Positions 1 through 34,445 of a stretch of 34,445 nt of DNA are shown in pieces; positions within the stretch are counted from its first letter, which is position 1, and each line of letters starts with the position of its first letter. Source of the stretch: an uncultured Candidatus Saccharibacteria bacterium (lineage in GTDB: Bacteria > Patescibacteriota > Minisyncoccia > Phycocordibacterales > Phycocordibacteraceae). The DNA lies in the NCBI GenBank assembly GCA_964565655.1, contig CAZMFT010000003.1, positions 9,061-43,505 of the forward strand. Direction: 5' to 3'. The notes below the pieces were generated by a model that searched no databases, was not told where the DNA came from, and worked only from the letters and a program-made list of their open reading frames with translations. The translations under genes were made by a program, and so were the position numbers.

Positions 1-194
1 CCCCGTACAACACCTATGAGAACAAGGGACTGCCGCCGGGGCCCATCGGCAACCCCGGCAGGGATGCGATACTCGCGGCTGCGACCCCGGCGACTACCTC
101 CGCGCTCTTCTACCTGACGGGGAACGACGGGGTGACCCGATTCGCGAAGACGTTCGAGGAGCATAAGCGGAACCGAGCTCTCTACCTCGATTAG
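1..194 (+). CDS. mltG: MltG/YceG-like endolytic transglycosylase, C-terminal fragment (5' end outside window)
   Basis: Frame from nt 3 reads PYNTYENKGLPPGPIGNPGRDAILAAATP..LFYLTGNDG..FAKTFEEH. This matches the conserved YceG C-terminal pattern (PYNTY..GLPPGPI.NPG). Stop TAG at 192-194. Confidence 0.75.
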   Translation, partial: PYNTYENKGLPPGPIGNPGRDAILAAATPATTSALFYLTGNDGVTRFAKTFEEHKRNRALYLD

Positions 195-276
195 CTGTCC
201 CGTATACCGCTACGGCGCCCGGCTCGACAGGGACGGACTTTCGTATAGGGTGTGACAAGAAACAGGAGAAGCGACC

Positions 277-585
277 ATGACTGACGAACCTCGAGTTATA
301 TCGGCGGAGAATCCGCTCGCGTCCATCGGCGACCTGACATACGTCATCGAGCACAACGCCAACTGCCCGAAGCCGTTCAAGATGCGACTCGTCGGTGCCC
401 AGGGATATCTCGACCACCTGCCGCCGGCGCCGTTCGGTGGCAAAGTCACTCGGGACATTCTCGGGCACGGGTTGACGCTCCAAGAAGCGGTCGTCGAGGC
501 CGCAAGTAAGCACGAGGAGCGCATGGCAGCCATCGCTGCGATCTTTCGTCCCGGCGCGAAGCGGAGGCTCGTCTACGCAGCATAG
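277..585 (+). CDS. hypothetical protein (102 aa)
   Basis: ATG ORF preceded by SD AGGAG (264-268). Followed by a hairpin at 594-620. The overlapping minus-strand ORFs are Arg/Ser-rich shadow frames. Confidence 0.55.
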   Translation: MTDEPRVISAENPLASIGDLTYVIEHNANCPKPFKMRLVGAQGYLDHLPPAPFGGKVTRDILGHGLTLQEAVVEAASKHEERMAAIAAIFRPGAKRRLVYAA

Positions 586-593
586 GCCTAAGC

Positions 594-620
594 CTCGACC
601 ATGACTGGTCGAGACTTTTA
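594..620 (+). terminator. putative intrinsic terminator
   Basis: CTCGACC (594-600) / GGTCGAG (607-613), a 7-bp stem with a 6-nt loop, followed by ACTTTTA. Confidence 0.4.
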
Positions 621-641
621 CGTGCATGGTATCGTCGCCGC

Positions 642-1670
642 ATGACCGTCGCAGGTAAGAAAGTATTTGTGGGGCTTTCAGGCGGAGTCGACTCTGCCGT
701 GACTGCTGCGCTCCTCACGCAAATGGGCGCGCAGGTGACCGGCGTCTTCATAAAAGGCTGGTATCCGCCCGGTATGCCCTGCACGTGGAATGCTGACCGT
801 AGAGACGCAATGCGGGTCGCGGCGCGGCTCCAGATACCCTTCAGGACGTTAGACGCGTCCGATGAGTATAAGCTCGGCGTCATCGATTACCTTTTGTCCG
901 AATACAAGGCGGGGCGGACGCCCAATCCCGACGTAATGTGCAATCGCGAGGTTAAGTTCGGTGCATTCTTCGACTACGCGATGCAGGAAGGCGCTGACCT
1001 CATTGCGACCGGACACTACGCACGGATAGAGGATGGTCATATTCTCCGCGGAGTATCAGAAGCCAAGGACCAATCCTATTTCTTGTGGGCGGTGCCGAAG
1101 GATGCGCTCAAGAAGGTCATCTTTCCGCTCGGCGCTTACGAGAAGCCGAAAGTACGTGCGCTCGCGAGTCGATTCGGCCTTCCGGTGTCCGATAAGCGCG
1201 ATAGCCAAGGCATCTGCTTCCTCGGCGACATTTCGGTCGATGCATTCTTGAAGCATGAATTTGGTACGGAGGTTGGAGAAGCAGTAGATGAGTGCGGTAC
1301 GGTCGTCGGAGAGCATGCCGGCGCCCTGCTGTATACGCTTGGTGAGCGGGTCGCGCTCCAAGACGCCCCTCCCGGCCCTTGGTTCGTCGTTGCGAAGGAT
1401 GTCGAATCGAATCGCCTTACGGTCGCGAAGTCACTAAGCAGTTCCGCGTCGCGGCCGACCATCGAACTTACCGAGATGAATCTTCAGGGCACGCTTGAAG
1501 TTGGTAAGGAGTACGAAGCGCAGTACCGGTATCATGGTCCGCGCATACAGGTGCGCGTAGAGGGTTCTCGCATCTCGGCACTAGAACCGCTTTCTGAACC
1601 GGTTGCTGCCGGCCAATCGCTCGTCATCTACGATGGTGATGAGCTCGTCGGTGGCGGAGTGATATCATAG
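642..1670 (+). CDS. mnmA: tRNA-specific 2-thiouridylase MnmA
   Basis: PP-loop GLSGGVDSAV, CNREVKFGAF, and full-length MnmA-like architecture (342 aa). TGgTATCGT -10 box at 630-635 lies only 6 nt before the ATG. Confidence 0.92.
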   Translation: MTVAGKKVFVGLSGGVDSAVTAALLTQMGAQVTGVFIKGWYPPGMPCTWNADRRDAMRVAARLQIPFRTLDASDEYKLGVIDYLLSEYKAGRTPNPDVMCNREVKFGAFFDYAMQEGADLIATGHYARIEDGHILRGVSEAKDQSYFLWAVPKDALKKVIFPLGAYEKPKVRALASRFGLPVSDKRDSQGICFLGDISVDAFLKHEFGTEVGEAVDECGTVVGEHAGALLYTLGERVALQDAPPGPWFVVAKDVESNRLTVAKSLSSSASRPTIELTEMNLQGTLEVGKEYEAQYRYHGPRIQVRVEGSRISALEPLSEPVAAGQSLVIYDGDELVGGGVIS

Positions 1671-1675
1671 GCCCA

Positions 1676-2071
1676 ATGCGGCTGTGGCCCTCGATACTCA
1701 TCGTCACGATCATCGTGATCGTCGGATTCTTGACGCTTTTCCTCGGCACGTCGCGCGCGCCGGAAAGTGGTGAGAGCGCGCCAGAGCCTCGGATACTCGC
1801 GGTGACCTACGTAAGCGACTACGAAGATACCGGATATGCGATGAGCGGGACAGCACGCGTTCCGAACCGATGCCTCGGCGTCGACGCGTCGGCAAGCTAT
1901 GACGCGGGCACGAACGCTATAATCGTTGCGCTTACGAATCAGCCCGTGGAGGGTATCTGCCTCGAAGCCGCGACCGATGTCGAATTCGAGATATTCGTCG
2001 AAGCTCCGGAAGGCGCGACGGCGCAGTTTATCGCAAACGGAGAATCCATAGCGCCGACACCCGCACCATGA
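1676..2071 (+). CDS. membrane-anchored hypothetical protein (131 aa)
   Basis: N-terminal hydrophobic helix WPSILIVTIIVIVGFLTLFLG followed by a soluble domain. Starts 5 nt after mnmA; its stop overlaps the next start (ATGA at 2068-2071). Confidence 0.55.
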   Translation: MRLWPSILIVTIIVIVGFLTLFLGTSRAPESGESAPEPRILAVTYVSDYEDTGYAMSGTARVPNRCLGVDASASYDAGTNAIIVALTNQPVEGICLEAATDVEFEIFVEAPEGATAQFIANGESIAPTPAP

Positions 2072-2910
2072 CCGTTTCAACGATAGTCAAAGCAGACGGG
2101 ACGGTAGAGCCCTTTGATCCGGGGAAGCTGGTCGCGTCCCTCACTAAGGCGGGCGCCACGATGGCATCCGCGGAGCGCATCGCGCACGTCATCCTTTCGA
2201 GCTCTGCGTCGAGCGTCATGTCAGGCGAAGTGTACCGGAAGGCGTTCTCGATGTTGCGCCGCGAAGCGAAGCCTGCGGCAGCGCGTTACGCGCTCCGGCG
2301 TGCGCTTCTTGAGCTCGGCCCGTCCGGACACCCCTTTGAAGATTTCATCGCGGAGCTCTATACCGCGGAGGGCTGGAATGTCGAGTGGCGGAAGATCGTG
2401 CAAGGCCGCTGCGTCTCTCATGAGGTCGACCTCTTCGCGACCCGCGGCGAGGAGACCATCGCCGGGGAATTGAAGTATCACAACGACGCGTTCTATAAGA
2501 CCGACGTGAAGATAGCGCTCTACGTGAAAGCGCGCCTCGATGACGTCGCTAACTGCGCGCCGGGTTCCCGTACCTGCGTCATCACGCGCGGCGTCCTCAT
2601 CACGAATACCAAGTTCACGAGGCATGCCATCGATTATGGGAAATGCTCTGGCGTGGAGCTTATCGGCTGGAATTATCCTGCGGAGGGAAACCTGTTCGAC
2701 CGCATCGTCGCGAGCGGCATCTATCCGGTGACGACGCTCACGTCGCTCAAGAAAGCGGAGAAGAATCTCCTTATCGGGGAGCGCATCGTTACTTCGAAAG
2801 CCCTCAAGGAGCGCCGCGAAGTCCTCCGGAAGATAGGCGTCCCACCGGCTCGTATCGGGAGTATACTGGCGGAGATAGAGACGCTACATAACCCCGTATC
2901 CCATGCCTGA
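2068..2910 (+). CDS. ATP-cone domain protein fused to an Mrr-like (PD-(D/E)XK) restriction-endonuclease domain
   Basis: N-terminus IVKADGTVEPFDPGKLVASLTKAG is ATP-cone-like. Central FEDFIAELYTAEGW ... HEVDLFA ... AGELKYH fits the D...E-x-K nuclease core. Confidence 0.7.
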   Translation: MTVSTIVKADGTVEPFDPGKLVASLTKAGATMASAERIAHVILSSSASSVMSGEVYRKAFSMLRREAKPAAARYALRRALLELGPSGHPFEDFIAELYTAEGWNVEWRKIVQGRCVSHEVDLFATRGEETIAGELKYHNDAFYKTDVKIALYVKARLDDVANCAPGSRTCVITRGVLITNTKFTRHAIDYGKCSGVELIGWNYPAEGNLFDRIVASGIYPVTTLTSLKKAEKNLLIGERIVTSKALKERREVLRKIGVPPARIGSILAEIETLHNPVSHA

Positions 2911-3400
2911 AATGCTCTCGCTGCCGCCTGGAGCCCCGAAGCGGTCCTACGGCGTCCCACTCCTCCTTCTCGCGCTCGTCGCTATCGTCGCGCTCACGAG
3001 CGGGTATTTCGCGCTTGGTGAGCCGCGCATAACCGACCAGGCAGCCTCGGTCGAGGCCGAGAAGAAGGGTGTCTCGGCTCCTGCGACTGTCCTCGACCAG
3101 CAGGCAGGGAAGTCGGTCACCGTGCGCGAGGTGAATATGCCGGCACCCGGCGTCTGGGTCGCGATTGCTGAGATGCGCGGAGATGTCGTCTGGCGTGTCT
3201 TAGGTGCTCGCCACGCGTTCTCCAAAGGCACTGATTTTCCTGTCGGTCTCCTTCGTCCCACTGTCCCGAACGCCGAGTATGCAGTCATCCTCTTTACGGA
3301 CGACGGTGACGGGATATTCGAGCTCCATGGTGACGCGCCGGTAGAGGACCAGGTATCCGGAGAGCGCTTCCGTGCTGATTTCAAGACAGCCGCGATTTGA
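2903..3400 (+). CDS. membrane-anchored hypothetical protein (165 aa)
   Basis: TM helix VPLLLLALVAIVALTSGYFAL followed by a soluble domain. Its start overlaps the upstream stop by 8 nt. Confidence 0.55.
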   Translation: MPEMLSLPPGAPKRSYGVPLLLLALVAIVALTSGYFALGEPRITDQAASVEAEKKGVSAPATVLDQQAGKSVTVREVNMPAPGVWVAIAEMRGDVVWRVLGARHAFSKGTDFPVGLLRPTVPNAEYAVILFTDDGDGIFELHGDAPVEDQVSGERFRADFKTAAI

Positions 3401-3430
3401 GCCCCGGACCTCGTCGCGTAGAATGGGCCT

Positions 3431-4207
3431 ATGGCGTGGAAATCTAAGACGTTCGACCCCTCCTCCTCCGAGCCCTTTACGATAAGTCGTTCGAAGATAG
3501 ACCTCTTCTCCGAGTGCAAGCGCTGCTCGTATCTCGACCTTCGCCTCGGGGTGAAGCGCCCGTCAGGACCTTCCTTCACGCTCAATAACGCGGTCGATGA
3601 GCTCTTCAAGAACGAGTTCGATGCGCACCGAGCTGCAGGATCGTCGCACCCATTGATGAAGCAGTACGGGATAGACGCCGTGCCGCTCAAAGACGATCGC
3701 CTCACGGAATGGCGCGACGCGCTGAAGCGCGGCGTAAAGACGCATCACGAGGAGACGAACCTTATCGTGCGCGGCGGCATAGACGATGTGTGGGTTGCGC
3801 CTTCGGGAGAGCTCATCGTCGTCGACTATAAGGCGACCTCGAAGAAGGAGGCGCCGACGACCGAAGATGACCTCTATCCGTCCTACAAGAAGCAGATAGA
3901 GGTGTACCAGTGGCTCTTCCGCCGGAACGGCTTCAAGGTCTCGCCGACCGGCTATTTCGTCTACGCGAACGGCCGTTCTGATAAGGAAGCGTTCGATGCG
4001 AAGCTCGAATTCGACATCAATCTGGTGCCGTACACGGGCGACGACGCATGGATAGAGCCGACCCTGCACGAGCTTAAGGCAACCATGATGTCGGATGAGA
4101 TACCGGAAGTAGGTACGGCGTTCGGCGGCGGCCCCTGCGATTTCTGCACGTACCGAGAAGCGGCCGGCAAGATCCTCCTTTCCATCCATAAGGCGAGGAA
4201 GAAATGA
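3431..4207 (+). CDS. PD-(D/E)XK nuclease family protein (Cas4/RecB-like fold) with CxxC...CxxC
   Basis: GGIDDVWV...ELIVVDYKATSKK (D ... D-x-K core). Cys pairs CKRC near the N-terminus and CDFC near the C-terminus. TAGAAT box at 3419-3424 lies 6 nt before the ATG. Confidence 0.7.
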   Translation: MAWKSKTFDPSSSEPFTISRSKIDLFSECKRCSYLDLRLGVKRPSGPSFTLNNAVDELFKNEFDAHRAAGSSHPLMKQYGIDAVPLKDDRLTEWRDALKRGVKTHHEETNLIVRGGIDDVWVAPSGELIVVDYKATSKKEAPTTEDDLYPSYKKQIEVYQWLFRRNGFKVSPTGYFVYANGRSDKEAFDAKLEFDINLVPYTGDDAWIEPTLHELKATMMSDEIPEVGTAFGGGPCDFCTYREAAGKILLSIHKARKK

Positions 4208-4210
4208 AAG

Positions 4211-4244
4211 AAGGTACATGACTGACTAGTCAGTCATGTACCTT
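4211..4244. repeat. 34-bp perfect palindrome between convergent genes (possible bidirectional terminator or protein site)
   Basis: AAGGTACATGACTGACT|AGTCAGTCATGTACCTT: the two halves are exact reverse complements. It contains TGA, TGA and TAG in three different frames on each strand. Confidence 0.6.
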
Positions 4245-4690
4245 CGGAGCCGTTGCTCCTCGACTCGCTTCACCAGCATCTTGAGCCTTCGCCGCGAGAT
4301 GGCGTCCTTCTCGAGTCTTGCGAGGAATCCGGCGTAATCCTTGCCGCTTCGACGCAGCTGTCCGAGCCGCGAGTAGAGCGTCGAACGGAGCTGATCGTCG
4401 GTCTTGCGCGAGTCGACGACGAAGAGAAAAACGTGCTCTACGACGTCTGGAGTCGCATGCTTGAGGAATCGCTCACGTCCGTATCGCGAGATCTTCACCT
4501 GTATGGGGATGCGGATCTCGTTTCCTTCGATGCAGCTGCAATACGCAAACGCGTCGATGCCCCGAATGTCCCAGAGCACGCCGGCATCTTCGATGCTTCG
4601 AAGCCACTTCGGCGTCCACGCGACACGCTCACTGGCGAGTTTCAAGAATCGCCGCTCGGCCCGGGCGCCAAGCAGCTCATGCTTAAGCAC
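4226..4690 (-). CDS. hypothetical protein (154 aa), possibly nuclease-fold
   Basis: GTG start with SD AGGAGG (complement of 4696-4701) 5 nt upstream. GIDAFAY...IPIQVK loosely resembles a D...(E/Q)xK core. Basic C-terminal tail. Confidence 0.5.
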   Translation of the reverse strand: MLKHELLGARAERRFLKLASERVAWTPKWLRSIEDAGVLWDIRGIDAFAYCSCIEGNEIRIPIQVKISRYGRERFLKHATPDVVEHVFLFVVDSRKTDDQLRSTLYSRLGQLRRSGKDYAGFLARLEKDAISRRRLKMLVKRVEEQRLRRYMTD

Positions 4691-4776
4691 GGGAACCTCC
4701 TGTCCTGTTCTTTTTCGACCCTAGCACGGCTCAGGCAAGAGCGTCCACAAAAAGCGGCTTGGTATACTCGAGTACA

Positions 4777-5040
4777 ATGAAAACAGAGTTCGCAGATAAG
4801 GTCCGGGATGTCGTCCGGAACATTCCGAGGGGGAAGACTATGTCGTATCAGGAAGTAGCGGCGCGAGCAGGGAAGCCGGGCGCTGCGCGCGCCGTGGGCA
4901 CCATCATGAAGAACAACTACCTTCCGGATGTCCCCTGCCACCGCGTCGTCCGTGCGGACGGGAAGATAGGGGAATATAACCGAGGCGGACCCGCGAAGAA
5001 GCGGGCGCTCCTCGTTTTAGAAGGGGCTATTGACAAATAG
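4777..5040 (+). CDS. MGMT-family protein (methylated-DNA--protein-cysteine methyltransferase DNA-binding/active-site domain only)
   Basis: IPRGKTMSYQEVAARAGKPGAARAVG...VPCHRVV carries the PCHRV active-site motif. I prefer ATG 4777 (TATACT box 4763-4768) over the TTG 4759 of the ORF track. Confidence 0.8.
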   Translation: MKTEFADKVRDVVRNIPRGKTMSYQEVAARAGKPGAARAVGTIMKNNYLPDVPCHRVVRADGKIGEYNRGGPAKKRALLVLEGAIDK

Positions 5041-5106
5041 CCCAAAATAGGCTATCCTTATACGCGGTGGGGTGTCGGATAGGGTCTCTCATTCAGGAGC
5101 CCAGCG

Positions 5107-5358
5107 ATGTCCAGCGTTCGTTCAGTTTTCTTCAATCTCTCACTTCTGTGTGCGATCGCGACGCTCGCGATCTGGGTGAACAGCGTATTTGCGGTCTACG
5201 ACTGCGAGCTCGCGAACAACCCGATCTGCAAGGTCATGATCTTCGGTGTGGAGTCGTCCGATGTCGCTATCGCTGGCGTGCTTATCGCCTGCTTTCTCGC
5301 GATCGTCTGGAGCGCCTTGCCGAAGCCTGCGCCTATAGCGAAGCAGCACGAGGAGTGA
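5107..5358 (+). CDS. small membrane protein (83 aa, 2 predicted TM)
   Basis: SD AGGAG at 5095-5099. Two hydrophobic segments. Followed by a strong terminator. Confidence 0.5.
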   Translation: MSSVRSVFFNLSLLCAIATLAIWVNSVFAVYDCELANNPICKVMIFGVESSDVAIAGVLIACFLAIVWSALPKPAPIAKQHEE

Positions 5359-5365
5359 TGACCAA

Positions 5366-5398
5366 GGGGCCAGCCGCATACCGCGCTGGCCCCTTTTC
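5366..5398 (+). terminator. intrinsic terminator
   Basis: GGGGCCAGC (5366-5374) / GCTGGCCCC (5385-5393), a 9-bp stem, then TTTT (5394-5397). Confidence 0.8.
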
Positions 5399-5415
5399 GT
5401 TATACTGGCCGCACT

Positions 5416-6087
5416 ATGGCGCTCGTCATCGAGGAGAGCTGGAAGGAGGCACTTAGGGGCGAGTTCGAGAAGCCCTATTTCAACCAACTCGGCGAGTTCG
5501 TGAAGGCCGAATATCTTGCCGGTCCCACGTATCCAGGCCCCAAGAATATCTTCCGTGCCTTTGAACTCGCGCCGTTCGACACGGTGAAGGTCGTCATACT
5601 CGGTCAAGACCCGTACCACGGGCAGGGGCAGGCGAACGGATTGTCGTTTGCGGTTAATGAGGGCGTACGAAACCCGCCATCCCTGCAGAACATGTTCGAG
5701 GAGATCGAGTCGGAGTTCGGCGAGCCAATGAAGAATACCAGTGGTGATCTGTCACGCTGGGCCAAACAAGGAGTGCTGCTTTTGAACGCGACACTCACTG
5801 TCCGCGCAAAGTCTCCAGGCTCGCACCAGGGGCGTGGCTGGGAGGAATTCACGGACGCAGCCGTCAAAGCGCTTTCCGATAAGCGCGAGCATCTCGTATT
5901 CATGTTGTGGGGAAGATACGCGAAGGAGAAGGGTGCGCATATAGACCGCGAGAAGCACCTGGTACTAGAATCCCCGCACCCTTCGCCCTATTCAGCGGCG
6001 TCAGGTTTTTTTGGTAACGGCCATTTCAAGCGCGCGAACGAATACCTCGCATCTCACGGCCTCACGCCTATCGATTGGCTCTCGTAA
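5416..6087 (+). CDS. ung: uracil-DNA glycosylase (family 1)
   Basis: GQDPYHGQGQANGLSFAV and HPSPYSA motifs, 223 aa. TATACT box at 5401-5406 lies 9 nt before the ATG. Confidence 0.92.
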   Translation: MALVIEESWKEALRGEFEKPYFNQLGEFVKAEYLAGPTYPGPKNIFRAFELAPFDTVKVVILGQDPYHGQGQANGLSFAVNEGVRNPPSLQNMFEEIESEFGEPMKNTSGDLSRWAKQGVLLLNATLTVRAKSPGSHQGRGWEEFTDAAVKALSDKREHLVFMLWGRYAKEKGAHIDREKHLVLESPHPSPYSAASGFFGNGHFKRANEYLASHGLTPIDWLS

Positions 6088-6134
6088 CTTCTGCACATAT
6101 TCATTTTTTCAATTGACGATACTCGGTATGACGA

Positions 6135-6168
6135 AGAGGAGATGTATCATATATGATACATCTCCTCT
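6135..6168. repeat. 34-bp perfect palindrome between convergent ung and M13 peptidase genes; core recurs at 31993-32012
   Basis: AGAGGAGATGTATCATA|TATGATACATCTCCTCT: exact reverse-complement halves. Confidence 0.6.
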
Positions 6169-6209
6169 ATATGGAGCCGTCTCTATTGCGTGATTAGCTC
6201 AGACGGTAC

Positions 6210-8180
6210 TTACCAGATTTTTGCGCGCGCGGCAGGGGAGCGATAGAGCTTGTCGCCCTTGGTGACCGCGAACGCGCGGTAGAACTCCTCCATATTGGAA
6301 GCAGGCCCGTTGATGCGGAATTTCCCTGGCGAGTGCGGGTCGTTTATGACCTGCATCTTCTGGAACTCGGGTCGCGATTTCTCGCGTTCGAATAAGGAGA
6401 ATCCGAGGAAAAATCGCTGTTCCGGCGAGAATCCGCCCGCATCCGCAGCGTCACCGGTGCGGTCTCGATACAACTTCCACGCGTCATACGCAATAGACGC
6501 GCCACCGAGGTCTGCGATGTTCTCGCCGAGAGTTAGTCTTCCGTTAACGTGAACGCCGTCTGCAACCGTGTACTCATTGAACTGTTTAACAACGACGTTT
6601 GCGCGCATCTCAAAGCGCTTACGGTCGGCCGGTGTCCACCAACTCTTTAGGTTGCCCTTCTCGTCGAACTTCGAGCCCTGATCATCGAATCCGTGCGTTA
6701 TCTCGTGTCCGATGACGGAACCTATTGAGCCGTAGTTGACCGCCATATCGCCCCTCGGATCAAAGAACGGCGGCTGAAGGATGGCGGCGGGGAAGACGAT
6801 GTCGTTTAAATTCGGTGCAAAGTACGCGTTCACCGTCTGCGGATACATGAACCATTCGCCGCGGTCTATAGGACCAGCAAGCTTTCTCACCTGACGCCTG
6901 TGTTCCTGTTCGCCAGCGCGCATCAGATTCCCGACGAGATCGTCCGGGCGAATAACAAGCCCCTTGTATGACTTCCATTTGTCCGGGTATCCGATCTTCC
7001 GGTTCATCGCGCTAAGCTTTTTCAAAGCTTTCGCCTTTGTAGCAGGTCCCATCCAATCAATACCCTTGATACGCGCAGCGTATGCAGTAAAAAGGTCATC
7101 GACCAAGGCATTCATCTTCTTTTTAGCTTCGGGAGTGAAATAGCGAGAGACGTACACCTTCCCGAGGAGTTCGCCCAGGTTCCCATTGACCGCGGAGAGC
7201 GCACGACGCCAGACGGGCTTCATCACCTTAGTCCCGGTAAGCGCCGTTCCGTAAAACGAGAAGGACGTGCGGACGAACGCTGGAGTAAGTATTCCGGCCA
7301 TATCGTTTACGAGCTGCCACTCGAGATATACCTTCCAGTCATTCAAACTGACTCTGCGGAGCATCCCAGACACTCCCTTGAGGAAATTTGGCTGCATCAC
7401 GATCACGGAGAGAGGCGCGGGAATGGCATTCAGTCGCCAATACCGCTTCCAGTCGAACCCGGCAAGGAGCGCAGAGAGTTCCTTCGCGCTTTTCTTGTGA
7501 TACGTCTTGTCTGCGTCTCGCGCGGAAACCTTATCCATGGAGTGACGTGCAAGCTCAGTCTCGACCCGCATGACGACGGCTTCGCGTCTCGTAGCCTCAT
7601 ATCTGTCATATCCAACGAGCCTGTGTATTGCGACGATGTACGGCCGGTACGCATTCCGGACGCGCTTCGATTCCGTGTCTTCGTTAAGGTAGTACTCGCG
7701 GTCAGGCATCCCAAGTCCGTCCTGCACGATATGGAGCCGGTACTTCGCGCTGTCCTTTGCGTCTTGGTCGATCATGACGCTCCATGGCGCTGTTATGCCG
7801 ATACGGTGAAGCTTACCGATGACCTTCTCTAAGTCTTCGCGATCCTTGATGCCGCGCACGAGCGTGAGCCATGGCTCTATCGGCTTCGTACCGAGCTTCG
7901 CTCGGGTTTTGAGGTCAGCGGCAGAGCGATAGAGGTCGAGAACCATCTGCTCAGGGGTGCCCGGTGCCGGGCGCTTTCCACGTGAGAGGTCGTCGACGAT
8001 GCGCCGTAGTTTCTTTTCCGTATCCAATCGAAGCTGCATAAACGTGCCCCACCGGCTTTCCGCTTTTGGTATAGAAGTTCTAGCGAGCCAGCCACCTCCG
8101 GCATACTCATAAAAATCATCTCCCGGACGTACCTTGGAGTTCATGTCGCGGGGTCGTATGACGGAGCGTGTGGATGCCAT
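6210..8180 (-). CDS. pepO: M13-family zinc metallopeptidase (PepO/neprilysin-like)
   Basis: HEITHGFD (HExxH) and ENIADLGG motifs, 656 aa. Minus-strand TATACT (complement of 8187-8192) lies 6 nt before the start. Confidence 0.9.
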   Translation of the reverse strand: MASTRSVIRPRDMNSKVRPGDDFYEYAGGGWLARTSIPKAESRWGTFMQLRLDTEKKLRRIVDDLSRGKRPAPGTPEQMVLDLYRSAADLKTRAKLGTKPIEPWLTLVRGIKDREDLEKVIGKLHRIGITAPWSVMIDQDAKDSAKYRLHIVQDGLGMPDREYYLNEDTESKRVRNAYRPYIVAIHRLVGYDRYEATRREAVVMRVETELARHSMDKVSARDADKTYHKKSAKELSALLAGFDWKRYWRLNAIPAPLSVIVMQPNFLKGVSGMLRRVSLNDWKVYLEWQLVNDMAGILTPAFVRTSFSFYGTALTGTKVMKPVWRRALSAVNGNLGELLGKVYVSRYFTPEAKKKMNALVDDLFTAYAARIKGIDWMGPATKAKALKKLSAMNRKIGYPDKWKSYKGLVIRPDDLVGNLMRAGEQEHRRQVRKLAGPIDRGEWFMYPQTVNAYFAPNLNDIVFPAAILQPPFFDPRGDMAVNYGSIGSVIGHEITHGFDDQGSKFDEKGNLKSWWTPADRKRFEMRANVVVKQFNEYTVADGVHVNGRLTLGENIADLGGASIAYDAWKLYRDRTGDAADAGGFSPEQRFFLGFSLFEREKSRPEFQKMQVINDPHSPGKFRINGPASNMEEFYRAFAVTKGDKLYRSPAARAKIW

Positions 8181-8244
8181 GCGGGCAGTATAGGCGCTAA
8201 GCGCGCTTCGCGCGATATCGGGCGTATGCTATCGTCGCTTCTAT

Positions 8245-10170
8245 ATGCAGGTAGGTGAGATCCGGAAGCGATACCTCGATTTCTACAAGGCGCGCGGCCA
8301 CGCGGTCATCCCGTCAGCACCCATCGTGCCGGGGAATGACCCGACGACCCTCTTCACCTCCTCGGGCATGCAGCCCTTGGTGCCGTACCTTCTCGGGAAG
8401 GATCATCCGGAAGGCAAGCGCGTCACGAACTCGCAGAAGTCATTTCGTGCAGGCGATATAGAAGAGGTCGGTGACAACCGGCACACGACCTTCTTCGAGA
8501 TGCTCGGGAACTGGTCCTTGGGCGACTATTTCAAGCAGGAACAGCTTCCTTGGGTATTCGATTTCCTTACGAACGAGGTCGGACTCGATCCGAGGAATCT
8601 CTACGTCACCGTCTTCGATGGGGATGCGGACACCGGGATGGAGCTTGATACCGAGGCAGTCGCCATATGGCAGCGCCTCTATAAGGAGAGCGGTATCGAC
8701 GCCGAGCTGGTGCGCATCGGTACGGAAGAGGAAGGGTACGACAAAGGTATGCGAGGCGGACGCATCTTCTCCTATGGGCCGAAGAAGAACTGGTGGAGCC
8801 GCGCCGGAGTGCCAGCGAATATGCCGGCAGGAGAGCCGGGAGGCCCTGACTCGGAGATCTTCTACGACTTCGGCACGCCGCATGACAGTAGGTGGGGTAA
8901 GGAATGCCACGTGAATTGCGACTGTGGGCGGTTCGTGGAGATAGCAAACTCCGTCTTCATGCAGTACGTGAAGAATGCGGACGGATCTTTCTCGAATCTC
9001 CCCAAGCAGAACGTCGACTTCGGTGGCGGCCTCGAGCGTGTCGCTATCGCCGCTATCGGGAAGCCAGACGTGTTCCTTCTCGATGTCTTCGACCATGCGA
9101 GGAAGACGTTGGAGGAGCGTACGGGGAAGGCATACCTCGCTGACGAGGCATCGACCCGCTCGTTCCGCATCATCATGGATCACGTACGTGCCGCAGCATT
9201 CATGCTCGCCGAAGGCGTGACGCCGTCGAACACCGAGGCCGGGTACGTGCTACGCCGCCTCATCCGTCGCGCCATACGCGAGGTTGACCGTCTTGGCATA
9301 AAGGACGCAGTCCTCGCAGATATCGCACAAGGCTTCGGTAAGGCGTACGAAGACCATTACCCGGAAGTATCCGCTAAAGCGAATGAAATCGCTGACGGTT
9401 TAGCGAAGGAGGAAGCGCAGTTTCGCAATACGCTCGAGCGAGGACTTAAGGAGTTCGAGAAATATGCTTCCGCACTTTCGGCCTCGGCGACTGGTTCAAT
9501 ATCAGCTAAGGAAGCTTTTACCTTGTTCACGACATACGGTTTTCCTTTGGAACTTACACTGGAACTAGCGCAGGAGCGCGGCATGAATGTAGATAGTGCC
9601 GCCTTCAAGTCATTGATGACCGAGCATCAAGCAGCGTCTCGGGCAGGTGCAGCGCAGAAATTCGCCGGCGGACTCGCAGATCATAGCGAGCAGACGGTCC
9701 GCTACCATACGACCCATCACATACTCCTTAAGGCGCTTCAGATGGTGCTTGGCGAGGAAGTTAAACAGCGCGGCTCGAACATCACCGCAGAGCGCCTTCG
9801 CATCGATTTCGCCTCACCTGGGAAGATGACTGACGAGCAAAGGGCAGAGGTAGAGAAGATCGTGAACGAGGTCATCTATCAGGATCTCCCGGTCACGCGC
9901 ACGGTGATGCCGCGCACGGAAGCAGAGAAGCTGGGCGCGCAGATGGAGTTCGGCGTTAAATACCCGGATAGCGTGTCTGTCTACTCGGTCGGGCCGATAG
10001 ATGCGACCGAGGCTGATCCCAAGATCCTCTCCGCGTTCTCATTGGAGTTCTGCGGAGGTCCGCACGTCACCAATACCGCTCAAATTCACGAAGGCAGCAG
10101 AAAATTCCGCATACAGAAGGAAGAGGCGGTCGCTCAAGGCGTACGCCGCATCAAGGCGGTACTCGAATAG
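8245..10170 (+). CDS. alaS: alanine--tRNA ligase, short form (641 aa)
   Basis: Class II catalytic core (FTSSGMQPLVPY...), tRNA-recognition region, and editing-domain motifs HTTHHILLKAL (HxxxH) and CGGPHV (CxxxH). The protein ends right after the editing domain. Confidence 0.9.
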   Translation: MQVGEIRKRYLDFYKARGHAVIPSAPIVPGNDPTTLFTSSGMQPLVPYLLGKDHPEGKRVTNSQKSFRAGDIEEVGDNRHTTFFEMLGNWSLGDYFKQEQLPWVFDFLTNEVGLDPRNLYVTVFDGDADTGMELDTEAVAIWQRLYKESGIDAELVRIGTEEEGYDKGMRGGRIFSYGPKKNWWSRAGVPANMPAGEPGGPDSEIFYDFGTPHDSRWGKECHVNCDCGRFVEIANSVFMQYVKNADGSFSNLPKQNVDFGGGLERVAIAAIGKPDVFLLDVFDHARKTLEERTGKAYLADEASTRSFRIIMDHVRAAAFMLAEGVTPSNTEAGYVLRRLIRRAIREVDRLGIKDAVLADIAQGFGKAYEDHYPEVSAKANEIADGLAKEEAQFRNTLERGLKEFEKYASALSASATGSISAKEAFTLFTTYGFPLELTLELAQERGMNVDSAAFKSLMTEHQAASRAGAAQKFAGGLADHSEQTVRYHTTHHILLKALQMVLGEEVKQRGSNITAERLRIDFASPGKMTDEQRAEVEKIVNEVIYQDLPVTRTVMPRTEAEKLGAQMEFGVKYPDSVSVYSVGPIDATEADPKILSAFSLEFCGGPHVTNTAQIHEGSRKFRIQKEEAVAQGVRRIKAVLE

Positions 10171-10226
10171 CCAGTACAGCCCCCGCTGTGCTAGGGTGCC
10201 CTCGGAAACAACGACAGGGGAGACCG

Positions 10227-10484
10227 ATGTCGGATTCGATTGACCGTGTGAGCGACGCTATGCGCCAGCTTCAGCCCGATCACGAGTTCTGGATCGATGC
10301 CGTACTCGACATTACGAACGGACCCTATATCGAGGCTCGGTATCGGAATCCGGAGCTCGCCGGCATATGGGTCTTCCTTTACGCCATTACGCGTGGCTGC
10401 GCGGAATACATGGTAGACAATGGCTACGTGTATTTCTGCGCGGATGACGTGTTCCGTTCGACCTACAAGTTCGACTCACAGTGA
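10227..10484 (+). CDS. hypothetical protein (85 aa)
   Basis: ATG 10227 preceded by GGGGAG (10217-10222). The ORF-track GTG 10188 has no such signal. Followed by a terminator. Confidence 0.5.
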   Translation: MSDSIDRVSDAMRQLQPDHEFWIDAVLDITNGPYIEARYRNPELAGIWVFLYAITRGCAEYMVDNGYVYFCADDVFRSTYKFDSQ

Positions 10485-10488
10485 TGAC

Positions 10489-10518
10489 GAGGCGCGGAAT
10501 TATCCGCGCCTTTTCGTT
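10489..10518 (+). terminator. intrinsic terminator
   Basis: GGCGCGGA (10491-10498) ATTA TCCGCGCC (10503-10510), then TTTTCGTTT. Confidence 0.75.
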
Positions 10519-10530
10519 TATACTGACGGG

Positions 10531-11643
10531 ATGTGGTTCTTGAGACGCAAACGCGTTGATTCCGTCCTCCTGCTCGATATCGGGTCGGGTTCGGTCGGCG
10601 CCGCCTACCTCACCCTCGCAGAAGGAACGAAACCGACCCTGCATTACGGCGTCCGCGTAAGGCACAAGGAAGGAACGGATGTCGGAACGACCATGAAGGA
10701 GGCTATACGCTCGCTAGTCTCTCATGGCTCCGCGATGCTCCGGGACGCGTCCGGTACCGGACGCGCGGACGCGGCGCTTGTCGCGGTCGCCTCTCCCTGG
10801 CAGCACACGCATGTCGAGAAGCGCGCGAAAGAGGCTGCGGAGCCCTTCGCGGTCTCAAGCGGGCTTGTCCGCGACCTCGTATCGGCCGAGGAGAAGCTTC
10901 TCGAGGGACACGTCCACGCAGATACCGCGATAATCGCGACCCTCCTTAATGGGTACGAGGTCAAAGAGCCTCACGGTAAGCGTGTAAAGCGCCTCGAGGC
11001 CGTCGTCATGAACTCATCGATTGATGAGGCGCTTAAGAAGTCGGCAGAAGACGCGCTCAAAGGCGAAGCGCATATCAGGAACGTGACCTTCGCATCATTC
11101 CCCTGGGTTTCGTACGCTTCATTGTCGGCCTTGTATCCGCATGAACGTGATTACCTCGTCATGGACGCTGCTGCGCTCGCAACCGACATCACCGTCGTTG
11201 CTCAAGGCCGTATCGCGCGCGTCGCCTCTTGTGGCGCGGGGGTGAGAGCGCTTGCGAAGAAATCATCTCCCGCGGGCGAGGAGAAGGTAGAAGGCGGCAT
11301 CCATGTCCGCCGAGACACGAGCGAGGCGAAAGCAGCCCCCGGAGGAAAGAGTGCGTGGCTTACGAGCACGGTCAGAGCCCTCAAGGATCTATCGGAACAC
11401 CAAGCCTTGCCGCGCATGCTCTTCCTGCTTGCGGATGATACCTACGCGAGCGATGTGAAGGCGATGCTCACCGACGAGAGCGTCCGCTCCCTCTGGCTCT
11501 CTGACGACCCGCTTTCGATAATCACCGTGACCCCTGCGCAGCTCCAAGCCGCTATCGTGCCGGTGGGCGAGGGGACCGATGATATCTTCCTCATGCTCGT
11601 GGCCTACCATGCGGCGCGTGCCTATACCCAAGGAAAAGATTGA
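10531..11643 (+). CDS. actin-like ATPase-fold protein (divergent FtsA/PilM-like), function uncertain
   Basis: LLLDIGSGSVGAAY (phosphate-1-like) and later YLVMDAAALATDITVV (degenerate second nucleotide motif). Start moved to ATG 10531, because the ORF-track start 10420 runs through the upstream terminator. TATACT box at 10519-10524. Confidence 0.5.
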   Translation: MWFLRRKRVDSVLLLDIGSGSVGAAYLTLAEGTKPTLHYGVRVRHKEGTDVGTTMKEAIRSLVSHGSAMLRDASGTGRADAALVAVASPWQHTHVEKRAKEAAEPFAVSSGLVRDLVSAEEKLLEGHVHADTAIIATLLNGYEVKEPHGKRVKRLEAVVMNSSIDEALKKSAEDALKGEAHIRNVTFASFPWVSYASLSALYPHERDYLVMDAAALATDITVVAQGRIARVASCGAGVRALAKKSSPAGEEKVEGGIHVRRDTSEAKAAPGGKSAWLTSTVRALKDLSEHQALPRMLFLLADDTYASDVKAMLTDESVRSLWLSDDPLSIITVTPAQLQAAIVPVGEGTDDIFLMLVAYHAARAYTQGKD

Positions 11644-11693
11644 GCAACTCCATGGGGTGTATACTCTTTGCCATATACGTTTAGCCACGGATC

Positions 11694-12983
11694 ATGCCAA
11701 CACCTCGTACCGTAAATGACATCATCCCGCCCTCGCGCCGACGCCGGACCGTGGAGGATACGCCTGTTGCGCCCGAGGTTCCGCCTACGATTGATGACAT
11801 TCATGTCGAGCCACCTATGACCCCGACTAACCCTCCCCCTATGCGTCCTTTGCCGCCGATGAGCCCGCCGCCGCGCCGCCGCTTCCCGTGGGGCACGGCG
11901 ATAATCGCGCTCGTCGTCGTTCTCGCATCCCTCGGCGCCCTATGGCTCTTTTCCGGCGCGTCGGTCTCCATAACGCCAGCAACGGCTTCCGGCAGCGTGA
12001 ACCAGGAGTTCACCGCAAACCCTGATAGCGGCGATCTTCCGTTCCGCGTCGTCTCGACCGAGAAGATTGCCTCGAAAAGCGTCCCGGCAGAATCCACGGT
12101 GAACGCGAACGATGCTGCGGAAGGCACCATCACGGTCTACAACACGTCCTCATCGCCGCAGCGCTTCGTGAAGAACACGCGATTCGAGTCGCCGAGCGGT
12201 CTCATCTTCCGCGCCCGCGACGCGATAAACGTCCCTGCCGGAAGTGCCACCTCGCCTGGCACGACGAAAGTCTCCGTATTCGCAGAGACCGGGGGCGAGC
12301 AGTACAACATCGCTGCTACCGATTTCAGCCTCCCGGGCCTCGATGGCACACCAGAAGCGAAGCTCGTCTACGGAAAGTCGACCGAGGCATTCGTCGGCGG
12401 CTTCCTCGGAAATCGCCCATCGGTATCGGAAGCGACCGCAACCCGTGAGCGCGCAATCCTTCAGGCAGAGCTCCCGGCCGCAGTCCTCGACGGACTTCGC
12501 GAGGCGACGCCGGAGGGCTACGTCATCGTCCCAGGCTCGGAGAACGTCCTCTACTCTCCGCTTCCGGACGCGCCGGACGGCTCAGGCGGCGTCTATGTAC
12601 GCCACAAGGCGTCCGCGACTGCCGCAATCTTCCCAGCTGACGCGCTCGCACGCGCCGTAGCCCAGGTCGTCATCGGCCAGGGGTATGCCGGACAGCCGGT
12701 GAAGCTCGCGAACGTAGACCAGCTCCGCGTGACGCCGAAGGCGCCCGTATCCGCGACTGACCCATTCGAATTCACGCTGTCGGGCACCGGCTCCGTCGTC
12801 TGGGAGGTAGACCCTACGAAGATCGCGGGTTCGGTCGCAGGGAAGACCCGGGAGGCAGCCCGCGTCCTCATCTCCGGCCTTCCGGAGGTCGGAACGGGCA
12901 CGATAACCCTCCGTCCGTTCTGGTCAGGCACGCTTCCGGAGGACCCGGAGGAGATAGAGGTCACCGTAAAGGCGGCTGAATAA
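11694..12983 (+). CDS. proline-rich, single-pass membrane protein with large extracytoplasmic domain (429 aa)
   Basis: N-terminal PPMTPTNPPPMRPLPPMSPPP, then TM helix AIIALVVVLASLGALWLF, then about 340 aa of soluble domain. No family recognised. Confidence 0.65.
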   Translation: MPTPRTVNDIIPPSRRRRTVEDTPVAPEVPPTIDDIHVEPPMTPTNPPPMRPLPPMSPPPRRRFPWGTAIIALVVVLASLGALWLFSGASVSITPATASGSVNQEFTANPDSGDLPFRVVSTEKIASKSVPAESTVNANDAAEGTITVYNTSSSPQRFVKNTRFESPSGLIFRARDAINVPAGSATSPGTTKVSVFAETGGEQYNIAATDFSLPGLDGTPEAKLVYGKSTEAFVGGFLGNRPSVSEATATRERAILQAELPAAVLDGLREATPEGYVIVPGSENVLYSPLPDAPDGSGGVYVRHKASATAAIFPADALARAVAQVVIGQGYAGQPVKLANVDQLRVTPKAPVSATDPFEFTLSGTGSVVWEVDPTKIAGSVAGKTREAARVLISGLPEVGTGTITLRPFWSGTLPEDPEEIEVTVKAAE

Positions 12984-12992
12984 GCCCCTGGT

Positions 12993-13021
12993 TTGACGAG
13001 TCTCCGGCTTCCTGCTATCCT
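12993..13021 (+). promoter_or_regulatory. putative sigma70-type promoter of the infA/r-protein operon
   Basis: TTGACG (12993-12998), 17 nt spacer, TATCCT (13016-13021). The ATG lies 12 nt downstream. Confidence 0.4.
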
Positions 13022-13033
13022 CACAAAGTCCAC

Positions 13034-13273
13034 ATGGCGGAAGAAAGCGATGCGAAAGAGGTACCGACCGGCGTTGTCGAGGAGGTCCTTCCTAACTCGC
13101 TCTTCCGTGTCCGTATGCCGGCTCCGGCTGGTGCGGACGAGGGGGATCTCTTGCTCGCGTATCTAGCAGGCAAGATGCGTCTGCATCGCATACGCGTTCT
13201 GGTGGGGGATAAGGTAGAGCTGGTGCTCGATCCTTACGGCGGCAAGGCCCGCATCACCAGGAGGTTAAGTTAG
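13034..13273 (+). CDS. infA: translation initiation factor IF-1
   Basis: GVVEEVLPNSLFRV...GKMRLHRIRVLVGDKV.L.LDPY (S1-like OB fold). Carries an extra PAPAGADEGD loop. Confidence 0.9.
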   Translation: MAEESDAKEVPTGVVEEVLPNSLFRVRMPAPAGADEGDLLLAYLAGKMRLHRIRVLVGDKVELVLDPYGGKARITRRLS

Positions 13274-13325
13274 GCCTTGTTACATTATCCGTTCACAGCG
13301 CTCCGCGCTCGTAACCTGATTCAGG

Positions 13326-13442
13326 ATGAAAGTTCGTGCATCCGTTAAGAAGCAGCAGCCAGGTGACCTCCTCGTACGGAGGGGCGGACGTCTGTACCGG
13401 ATAAACAAGAAGAACCCTCGCCGCAAGATCCGTCAGGGCTAA
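13326..13442 (+). CDS. rpmJ: 50S ribosomal protein L36 (Cys-less variant, 38 aa)
   Basis: Translated by hand: [38 protein letters not shown]. Canonical position between infA and rpsM. Below the ORF-track length cutoff. Confidence 0.85.
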
Positions 13443-13462
13443 TATTTTCGTACTCAACTACC

Positions 13463-13843
13463 ATGCGTATCTCTGGTGTCACCCTTCCCGACGACAAGCA
13501 GCTCTCCTACGCGCTGCCGCAGATCTATGGCATCGGCTACACCCGTGCCAAGGCGATCCTTACGAAGGCCGGAGTGCCGTTCAATAAGAAGGGCAAGGAT
13601 CTTACCTCCGAGGAGGAGCGCACCATCCGCGAACTCGCCGAGAGCTACCTCATCGAGGGAGAGCTCCGCCGCGAGATCGGTCAGAACGTGAAGCGCCTCA
13701 AGGACATCAAGGCGGCACGCGGTCTCCGCCACACGCTCCACCTCCCAGTCCGCGGCCAGCGCACGAAGACCAACTCCCGCACCGTCCGCGGAAACGTCCG
13801 CAAGACCATGGGTTCGGGCCGCCGCACCCTCGAGAAGACGTAA
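13463..13843 (+). CDS. rpsM: 30S ribosomal protein S13
   Basis: MRISGVTLP...IYGIG...LKDIKAARGLRH; correct position in the operon. Confidence 0.95.
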   Translation: MRISGVTLPDDKQLSYALPQIYGIGYTRAKAILTKAGVPFNKKGKDLTSEEERTIRELAESYLIEGELRREIGQNVKRLKDIKAARGLRHTLHLPVRGQRTKTNSRTVRGNVRKTMGSGRRTLEKT

Positions 13844-13868
13844 TTCCTGACCGTACTACTAATCACCT

Positions 13869-14303
13869 ATGGGTAAGAAACGAATCATCAAGAAGTCCGG
13901 CAAGGGTCTCGACCAGGGACGCAAGGAGCGTGCCCTCTCGAAGATCGCCAAGAAGCGCGTCGAGCGCGGCATCCTCCATATCGAGGCGACCTTCAATAAC
14001 ACGAAGGCCGTCCTTACGGATGAGAAGGGCAACGCGGTCATGTCTTCTTCCGCAGGCGCCCTGGGCTTTACCGGAGCCCGCAAGTCGACTCCGTACGCAG
14101 CCGCGAAGGTCGGCGAGCTCCTCGGCGAGAAGGGTGCCATCGTCGGCCTCAAGGAGGCGTCGGTCATCATCCGCGGCGTCGGCGCCGGCCGCGAGTCTGC
14201 GCTCCGCGCATTCGCTGGAAAGGGCATCGCTATCCGCGCTATCAAGGACGCGACCCCGGTTCCGCATAACGGTCCGCGTCCGCCTAAGCCTCGCCGCGTC
14301 TAA
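13869..14303 (+). CDS. rpsK: 30S ribosomal protein S11
   Basis: GILHIEATFNNT...GFTGARKSTPYAA...IKDATPVPHNG.RPPK. Confidence 0.95.
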   Translation: MGKKRIIKKSGKGLDQGRKERALSKIAKKRVERGILHIEATFNNTKAVLTDEKGNAVMSSSAGALGFTGARKSTPYAAAKVGELLGEKGAIVGLKEASVIIRGVGAGRESALRAFAGKGIAIRAIKDATPVPHNGPRPPKPRRV

Positions 14304-14311
14304 TCCTATTT

Positions 14312-14920
14312 ATGAAAATCGGCCCTAAGTACAAGATCGCGAAGCGCCTCGGTGCGACCGTCTTCGAGAAGACGATGTCGCAGAAGTTCGCTATCGCCAA
14401 GGAGCGCAGCGAGAAGACCAAGAAGCGCGGACGCGGTCCGTCCGAGTTCGGCAAGCAGCTTCTCGAGAAGCAGAAGGTCCGTCTTACCTACGGCCTCTCC
14501 GAGAAGCAGTTCGCCAATTACGTCGAGGAAGCGATGGCTACCCACGGCACCCCGCCGGTGGAGACGCTTCACAAGCTCCTTGAGATCCGCCTCGACTCGG
14601 TGGTCTACCGCCTCGGTCTCGCGAAGACCCGTCGCGCAGCGCGCCAGATGGTCTCTCACGGCCACATCACGGTGAACGGCGTAAAGTCGACGATACCGTC
14701 CCGCCGCATGTTCGCGGGCGATGTCGTCGCTATCCGCGACGGCTCGAAGTCGAGCGTCATGTTCGAGGGGCTTGCCGACAAGCTCGCCGAGCGTCCTACC
14801 CCGAGCTGGCTCACGTGGGACGTGAAGGCGATGTCGGGTAGCATCTCGGATATGCCGACGGCGTCTTCCGCGGATCCTGCGGGAGACCTCGGTGCCGTGC
14901 TCTCGTTCTACAGCCGTTAG
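14312..14920 (+). CDS. rpsD: 30S ribosomal protein S4
   Basis: GPKYKIAKRLG..., LEIRLDSVVYRLGLA.TRR.ARQMVSHGHI.VNG (S4 domain). Confidence 0.95.
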   Translation: MKIGPKYKIAKRLGATVFEKTMSQKFAIAKERSEKTKKRGRGPSEFGKQLLEKQKVRLTYGLSEKQFANYVEEAMATHGTPPVETLHKLLEIRLDSVVYRLGLAKTRRAARQMVSHGHITVNGVKSTIPSRRMFAGDVVAIRDGSKSSVMFEGLADKLAERPTPSWLTWDVKAMSGSISDMPTASSADPAGDLGAVLSFYSR

Positions 14921-14949
14921 TTTATTACCAGGGTTACTACGATTGAGTT

Positions 14950-15900
14950 ATGGAATACCACATCACGCTTCCTTCTAAGCCGCGCGTCGTCTCCGAAGAC
15001 GGCCTTTCGGGCACCTACGAGATTGATTCGCTTTACCCAGGTTACGGCCACACGCTGGGGAACTCGTTGCGCCGTATCATCCTCTCCTCGCTTCCAGGCG
15101 CGGCTATCACGAACGTGAAGATCGAGGGCGTCGCGCACGAGTTCTCGACTATCGAGGGCGTCCGCGAGTCCGTCATGGAGATTCTTTTGAACCTCAAGCG
15201 CGTGCACTTCGTCCTTCACGGCGATGAGCCGCAGGTCATCAAGCTTGTTGCGAAGGGCGCGAAGGCGGTCACTGCAGGCGATTTCACCCTTCCTACCCAG
15301 GTCGAGATAAAGAACGCTGACCACCACATCGCAGACCTTTCCGGCAAAGTCACCCTCGAGATCGAGGCGACGGTAGAGCGCGGCCTCGGCTACGTCCCAC
15401 GCGAGCTTCTTACCAAGGACAAGGTAGACATCGGCACCATCGCGCTTGATGCGACCTTCACCCCGATCCGCCGCGTGAACTACGAGGTGGAGAACATGCG
15501 TGTCGGCGACCGCACGGACTTCAACCGCTTGAAGATCCTTATCGAGACCAATGGCACCATCACGCCGCGTGAGGCGCTTGAGCGCTCTATCGAGCTCATG
15601 ATCCACCAGCTCAAAGCCGTCGTCGGCTTCCAGGAGACCGTTGAGGTAGAGGCTCCGTCTATGGCAGTCGAGGCGCATGCCGAGGCTTCCGATAAGGACC
15701 TCACCAAGACGAAGACCGAGGACCTCGGCCTCTCGGCTCGCGTCACCTCCGCTCTCACCGAGGCAGGTATTCGCTCTGCGGCAGGCCTCTCGAAGAAGAC
15801 CGCATCGGCCTTGAAGGAGCTCGACGGCATCGGCGACAAGGCTATCGAGGAGATAGAGGAGGCGCTCGGGGGCTTGGGCCTTGCCCTCAAGGCGGAATAA
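14950..15900 (+). CDS. rpoA: DNA-directed RNA polymerase subunit alpha
   Basis: [22 protein letters not shown], plus a C-terminal domain with LGLSARV.SAL..AGI. 316 aa. Confidence 0.95.
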   Translation: [316 protein letters not shown]

Positions 15901-15928
15901 CGGTTAACTGCGTCAGTCACACCCTCGT

Positions 15929-16282
15929 ATGCGACATCACCACAAAGGCCGGACGCTCGGACGCCCCAAGAATCAGCGGGGTGCCTTGCTCCGTTCCCTT
16001 GCTCGCTCCCTGGTGATCCACGAGACCATCTCGACGACTGACGCGAAGGCACGCGAGCTCCGCCCGGTCATCGAGAAGCTCGTCACCCGCGCGAAGACCG
16101 ACACGGTCGCTAACCGCCGTATCGTCAATTCCCGCATCCAGGACGCAGCAGCGACCAAGAAGCTCTTCACGGCTATCGGCCCTCGCTACAAGGACCGTTC
16201 CGGCGGCTACACCCGCATCGTGAAGCGCACCGCGCGCGGTACGAACGACGCCCGCAAGATGGCCTTCATCGCATTCGTATAA
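15929..16282 (+). CDS. rplQ: 50S ribosomal protein L17
   Basis: MRHHHKGRTLGRP..QR.ALLRSLA.SL..HE.I.TT..KA.ELR...EKL. Confidence 0.95.
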   Translation: MRHHHKGRTLGRPKNQRGALLRSLARSLVIHETISTTDAKARELRPVIEKLVTRAKTDTVANRRIVNSRIQDAAATKKLFTAIGPRYKDRSGGYTRIVKRTARGTNDARKMAFIAFV

Positions 16283-16286
16283 CCGT

Positions 16287-16673
16287 ATGAAAACTTCCTC
16301 GCAGACCCCGATAAAGAAGATGGCGCCTGTGGCGTACACGATAGACGCTGCCGGAAAGAAGCTCGGCCGCGTAGCGTCCGAGGCCGCATCCATGCTTCTC
16401 GGCAAGAAGTCTGCGCAGTTCTCGAAGCACGAGGTGCTTCCGGTCACCGTCACCATCAACAACGCCTCGAAGCTCGACATGAGCGAGAAGCGCATCGCAG
16501 GAAAGACGTACCAGCACTTCACCGGCTACCCAGGCGGCCTCAAGGAGACCTCTATGCGGATGATGATTGATAAGAAGGGTATCGGAGAGGTCGTCCGCAA
16601 GACGGTGGATGGCATGATCCCGCGTAACGCACTCCGCAAGGAGCGCATGAAGCGCCTTACCGTAAACGACTAA
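16287..16673 (+). CDS. rplM: 50S ribosomal protein L13
   Basis: IDAAGKKLGRVAS.AA..L.GK..., Y.HFTGYPGGLKE, MIP.N.L. Lies upstream of rpsI as usual. Confidence 0.92.
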   Translation: MKTSSQTPIKKMAPVAYTIDAAGKKLGRVASEAASMLLGKKSAQFSKHEVLPVTVTINNASKLDMSEKRIAGKTYQHFTGYPGGLKETSMRMMIDKKGIGEVVRKTVDGMIPRNALRKERMKRLTVND

Positions 16674-16674
16674 T

Positions 16675-17076
16675 ATGCCTGATAAGACTACGTACGTGTC
16701 CGCCATCGGCCGCAGGAAGACTGCGGTAGCCCGCGTGCGCCTCATGAAGGGCAAGGAGTCTACGGTTACCGTAAACGGCCTCTCGGCGCGAGAGTATTTC
16801 AAGACGAACGAGCGCGCCCTCATCGCAGAGGAGTCCCTCAAGGCCGCAGAACTCAACGGCGTCTACATGGTCACCGCGAAGGTCTCCGGCGGCGGTATCG
16901 CAGCGCAGGCAGACGCGGTTCGCATGGGCATCGCCCGTGCAGCGGTCAAAGAGAACGCAGGCACCCGCGCATCACTTAAGACTGCAGGATTCCTTTCCCG
17001 CGACGCCCGCGCCAAGGAGCGCAAGAAGCCAGGTCTCGTAAAGGCCCGCAAGCGCAAGCAGTGGTCGAAGCGCTAG
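16675..17076 (+). CDS. rpsI: 30S ribosomal protein S9
   Basis: GRRKTAVARV.L..G.....VNG..., GGG...QA.A.R.GIARA, ...RKK.G..KARK..QWSKR. Confidence 0.95.
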   Translation: MPDKTTYVSAIGRRKTAVARVRLMKGKESTVTVNGLSAREYFKTNERALIAEESLKAAELNGVYMVTAKVSGGGIAAQADAVRMGIARAAVKENAGTRASLKTAGFLSRDARAKERKKPGLVKARKRKQWSKR

Positions 17077-17082
17077 CTGATT

Positions 17083-17112
17083 GAAAACCTGCCTACTGGC
17101 AGGTTTTCTTGT
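17083..17112 (+). terminator. intrinsic terminator of the r-protein operon
   Basis: GAAAACCTGCC (17083-17093) TACT GGCAGGTTTTC (17098-17108), followed by TTGTT. Confidence 0.85.
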
Positions 17113-17130
17113 TAGGTCTAATATGCATAT

Positions 17131-18750
17131 ATGGCGAATGCCTTGCAGGTAAGGGCAATTAAAAACGTAGTCGACCAGTACTCTGCGCAGTACGGTCTTT
17201 TGCCGCACAAGGCCTTTTTATACCTAGTAATCGAACGTTATCTTGCTGAGCTGGAGCTGAATAGCATCGACATTGAAGAGGCAATCGTGGACGGTGGTGA
17301 TGATTGTGGCATCGACGCAATCGTCATATCTGATGACGAAGAAGGTAGGCCAAAAATTTATTTCTTTCAGTCGAAGTATTCACCGAAGGAAGATGCATTC
17401 GAAAGGAATTTCGAAGGTGATGCGCTCGATAAAATTCAGAGTGCGGTAAATGATTTTGTACTCAAGGGACGAATTAATGCCAAATATCAGAACGCTCGGC
17501 TGGTTGACCGACTGCAGTCAGTAAAGAATCTTTTACAACGGAATCCTGAATTTGAAATAGTGTTGTGCTCCAACACATTGCCGCCTGCTATTGCAGCAAA
17601 GACTAGGCTGGAGGAATTCGTGTCGGACGCAAATGACAGTGTCAAAAGCGAGCATTTGCATGTGCGATATTTGAACGTCGAAGAAGTCGCGCAGGATCTT
17701 ATCGCGCCAGAACAGGAAACAAGAATTGATCTAAATCTACAGATTTCTGGTAAGTATCTGACTGAAGACACGGGGAATGTGCGCCTCTTCGTTGGCGCAG
17801 TAAACGCAGCCAGAATATCAGAGCTAGTCGAAGAGCATGGAAATGGGCTTTTTGAGAGAAATGTCAGAGGTTACCTTGGTCCACAAAAGTTGAATCAGAG
17901 CATATACGAAACGGCGACTTCACAAATAAGTCCTTATTTCGTGTACATGAATAACGGAATAACCATTACGTGTGAAAAGTTTAGTCATGCACCGATTGCA
18001 GATTCGCCGACGCTCGAAATTGCGAATGCTCAAGTAGTAAACGGTCAGCAAACAGCACGTTCGCTCCATCGCGCGTTCAAAGAAGGCAAACTCAAGCCTG
18101 ACACAAAAGTTCTAGTGAGACTTGTCGAAACATCAGATCGAGATCTTCTTATGAAGATTGTTGATTCTACGAACAGTCAGACGAAGGTTACCTCACGCGA
18201 CCTTAGATCTAACGACGAAACTCAGCGGCTGATAGAGAAGAGTCTTGAAAGCTTGGGTTATTTCTACGAGGCGCGCAAAGGTAAATACAAGGGCAAGGAT
18301 TTAGAAAAGCGCGTAGATGCAGAAATCGCAGCCCAAGCGTACTACGCGATATTTAAGGAGCAACCAGCGCTTGCAAAAGATAAAAAGAAATATCTTTTTG
18401 GCGACAGGTATGATGATGTATTCGATTCCAGTCTAGAACCTGCAAATCTTCTGTATGCATACAAGCTTCTTCGCTGTATCCAGAGACTGAATGGTAGCGC
18501 CGATTCTGAAAAGTATAGCTTCCTGAAAGATGCGGCGTTGCACACTGCAGCCCTAATTCACAGAATAGGTGGACGAAATGTGACCGACGGCGAGCTTCCT
18601 AAGGAGTACACGGTGGTTATCGACTCGCTTCTGAAACTTGTTAGGGAGAGACAGAAAAAGGAAGGGGATAAGTATGAGCATAGAAGGACGTTTAAGGATC
18701 CTGAGACGTACGGTAGGGCAGTTCAAATTCTTGAGAACGCTAAATCATAA
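17131..18750 (+). CDS. AIPR-family abortive-infection (phage resistance) protein
   Basis: N-terminal nuclease-like GGDDCGIDAIVI...IYFFQSKYS. C-terminal AIPR-type motifs ERNVRGYLG, MNNGITITC, VVNGQQTARSL. Visibly AT-richer than its neighbours. TAATAT box at 17119-17124 lies 6 nt before the ATG. Confidence 0.8.
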   Translation: MANALQVRAIKNVVDQYSAQYGLLPHKAFLYLVIERYLAELELNSIDIEEAIVDGGDDCGIDAIVISDDEEGRPKIYFFQSKYSPKEDAFERNFEGDALDKIQSAVNDFVLKGRINAKYQNARLVDRLQSVKNLLQRNPEFEIVLCSNTLPPAIAAKTRLEEFVSDANDSVKSEHLHVRYLNVEEVAQDLIAPEQETRIDLNLQISGKYLTEDTGNVRLFVGAVNAARISELVEEHGNGLFERNVRGYLGPQKLNQSIYETATSQISPYFVYMNNGITITCEKFSHAPIADSPTLEIANAQVVNGQQTARSLHRAFKEGKLKPDTKVLVRLVETSDRDLLMKIVDSTNSQTKVTSRDLRSNDETQRLIEKSLESLGYFYEARKGKYKGKDLEKRVDAEIAAQAYYAIFKEQPALAKDKKKYLFGDRYDDVFDSSLEPANLLYAYKLLRCIQRLNGSADSEKYSFLKDAALHTAALIHRIGGRNVTDGELPKEYTVVIDSLLKLVRERQKKEGDKYEHRRTFKDPETYGRAVQILENAKS

Positions 18751-18759
18751 GTTAGCTTT

Positions 18760-19299
18760 ATGCCTGATGAATTCGAAGTATCCCGAGAAGACGACGCTAA
18801 CCGCAAGGCACAGGCCCGCGGGGAGGGTGACCTCGTGGAAGAGGAGGAACGCGCTGATTCGAAGGTTAAGAAGCTCCGGGATGAGCTTGCGGCTGCTCGT
18901 GCCGAGTCGAAGACCAATCTCGACGGCTGGCAGCGCGCGAAGGCGGACTACGTGAACGCTCTCCGTCGCTTCGAGGAGGAGAAAAGTGCAGCTAAGGATG
19001 CGGGTATCGAAAAGGCAATAGAGGCGCTTCTCCCGGCCATGGACGCCCTTGAGCGCGCGAAAATCCACGGCGAGGTGCCAGAGAGCTTCCAAGGCATCGT
19101 AAAGCAGCTCGAGGGCGCATTTGCGTCCCTGGGCCTCGCGCCGCTCGGCTCCGTCGGCGAGGCTTTCGACCCGAACCTTCATGAGGCGCTTGGGCGTGAT
19201 GAGGGAGAGGAGGACGTCGTCACGACCGTGCTTGAGACCGGCTGGAAGCGGGGTGACAGGGTGGTGCGGCCGGCGAAAGTGCGCGTCGGAGGCGCATAA
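18760..19299 (+). CDS. grpE: nucleotide exchange factor GrpE
   Basis: Coiled-coil N-terminus, LLPAMDALERA, FDPNLHEA, GW..GDRV.RPA.V.V. Confidence 0.9.
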   Translation: MPDEFEVSREDDANRKAQARGEGDLVEEEERADSKVKKLRDELAAARAESKTNLDGWQRAKADYVNALRRFEEEKSAAKDAGIEKAIEALLPAMDALERAKIHGEVPESFQGIVKQLEGAFASLGLAPLGSVGEAFDPNLHEALGRDEGEEDVVTTVLETGWKRGDRVVRPAKVRVGGA

Positions 19300-19308
19300 G
19301 GCACGCAC

Positions 19309-19337
19309 TTGAACACGAAAAAGCAGAAGCGTACAAT
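19309..19337 (+). promoter_or_regulatory. putative sigma70-type promoter upstream of dnaK
   Basis: TTGAAC (19309-19314), 17 nt spacer, TACAAT (19332-19337). Confidence 0.5.
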
Positions 19338-19381
19338 ACGTTTAACACGGGCTTTTATCAGGACATGTAGCGAATATCCAT

Positions 19382-21271
<1,890 letters not shown>

Positions 21272-21276
21272 ATCAG

Positions 21277-21312
21277 AAATACAAGTCCCCGTATCGGGGA
21301 CTTGTATTTATA
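21277..21312 (+). terminator. intrinsic terminator after dnaK
   Basis: AAATACAAGTCCCC (21277-21290), loop GTATC, GGGGACTTGTATTT (21296-21309), followed by ATATA. Confidence 0.8.
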
Positions 21313-21329
21313 TATGTGAATGGTATAAT
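21302..21329 (+). promoter_or_regulatory. putative promoter with extended -10
   Basis: TTGTAT (21302-21307), 16 nt spacer, TGgTATAAT (21321-21329). The SD-led ORF starts at 21362. Confidence 0.45.
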
Positions 21330-21361
21330 ACTTACCAGATATCTTCACGCAGGAGGCGCAC

Positions 21362-21850
21362 ATGCGCACATGGTTCATTCTGGCTCTGGCTCTCGTCACG
21401 ATCCTCTTCGCCCAAAGCGCAGAGGCCCGTGGCGAACGCTACCGGCTCAACAACCAAACGTGGGAACTCAACCCTCTCATCTATGGCGACACCAGGGGTC
21501 GGGTCCGTTGCCCGTATCTCGACACGCGGACAGGGAATCCTGTCTGCCCTGGGCGACGCGGGCAAGGAGTGCCCTCCGCGAACGAGCTGTGGGGTTCGAA
21601 GATCCTCGCGTTCTGCGGCGAGCGGTGGGAGGGGTGCGTCGGCGGCTTCATGCAGCATCCGCGCTCCCGCACCATCTATCGCATCGTCGCGATGGGCGTT
21701 CGCCCCGGCCGGTATGAGATCGCGGCCGACCGGATGTACTCAAAAGGTAGGGAACTCGTCATCGTGCGTCCCTACGACACGAACTGGGCGCGCATGTCGT
21801 TCCGACACTCGGAGCAGATGCTCCCGGCAAGCCGCAGGCGGCGGATCTAG
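21362..21850 (+). CDS. secreted Cys-containing hypothetical protein (162 aa)
   Basis: SD AGGAGG at 21351-21356. Signal-peptide-like MRTWFILALALVTILFAQSAEA. Six Cys in the mature part. Confidence 0.6.
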   Translation: MRTWFILALALVTILFAQSAEARGERYRLNNQTWELNPLIYGDTRGRVRCPYLDTRTGNPVCPGRRGQGVPSANELWGSKILAFCGERWEGCVGGFMQHPRSRTIYRIVAMGVRPGRYEIAADRMYSKGRELVIVRPYDTNWARMSFRHSEQMLPASRRRRI

Positions 21851-21866
21851 CGAACACATGACCCTC

Positions 21867-21898
21867 GGGCGGCACATAACTGTGCCGCCCTTTTGTTT
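21867..21898 (+). terminator. intrinsic terminator
   Basis: GGGCGGCAC (21867-21875) ATAACT GTGCCGCCC (21882-21890) TTTTGTTT. Confidence 0.85.
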
Positions 21899-22079
21899 AT
21901 ACTTTTTATCCCGTTACTCATCCTTTACCGCGAAGATCCCCATCGAAACCCGTATAGGAAATGAATCTTATATGATACACCTTACGAGCATGGCATGAGC
22001 TTGACTTTTAAGGCAAAATCTTGTTTTATAAACTGGTATCAACGGCGGCTCGCCGCTATCTGTTCTCGGGAGGATCGAG

Positions 22080-22340
22080 ATGAGTGAAGGCAGTGGACAG
22101 CTCGACAAGAAGTTCAATTCGGCTCTCGACAGGGTCGCGCCCTATGTGGTCGTCGCCGCAGTGGTGTCGATCGTTCTCGGCGCTCTCTTTCTTGGGCTCG
22201 CGTTCGAGAGCCTGCTGGTCTTTTTCGGCACGCTCTTCGTCGGGTTCGGCCTCGCGACCGCAGGATTCGCGTACACGATGATAGTCATCATGTACGTCCG
22301 CTTCCAGACTGCTCTTTGCAGGAAGAGCGACGCGGCGTGA
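22080..22340 (+). CDS. small membrane protein (86 aa, 2 TM)
   Basis: SD GGGAGG at 22068-22073. Two long hydrophobic helices. Confidence 0.6.
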   Translation: MSEGSGQLDKKFNSALDRVAPYVVVAAVVSIVLGALFLGLAFESLLVFFGTLFVGFGLATAGFAYTMIVIMYVRFQTALCRKSDAA

Positions 22341-22344
22341 AGCT

Positions 22345-22383
22345 AACGGGCGGCTGGACAAACCAGTCGCCCGTTCGATTTGA
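22345..22383 (+). terminator. putative intrinsic terminator
   Basis: AACGGGCGGCTGG (22345-22357) ACAAA CCAGTCGCCCGTT (22363-22375), with one G:U pair, then CGATTTG (weak U-tract). Confidence 0.5.
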
Positions 22384-22440
22384 CTCAATGAGCGTCTCCG
22401 GTCATATTCCAGCTAGACGAACCATTCATAGGAGGCTCGC

Positions 22441-22962
22441 GTGCGTCAGCAGGGCATCAACGTGCCAAAGGTAATCGAGCGGGCATCCATAGAGCTCGCT
22501 GACTTCAGGATCACGGATCTCGAACGCATGAGTCCGCGGCGGTGGTTCGGTACCCTCAAGTGCCGACGCTATTGCCCTGAGCGCGACGAGACTGAACTCT
22601 CGCTCATGCTCTGGATTTTCACGAAATTCGAGGACGGTGTCGAGAACGTCTTCTTCGCAGCATTGTTCGGAGAGTTCCCGCCATCGGCTGAACCGTGGCT
22701 CACGTACCACGCGAAGCGAGCTCGAACGAAGGCAGTGAAGCCAGCGGATGTCCTGGTCTACCACGGTGCGGACGTGCTTCACCTACAGGCTGGCGTTGGT
22801 ATGGGAATCCCGCTTTCAAAGGCAAAGCGGCTTAAAGATGCGCATCCACCACAGGCGGAGTGCGATGAGTTCGTGAAGCTCTGCGAGGAGATCTTCCCGA
22901 AGCTCGTCCGCGCGTCGCAGAAATCGATGAAGATCTGGGAGAAATACCTCACGATCAACTAG
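22441..22962 (+). CDS. hypothetical protein (173 aa)
   Basis: GTG start 5 nt after SD AGGAGG (22430-22435). Candidate promoter TTGACT (22380-22385), 17 nt spacer, CATATT (22403-22408). No recognisable family. Confidence 0.6.
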   Translation: MRQQGINVPKVIERASIELADFRITDLERMSPRRWFGTLKCRRYCPERDETELSLMLWIFTKFEDGVENVFFAALFGEFPPSAEPWLTYHAKRARTKAVKPADVLVYHGADVLHLQAGVGMGIPLSKAKRLKDAHPPQAECDEFVKLCEEIFPKLVRASQKSMKIWEKYLTIN

Positions 22963-22972
22963 GGAGGAGGTC

Positions 22973-23191
22973 ATGTCGGATATCGAGAGGCTGTACGCGC
23001 TATGCGTGTTCCTCCTTGCTTCGGGAGTCATCATGCGCTTCTTCTCGGGATTCATGCTCTCCCCGGATCGAACCGTGGTGACGGATGTCGAGAAACAAGA
23101 CGCGATTCTCGTCGCATGGATGGGCCAGAGCTGCATGCGGAAAGGCATGATCTTTCTTGCGCTCGTGCTCGCGCGCACCGTATTCAACTAG
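22973..23191 (+). CDS. small membrane protein (72 aa, 2 TM)
   Basis: Very strong SD GGGAGGAGG (22962-22970). Lies 10 nt after the upstream stop. Confidence 0.6.
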
Positions 23192-23192
23192 A

Positions 23193-23219
23193 GCGGCGTC
23201 TTCGGACGCCGTTTTTTTG
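23193..23219 (+). terminator. intrinsic terminator
   Basis: GCGGCGTC TTCG GACGCCGT followed by TTTTTTT. Confidence 0.85.
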
Positions 23220-23255
23220 CGCTTGCGCGGGCTCGCGCGTATAATCGTCCTACCT

Positions 23256-24323
23256 ATGGCGAAGAACTACTACGACGTGCTCGGAGTCGACAAGAAAGCG
23301 ACGAAGGACGATATCAAGAAGGCGTTCCGCAAGCTCGCGCACAAGTATCACCCGGACAAAGGCGGGGGAGATGAGGCGAAATTCAAGGAGATAACGGAAG
23401 CGTACTCGGTTCTCGGCGACGACAAGCGTCGTAAGGAGTACGACAACTACGGCCAGGCATTCCAGGGCGGAGGAGGTGCCGGATTCGGCGGATTCGATTT
23501 CTCCAATTTCCAGGGATTCGGCGGGCAGGGAGTTGAATTCGATCTCGGCGATCTCTTCGAAGGCTTCGGCGACATCATGGGCCGACGCGGTAGCCAGAAG
23601 CGTCGCGGTCGCGATATATCGATAGATGTCCAGGTCTCGTTCGCAGAAGCGGTGATGGGAGCTTCGCGCTCCATGGTTATCGCGAAGGTCGCAGAGTGCG
23701 CGACATGCGCCGGTTCAGGCGGGAAGCCTGGTAGCGGGACAGAGACCTGCAAGACCTGCAACGGACAGGGAAAAGTACACGAGGCACGCAATTCCATACT
23801 CGGACAGTTCACCTCGGTGCGTACCTGCGTCGCTTGCGACGGCGTAGGCACCATACCTAAAGAAAAGTGCGCGGACTGCAGTGGGCACGGAACGCGTCGT
23901 CAGGAATCGGAACTTAATATCGCTATTCCCGTCGGAATCGAGAACGGCGAGATGATCCGCCTCTCAGGGCAGGGCGAGGCAGTCAAAAACGGCCTTCCCG
24001 GCGACCTCTACGTAAAGGTGCACGTGAAGATGCATCCGGTATTCCGCAAAGAGGGCGCGAACCTCGTCATGAATCTCCCAGTGAAGCTCACGGACGCGCT
24101 CCTTGGTACCTCGGTGACGATCGAGGCGGTAGACGGGAAGTCACTTGAAGTGAAGATTCCGGTCATGACGAAGGCAGAGGAAATTCTTCGCGTCCGTGGC
24201 AAGGGCGTACCATACCCGGGCGACCATGGCGATCTCCTTATTCGCGTCTCCATCGCGCTTCCGAAAAAGCTTTCCGGCAAAGCGAAGAAGGCAGTGGAAG
24301 ACTTGAAGGACGAGGGTCTCTAG
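23256..24323 (+). CDS. dnaJ: molecular chaperone DnaJ
   Basis: J domain YYDVLGV...HPDK, G/F-rich linker, and four CxxCxGxG repeats ([32 protein letters not shown]). Start set to ATG 23256 ([11 protein letters not shown]). Promoter TTGCGC (23217-23222), 17 nt spacer, TATAAT (23240-23245). Confidence 0.95.
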
Positions 24324-24339
24324 ACGGTAGACTGTAGGC

Positions 24340-24849
24340 ATGGACGGCATACTCGCGACGATTAATTCAAGTGCGATGGACGCGTGGACGCTTCTCTCGG
24401 GCGTCCTTGCGCTCGTGGTGCTTACCGGCGTCCTCCTCGTCTTTGCGCTTCGCGGGGGCCGAAGCGCGCTCATCTCTCTCATCCTCTCGATGTACGCAGG
24501 GTACGCGATTTACGCCGTCTTCCCGTTCACCGATGAGATCCTCGCTACCGGAGGAACGGAGCTCATCCGTACCATTTTCTCCGTTGGCATCTTTGTCGCT
24601 GCGACGATTCTCCCATTCATTCTCATCAAGCGCCTTACCTCGGCCGGATTCGGCTCTCTGTCGTTTGTCCCTAATCTCATCCTCTCGTTTTTGGGCGCCG
24701 CATTCATACTCGCGCTCGGCTACCAGCTCTTTGCCATAAGCTCCGTGTATCCCTTGACCGACACCCTCGACACCGCGTTCGCACCGACCAAGTTCTTCTT
24801 CTGGTGGTTTATTGCCCCTCTCATCGGTCTCTTCCTCTTCGCCAGGTAG
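24340..24849 (+). CDS. polytopic membrane protein (169 aa)
   Basis: Four to five hydrophobic helices. No family recognised. Confidence 0.6.
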   Translation: MDGILATINSSAMDAWTLLSGVLALVVLTGVLLVFALRGGRSALISLILSMYAGYAIYAVFPFTDEILATGGTELIRTIFSVGIFVAATILPFILIKRLTSAGFGSLSFVPNLILSFLGAAFILALGYQLFAISSVYPLTDTLDTAFAPTKFFFWWFIAPLIGLFLFAR

Positions 24850-24874
24850 CAAGCGCGCTATACTGAAGACCTCT

Positions 24875-26635
24875 ATGTGGCGGGAAGACTTGCCGCGAAC
24901 GGACAATCCGTTCCGCTTTTACATGTTCGCATCAAGGCCGCACTGGTTGCCGGCGATTTTCGCGGTGCTCTTCGTCATCGGGGCGGCGACCCTGAATGCG
25001 CTCATTCCGTATTTCTACAAGGTCATCGCGGATAGTGCGCTTTCCGGCACCGAGGGCGACTACCGCGCGCTCTACCAGGCAGTAGGACTCTATGTGGCGA
25101 TATCCTTGGGCTCTGTGATCCTCTGGCGCGGCTCGGGCTTCGTAGGCGCCGCGTGGGCGACCGGTACACGCGCGACCGCGCGCTACGCGCTCACGCACTA
25201 CATCACCGCGCACAGCCATCAATATTTCTCCGACCGGTTCTCTGGCTCACTCATGAGTAAGGTGAAGCAGGCAGGAGACGGCGCACGCGAATTCACCGAG
25301 ATCATGCTCTGGGAATTCCTCCGCTTCGCGACCTCTGTCATCGCAGCGGTCACGATCACATACCTCTCAAGCCCGTATATCGCCTGGCTCATGTTGGGGC
25401 TCATCGCAGCGGCGTTGCCGTACAACCTCTACTTCGCCCGGAAGCGCATCCCGTACTCTATCGCCGCACAGGATGCCGAGACGGCGCTTAACGGCGCGAC
25501 GGTGGACGCCCTTACGAATATCTCCTCCGTCCACGAGTTCGCGAATCGCGGATTCGAGGTGAACCGGCTGCGCGGCTTCATCCTCGACAGGCGGACGAAA
25601 GGACTCCGTAACTGGAGGTACGGCGAATGGACCCTATTGGGAAGCGGATTCATCCAGACCGCTTTTATGGCAGCGATGATGCTCGCTGCGGTCTACCTGG
25701 CTTCCGAAGGCCTCATCACGCCGGGCGATATCATCCTGTTCCTCGGTATGATCTGGCTCCTAGAGGACCAGCTCACCTTCATGGCCGGAAAGTTGAATCA
25801 TTTCTCCGAGGCATGGGGCCAGCTTTCCGAAAGCCTTAAGGACATCCTCATCGACCAAGATGTCGCGGATACGAGCCACGCAGGGGAGCTTGCGCTTGAG
25901 CACTCGGGTATCGCCTTCGACGACGTCACCTTCAAGTACGGCGGCGTATCGGTCTTCGAGAATCTGACCTTCACCATCCCACAGGGCCAGCGCGTCGGCC
26001 TTATCGGCAGGAGCGGCGCGGGGAAATCGACCTTGGTGAAGCTCATCCTCCGCCACTACGACGTCGCGTCAGGCGAGATCCGGATAGGGCACGAGAACAT
26101 CGCTGATGTCACCAAGGAGAGCCTCCGGTCAGCCATCGCGGTCGTCCCGCAGGAACCTGCGCTCTTCCATCGCTCGATTCATGACAACATCGCGTACTCG
26201 AAACCCGAGTCGACGAGGGAGGAGGTGATACGCGCGGCAGAGCTCGCTCAGGCGCACGACTTCATCTCGGAGCTTCCGGACGGATACGAATCCTTGGTAG
26301 GGGAGCGCGGCGTGAAGCTCTCCGGCGGCCAGCGCCAACGCATCGCCATCGCCCGCGCACTCCTTAAAGACGCGCCGATACTCCTTCTTGACGAGGCGAC
26401 GTCCGCGCTTGATAGCGAGAGCGAGAAACTCGTGCAGAAGGCGCTCTTGGCGCTCATGGAAGGCCGTACCGTGCTCGCGATAGCGCACCGCCTTTCAACC
26501 TTGCGCGCCATGGACCGCCTCATCGTCTTCGATAAAGGCAAGATCATTGAGGACGGCACGCACGACGAGCTGCTTAAGAAAGGCGGACTCTATGCCGACC
26601 TCTGGAACCACCAGGCTGGCGGCTTCCTCACGTAG
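24875..26635 (+). CDS. ABC transporter, fused permease/ATP-binding protein (type I exporter, MsbA-like)
   Basis: Six-TM N-terminal half. Walker A GRSGAGKST, signature LSGGQRQRIAIARAL, Walker B ILLLDEATSALD. Start set to ATG 24875 (TATACT box 24859-24864). Confidence 0.9.
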   Translation: MWREDLPRTDNPFRFYMFASRPHWLPAIFAVLFVIGAATLNALIPYFYKVIADSALSGTEGDYRALYQAVGLYVAISLGSVILWRGSGFVGAAWATGTRATARYALTHYITAHSHQYFSDRFSGSLMSKVKQAGDGAREFTEIMLWEFLRFATSVIAAVTITYLSSPYIAWLMLGLIAAALPYNLYFARKRIPYSIAAQDAETALNGATVDALTNISSVHEFANRGFEVNRLRGFILDRRTKGLRNWRYGEWTLLGSGFIQTAFMAAMMLAAVYLASEGLITPGDIILFLGMIWLLEDQLTFMAGKLNHFSEAWGQLSESLKDILIDQDVADTSHAGELALEHSGIAFDDVTFKYGGVSVFENLTFTIPQGQRVGLIGRSGAGKSTLVKLILRHYDVASGEIRIGHENIADVTKESLRSAIAVVPQEPALFHRSIHDNIAYSKPESTREEVIRAAELAQAHDFISELPDGYESLVGERGVKLSGGQRQRIAIARALLKDAPILLLDEATSALDSESEKLVQKALLALMEGRTVLAIAHRLSTLRAMDRLIVFDKGKIIEDGTHDELLKKGGLYADLWNHQAGGFLT

Positions 26636-26698
26636 AACGCACGCGTGCATCTAGAATTGCTTGCATACTTTTGACTTTCATGGTATAAACATCACATC

Positions 26699-27373
26699 AT
26701 GATTTTCGACGGGGAACTCCTGTCCGCCCTCCTCAAGACCCCTGGCTATACCGCAGCGGTGCTGCAGGTCATCGGGTATGGCCTCTATCTGCGCTACGCC
26801 TTCCGCAAGGAGATCAAGCCGAACCCGCTTACGTGGCTCATGTTCGCCTATGGCACGACCCTCCTATTCTGGCTCGAGTTCGATCGGGATGCGTCGTGGC
26901 TCATCCTTTTCCTGCCGATGGCGTGCGCAGCATCGAGCCTCGTCGTCGTGGCGCTCTGCTATCTTCGGGGCGGATACGAGAAGAAGATAGACCCTGTAGA
27001 CAAGCTCATGTTCGCGTTCGACCTTGTCCTTACCGCGCTCTATCTCGCGGTCTGGGGACTCCTCGCGTACGGATACATAGACGAAGCAGCGAAGGACTCG
27101 GCGAATTTCATTATCATCGTCGCCTGGGTATTCGGCATCGGAACCGCCTTCACGCCGATGGCGCGCGAGGTGCGCAGCAAGCCCTCGAGCGAGCACCCGC
27201 TGCCATGGATCATCTGGTCGTGCGCATACGCGATGCTTATCGCCGCGACACTCATCGATGAGGGTGTCAGCGTCTTCCTCCTCTATCCGATCGTCGCGCT
27301 TATCTTCCACGCGCTTATCGCGAAACTCTCCTACGGCGGCCTACGCGACGAATTGAAGGCTGCCGGCCTCTAG
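26699..27373 (+). CDS. polytopic membrane protein (224 aa, about 6-7 TM)
   Basis: Hydrophobic helices throughout. Promoter TTGCAT (26661-26666), 17 nt spacer, TGgTATAAA (26681-26689). Confidence 0.65.
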   Translation: MIFDGELLSALLKTPGYTAAVLQVIGYGLYLRYAFRKEIKPNPLTWLMFAYGTTLLFWLEFDRDASWLILFLPMACAASSLVVVALCYLRGGYEKKIDPVDKLMFAFDLVLTALYLAVWGLLAYGYIDEAAKDSANFIIIVAWVFGIGTAFTPMAREVRSKPSSEHPLPWIIWSCAYAMLIAATLIDEGVSVFLLYPIVALIFHALIAKLSYGGLRDELKAAGL

Positions 27374-27418
27374 GAAGGCAAATGTGGTATAATCAGGGTA
27401 CCTAGGCGCTACGGGAAC

Positions 27419-27919
27419 ATGAAAGCGATAAAGGTAGGGAAGAGCACGATAGAGGGCAACGGCATATTCGCCGCGGAGCCGATTCGTCGTGGCGACCGTA
27501 TCCAATACATCGCAGGGAAGATAGTGAAGAAGCTACCGAAGACCAAAGAAGAGGCGCTTTCCATACCTAACTGGTTCGGCTTGAGCCGTCAGAACTGGAT
27601 CGATCCGGAGGGCACACCGTTCCGATTCCTCAACCATTCCTGCGAACCGAACGCGGCAATCGCGGGCCGGAAGATCCTCACGGCGCTCCGCGACATAAGC
27701 GAGGACGAAGAGATAACCATCGACTATTCCATCACGGATGCGGACACTTTGTGGGAGATGCCGTGCCTCTGCAAAGCGAAGACCTGCCGCAAGACCATAC
27801 GCTCTATACAGTCCGTCCCGACGGATGTCTTCAATCGACACATGCCGTATATCCCCAGGTATTTCCAACGTCTCTATATTCGCAATTACATCAAGGGCAG
27901 GCTAAAATCGGGAATATGA
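27419..27919 (+). CDS. SET-domain protein (putative lysine methyltransferase) with post-SET Cys cluster
   Basis: GNGIFAAEPIRRGDRI, RFLNHSCEPNA, EEITIDYS, CLCKAKTCRK. Extended -10 TGgTATAAT at 27385-27393. Confidence 0.8.
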   Translation: MKAIKVGKSTIEGNGIFAAEPIRRGDRIQYIAGKIVKKLPKTKEEALSIPNWFGLSRQNWIDPEGTPFRFLNHSCEPNAAIAGRKILTALRDISEDEEITIDYSITDADTLWEMPCLCKAKTCRKTIRSIQSVPTDVFNRHMPYIPRYFQRLYIRNYIKGRLKSGI

Positions 27920-28101
27920 AGGATACGGGGCCGGTGCTAACGCCCTCCGCGAAGATCTTCTTCGTGGTCTTCTTCGGTCTCATCGCGGTATCGATCGCGA
28001 ACGCGTATTACCACGTAGAAGTATTGAAGGACTACAACGTATATACGGAGGAGGACGATATTCCGCGCGCCGTGGATTTCTATCTCGAGCTCATTCCTTG
28101 A
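27916..28101 (+). CDS. small single-TM protein (61 aa)
   Basis: ATG 27916 overlaps the SET stop (ATGA). TM helix IFFVVFFGLIAVSIANAYY. Ends 3 nt before the kinase ATG. Confidence 0.45.
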   Translation: MKDTGPVLTPSAKIFFVVFFGLIAVSIANAYYHVEVLKDYNVYTEEDDIPRAVDFYLELIP

Positions 28102-28104
28102 CCT

Positions 28105-29766
28105 ATGGAACTCTACGGATGCGAATGGAACGCGGCCTGGCTCCTCATCTTCTCCGATAACGTCGGGCCCTTCATCTATTACTCCCACCTCGCGCCGATG
28201 ATCGCGTCGCTCATACTCGGTACCGTCGTCCTTCTCAATAACCGCCGCGGGCTCACGAACTGGGCCCTGTTCATGGTCACGCTCGCCTTCGCAGCCTACT
28301 GCTACATCGACCTCATCCTCTGGGCATCGCCAAGCCCGGAGCACGTCATCTTCTTCTGGCAGATGATCGTTCCGATAGAGCTCCTCATCTATGCGAGCTC
28401 GCTCTATCTCGTATACCTCTTCGCGAACGGACAGAAAGATATCTCGCTCGGCCGCAAGATAGCGATCGCAGCGCTTTTCATACCGATACTTGCGCTCCTC
28501 CACACCCAGTACACCGTCTCCGGCCTCTCTCCTGACTGCGACGAGGGCGCTATCGAGGGCCCGGTCATCCAGTACCTGTATTTCGCAGAAATGTTCATGA
28601 TCCTCTGGGCGGCGGTCGTCGCGGCAAGCGGCTATCAGAAGCTGAAAGATGTCCGCGAGCGCCGGCAGCTCCTCTTCATCAGCTTCGGCGTCATCTTCTT
28701 CCTCATCGCGTTCTCCGCCGGGAACGTCATCCTGATGCTTTCGCTGGAGACCATCTACGACCAGTACAAGCTGTTCGGCATGCCAGTGTTCCTCGCCTTC
28801 CTCACGTACAGCATCGTGAAGTTCCGTGCATTCAACGCCAAGATACTGCTCGCGCAGGCGCTCGTGATCGCACTCGCCATCCTCACGATCTCGATACTCT
28901 TCCTGCGCACTATCGAGAACGTCCAGATAGTCACCGTCGCGACCTTCATCCTGGTGTGTATCCTCGGATTCATCCTGATTCGTAACGTCAGGCGCGAGGT
29001 CGATCTGCGCCAGCAGACGCAGAAGCTCGCCCAGGAACTCGCGGAGACGAATCAGCGCCAGGAGAGCCTCATCCACTTCGTCGGTCACGAGGTCAAGGGC
29101 TTCTTGACTAAGGATATCGCCGTATTCGCGGCGCTCGTCGAAGGCGACCTCGGACAGCTTCCAGACAGTATGAAGCCGTTCGTCGAGAACGCCCTATCGC
29201 AAAGCCGTGACGGCGCCACGTCCGTTATCGACATACTCCATGCGTCGAATCAGAAGAAGGGGACCGTCGAATACCATAAGCAACCGTTCGATTTCGCTGC
29301 GCTTGTAAAGAAATGGGCGGAGAAACTGAAGCCTGTCGCAGAGAAGAAGGGTCTCACGCTCTCCCTTACCATCGACGAGACGGCGGGCTCCTACACACTC
29401 ATCGGCGACGAATCGCAAACCGGCGACCATGTGTTGCGGAACCTCATCGAGAATGCCATCAACTACACGCCCACGGGCAGCATCTCACTCTCGCTCGCGA
29501 AGAAGGGCCCGTTCGCGGTCTTTACGGTCGCGGATACGGGCGTCGGCATATCCACCGAGGATAGGCGTCGCCTCTTCACTGAAGGCGGGCACGGCAAGGA
29601 CTCGTTGAAGATAAACGCGCATTCCACCGGCTACGGTCTCTTCATAGCGAAAAACATCATTGAAGCCGAGGGTGGCACCGTTCGCGCAGAGTCAGAAGGT
29701 CCGGGCAAGGGTTCGCAGTTCATCGTGGCCTTGCCGCTCGATGCCGACCATCATGCTGCGCGTTAA
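28105..29766 (+). CDS. sensor histidine kinase with N-terminal multi-TM (HisKA_7TM-like) sensor region
   Basis: About 8 TM helices. H-box HFVGHEVKG, N-box LRNLIENAINYT, G1 DTGVGI, G2 GYGLFIAKN. Confidence 0.9.
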   Translation: MELYGCEWNAAWLLIFSDNVGPFIYYSHLAPMIASLILGTVVLLNNRRGLTNWALFMVTLAFAAYCYIDLILWASPSPEHVIFFWQMIVPIELLIYASSLYLVYLFANGQKDISLGRKIAIAALFIPILALLHTQYTVSGLSPDCDEGAIEGPVIQYLYFAEMFMILWAAVVAASGYQKLKDVRERRQLLFISFGVIFFLIAFSAGNVILMLSLETIYDQYKLFGMPVFLAFLTYSIVKFRAFNAKILLAQALVIALAILTISILFLRTIENVQIVTVATFILVCILGFILIRNVRREVDLRQQTQKLAQELAETNQRQESLIHFVGHEVKGFLTKDIAVFAALVEGDLGQLPDSMKPFVENALSQSRDGATSVIDILHASNQKKGTVEYHKQPFDFAALVKKWAEKLKPVAEKKGLTLSLTIDETAGSYTLIGDESQTGDHVLRNLIENAINYTPTGSISLSLAKKGPFAVFTVADTGVGISTEDRRRLFTEGGHGKDSLKINAHSTGYGLFIAKNIIEAEGGTVRAESEGPGKGSQFIVALPLDADHHAAR

Positions 29767-30202
29767 GAACACCATTCGATCGAGCCCGATACACGGTATC
29801 GGCCTCTTCGCCGCAGAGGATATTCCGAAAGACACGGTCATCTGGCAATTCGACCCTCGCATGGACCAGATACTCAACCCATCTGTATTTCCCAGCCTTC
29901 CTGAAGCAGCCCAGAGCCTCTTGGTACGGCATGCGTATCGAAGCAAGCGCACGGGGAATTACATCCTTGATTTCGATAACGGACGTTTCTTCAACCATTC
30001 CGATACGCCTAATACCTATACGAAGGTCGTGGACGGCGTTCCAGAGGATGTCATATTCTCAAATTGCGACATCAAGGAAGGACAGGAGCTCACGCTCGAT
30101 TACAGCCTCCAGGAAGACGAGCTCGGCGAGGAGAACGCGATCGTCGCCATGGGCGAGAAGCTTGGCATCGAGGATGACATCGATCCGCGAATCAAGCAGT
30201 AG
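29741..30202 (+). CDS. SET-domain protein (second copy, no post-SET Cys)
   Basis: IHGIGLFAAEDIPKDTVI, RFFNHSDTPNT, GQELTLDYS. ATG 29741 (or 29753) overlaps the kinase 3' end (stop at 29764-29766). The ORF-track TTG 29660 is unlikely. Confidence 0.75.
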   Translation: MPTIMLRVKNTIRSSPIHGIGLFAAEDIPKDTVIWQFDPRMDQILNPSVFPSLPEAAQSLLVRHAYRSKRTGNYILDFDNGRFFNHSDTPNTYTKVVDGVPEDVIFSNCDIKEGQELTLDYSLQEDELGEENAIVAMGEKLGIEDDIDPRIKQ

Positions 30203-30220
30203 GCCTGGTATAGTTTTCTC

Positions 30221-31474
30221 ATGAACCTGGCAGAAGAGCTCAAGGTGCGCGGGCTTGCGGAGCACACCAGCGCGAACCTCGGGGAGATACTCTCGGAGCC
30301 ACGCACTGCATATCTGGGGATGGACCCGACCGCGGACTCGCTTCATGTCGGTCACTTGGTGCCGATACTCCTTATGCGCCGACTGGGCGCTGCGGGCCAT
30401 AAGCTTATATTCCTCGTCGGGGGCGGTACCGGGATGATCGGCGACCCTCGCGACTCTGGCGAACGGACGCTCCTCGATGAGCGCACTTTGGCGGCGAATA
30501 CCCGCGCGCTGAATCGACAGCTGAAAGTCCTGTTGGGCCGGCTTTCGTTCCGCATGGTGGATAACAACGACTGGCTCTCGCGCGTGAAGCTCATCCCTTT
30601 TTTGCGCGACATCGGCAAGCACTTCACGGTGAATGAGCTCACGAAGCGAGACCTCATCAAGCGTAGGCTCGAAGACCCCAATGACAGCATCTCCTACACG
30701 GAATTCACGTATTCCTTGCTACAGGGATACGACTACCTCTACCTTAACGAAAAGTACGGCACGGACCTTCAAGTGGGCGGGTCCGACCAGTGGACCAATA
30801 TGCTTTCGGGCGTCGAATTGATCCGTCGGAAAGCGGGGAAGGAGGCGTTCGTCATCACGGCACCTATCATCACGGATTCCTCTGGCAAGAAATTTGGCAA
30901 ATCAGAAGGTAACGCCGTCTGGCTCGACCCTAAAAAGACCTCGCGCTTCAAGTTCTACCAATTCTGGCTCAATCTTCCGGACGATAACCTCGAGCGCTAT
31001 TTCCACGCATACACTATGCTCCCGGTAGGGGACGTCGAGGCACTCCTTATCCGCCATCGCGCGGCCCCGCATGCGCGCGAGGCGCAGGAGACCCTTGCGC
31101 GGCTCGTCACCGAGCTTGTGCACGGCCCCGCCGCAGTCGCAAACGCTGCAGCCGCAACCGACGCCCTCTTCGGCACCCAGCCGTTTGCCAAGCTATCACG
31201 CGAGGAGCGCGCGGTCGTGCTTGCAGAGGCGCCATCTGCGACTATTTCCGCCAAAGAAGCCGCCGCTGGGTACCCGCTCGTCGATGCGCTTGTCGCCGGA
31301 GGTCTTGCTGCATCAAAGTCCGATGCCCGTCGCCTTATCGAGGGTCGCGGCATCACGCTCAATGATTTCCAGGTAAAAGAAGCCGACCAGCGCATCCATC
31401 AGGGCGACCTTCCGGGCGGCTTCGGGTTAGTGCGCAAGGGAAAGCGCGACGTCCTCGTTCTCGTGTTGAAATAA
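30221..31474 (+). CDS. tyrS: tyrosine--tRNA ligase
   Basis: HIGH-type HVGHL, KMSKS-type KFGKS, and a C-terminal S4-like domain. TGgTATAGT at 30206-30214 lies 6 nt before the ATG. Confidence 0.95.
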   Translation: MNLAEELKVRGLAEHTSANLGEILSEPRTAYLGMDPTADSLHVGHLVPILLMRRLGAAGHKLIFLVGGGTGMIGDPRDSGERTLLDERTLAANTRALNRQLKVLLGRLSFRMVDNNDWLSRVKLIPFLRDIGKHFTVNELTKRDLIKRRLEDPNDSISYTEFTYSLLQGYDYLYLNEKYGTDLQVGGSDQWTNMLSGVELIRRKAGKEAFVITAPIITDSSGKKFGKSEGNAVWLDPKKTSRFKFYQFWLNLPDDNLERYFHAYTMLPVGDVEALLIRHRAAPHAREAQETLARLVTELVHGPAAVANAAAATDALFGTQPFAKLSREERAVVLAEAPSATISAKEAAAGYPLVDALVAGGLAASKSDARRLIEGRGITLNDFQVKEADQRIHQGDLPGGFGLVRKGKRDVLVLVLK

Positions 31475-31502
31475 GGCCTTAATCCGCTATAATCCGCATG
31501 AC

Positions 31503-31585
31503 GCGTCGGTGGTAGAGTGGTCAATTACAACAGGCTGTAAACCTGTCGGCTTCGGCCTACGGAGGTTCGAATCCTCCCCGGCGCA
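31503..31585 (+). tRNA. tRNA-Tyr (anticodon GTA at 31537-31539), class II long variable arm, CCA not encoded
   Basis: Hand fold: acceptor GCGTCGG/CCGGCGC (one U:G pair), D stem GTAG/TTAC, anticodon stem ACAGG/CCTGT with loop CTGTAAA, variable arm with a GGC-TTCG-GCC hairpin, T arm GGAGG-TTCGAAT-CCTCC. TATAAT at 31488-31493. Confidence 0.85.
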
Positions 31586-31590
31586 CAAAC

Positions 31591-31619
31591 GAAAAGGCCC
31601 GCAAGGGCTCTTTTCATTT
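31591..31619 (+). terminator. putative terminator after tRNA-Tyr
   Basis: GAAAAGGCCC GCAA GGGC-T-CTTTTC, followed by ATTT. Confidence 0.55.
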
Positions 31620-31756
31620 GGGCCGGAGCAGGGTCTGGGAGACCCTGCGTGGAGGATTCGAAAACCTTGCGAGCATAGTTTGCGAACACCTGGAGCAAAC
31701 TATCCGCAAGGTGTACAGAACCTGTAAGGTTCGAAATTCCTCCCCGCTCCGGGTCC
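31620..31756 (+). ncRNA. candidate structured RNA, unit A (tRNA-like closing stems plus conserved hairpin H1); class unknown
   Basis: Closing helix 31620-31629/31746-31756, hairpin 31630-31646, GGAGG..CCTCC pair (31651-55/31739-43), hairpin H1 31665-31711. No credible ORF. Strand assumed from the tRNA-like polarity. Confidence 0.4.
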
Positions 31757-31767
31757 TTTGTTTTGCG

Positions 31768-31977
31768 GCGTCCGGGGAGGATTCGAACGTCGGAGCCGGT
31801 ATACAAGATGAGCGGAGCGAATGCTTGTCGGCGAGACCGGGTCGGGGTTGCGAGCTAGATTCGGAATGCGTGGACGAATCTAGCCGCAAACCGTGACCGA
31901 ATCCCTGATTCGAACGCGAGGCGGGGTCGCGAAATTTTCCAGAAGGAAAATATCTGTGACCGAATCCTTCCCGGCGC
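31768..31977 (+). ncRNA. candidate structured RNA, unit B (12-bp tRNA-Tyr-like acceptor/T-stem minihelix closing about 185 nt, contains hairpin H2); class unknown
   Basis: GCG-T-CCGGGGAGG (31768-31780) pairs with CCTTCCCGGCGC (31966-31977). H2 at 31846-31892. Additional hairpins CGCGA-GGCGGGG-TCGCG and ATTTTCC-AGAA-GGAAAAT. Confidence 0.4.
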
Positions 31978-31992
31978 TTCAGCGTCCAAAAT

Positions 31993-32012
31993 ATGTATCA
32001 TATATGATACAT
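31993..32012. repeat. second copy of the 20-bp palindrome ATGTATCATATATGATACAT
   Basis: Identical to 6142-6161. The right flank C(CC)TCCTCT is also shared. Confidence 0.7.
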
Positions 32013-32187
32013 CCCTCCTCTGCGGCATTTGAATATCTATCCACGAAAGATATCTGACGGTTTGCCTGCCACGTTCCTTATCCACCGTACCTCATCTGAC
32101 CCCCATTCCCAAATCATACGGGCAGGCGTATAGTCCCATCGGCCAGCGTACATTGGTCTTTTTCGTTTCACTTTTGGGGAGGCGTAG

Positions 32188-32637
32188 ATGGATGGAGTAT
32201 CAGTCAGGAGCATAGCCCTTCATGAACTAGAAGGTCGCGTCGCAACACTCTCAACCGACCTCGAGGAGGCGAAAGAGGATTGCCAACGGGGCATTGATTC
32301 GGGAAGGAGGGCGTATCACGAGCAACTTGCTCGGACTCAAAGGGTCCTTCAAGACGACATCGCCGAGATGAAGGCGTACATCGTCGCGATGCGAGAGCCT
32401 CGTGATGTGGTCGGCGCCGGCTGCGTCGTCACGATCAAGCAAGGAAGCAAATGCAAGCAGTTTGCGATCATGCGCATCACGACCAACGTGACGGTGAAGA
32501 AAGGCACGCAGACCGTCATGGTGCTCGGCGACACCAACACGATCGCCCTGAAGCTTCGCTTCAAACGGGTGGGCAGTCAGGTCAAGCTCTATCTCGACGG
32601 CGAGGAGTCGTACTGGACGATCTCCAAGATCGAGTAG
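32188..32637 (+). CDS. coiled-coil plus GreA/GreB C-terminal-domain-like protein (Gre/Rnk-like), tentative
   Basis: SD GGGGAGG at 32176-32182. N-terminal coiled coil. C-terminal VVGAGCVVTIK...FAIM...IALKLRFKRVGSQVKL...YWTISKIE follows the Gre C-terminal-domain pattern. The canonical acidic tip motif was not seen. Confidence 0.4.
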   Translation: MDGVSVRSIALHELEGRVATLSTDLEEAKEDCQRGIDSGRRAYHEQLARTQRVLQDDIAEMKAYIVAMREPRDVVGAGCVVTIKQGSKCKQFAIMRITTNVTVKKGTQTVMVLGDTNTIALKLRFKRVGSQVKLYLDGEESYWTISKIE

Positions 32638-32654
32638 GAGGAGATACCGGAGGG

Positions 32655-32685
32655 GGCCGCGCACTATGGCGCGGCCTTTCGTATT
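32655..32685 (+). terminator. intrinsic terminator
   Basis: GGCCGCGC (32655-32662) ACTATG GCGCGGCC (32669-32676) TTTCGTATT. Confidence 0.8.
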
Positions 32686-32706
32686 GCCCCATGCTAGGAT
32701 GTCGCC

Positions 32707-33645
32707 ATGGCAAAACCCAGGCTCCTTACCGGCATACAATCGTCCGGCCAGCTCCATATCGGCAACTATTTCGGCGCTCTGAAGCCGTTCGCGGACATAT
32801 ACCGCGAATACGACAGCTTCCTCATGGTCGCGGACTACCACTCGCTGACATCGCTCCGAGATCCTGAAGCCGTCCGCCGCAACAGCCTCGAGGTGGTGAA
32901 GGATTACATCGCTGCAGGCGTCGACCCGGAAGAAGCCGTCATCTTCAAGCAGTCGGACGTATCGGAGCACACGGAACTCGCATGGATATTCGACTGCCTC
33001 GTCACTGTGCCGTTTTTGATGCAGGCGCACTCCTACAAGGACAAGGTGGCGAAGGGACTTGAGGCGAACGCCGGACTCTTTGCGTACCCGATGCTTATGG
33101 CTGCGGACATCCTTCTTTATGACGCGGTCGCAGTGCCTGTCGGCGAGGACCAGCGCCAGCACATCGAATACGCGCGCGAGGCTGCGTCGAAATTCAATAA
33201 CGCATACCAGCCTTTATTTACGGAGCCCAAGGAGATGATCCTTGCGGGCGTCGGCGTCGTCCCCGGCACGGACGGGCAGAAGATGTCTAAGAGCTACGGA
33301 AACACGATCCCGCTCTTTGCGACGAGGGACGAGGTAGCGAAGGCGGTCATGGGCATCGTCACGGACTCCGCAGGCGACCGCCCCGAGAACGTGTACGCCA
33401 TACATAAGCTTCTCAAGTCCGAGGAGGAGCTCGCACCGCTTTACACAGAGTACGCTGGCAAGTACAAGGCGCTCAAAGAGACGCTTATCGAAGACCTCGA
33501 TGCGTATTTTGCCCCTATGCGCGAGAAGCGCGACAGCATCACAGATGACAACGCGCGCGAGGTACTCTCCCGCGGCGCCAAGAAGGCGAAGGTAGTAGCA
33601 GCCGCCAAGATGGAAGCGGTGCGGAAGGCTGTGGGCGTCGCTTGA
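32707..33645 (+). CDS. trpS: tryptophan--tRNA ligase
   Basis: GIQSSGQLHIGNYFGA (HIGH) and KMSKSYGN (KMSKS). TGcTAGGAT at 32692-32700 lies 6 nt before the ATG. Confidence 0.95.
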   Translation: MAKPRLLTGIQSSGQLHIGNYFGALKPFADIYREYDSFLMVADYHSLTSLRDPEAVRRNSLEVVKDYIAAGVDPEEAVIFKQSDVSEHTELAWIFDCLVTVPFLMQAHSYKDKVAKGLEANAGLFAYPMLMAADILLYDAVAVPVGEDQRQHIEYAREAASKFNNAYQPLFTEPKEMILAGVGVVPGTDGQKMSKSYGNTIPLFATRDEVAKAVMGIVTDSAGDRPENVYAIHKLLKSEEELAPLYTEYAGKYKALKETLIEDLDAYFAPMREKRDSITDDNAREVLSRGAKKAKVVAAAKMEAVRKAVGVA

Positions 33646-33697
33646 ATCCCCGACTAAGGGGCGTATAGTCCGCCCTAGACTGAAGTGGGAGGCTTAG

Positions 33698-34024
33698 ATG
33701 GCAAGGACACGGGCGATTGAGCCCAAGGATTCGGTAGTGCGGCGCCTGCGTGAGAAATATGCAATAGCCGGGATATTCCACGACCCGGCGGCGCTCGAAG
33801 GTAAGTCGTTCTATTTTGTGCCAGAGGGCAAGTCCGACATCATCGCTGGGAAGCTCATCTCCGGGACGTTCGTCAGCAAGTCGAACTCACTCACGTTCAC
33901 GATCGATACTAGATGGCACGGGTGCTTCGAGGTCCGTGCGCTGAATTTCAGCATCGCGAACGGCAGCTGGTACATCGCATTCAAGGGACGGATGAACTGC
34001 CTCTGGGGCACGATACATTTCTGA
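33698..34024 (+). CDS. hypothetical protein (108 aa)
   Basis: SD GGGAGG at 33687-33692. Its promoter and RBS words are duplicated from the 32188 gene. No family recognised. Confidence 0.55.
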   Translation: MARTRAIEPKDSVVRRLREKYAIAGIFHDPAALEGKSFYFVPEGKSDIIAGKLISGTFVSKSNSLTFTIDTRWHGCFEVRALNFSIANGSWYIAFKGRMNCLWGTIHF

Positions 34025-34030
34025 CCGACT

Positions 34031-34070
34031 ACGGCCGCACTCCCAAACGGAGGGCGGCCGTGCTACTTTT
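34031..34070 (+). terminator. intrinsic terminator
   Basis: ACGGCCGC-A-CTCC, loop CAAAC, GGAG-G-GCGGCCGT (12 bp with one mismatch), then GCTACTTTT. Confidence 0.65.
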
Positions 34071-34078
34071 ATCCCTAT

Positions 34079-34445
34079 ATGGCAAGGACGCTCATAGGTG
34101 ACCTGGCGGGCCAAGTTGGGAAGGAGGCGACTATAGAGGCGATAGTCGATGTCCGCCGCGACCAGGGAAAGATGGTCTTCTTCGATTTCCGCGACCGGAC
34201 AGGAACCGTCCAGGGCGTGACGCTCCCTAATCACGCAGAGGCTATAGCAGCAGCGAAAGAAGTCACTATCGAGTCCGCAGTCCGCGTGACGGGCATGGTG
34301 AATAAGCGCCCAGAGAAGAACGTGCAAGCCGATAAGCAGAATGGCGATATCGAGCTCGAGGTCACCGCGATAGAGGTACTTGGCAAAGCTGAAGTGCTCC
34401 CATTCGAGCTCGAGGCTGACGTTAATCTCGATACGTATCTCGACA
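34079..34445 (+). CDS. aspS: aspartate--tRNA ligase (class IIb), N-terminal OB-fold fragment; 3' end outside window
   Basis: Hand translation: MARTLIGDLAGQVGKEATIEAIVDVRRDQGKMVFFDFRDRTGTVQGV...VTGMVNKRPEKNVQADKQNGDIELEV..IEVLGKAEVLPF. This is the typical AspRS anticodon-binding domain pattern. AsnRS or LysRS cannot be fully excluded from the fragment. Confidence 0.75.
   Translation, partial: MARTLIGDLAGQVGKEATIEAIVDVRRDQGKMVFFDFRDRTGTVQGVTLPNHAEAIAAAKEVTIESAVRVTGMVNKRPEKNVQADKQNGDIELEVTAIEVLGKAEVLPFELEADVNLDTYLD

Follow-up and report, generated by a model that had tools for sequence, protein, structure and literature searches.

The window, a 34,445-nucleotide stretch of DNA from an uncultured, ultra-small Candidatus Saccharibacteria bacterium, contains a compact cassette in which the gene for a seven-helix (7TM) membrane protein, TM224, is followed by genes for a SET-domain protein (SET1), a small membrane protein, a histidine kinase and a second SET-domain protein (SET2). 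The genes and the promoter-like elements that accompany them are listed below.

26681..26689, + strand: -10-like box TGGTATAAA, 10 nt 5' of the 7TM gene, with TTGACT at 26671 before it
26699..27373, + strand: TM224, 224 aa; 7-helix membrane protein with a predicted SWEET/PQ-loop/KDEL-receptor-like fold
27385..27393, + strand: extended -10-like box TGGTATAAT, probable promoter of SET1-small-kinase-SET2
27419..27919, + strand: SET1, 166 aa; predicted SET and post-SET methyltransferase whose aromatic C-terminal tail is conserved
27916..28101, + strand: small protein, 61 aa; single-pass membrane protein and probable accessory subunit of the kinase
28105..29766, + strand: kinase, 553 aa; multi-TM (~9) histidine kinase with HATPase_c and no adjacent response regulator
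29753..30202, + strand: SET2, 149 aa (alternative start 29741); lacks the post-SET zinc motif
30206..30214, + strand: -10-like box TGGTATAGT ahead of TyrRS, the next unit; 3' limit of the cassette
30221-31474: TyrRS, identified by Pfam scan

The four reading frames from SET1 to SET2 lie where the original prediction had placed them, and the tight spacing that it described was reproduced in full. The stop codon of SET1 and the ATG of the small open reading frame share the sequence ATGA at 27916-27919, 3 nt separate the stop of the small frame from the start of the kinase, and two in-frame ATGs for SET2, at 29741 and 29753, both fall within the 3' end of the kinase gene, whose stop occupies 29764-29766. 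The kinase and SET2 genes overlap by 14 nt, and gene callers have chosen the start equivalent to 29753 in an 89%-identical relative. The extended -10 box from which the operon had been proposed to run is also real. The motif TGGTATAVT has four copies on the + strand of the window (at 4760, 21321, 27385 and 30206) against 0.13 expected, a number attained in none of the shuffles, and GGTATAAT is retained at the equivalent position in a relative (L157). TGNTATAAT likewise has two matches against 0.24 expected. The only over-represented -10-like boxes of the cassette are those at 27385 and 30206, and the former is missing from the list produced by a sigma-70 scan because it has no -35 element. As copies of TGGTATAVT stand at 27385 and before TyrRS, the genes SET1-small-kinase-SET2 are bracketed as a single probable transcription unit. 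TTGACT at 26671 was listed by the promoter scan and, together with TGGTATAAA, a relative of the over-represented motif, probably forms a separate promoter for the 7TM gene in this window. The operon as first drawn therefore holds for its four genes but overlooks the upstream 224-aa multi-TM gene, which belongs to the cassette.

Both SET proteins match the Pfam SET family (PF00856) over the gathering score, SET1 with an E-value of 3.4e-16 and SET2 with 3.6e-15, and they share 30% identity. SET1 contains the motifs NHSCEPN and EITIDY, the latter with the catalytic Tyr, and the post-SET sequence C-L-C-KAKT-C. Eighteen diverse members of its family are invariant at N72, H73 and C75, at D102, Y103 and S104, and at C116, C118 and C123, the last three being the post-SET CxCx4C cysteines noted in the original prediction. 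With the motifs NH.C, DYS and CxCx4C intact, SET1 is predicted to be catalytically competent. Its closest PDB sequences are KMT2A/MLL1 (9e-14) and BurB (8e-8), and a profile of the SET family matches the KMT2A-D group (KMT2A, 5e-24) better than BurB (1e-16); by sequence, SET1 would be a KMT2-like SET and post-SET methyltransferase. BurB of Burkholderia thailandensis is a 172-aa stand-alone SET methionine S-methyltransferase acting on free methionine, and is a soluble tetramer that functions in DMSP synthesis (PMC12542666). SET2 has the motifs NHSDTPN and ELTLDY and lacks the post-SET zinc cluster, with NHSD in place of NHSC and no C-terminal cysteines; the cluster has been lost in some paralogues (for example copy 2 of L028, and L055). 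A match of SET2 to a LegAS4 model is very weak (E 0.007). The arrangement of two SET genes bracketing the kinase, which the original prediction had singled out, is found here and in the 89%-identical relative, where SET2 occupies the same place, but is gone in a 65%-identical relative that lacks SET2, and in other loci SET2-type genes stand elsewhere in the cassette, between SET1 and the small gene (L011, L029, L030 and L138). SET2 thus appears to be a lineage-specific, second methyltransferase recently added to the same module.

The N-terminus of the small protein is short and basic and its C-terminal tail acidic; hydropathy shows a single hydrophobic segment, at residues 5-34. Longer, Cys-rich homologues imply that the C-terminus is extracytoplasmic. 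We examined 74 Patescibacteria loci of GTDB species representatives, picked by similarity to the kinase, and homologues of the small protein lie directly 5' of the kinase in 47 of them. It is probably an accessory subunit of the kinase. The kinase itself matches HATPase_c (PF02518) with an E-value of 1.8e-19 and retains the invariant residues H328, N446, N450, D477, G479, G481, G509 and G511 (N, G1 and G2 boxes). Histidine 328, within HFVGHEVKG, is invariant among 17 homologues and marks the DHp H-box, and NCBIfam histidine kinase models align to residues ~300-550. The description of this protein as a multi-TM HisKA/HATPase kinase is upheld by the HATPase_c domain and the invariant H328, but the window's kinase has no Pfam HisKA or HisKA_7TM match at E<=0.01, and hydropathy suggests about nine TM segments rather than seven, joined by acidic outer loops of 4-14 residues. 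PF00512 is recorded for several homologues, and PF16927 is precomputed for some close ones. Searches recovered 861 kinase homologues and 468 stretches in GTDB species representatives. Intramembrane-sensing kinases of the BceS/LiaS/GraS type depend on accessory membrane proteins, and by analogy the cassette kinase is probably an intramembrane-type sensor that receives its input through partner membrane proteins.

TM224 had no match in Pfam or NCBIfam searches, and seven members of its family gave no Pfam match, to MtN3_slv/PQ-loop or otherwise, even at E<=5. Its AF2 model (pLDDT 89.2) has seven helices, and the best Foldseek matches in the PDB are SWEET (5ctg), cystinosin (7zk1/8dkw) and the KDEL receptor (6i6j), with TMq 0.47-0.59, probability 0.98-1.0 and E 0.01-0.3. 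The model thus predicts a SWEET-like fold of seven TM helices in a 3+1+3 arrangement. The conserved motifs are PNPxTW and PxxExPxPW; since there is neither a sequence match nor a PQ motif, we refer to TM224 as having a SWEET/PQ-loop-like fold rather than as a member of the MtN3 clan. A membrane-embedded aspartate, Asp108, is nearly invariant, and many aromatic and polar residues are invariant.

The TM224 family comprises 593 representative clusters and is closely tied to SET enzymes. Of 54 loci selected through the 7TM protein, 48 have a SET gene beside the 7TM gene or fused to it, non-CPR bacteria without the kinase among them, and 29 of 38 have the kinase as well. Each of the ten long family members that were tested is a 7TM-SET fusion, and in the fusion model (pLDDT 89.6, pTM 0.81) a helix at 196-230 runs without a linker into the strand at 231; by structure, the fused SET domain matches BurB best (30-32% identity, E 4e-8). 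In Caulobacter segnis the 7TM gene adjoins a SET gene and the kinase is absent, and high-GC soil bacteria possess the 7TM-SET pair or fusion without the kinase, partly in mobile-element contexts. At one locus (L013) the 7TM-SET pair lies 9 kb away from the small-kinase pair. The tightest, primary partner of the SET protein is therefore the upstream 7TM protein, not the kinase. The fusion model further suggests that the 7TM protein and SET1 form one functional unit in which the former is a putative membrane dock for the latter. Our literature search found no report of an MtN3-clan protein fused to or adjoining a SET enzyme, and the cassette architecture of 7TM protein, SET enzyme, tiny membrane protein and orphan kinase appears to be undescribed. 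PADLOC defence-system models gave no match to the 7TM protein, SET1, the small protein, SET2 or a fusion (P0133), and only a generic HATPase-region match to the kinase.

The adjacency of SET and kinase genes recurs in other genomes, and the lack of conservation that was to refute the original prediction is clearly not what is seen. A SET gene lies directly 5' of the kinase in 33 of the 74 loci, and these are scattered over several clades of a neighbour-joining tree of the kinase; the remaining 41 have no SET gene within 1.6 kb upstream, and about one third of the full kinase set has no recognisable methyltransferase upstream. The kinase loci contain two SET subfamilies and two gene orders. Subfamily B differs in its C-terminal tail and has no 7TM gene within 10 kb; it sits between the small gene and the kinase in L071, L075 and L078, and its gene overlaps the kinase by 4 nt in L031 and L071. 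The presence of this subfamily within the small-kinase operon indicates that SET is tied to the kinase pair and not to the 7TM protein alone. Other methyltransferases take the same place: PrmA/PRMT-like class-I enzymes lie directly 5' of the kinase in L040, L041, L050 and L066, and L043 has one in fusion with the 7TM protein, while Methyltransf_20 fills the SET position in L064, L069, L077, L080 and L084, so that three unrelated methyltransferase families are found at this position. The adjacency is kept while the flanking genes differ between loci. The wider surroundings are broadly syntenic and of housekeeping type (DnaJ, c16, ABC exporter, TyrRS/TrpRS, AspRS, ScpA/B), and part of the conservation is accordingly due to shared ancestry. 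The functional module suspected in the original prediction gains from this conservation, but its emphasis on the kinase does not carry over to the many kinase-less bacteria in which the SET domain is fused to the 7TM protein.

We tentatively prefer to read the cassette as a membrane module that is conserved in Paceibacteria-type (CPR/Patescibacteria) bacteria and in which an intramembrane-type kinase and its single-pass accessory are functionally linked to a docked methyltransferase. The module would consist of two coupled halves, the 7TM protein with SET1 and the small protein with the kinase. The 7TM protein would dock SET1 and possibly gate it, and SET1 would transfer a methyl group from SAM onto a lysine-type amine at the membrane surface. 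Candidate acceptors are the kinase complex, a cationic metabolite undergoing transport and the head group of a lipid; of these, a cytoplasmic lysine in the kinase/accessory complex seems to us the most probable. The methyl mark would then tune autophosphorylation of the kinase and its phosphotransfer to a response regulator whose gene lies elsewhere, and SET2 would be the recent second methyltransferase of the module. This kinase cannot be the substrate in Caulobacter segnis and the soil bacteria, which have the 7TM-SET pair without it. SET-linked kinases have no lysine that is conserved in them specifically; the best candidates, K502 (0.94 versus 0.64) and K118 (0.86 versus 0.50), show differences that could simply reflect phylogeny. 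Also weighing against this reading are the kinase loci without SET, the synteny of the housekeeping region, the probable separate promoter of the 7TM gene and the match of the fused SET domain to BurB.

A possible but more doubtful explanation takes the 7TM protein for a carrier of the PQ-loop/SWEET type, or a binding site, for a cationic amine that SET1 methylates at the cytoplasmic mouth. Lysine, arginine, a polyamine or an amino-lipid head group such as lysyl-phosphatidylglycerol would be candidate substrates, and the kinase and its acidic small partner would co-sense the same cation or the state of the carrier, as in BceS/BceAB or CadC/LysP. The fold shared with SWEET, cystinosin and the KDEL receptor, the embedded Asp108 and the invariant aromatic and polar residues are consistent with such a role, as are the acidic outer loops of the kinase and the acidic tail of the small protein; Pfam searches, however, found no sequence match to MtN3/PQ-loop families, and transport is a putative function. 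The self-contained 7TM-SET unit of kinase-less bacteria suggests a universal substrate, and the structural match of the fused SET domain to a free-methionine methyltransferase points to a small molecule, whereas the SET profile is nearer to the protein-lysine methyltransferases KMT2A-D and the family retains a complete post-SET lysine-channel motif. At SET-less loci the slot 5' of the kinase holds enzymes of cationic-amine or SAM chemistry, including a PrmA/PRMT-like methyltransferase with a dimethylargininase-like enzyme, AdoMet decarboxylase, a deoxyhypusine-synthase-like protein, spermidine synthase, a saccharopine-dehydrogenase-like protein, LPG_synthase_C and EamA. These neighbours may nevertheless reflect lineage synteny, and subfamily B resides in a small-kinase operon that has no nearby 7TM partner.

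It is unlikely that 7TM-SET and small-kinase are separate units that genome compaction has made neighbours, co-transcribed by accident, with the SET enzymes methylating a soluble protein, for instance one of the ribosome, of translation or of the nucleoid. Gene overlap is frequent in small genomes, which is in keeping with this view, as are the class-wide synteny of the region, the kinase loci without SET, the 7TM-SET genes without kinase and the 9-kb separation of the pairs in L013. Against it, the adjacency outlasts changes of the flanking genes, three unrelated methyltransferase families share one position, and SET2-type genes have repeatedly joined the cassette at different positions. Inheritance alone hardly explains two SET subfamilies in two orders, some of them between the small gene and the kinase, and the rigid membrane tethering of SET in the fusion model speaks against a bulk soluble substrate.

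As originally stated, the window encodes no response regulator; Pfam scans of all sizeable open reading frames and a custom receiver HMM found no receiver domain in its 34 kb. Receivers occur in five of the 74 kinase loci and are absent from 69, with ~10 kb of flank considered on each side, and the sampled loci contain seven in ~1.6 Mb overall. In L048 and L049 a single-domain receiver gene lies on the opposite strand just 3' of the kinase. Because these genomes do encode receivers, it is simpler to assume a cognate regulator at a distant site. Histidine kinases are specific for receiver aspartates, and neither SET1 nor SET2 has a receiver-like domain, so it is highly improbable that the kinase phosphorylates or controls SET1, SET2 or the 7TM dock with target methylation as the output of the pathway, despite the scarcity of nearby receivers and the SET genes that flank the kinase on both sides in this lineage.

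The preferred reading, a docked methyltransferase coupled to a membrane kinase, resembles chemotaxis adaptation, with its CheR, methyl-accepting receptors and CheA kinase: a SAM-dependent methyltransferase has genetic and functional ties to a membrane sensor with control over a histidine kinase, and covalent methylation would serve to tune the signal. CheR is a class-I Rossmann methyltransferase that forms glutamyl methyl esters on MCP receptors, whereas the cassette enzyme has a SET fold with expected N-methylation of a lysine-type amine, and the kinase is itself embedded in the membrane. Pfam scans found no CheR-family enzyme, MCP or CheA/CheW in the window, and CheB is likewise absent; with no homology, the analogy is one of logic only. 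SET1 shares with the histone H3K4 methyltransferases of the KMT2/MLL-SET1 family, its best PDB sequence matches, an identical NHSCEPN, the catalytic DY tyrosine and CxCx4C, but the cassette SET proteins are stand-alone (166 aa) or fused to a 7TM protein, lack WRAD-binding and chromatin-reader regions, have an extra conserved aromatic tail after the post-SET motif, and belong to a histone-less bacterium. The Chlamydia NUE, Legionella LegAS4/RomA and archaeal Go1-SET proteins are likewise prokaryote-encoded SET methyltransferases. They are soluble or secreted, and their targets are host histones or archaeal chromatin proteins; the cassette enzyme differs in being kinase-linked and, as modelled, membrane-tethered, with no sign of secretion. 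BurB is also a small bacterial SET protein and shows that such enzymes can use free amino acids, but it has neither a 7TM partner nor a kinase neighbour, and because its substrate contacts are made by the main chain they cannot be compared by sequence.

The membrane components have separate counterparts. TM224 is predicted to share the 3+1+3 fold of SWEET, PQ-loop proteins (cystinosin, PQLC2) and the KDEL receptor, and has duplicated proline motifs where TM1 and TM5 end on the cytoplasmic side, which recalls the PQ motifs; it differs from the MtN3 clan in that these motifs, PNPxTW and PxxExPxPW, are not PQ, in having no Pfam match, and in being typically SET-fused or SET-adjacent. The minimal acidic loops of the kinase and the conserved small and transporter-like proteins encoded upstream of it recall BceS-BceAB, LiaS-LiaF, GraS, LysP-CadC and DctA-DcuS. 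Those systems, in contrast, have an adjacent cognate response regulator, no methyltransferase and unrelated accessory proteins, and kinases of the Bce/Lia type have two TM segments compared with about nine in the cassette kinase.

The cassette lies on the forward strand, and the layout of the original prediction (SET1, a 61-aa ORF, kinase and SET2) matches the sequence exactly. That prediction left out the 7TM gene upstream, the fifth component. The features are as follows.

26699-27373, +: 224-aa 7TM protein
27419-27919, +: SET1, 166 aa; Pfam SET E 3.4e-16; motifs NHSCEPN, ITIDY and post-SET C-L-C-KAKT-C
27916-28101, +: 61-aa ORF (the small protein); ATG overlaps the SET1 stop (ATGA, 27916-27919); one hydrophobic segment
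28105-29766, +: kinase, 553 aa; starts 3 nt past the stop of the 61-aa ORF; HATPase_c E 1.8e-19
29753 (possibly 29741)-30202, +: SET2; start within the 3' end of the kinase gene; SET E 3.6e-15; post-SET cysteines absent

SET1 is closest by sequence to the SET and post-SET domains of KMT2A-D/SET1 (E 9e-14; family profile 5e-24), and the catalytic and zinc motifs are invariant in its family. The top structural match of a fused family member is BurB (30-32% identity; 1e-16 against the family profile), a 172-aa bacterial SET protein of Burkholderia thailandensis that methylates free methionine (PMC12542666). Because the nearest relative is KMT2A-D by sequence and a free-methionine enzyme by structure, the substrate class is not deducible from similarity.

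The kinase had been described as a 7TM, HisKA/HATPase protein. The HATPase domain was borne out. Two points need correction: by hydropathy the membrane segments number approximately nine, with very short and acidic outer loops, and the Pfam thresholds for HisKA or HisKA_7TM are reached by homologues and not by the window's own protein. His328 and the N and G boxes are invariant across homologues. Cys6 (28120-28122), in the N-terminal tail, is nearly invariant (at least 90% of homologues) and Cys145 (28537-28539), in the longest outer loop, is invariant; both are predicted to be extracytoplasmic, and a disulfide between them could shape the tiny sensor surface of the kinase. In longer homologues of the small protein (loci from other genomes L075, 8991-9389; L047, 9169-9504; L061, 8648-9151) the TM segment is followed by a C-terminal domain rich in Cys, implying that this C-terminus is extracytoplasmic and that the version in the window is a minimal form. 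As predicted, the window holds no receiver domain: Pfam scans of all sizeable ORFs and a custom HMM built from CheY, Spo0F, PhoB and OmpR were both empty.

The proposal that the cassette is transcribed from a -10-like box at 27385 was examined by counting the motif directly, a sigma-70 scan not having listed that box. TGGTATAVT occurs four times on the forward strand (4760, 21321, 27385 and 30206) against 0.13 expected, and the copies at 27385 and 30206 bracket SET1, the small gene, the kinase gene and SET2. A related box, TGGTATAAA, precedes the 7TM gene (26681-26689, +), and a relative with 89% identity has GGTATAAT at the position of the 27385 box. These boxes are probably the -10 promoter element of the organism. 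All five (4760-4768, 21321-21329, 26681-26689, 27385-27393 and 30206-30214, +) lie from a few to about 25 nt before gene starts, and a number of transcripts would have little or no leader.

The kinase family is large, with 861 homologues among the scored candidates and relatives encoded in 468 stretches of GTDB species representatives; the named homologues come from Candidatus Kaiserbacteria and Paceibacteria (CPR/Patescibacteria). We picked 80 species-representative loci by kinase similarity alone (for 79 of the 80, the best-matching segment is 38-55% identical) and annotated them by iterative HMM searches seeded with the window's proteins. In the 74 loci with enough upstream DNA, and by our own ORF calls and HMM searches of the fetched loci, a SET gene lies at most 1.6 kb upstream of the kinase gene on the same strand in 33, the small protein is encoded directly upstream in 47, a 7TM homologue is present in 28, and any receiver domain occurs within about 10 kb in only five. 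The SET-kinase adjacency is thus kept in other genomes. Neighbour-joining of the kinases places the SET-positive loci in several clades, with SET-less loci interspersed among them. Single-domain receivers are encoded just 3' of the kinase gene on the opposite strand in L048 (11657-12067, -) and L049 (6877-7368, -); nothing else points to a possible cognate regulator, and since the arrangement is not general these receivers cannot name one.

The arrangement of the SET genes varies among these loci. A second SET subfamily, marked by the C-terminal tail DWxxPELQxKYxGYF, is found without the 224-aa gene; it lies between a long form of the small protein, rich in Cys, and the kinase in L071, L075 and L078, and abuts the kinase gene with a 4-nt overlap in L031 and L071. 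SET1 is duplicated in L028, L047 and L076. SET2-type genes separate SET1 from the small gene in L011, L029, L030 and L138; in L037 the SET2-type gene is on the opposite strand. The bracketing of the kinase by two SET genes, a central point of the original prediction, holds for the window and for the 89%-identical relative, in which the SET-61aa-kinase-SET order is kept beside a different downstream neighbour, but not for a 65%-identical relative, which has no SET2. The downstream SET2 is a feature of this lineage.

In several SET-less loci other enzymes occupy the SET position. A PrmA/PRMT-like class-I methyltransferase is encoded directly upstream of the kinase in L040, L041, L050 (about 7000-9990) and L066 (9024-9980) and is fused to the 7TM protein in L043 (1421-2821), while a Methyltransf_20 enzyme fills the position in L064, L069, L077, L080 and L084. 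Beside the PRMT-like enzyme of L040, L041 and L050 is a dimethylargininase-like enzyme of the guanidino-modifying superfamily, and the two could act on methyl-arginine as a pair, "writer plus degrader". AdoMet decarboxylase, a deoxyhypusine-synthase-like protein, EamA, LPG_synthase_C, spermidine synthase and a saccharopine-dehydrogenase-like protein also recur in the slot, and the gene set suggests a theme of cationic-amine and SAM chemistry.

The primary partner of the SET enzyme is the 7TM protein. It has no Pfam or NCBIfam match; a confident AlphaFold2 model (pLDDT 89.2) has seven helices, and the PDB structures that it most resembles are those of a eukaryotic SWEET, cystinosin and the KDEL receptor (TMq 0.5-0.59, probability about 1), which makes the predicted fold MtN3/PQ-loop. 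The conserved proline-tryptophan motifs PNPxTW and PxxExPxPW lie at those ends of TM1 and TM5 that are predicted to be cytoplasmic, and Asp108 within TM4 is nearly invariant. A word-indexed homologue search gave few relatives (7, then 44 matches), and in an exhaustive HMM search the family numbered only 593 representative clusters. Among 54 informative metagenome loci chosen by 7TM similarity alone, a sample biased toward CPR relatives of the query, a SET gene adjoins in 41 and a single long ORF is present in seven; the long ORFs that were read through (L116, L119, L120 and L123) are 7TM-SET fusions. The kinase is also present in 29 of the 38 7TM-selected loci with enough sequence. Additionally, all ten long family members scanned have a C-terminal SET domain, and Caulobacter segnis encodes a 7TM homologue followed by an overlapping SET gene, with no 7TM kinase. 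In the model of one natural fusion (P0133, 395 aa; pLDDT 89.6, pTM 0.81) no linker separates the last TM helix (196-230) from the first SET strand (231), the one continuing straight into the other, and the catalytic domain would therefore be kept in a rigid position at the membrane's inner face.

Outside CPR the 7TM-SET pair or fusion is found among TIR, HTH, TrwB-like, Phage_AlpA and Replic_Relax genes (L085, Caulobacter segnis, 3035-10702; L156, the P0133 locus), which suggests carriage on integrative or mobile elements. A defence-system reading, prompted by TIR, TrwB and AlpA genes nearby in Proteobacteria, is unsupported, as PADLOC and NCBIfam searches of all cassette proteins and the fusion gave no specific match. 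A link to c-di-GMP through a 7TM-CHASE4 fusion (family members P0128 and P0124) was also set aside: the CHASE4 match is faint and the protein seemingly truncated beside a transposase. A CHASE4-GGDEF-EAL gene neighbours the 7TM gene in only two loci.

The evidence is good that the cassette is a functional module, because its genes are tightly coupled, the adjacency outlasts changes in the flanks, two SET subfamilies and two gene orders occur, non-homologous methyltransferases take the same position, and SET2-type genes have been recruited repeatedly. We tentatively favor an explanation in which a SET enzyme docked at the membrane would methylate a lysine of the kinase/accessory complex, and this methylation would tune an intramembrane-type kinase whose response regulator would be encoded elsewhere. 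Such tuning would be like CheR-receptor-CheA in logic only. In a comparison of SET-linked and SET-less kinases, no lysine conserved only in the SET-linked proteins was found; the differences at K502 and K118 were too weak to be counted as evidence.

The main rival, possible but doubtful, is that the 7TM-SET unit methylates a transported cationic metabolite or an amino-lipid head group, with the kinase as a co-sensor. It draws on the transporter-like fold of the 7TM protein, the kinase-independent 7TM-SET fusions of other phyla, the precedent of BurB and the amine and SAM genes of the SET slot. That the two halves are mere neighbours through pure synteny we consider unlikely; two cautions against the module reading bear on it, namely that the housekeeping region around the cassette (DnaJ, ABC exporter, TyrRS/TrpRS, AspRS, ScpAB) is broadly syntenic and that each half is able to exist without the other. 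Quite unlikely, too, is a fuller scheme in which 7TM-SET is a receptor-coupled methyltransferase and one-component-style membrane sensor: its SWEET/KDEL-receptor-like 7TM domain would sense a ligand and gate the rigidly attached SET domain, which in Paceibacteria would methylate a lysine of the adjacent kinase complex, a second covalent code that would give a two-component kinase a layer of adaptation or memory. Control of the SET enzyme by the kinase is highly improbable.

Most work on bacterial SET proteins has treated them as effectors aimed at a host or as isolated curiosities. The SET enzyme described here has a dedicated membrane partner that is conserved, whether split or fused, and that comes from a small family which Pfam and NCBIfam do not match. 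In a large CPR class the enzyme also lies within the operon of a sensor kinase that is widely conserved and has no response regulator nearby. The components are all of known kinds, and their combination appears new: neither the 7TM protein nor the cassette has a model in Pfam, NCBIfam or PADLOC, and no description of the 7TM-SET architecture or of a SET-kinase module was found in the literature on bacterial SET proteins, CPR, PQ-loop/SemiSWEET and Lipocone, coverage of which was incomplete, so that this is absence of evidence only. The receptor-coupled scheme, if true, would be the first bacterial signalling system built on SET, and would parallel chemotaxis adaptation independently of CheR. 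With the kinase complex as methyl acceptor, lysine methylation would join the bacterial signal-transduction repertoire; with a transported amine or lipid head group in that role, the unit would represent a new transporter-coupled methylation chemistry in organisms reliant on scavenged metabolites and lipids. Either way, a testable function is named for several "hypothetical" genes, among the few signalling genes of these minimal genomes, and natural fusions such as P0133 are tractable experimental handles.

Elsewhere in the window, two adjoining large ORFs without a Pfam match (10420-11643, 407 aa; 11694-12983, 429 aa; +) lie between AlaRS and the S13-S11-S4-RpoA block. An ATP-cone and Mrr_cat restriction-endonuclease-like protein (2068-2910, +) is encoded close to a PD-(D/E)XK nuclease (3431-4207, +) and near a DUF7282 protein, and these nuclease genes may form a small defence or mobile patch. 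The gene for an AIPR (abortive-infection-type) protein (17131-18750, +) separates the ribosomal protein S9 gene from grpE-dnaK-dnaJ; its surroundings are otherwise housekeeping genes. Finally, a tRNA-Tyr (GTA) gene (31503-31586, +) comes immediately after the tyrosyl-tRNA synthetase gene (30221-31474, +), with a TrpRS-like gene (32707-33645) further on, and a TTGAAA-16-TATAAT promoter-like site (31466-31493) lies between TyrRS and tRNA-Tyr.

What the first reader, a model, noticed from the sequence alone, without database searches (positions are those of the whole stretch)
31620..31977. Two tandem tRNA-like structured RNAs after tRNA-Tyr, each carrying the same hairpin with four compensatory base-pair changes
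No frame with coding character lies between tRNA-Tyr (31503-31585) and the CDS at 32188, and the sequence folds into two units. Unit A (31620-31756): closing helix GGGCCGGAGC / GCTCCGG-G-TCC, which includes a G3:U wobble in a GGG/UCC context. It also has hairpin AGGGTCT-GGG-AGACCCT. GGAGG (31651-55) and CCTCC (31739-43) are flanked by ATTCGAA and TTCGAAATT. These are the T-stem and T-loop words of the neighbouring tRNA-Tyr (GGAGG-TTCGAAT-CCTCC), separated here by about 80 nt. Unit B (31768-31977): a 12-bp closing helix GCG-T-CCGGGGAGG / CCTTCCCGGCGC. This equals the tRNA-Tyr acceptor strands (GCGTCGG/CCGGCGC) fused directly to the T-stem words, again followed by ATTCGAA and preceded on the 3' side by CCGAAT. 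Each unit contains a homologous hairpin, H1 (31665-31711) and H2 (31846-31892). Both have lower stem TTGCG/CGCAA, a bulged A, a G-C pair, a 9-bp upper stem and an 11-nt loop (GAACACCTGGA vs GAATGCGTGGA; GAA..C.TGGA conserved). The upper stems (ATAGTTTGC/GCAAACTAT vs CTAGATTCG/CGAATCTAG) differ at four positions. Every change is compensated (A-T to C-G, T-A to A-T, G-C to C-G, C-G to G-C). That pattern indicates selection on RNA structure. I could not fit either unit to tmRNA, RNase P, SRP or 6S RNA by eye.
Basis: seen in the sequence. Interest (0 to 1): 0.8.

Follow-up and report, generated by a model that had tools for sequence, protein, structure and literature searches.

The report
Structured RNA insertions behind tRNA genes
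The stretch after tRNA-Tyr holds two tandem copies of an uncatalogued family of small gene-less insertions that sit on the 3' ends of tRNA genes in Paceibacteria and encode a conserved folded RNA closed by a copy of the neighbouring tRNA's end; its function is unknown and its closest known relative in design is the poorly understood RtT RNA of E. coli.

Summary
Both units, their closing helices and the two homologous hairpins with four compensated differences are at the stated coordinates.

They are not specific to tRNA-Tyr. A context-free DNA pattern scan and a TyrRS-anchored scan found the same core 30-55 nt downstream of tRNA-Tyr, -Ser, -Asn, -Arg and -Ala genes. It is always on the tRNA strand, and often in tandem arrays.

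Each module is a spacer plus a 100-200 nt multi-helix RNA:
- The 3' strand of the closing helix is a direct copy of the last 15-30 nt of the local tRNA.
- The 5' strand is its complement.

Across 32 distinct units, 90.6% of pair cells pair, against 62% when shuffled and 36-42% when slid. G.U outnumbers A.C 41 to 9, which favours folding of the tRNA-sense strand.

Orthologous empty sites show that spacer plus unit is an insertion of about 140-155 nt that duplicates the tRNA 3' end. Genomic islands integrate at these copies.

Rfam 15 has no match. E. coli RtT has the same design but is not homologous.

The function is inferred, not shown: read-through transcription from the tRNA promoter followed by processing.

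The parts
31466..31493 (+). Promoter-like site (TTGAAA-16-TATAAT, 11 of 12) just upstream of tRNA-Tyr. It is the only promoter-like site on the + strand upstream of the units.
31503..31585 (+). tRNA-Tyr (GUA). The gene does not encode CCA. Its 3' end GGTTCGAATCCTCCCCGGCGCAC is the sequence copied in the units.
31587..31619 (+). Spacer with a terminator-like hairpin (stem 31596-31609, then CTTTTCATTT). Together with the tRNA 3' end and the unit's 5' strand it forms a long imperfect palindrome.
31620..31756 (+). Unit A, an A-type module with a complete conserved core. The 3' strand of its closing helix has diverged from the tRNA copy.
   Evidence: Model R1 hit at 31626-31735, 101.6 bits, E = 6e-21; fold
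31629..31647 (+). hp1: CAGGGUC-UGGGA-GACCCUG. The loop is invariant in the family (partly forced by the search pattern). The stem covaries.
31651..31662 (+). 5' strand of the T-stem-like helix (GGAGG) followed by the AUUCGAA junction.
31664..31712 (+). It has an 8-bp base, a bulged A, a 9-bp upper stem and the 11-nt loop GAACACCUGGA.
31713..31735 (+). GUAC junction, P4 hairpin (AGAACC-UGUAA-GGUUCG) and AA.
31768..31977 (+). Unit B, a composite B-type module. In order: 5' strand plus GGAUUCGAAC-GUCGGAGCCGG, a hairpin with a GAGCGGAGCGAA loop, a P3-like hairpin (H2), two GUGACCGAAUCC junction motifs flanking an AUUCGAA repeat and the GGUCGCG-hairpin module, and a 3' copy of the tRNA end.
   Evidence: the same A-then-B order follows tRNA-Ser in L093
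31848..31889 (+). H2, the P3-type hairpin of unit B, with loop GAAUGCGUGGA.
   Evidence: weak R1 hit at 31819-31914 (17.9 bits, E = 0.19)
31925..31961 (+). Module GGUCGCG-(hairpin)-UGUGACC, which needs G.U pairs on the + strand. It is shared with L001, L003 and L039, where the inner hairpin shows compensatory changes.
31961..31977 (+). Direct copy (16 of 17 nt) of the tRNA-Tyr 3' end: T-loop half, T-stem 3' strand and acceptor 3' strand. It forms the 3' strand of unit B's closing helix.
32188..32637 (+). 149-aa ORF with no Pfam hit, lying with the units in the gap between tRNA-Tyr and trpS. That gap is only 21-80 nt in relatives without units. Context only.
32707..33645 (+). trpS. In empty relatives it lies directly downstream of tRNA-Tyr. 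Context only.

Best explanation
The interval holds two tandem members, one A-type and one composite B-type, of a family of ORF-less insertion modules. These modules occupy the 3' flank of tRNA genes in Paceibacteria, a group within the Candidate Phyla Radiation (CPR). A module is a short spacer, often a terminator-like hairpin, followed by a multi-helix RNA of about 100-200 nt.

The closing helix P1 uses a direct copy of the last 15-30 nt of the local tRNA as its 3' strand. That copy covers the T-loop half, the T-stem 3' strand, the acceptor 3' strand and the discriminator. The 5' strand is its complement. P1 therefore reproduces the 12-bp acceptor/T-stem stack of that tRNA.

Inside P1 are hp1 (UGGGA loop), an AUUCGAA junction, a long P3 hairpin with a bulged A, a GUAC junction, P4 (UGUAA loop), and sometimes a small P5.

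Shown here:
- The family exists behind five tRNA species.
- Its helices covary.
- The folding strand is the tRNA-sense strand.
- Spacer plus unit is an insertion with duplication of the tRNA 3' end relative to orthologous empty sites.
- Units form arrays and mosaics.
- Genomic islands integrate at the tRNA-like 3' ends.

Inferred, not shown:
- The module has no promoter of its own. It is transcribed by read-through from the tRNA promoter, as part of the tRNA precursor.
- It is released as a stable RNA because its ends look like a tRNA acceptor/T minihelix to the tRNA-end processing enzymes. This has been reported for the analogous RtT units of the E. coli tyrT operon.
- The conserved core then acts in trans on an unknown partner.
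- The module spreads and is homogenised by recombination at the shared tRNA 3' end and the TTCGAA T-loop word.
For: Family and context:
- The TyrRS-anchored scan of 80 species genomes shows conserved tyrS-tRNA-Tyr linkage. 14 of 73 classifiable tRNA-Tyr loci, counting the window, carry a unit directly downstream.
- The context-free pattern scan returned 49 metagenome loci. Five of these looked like false positives (one checked). The rest lie 30-55 nt after tRNA-Tyr, -Ser, -Asn, -Arg or -Ala on the same strand, or after a degenerate tRNA 3' half.
- P1 follows the local tRNA. The median exact direct repeat is 15 nt (up to 30), and the median exact inverted match is 12 nt.

Structure:
- 32 distinct units give 90.6% paired cells, against 61.6% shuffled and 36-42% slid.
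- The covariation score is 0.72, against 0.20 shuffled and 0.12 slid.
- 28 of 34 pairs have changes on both sides.
- G.U outnumbers A.C 41 to 9 in the helices that were cut out by position.
- P3 folds as a single hairpin in 32 of 32 units.

Insertion:
- L033 (filled) aligns with L042 (empty) from the last 15 nt of the tRNA into the flank, at 76% over 750 nt; L054 and L058 (also empty) align from the same point at lower identity.
- The gap from tRNA-Tyr to trpS is 21-80 nt in empty loci and 1121 nt in the window.
- Tandem and mosaic units occur.
- Islands are flanked by units.

Expression:
- A strong promoter-like site precedes the tRNA, and none lies between the tRNA and unit A.

Analogue:
- E. 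coli RtT units end in the tRNA-Tyr 3' end and are closed by its complement.
Against: - There is no transcript evidence.
- A terminator-like hairpin lies between the tRNA and unit A, so read-through may be low.
- P1 usually continues 2-5 bp beyond the acceptor into the discriminator and trailer. That is not an ideal substrate for RNase P or RNase Z.
- RNAfold prefers pairing of the tRNA 3' half with the unit's 5' strand over two separate tRNA-like folds.
- G.T pairs are also tolerated in folded single-stranded DNA, so covariation alone does not prove an RNA.
- The P1 3' strand in the covariation set was chosen by best complement, which biases the P1 counts.
- The search pattern forced GAGYA, CTGGGAG and GGATTCGAA to be invariant.
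- The agent that moves the modules is unknown. No recombinase or reverse transcriptase is encoded in cis.
Confidence: 0.5

Rival explanations
1. The units work only at the DNA level. They are attachment-site material, either integrase att scars or recombination sites that fold as single-stranded DNA in the manner of integron attC. The hairpins are recognised by a recombinase and no functional RNA is made.
For: - Direct repeats of the tRNA 3' end flank each module.
- Orthologous sites are either empty or filled.
- Islands carrying a restriction-modification system, a ThiF/arginase/C39/GNAT gene set, or a large serine recombinase lie between tRNA-like ends.
- Each island's right end carries a degenerate tRNA 3' half.
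- The tRNA 3' end, spacer and 5' strand form a long palindrome.
- G.T pairs are tolerated in folded DNA.
Against: - The loops and junctions (UGGGA, AUUCGAA, GUAC, UGUAA) are conserved in sequence across five tRNA contexts while the stems covary. This is more typical of a folded RNA than of att arms.
- Most modules have no recombinase within 5 kb, and no protein family is shared across contexts.
- Units always lie downstream of, and on the same strand as, a strongly promoted tRNA.
- The integron R'/R'' boxes (GTTRRRY/RYYYAAC) are absent, by inspection.
Confidence: 0.17
2. The unit acts in cis on the upstream tRNA. Its 5' strand can pair either with the tRNA's 3' half, blocking tRNA folding or maturation, or with the unit's own 3' strand, releasing the tRNA. 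The core would sense a signal that sets the choice.
For: - The unit's 5' strand is complementary to the tRNA 3' half plus trailer (20 nt at 95% in the window).
- The minimum-free-energy folds of tRNA+spacer+unit in the window, L003, L010 and L053 all choose the tRNA-to-unit pairing.
- The unit always follows the tRNA on the same strand.
Against: - The alternative pairing is an unavoidable by-product of a P1 built from a copy of the tRNA end.
- Co-transcriptional folding would form the tRNA first.
- Second and later units in arrays, and units displaced kilobases from the tRNA by islands, keep intact structures.
- No ligand-pocket-like conservation was identified.
Confidence: 0.1
3. The unit is a mimic of the acceptor/T arm of the cognate tRNA and acts as a decoy or substrate. 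It would be charged or bound by the synthetase, the CCA-adding enzyme, EF-Tu, or a tRNA-targeting toxin or nuclease.
For: - P1 reproduces the 7+5 bp acceptor/T stack and the discriminator of the neighbouring tRNA.
- The hp1 loop contains GG and the junction contains UUCGA, resembling the D-loop/T-loop elbow.
- 7 of about 21 Tyr-type units are followed by CCA although the neighbouring tRNA gene lacks it.
Against: - The Ala-type unit replaces G3.U70 with A-U and has two mismatches in the acceptor part.
- Several units have mismatches in the acceptor part of P1, for example L056 and L025.
- P1 usually pairs through the discriminator.
- No unit is called by ARAGORN or by the Rfam tRNA model RF00005.
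Confidence: 0.08
4. The unit is a leader or riboswitch of the T-box type that regulates the downstream 149-aa ORF and trpS.
For: - The position between tyrS/tRNA-Tyr and trpS.
- The complementarity to a tRNA.
Against: - There is no T-box or other cis-regulatory Rfam hit even at E <= 10.
- Downstream genes differ between loci, and many units are followed by terminators.
- The unit stays with the tRNA when the tRNA is on the strand opposite to tyrS (L033, L053).
- Empty relatives have trpS 21-80 nt after the tRNA.
- A separate promoter-like site lies at 32106-32134.
Confidence: 0.02
5. The units are decayed tRNA-Tyr pseudogenes or chance palindromes.
For: tRNA-derived words occur at both ends of each unit.
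Against: - The same non-tRNA core occurs behind five tRNA species and covaries.
- The model gives E = 6e-21 for unit A.
- The fold z-score is -7.4.
Confidence: 0.02

Closest known systems
RtT RNA (Rfam RF00391; rttR, the repeats of the E. coli tyrT/tyrV operon)
   Same: - It lies directly downstream of a tRNA gene (tRNA-Tyr) on the same strand, in tandem copies.
- Each unit ends in a copy of the tRNA 3' end (AAUCCUUCCCCCACCACCA).
- Each unit is closed by a helix between that copy and a complementary 5' strand (GGGGAAGGAU).
- Its function is still unknown (10.1101/2024.07.17.603846).
   Different: - There is no sequence or model similarity. RF00391 gives no hit in the window at E <= 10, nor in six other loci at E <= 0.5.
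- The inner structure differs: hp1, P3 and P4 with UGGGA and UGUAA loops.
- The CPR family serves at least five tRNA species and is modular and mosaic.
- The CPR family is demonstrably present or absent at orthologous sites.
tRNA-gene-targeting integrative elements and genomic islands (att sites in the tRNA 3' end)
   Same: - A direct repeat of the tRNA 3' end bounds the inserted DNA.
- Tandem accretion occurs at one tRNA.
- Islands with cargo, and in L125 a large serine recombinase, use the same sites.
   Different: - The modules are about 140-210 nt and have no integrase or any ORF.
- They carry an inverted copy of the target.
- They encode a covarying, conserved fold.
tRNA-like domains of tmRNA and bacterial Y-RNA-like YrlA (comparison from my own knowledge)
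   Same: An acceptor/T-stem-like stack is formed by the 5' and 3' ends, with the rest of the tRNA body replaced by other helices. The word GGAUUCGA near the 5' end also occurs in tmRNA.
   Different: - ARAGORN finds no tmRNA and Rfam gives no tmRNA hit.
- There is no separate T-arm hairpin, no tag reading frame and no linked rsr gene.
- P1 copies whichever tRNA is adjacent.
ncRNAs expressed as passengers of tRNA genes (plant dicistronic tRNA-snoRNA genes processed by RNase Z; MALAT1/mascRNA)
   Same: A non-coding RNA placed next to a tRNA or tRNA-like structure uses the tRNA promoter and/or RNase P/Z for end formation. The tRNA-snoRNA case is cited in PMC12045711, refs 66-67.
   Different: Those systems are eukaryotic, have no copy of the tRNA end in the passenger, and are not insertion polymorphisms. 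Processing has not been tested for the CPR units.
IS110 bridge RNA and retroviral primer-binding site (working analogies only)
   Same: An element-borne RNA segment is complementary to the target or to a tRNA 3' end, and changes with the target.
   Different: No IS110-type recombinase or reverse transcriptase lies near any unit. The complementarity is to the genomic trailer rather than to CCA in CCA-less loci. None of this was tested.

Membership tests
RtT RNA (RF00391) | Match to the Rfam covariance model at or above the gathering score (45 bits) | tested here: not met
   There is no RF00391 hit in window 31400-32300 at E <= 10, nor in L010, L103, L097, L123, L129 or L093 at E <= 0.5. The same search gives 133-137 bits on the E. 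coli locus.
RtT RNA (RF00391) | Unit lies downstream of a tRNA gene on the same strand, ends in a copy of the tRNA 3' end, and is closed by pairing of that copy with a 5' complement | tested here: met
   Window. Family. E. coli reference.
RtT RNA (RF00391) | Released from the tRNA operon transcript by processing | not testable with these tools
   No transcript data are available. The only indirect evidence is a promoter-like site before the tRNA and none before unit A.
tRNA | Cloverleaf recognised by ARAGORN or RF00005 | tested here: not met
   Only 31503-31585 is called in the window. No unit in the other loci is called.
tmRNA | tRNA-like domain plus tag reading frame, detected by ARAGORN or the Rfam tmRNA models | tested here: not met
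   ARAGORN finds no tmRNA in the window. The Rfam E-value search gives no tmRNA hit.
T-box leader (RF00230) | Stem I with specifier, a T-box antiterminator, and a position upstream of the regulated aaRS gene | tested here: not met
   There is no hit at E <= 10. The downstream genes vary.
Integrase-borne island at a tRNA gene | Direct repeat of the tRNA 3' end at both borders of the inserted DNA | tested here: met
Integrase-borne island at a tRNA gene | Element encodes its own tyrosine or serine recombinase | tested here: not met
   There is no ORF inside the units. None of the six window ORFs scanned against Pfam is a recombinase. No shared neighbouring family was found. Among the islands examined, only L125's carries a serine recombinase.
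Integron attC site | R''/R' boxes (RYYYAAC...GTTRRRY) at the ends of an imperfect palindrome, in cassette arrays | tested here: not met
   The unit ends are tRNA-derived (for example UGUGCGCCGG...CCGGCGCACA) and have no AAC/GTT boxes, by inspection. Cargo is not regularly interleaved with units.
MITE / DNA transposon | Element-specific terminal inverted repeats, a short fixed-length target duplication, and dispersed copies | tested here: not met
   The terminal repeats change with the neighbouring tRNA. All of the roughly 44 context-free hits lie at tRNA 3' ends or their remnants. There is one locus in the 34-kb window.

The most novel reading that the evidence does not exclude
The module is a non-autonomous, self-targeting mobile element in which the RNA itself specifies the landing site. 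The 5' strand of P1 is complementary to the tRNA 3' end plus trailer. It would act as a programmable guide, as in a bridge RNA, or as a primer-binding site. The transcript layout would then be R (tRNA end) - spacer - PBS - body - R. Under this reading the module homes to the 3' end of whichever tRNA its P1 matches, using a recombinase or reverse transcriptase supplied in trans. This would explain why both P1 strands change with the tRNA while the core stays constant.
Probability: 0.08. Interest if true: 0.9.

Novelty: new variant of a known kind. Interest (0 to 1): 0.66.

Why it matters
Paceibacteria and other CPR bacteria have tiny genomes with very little non-coding DNA. A recurrent, elaborately folded, ORF-less module is therefore unlikely to be neutral.

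The family gives the poorly understood E. coli RtT RNA its first clear design analogue. It has dozens of diverse members behind five tRNA species, which makes comparative analysis of this kind of tRNA-trailer RNA possible.

It also marks, and multiplies, the sites where genomic islands enter these genomes. These islands include a restriction-modification system, a small ThiF/arginase/C39/GNAT gene cluster, and a serine-recombinase element.

The way both strands of the closing helix follow the neighbouring tRNA raises a testable question: how does a 140-nt element with no genes find and copy tRNA 3' ends?

Tried and rejected
- **Rfam 15.** Searches at gathering and E-value thresholds on the window and six other loci found only tRNA plus noise.
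- **ARAGORN.** It found no tmRNA and no extra tRNA.
- **Tyr-anticodon mimic.** I first read the P4 loop CUGUAAG as a GUA anticodon mimic. This is rejected because the same UGUAA loop occurs behind tRNA-Ser, -Asn, -Arg and -Ala.
- **Alanine identity.** The G3:U pair is not kept in the Ala-type unit.
- **Coding.** The ORFs across the units are not conserved. Unit lengths differ by amounts that are not multiples of three, and the substitutions are compensatory.
- **Phage or plasmid origin.** There were no BLAST hits in the phage or plasmid collections and no pattern hits in IMG/VR.
- **Associated protein.** All-vs-all BLASTP of 317 ORFs near units found only tRNA-Tyr-locus synteny genes. No family was shared across tRNA contexts.
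- **TIGR arrays.** These occur in CPR (PMC12045711) but have 36-nt units and a Tas protein, so they are unrelated.
- **Literature.** Searches for a described CPR tRNA-flank RNA found nothing.
- **Full-length covariance model.** MAFFT misaligned the P1 strands, which vary with the tRNA. I therefore built the model on the core only and counted P1 on fixed-length constructs.
Full report
**1. The observation**

- ARAGORN and Rfam place tRNA-Tyr(GUA) at 31503-31585/6 and find nothing else in the 34-kb window.
- The repeat finder independently reports three things: the H1/H2 repeat; a 17-nt copy (94%) of the tRNA 3' end at 31961-77; and a 20-nt, 95% inverted match between the tRNA 3' end and 31772-91.
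- The upper stems of H1 and H2 differ at four positions on each strand, and all nine pairs stay Watson-Crick in both.
- The + strand folds at -192.5 kcal/mol (z = -7.4). The - strand folds at -170.4 kcal/mol.

**2. Setting**

The window comes from a Paceibacteria/Kaiserbacteria-like CPR genome, judged from the TyrRS relatives. The gene order is:
- tyrS (30221-31474)
- a strong promoter-like site (31466-93)
- tRNA-Tyr
- a terminator-like hairpin (31596-31609)
- units A and B
- a 149-aa ORF with no Pfam hit
- trpS

**3. Relatives at the same locus**

A TyrRS profile scan of one genome per species returned 80 loci. The tyrS-tRNA-Tyr linkage is nearly universal among them. 14 of 73 classifiable tRNA-Tyr loci, counting the window, carry a related unit directly after the tRNA.

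In L003 the T-stem of tRNA-Tyr is GCAGG/CCUGC, and the unit's helix has changed in the same way. There, 22 nt of the unit's 3' end are identical to the tRNA end plus trailer.

**4. Not a tRNA-Tyr feature**

A context-free pattern (GAGYA-N3-5-CTGGGAG-N10-13-GGATTCGAA) found nothing in IMG/VR and 49 loci in JGI metagenomes. Five of these looked like false positives, one of which was checked.

The rest lie 30-55 nt downstream of tRNA-Tyr, -Ser, -Asn, -Arg or -Ala, always on the tRNA strand. Where there is no tRNA, they lie behind a degenerate tRNA 3' half.

In every case the unit's 3' end copies the local tRNA's 3' end. The median exact repeat is 15 nt and the longest is 30 nt. The 5' strand is the complement.

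This rules out my first idea that the CUGUAAG loop mimics the Tyr anticodon.

**5. Architecture and covariation**

The A-type unit reads, 5' to 3':
- acceptor-like 5' strand
- GAGYA
- hp1 (loop UGGGA)
- CGU
- T-stem-like 5' strand
- AUUCGAA
- P3 (8-bp base, bulged A, variable upper stem, often an 11-nt GA...GAA loop)
- GUAC
- P4 (loop UGUAA)
- AA
- an optional P5 (GCG-UACU-CGC)
- T-stem-like 3' strand
- acceptor 3' strand and discriminator

I cut 32 distinct units into fixed-length pieces by position and counted the pairs.
- 90.6% of cells pair, against 61.6% when shuffled and 36-42% when the partners are slid.
- The covariation score is 0.72, against 0.20 shuffled and 0.12 slid.
- 28 of 34 pairs show changes on both sides.

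Two caveats apply. The P1 3' strand was chosen by best complement. The search pattern fixed three motifs.

In hp1, P3 and P4, G.U outnumbers A.C 41 to 9, so the tRNA-sense strand is the one that folds. P3 folds as one hairpin in 32 of 32 units and in the window's H2.

A core covariance model scores unit A at 101.6 bits (E = 6e-21). It scores the inner part of unit B weakly, at 17.9 bits.

Unit B is a composite. Its GGAUUCGAAC-GNCGGAGCCGG start and its P3-like hairpin recur after an A-type unit behind tRNA-Ser in L093. Its GGUCGCG-hairpin-UGUGACC module recurs in L001, L003 and L039 with compensatory changes.

Between the window and L001 (90% TyrRS identity), modules bounded by AUUCGAA...CGAAUCC are shuffled.

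**6. The units are insertions**

- L033 (filled) aligns with L042 (empty) from the last 15 nt of the tRNA into the flank, at 76% over 750 nt; L054 and L058 (also empty) align from the same point at lower identity. So spacer plus unit is an insertion of about 140-155 nt with a 15-20 nt duplication of the tRNA end.
- L008 keeps only the 3' half of a unit.
- The ancestral order is tyrS-tRNA-Tyr-trpS, with 21-80 nt between tRNA and trpS in empty loci. In the window this gap is 1121 nt.
- Units occur in tandem: identical copies in L129; repeats with different cores in L091 and L109; at least five units in L097.
- Islands lie between tRNA-like ends. L111 carries a restriction-modification system. 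L127 carries GNAT, C39, arginase-like and ThiF genes; L109 has the same site without the island. L119 carries a TrmB-like regulator. L125 carries a large serine recombinase.
- Each island's right end carries a diverged tRNA 3' half.
- No CCA-encoding tRNA-Tyr gene carries a unit (0 of 28), against 14 of 45 CCA-less genes. Fisher's p is 5e-4, not corrected for phylogeny.

**7. What it is not**

- No Rfam 15 family matches.
- ARAGORN finds no tmRNA or second tRNA.
- No T-box is found.
- There is no conserved reading frame.
- There is no phage or plasmid similarity.
- No neighbouring protein family is shared across tRNA contexts.

**8. Closest known**

The E. coli tyrT/tyrV locus carries four RtT units (RF00391, 133-137 bits). 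Each ends in the tRNA-Tyr 3' end and is closed by its complement. The design is the same, but there is no homology. [quoted passage not shown]

**9. How it most likely works**

Shown: a covarying fold on the tRNA strand, insertion with duplication of the tRNA end, and arrays and mosaics.

Inferred: read-through transcription from the tRNA promoter; release as a stable RNA by tRNA-end processing, because P1 reproduces the acceptor/T stack; a core that acts in trans on an unknown partner; and spread by recombination at the tRNA end and the TTCGAA word.

Weak points:
- the intervening terminator-like hairpin;
- P1 pairing beyond the discriminator;
- a predicted alternative pairing with the tRNA 3' half.

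The rival explanations, with my confidence in each, are:
- a purely DNA-level recombination site (0.17);
- a cis regulator of tRNA maturation (0.10);
- an acceptor-arm decoy (0.08);
- a guide- or primer-like role of the 5' strand in homing (0.08, the most novel reading).

**10. Verdict**

This is a real, uncatalogued and widespread family. I file it as a new variant of the RtT kind of tRNA-trailer RNA, with clear mobile-element behaviour and unknown function.

Noticed in passing
L001 1641-2291 (also L010, L025, L053, L111 and about 20 TyrRS loci where tRNA-Tyr starts about 640 nt after tyrS): A roughly 216-aa ORF with an N-terminal helix-turn-helix (Sigma70_r4_2, HTH_23, HTH_7) is inserted between tyrS and tRNA-Tyr in many relatives, and its end overlaps the tRNA 5' end. 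It is absent from the window, where the tRNA starts 29 nt after tyrS. It occurs both with and without units.
   Followed up: partly
window 31993-32012: A perfect 20-bp palindrome, ATGTATCATA/TATGATACAT, lies just after unit B and upstream of the 149-aa ORF. It may be an operator. A promoter-like site on the - strand overlaps it (32033-32004).
   Followed up: no
TyrRS loci L005-L083: 0 of 28 CCA-encoding tRNA-Tyr genes carry a unit, against 14 of 45 CCA-less genes (Fisher p = 5e-4, not corrected for phylogeny). About a third of Tyr-type unit 3' ends are followed by CCA although the neighbouring tRNA gene lacks it. This could mean that the insertion replaces the tRNA's own 3' end and pushes the original end downstream.
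   Followed up: partly
L132 (tRNA-Ser unit); L112 and L118; L090: Secondary insertions lie inside units. About 100 nt sit in the P4 loop flanked by TGTA (L132). A 66-nt two-hairpin block follows GUAC (L112, L118). There is an extra segment inside P3 (L090).
   Followed up: no
L127 3296-6708 versus L109: A 4.2-kb island carries GNAT acetyltransferase, peptidase C39, arginase-family and ThiF-family genes, which looks like a small peptide-modification cluster. It is present between two units in one sample and absent at the same site in another.
   Followed up: partly
L111 (unit-oriented coordinates 3195-5732); L125 (1111-2154, - strand): In L111, a DNA methylase (N6_N4_Mtase) with a putative restriction partner sits between two units. 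In L125, a large serine recombinase sits directly beside tRNA-Tyr, with a unit at the island's far end.
   Followed up: partly
window 27419-27919 and 29660-30202: Two SET-domain-like ORFs (Pfam SET confirmed only for 29660-30202) flank a histidine-kinase gene upstream of tyrS. L002 shows a similar SET and kinase arrangement.
   Followed up: no
P3 apical loops across the family, including window 31684-31694, 31864-31874 and 31809-31820: The apical loops fall into recurrent classes that begin with GA and end with GAA or GGA, for example GAUUUCCUGAA, GAACACCUGGA and GAGCGGAGCGAA. This may be a tandem-G.A or protein-binding motif.
   Followed up: no
window 31503-31760; L003, L010, L053: The minimum-free-energy fold of tRNA+spacer+unit pairs the tRNA's 3' half with the unit's 5' strand. 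In L003, L010 and L053 it also pairs the tRNA's 5' acceptor strand with the unit's 3' strand, which amounts to a tRNA with a giant insertion in the T-loop.
   Followed up: partly
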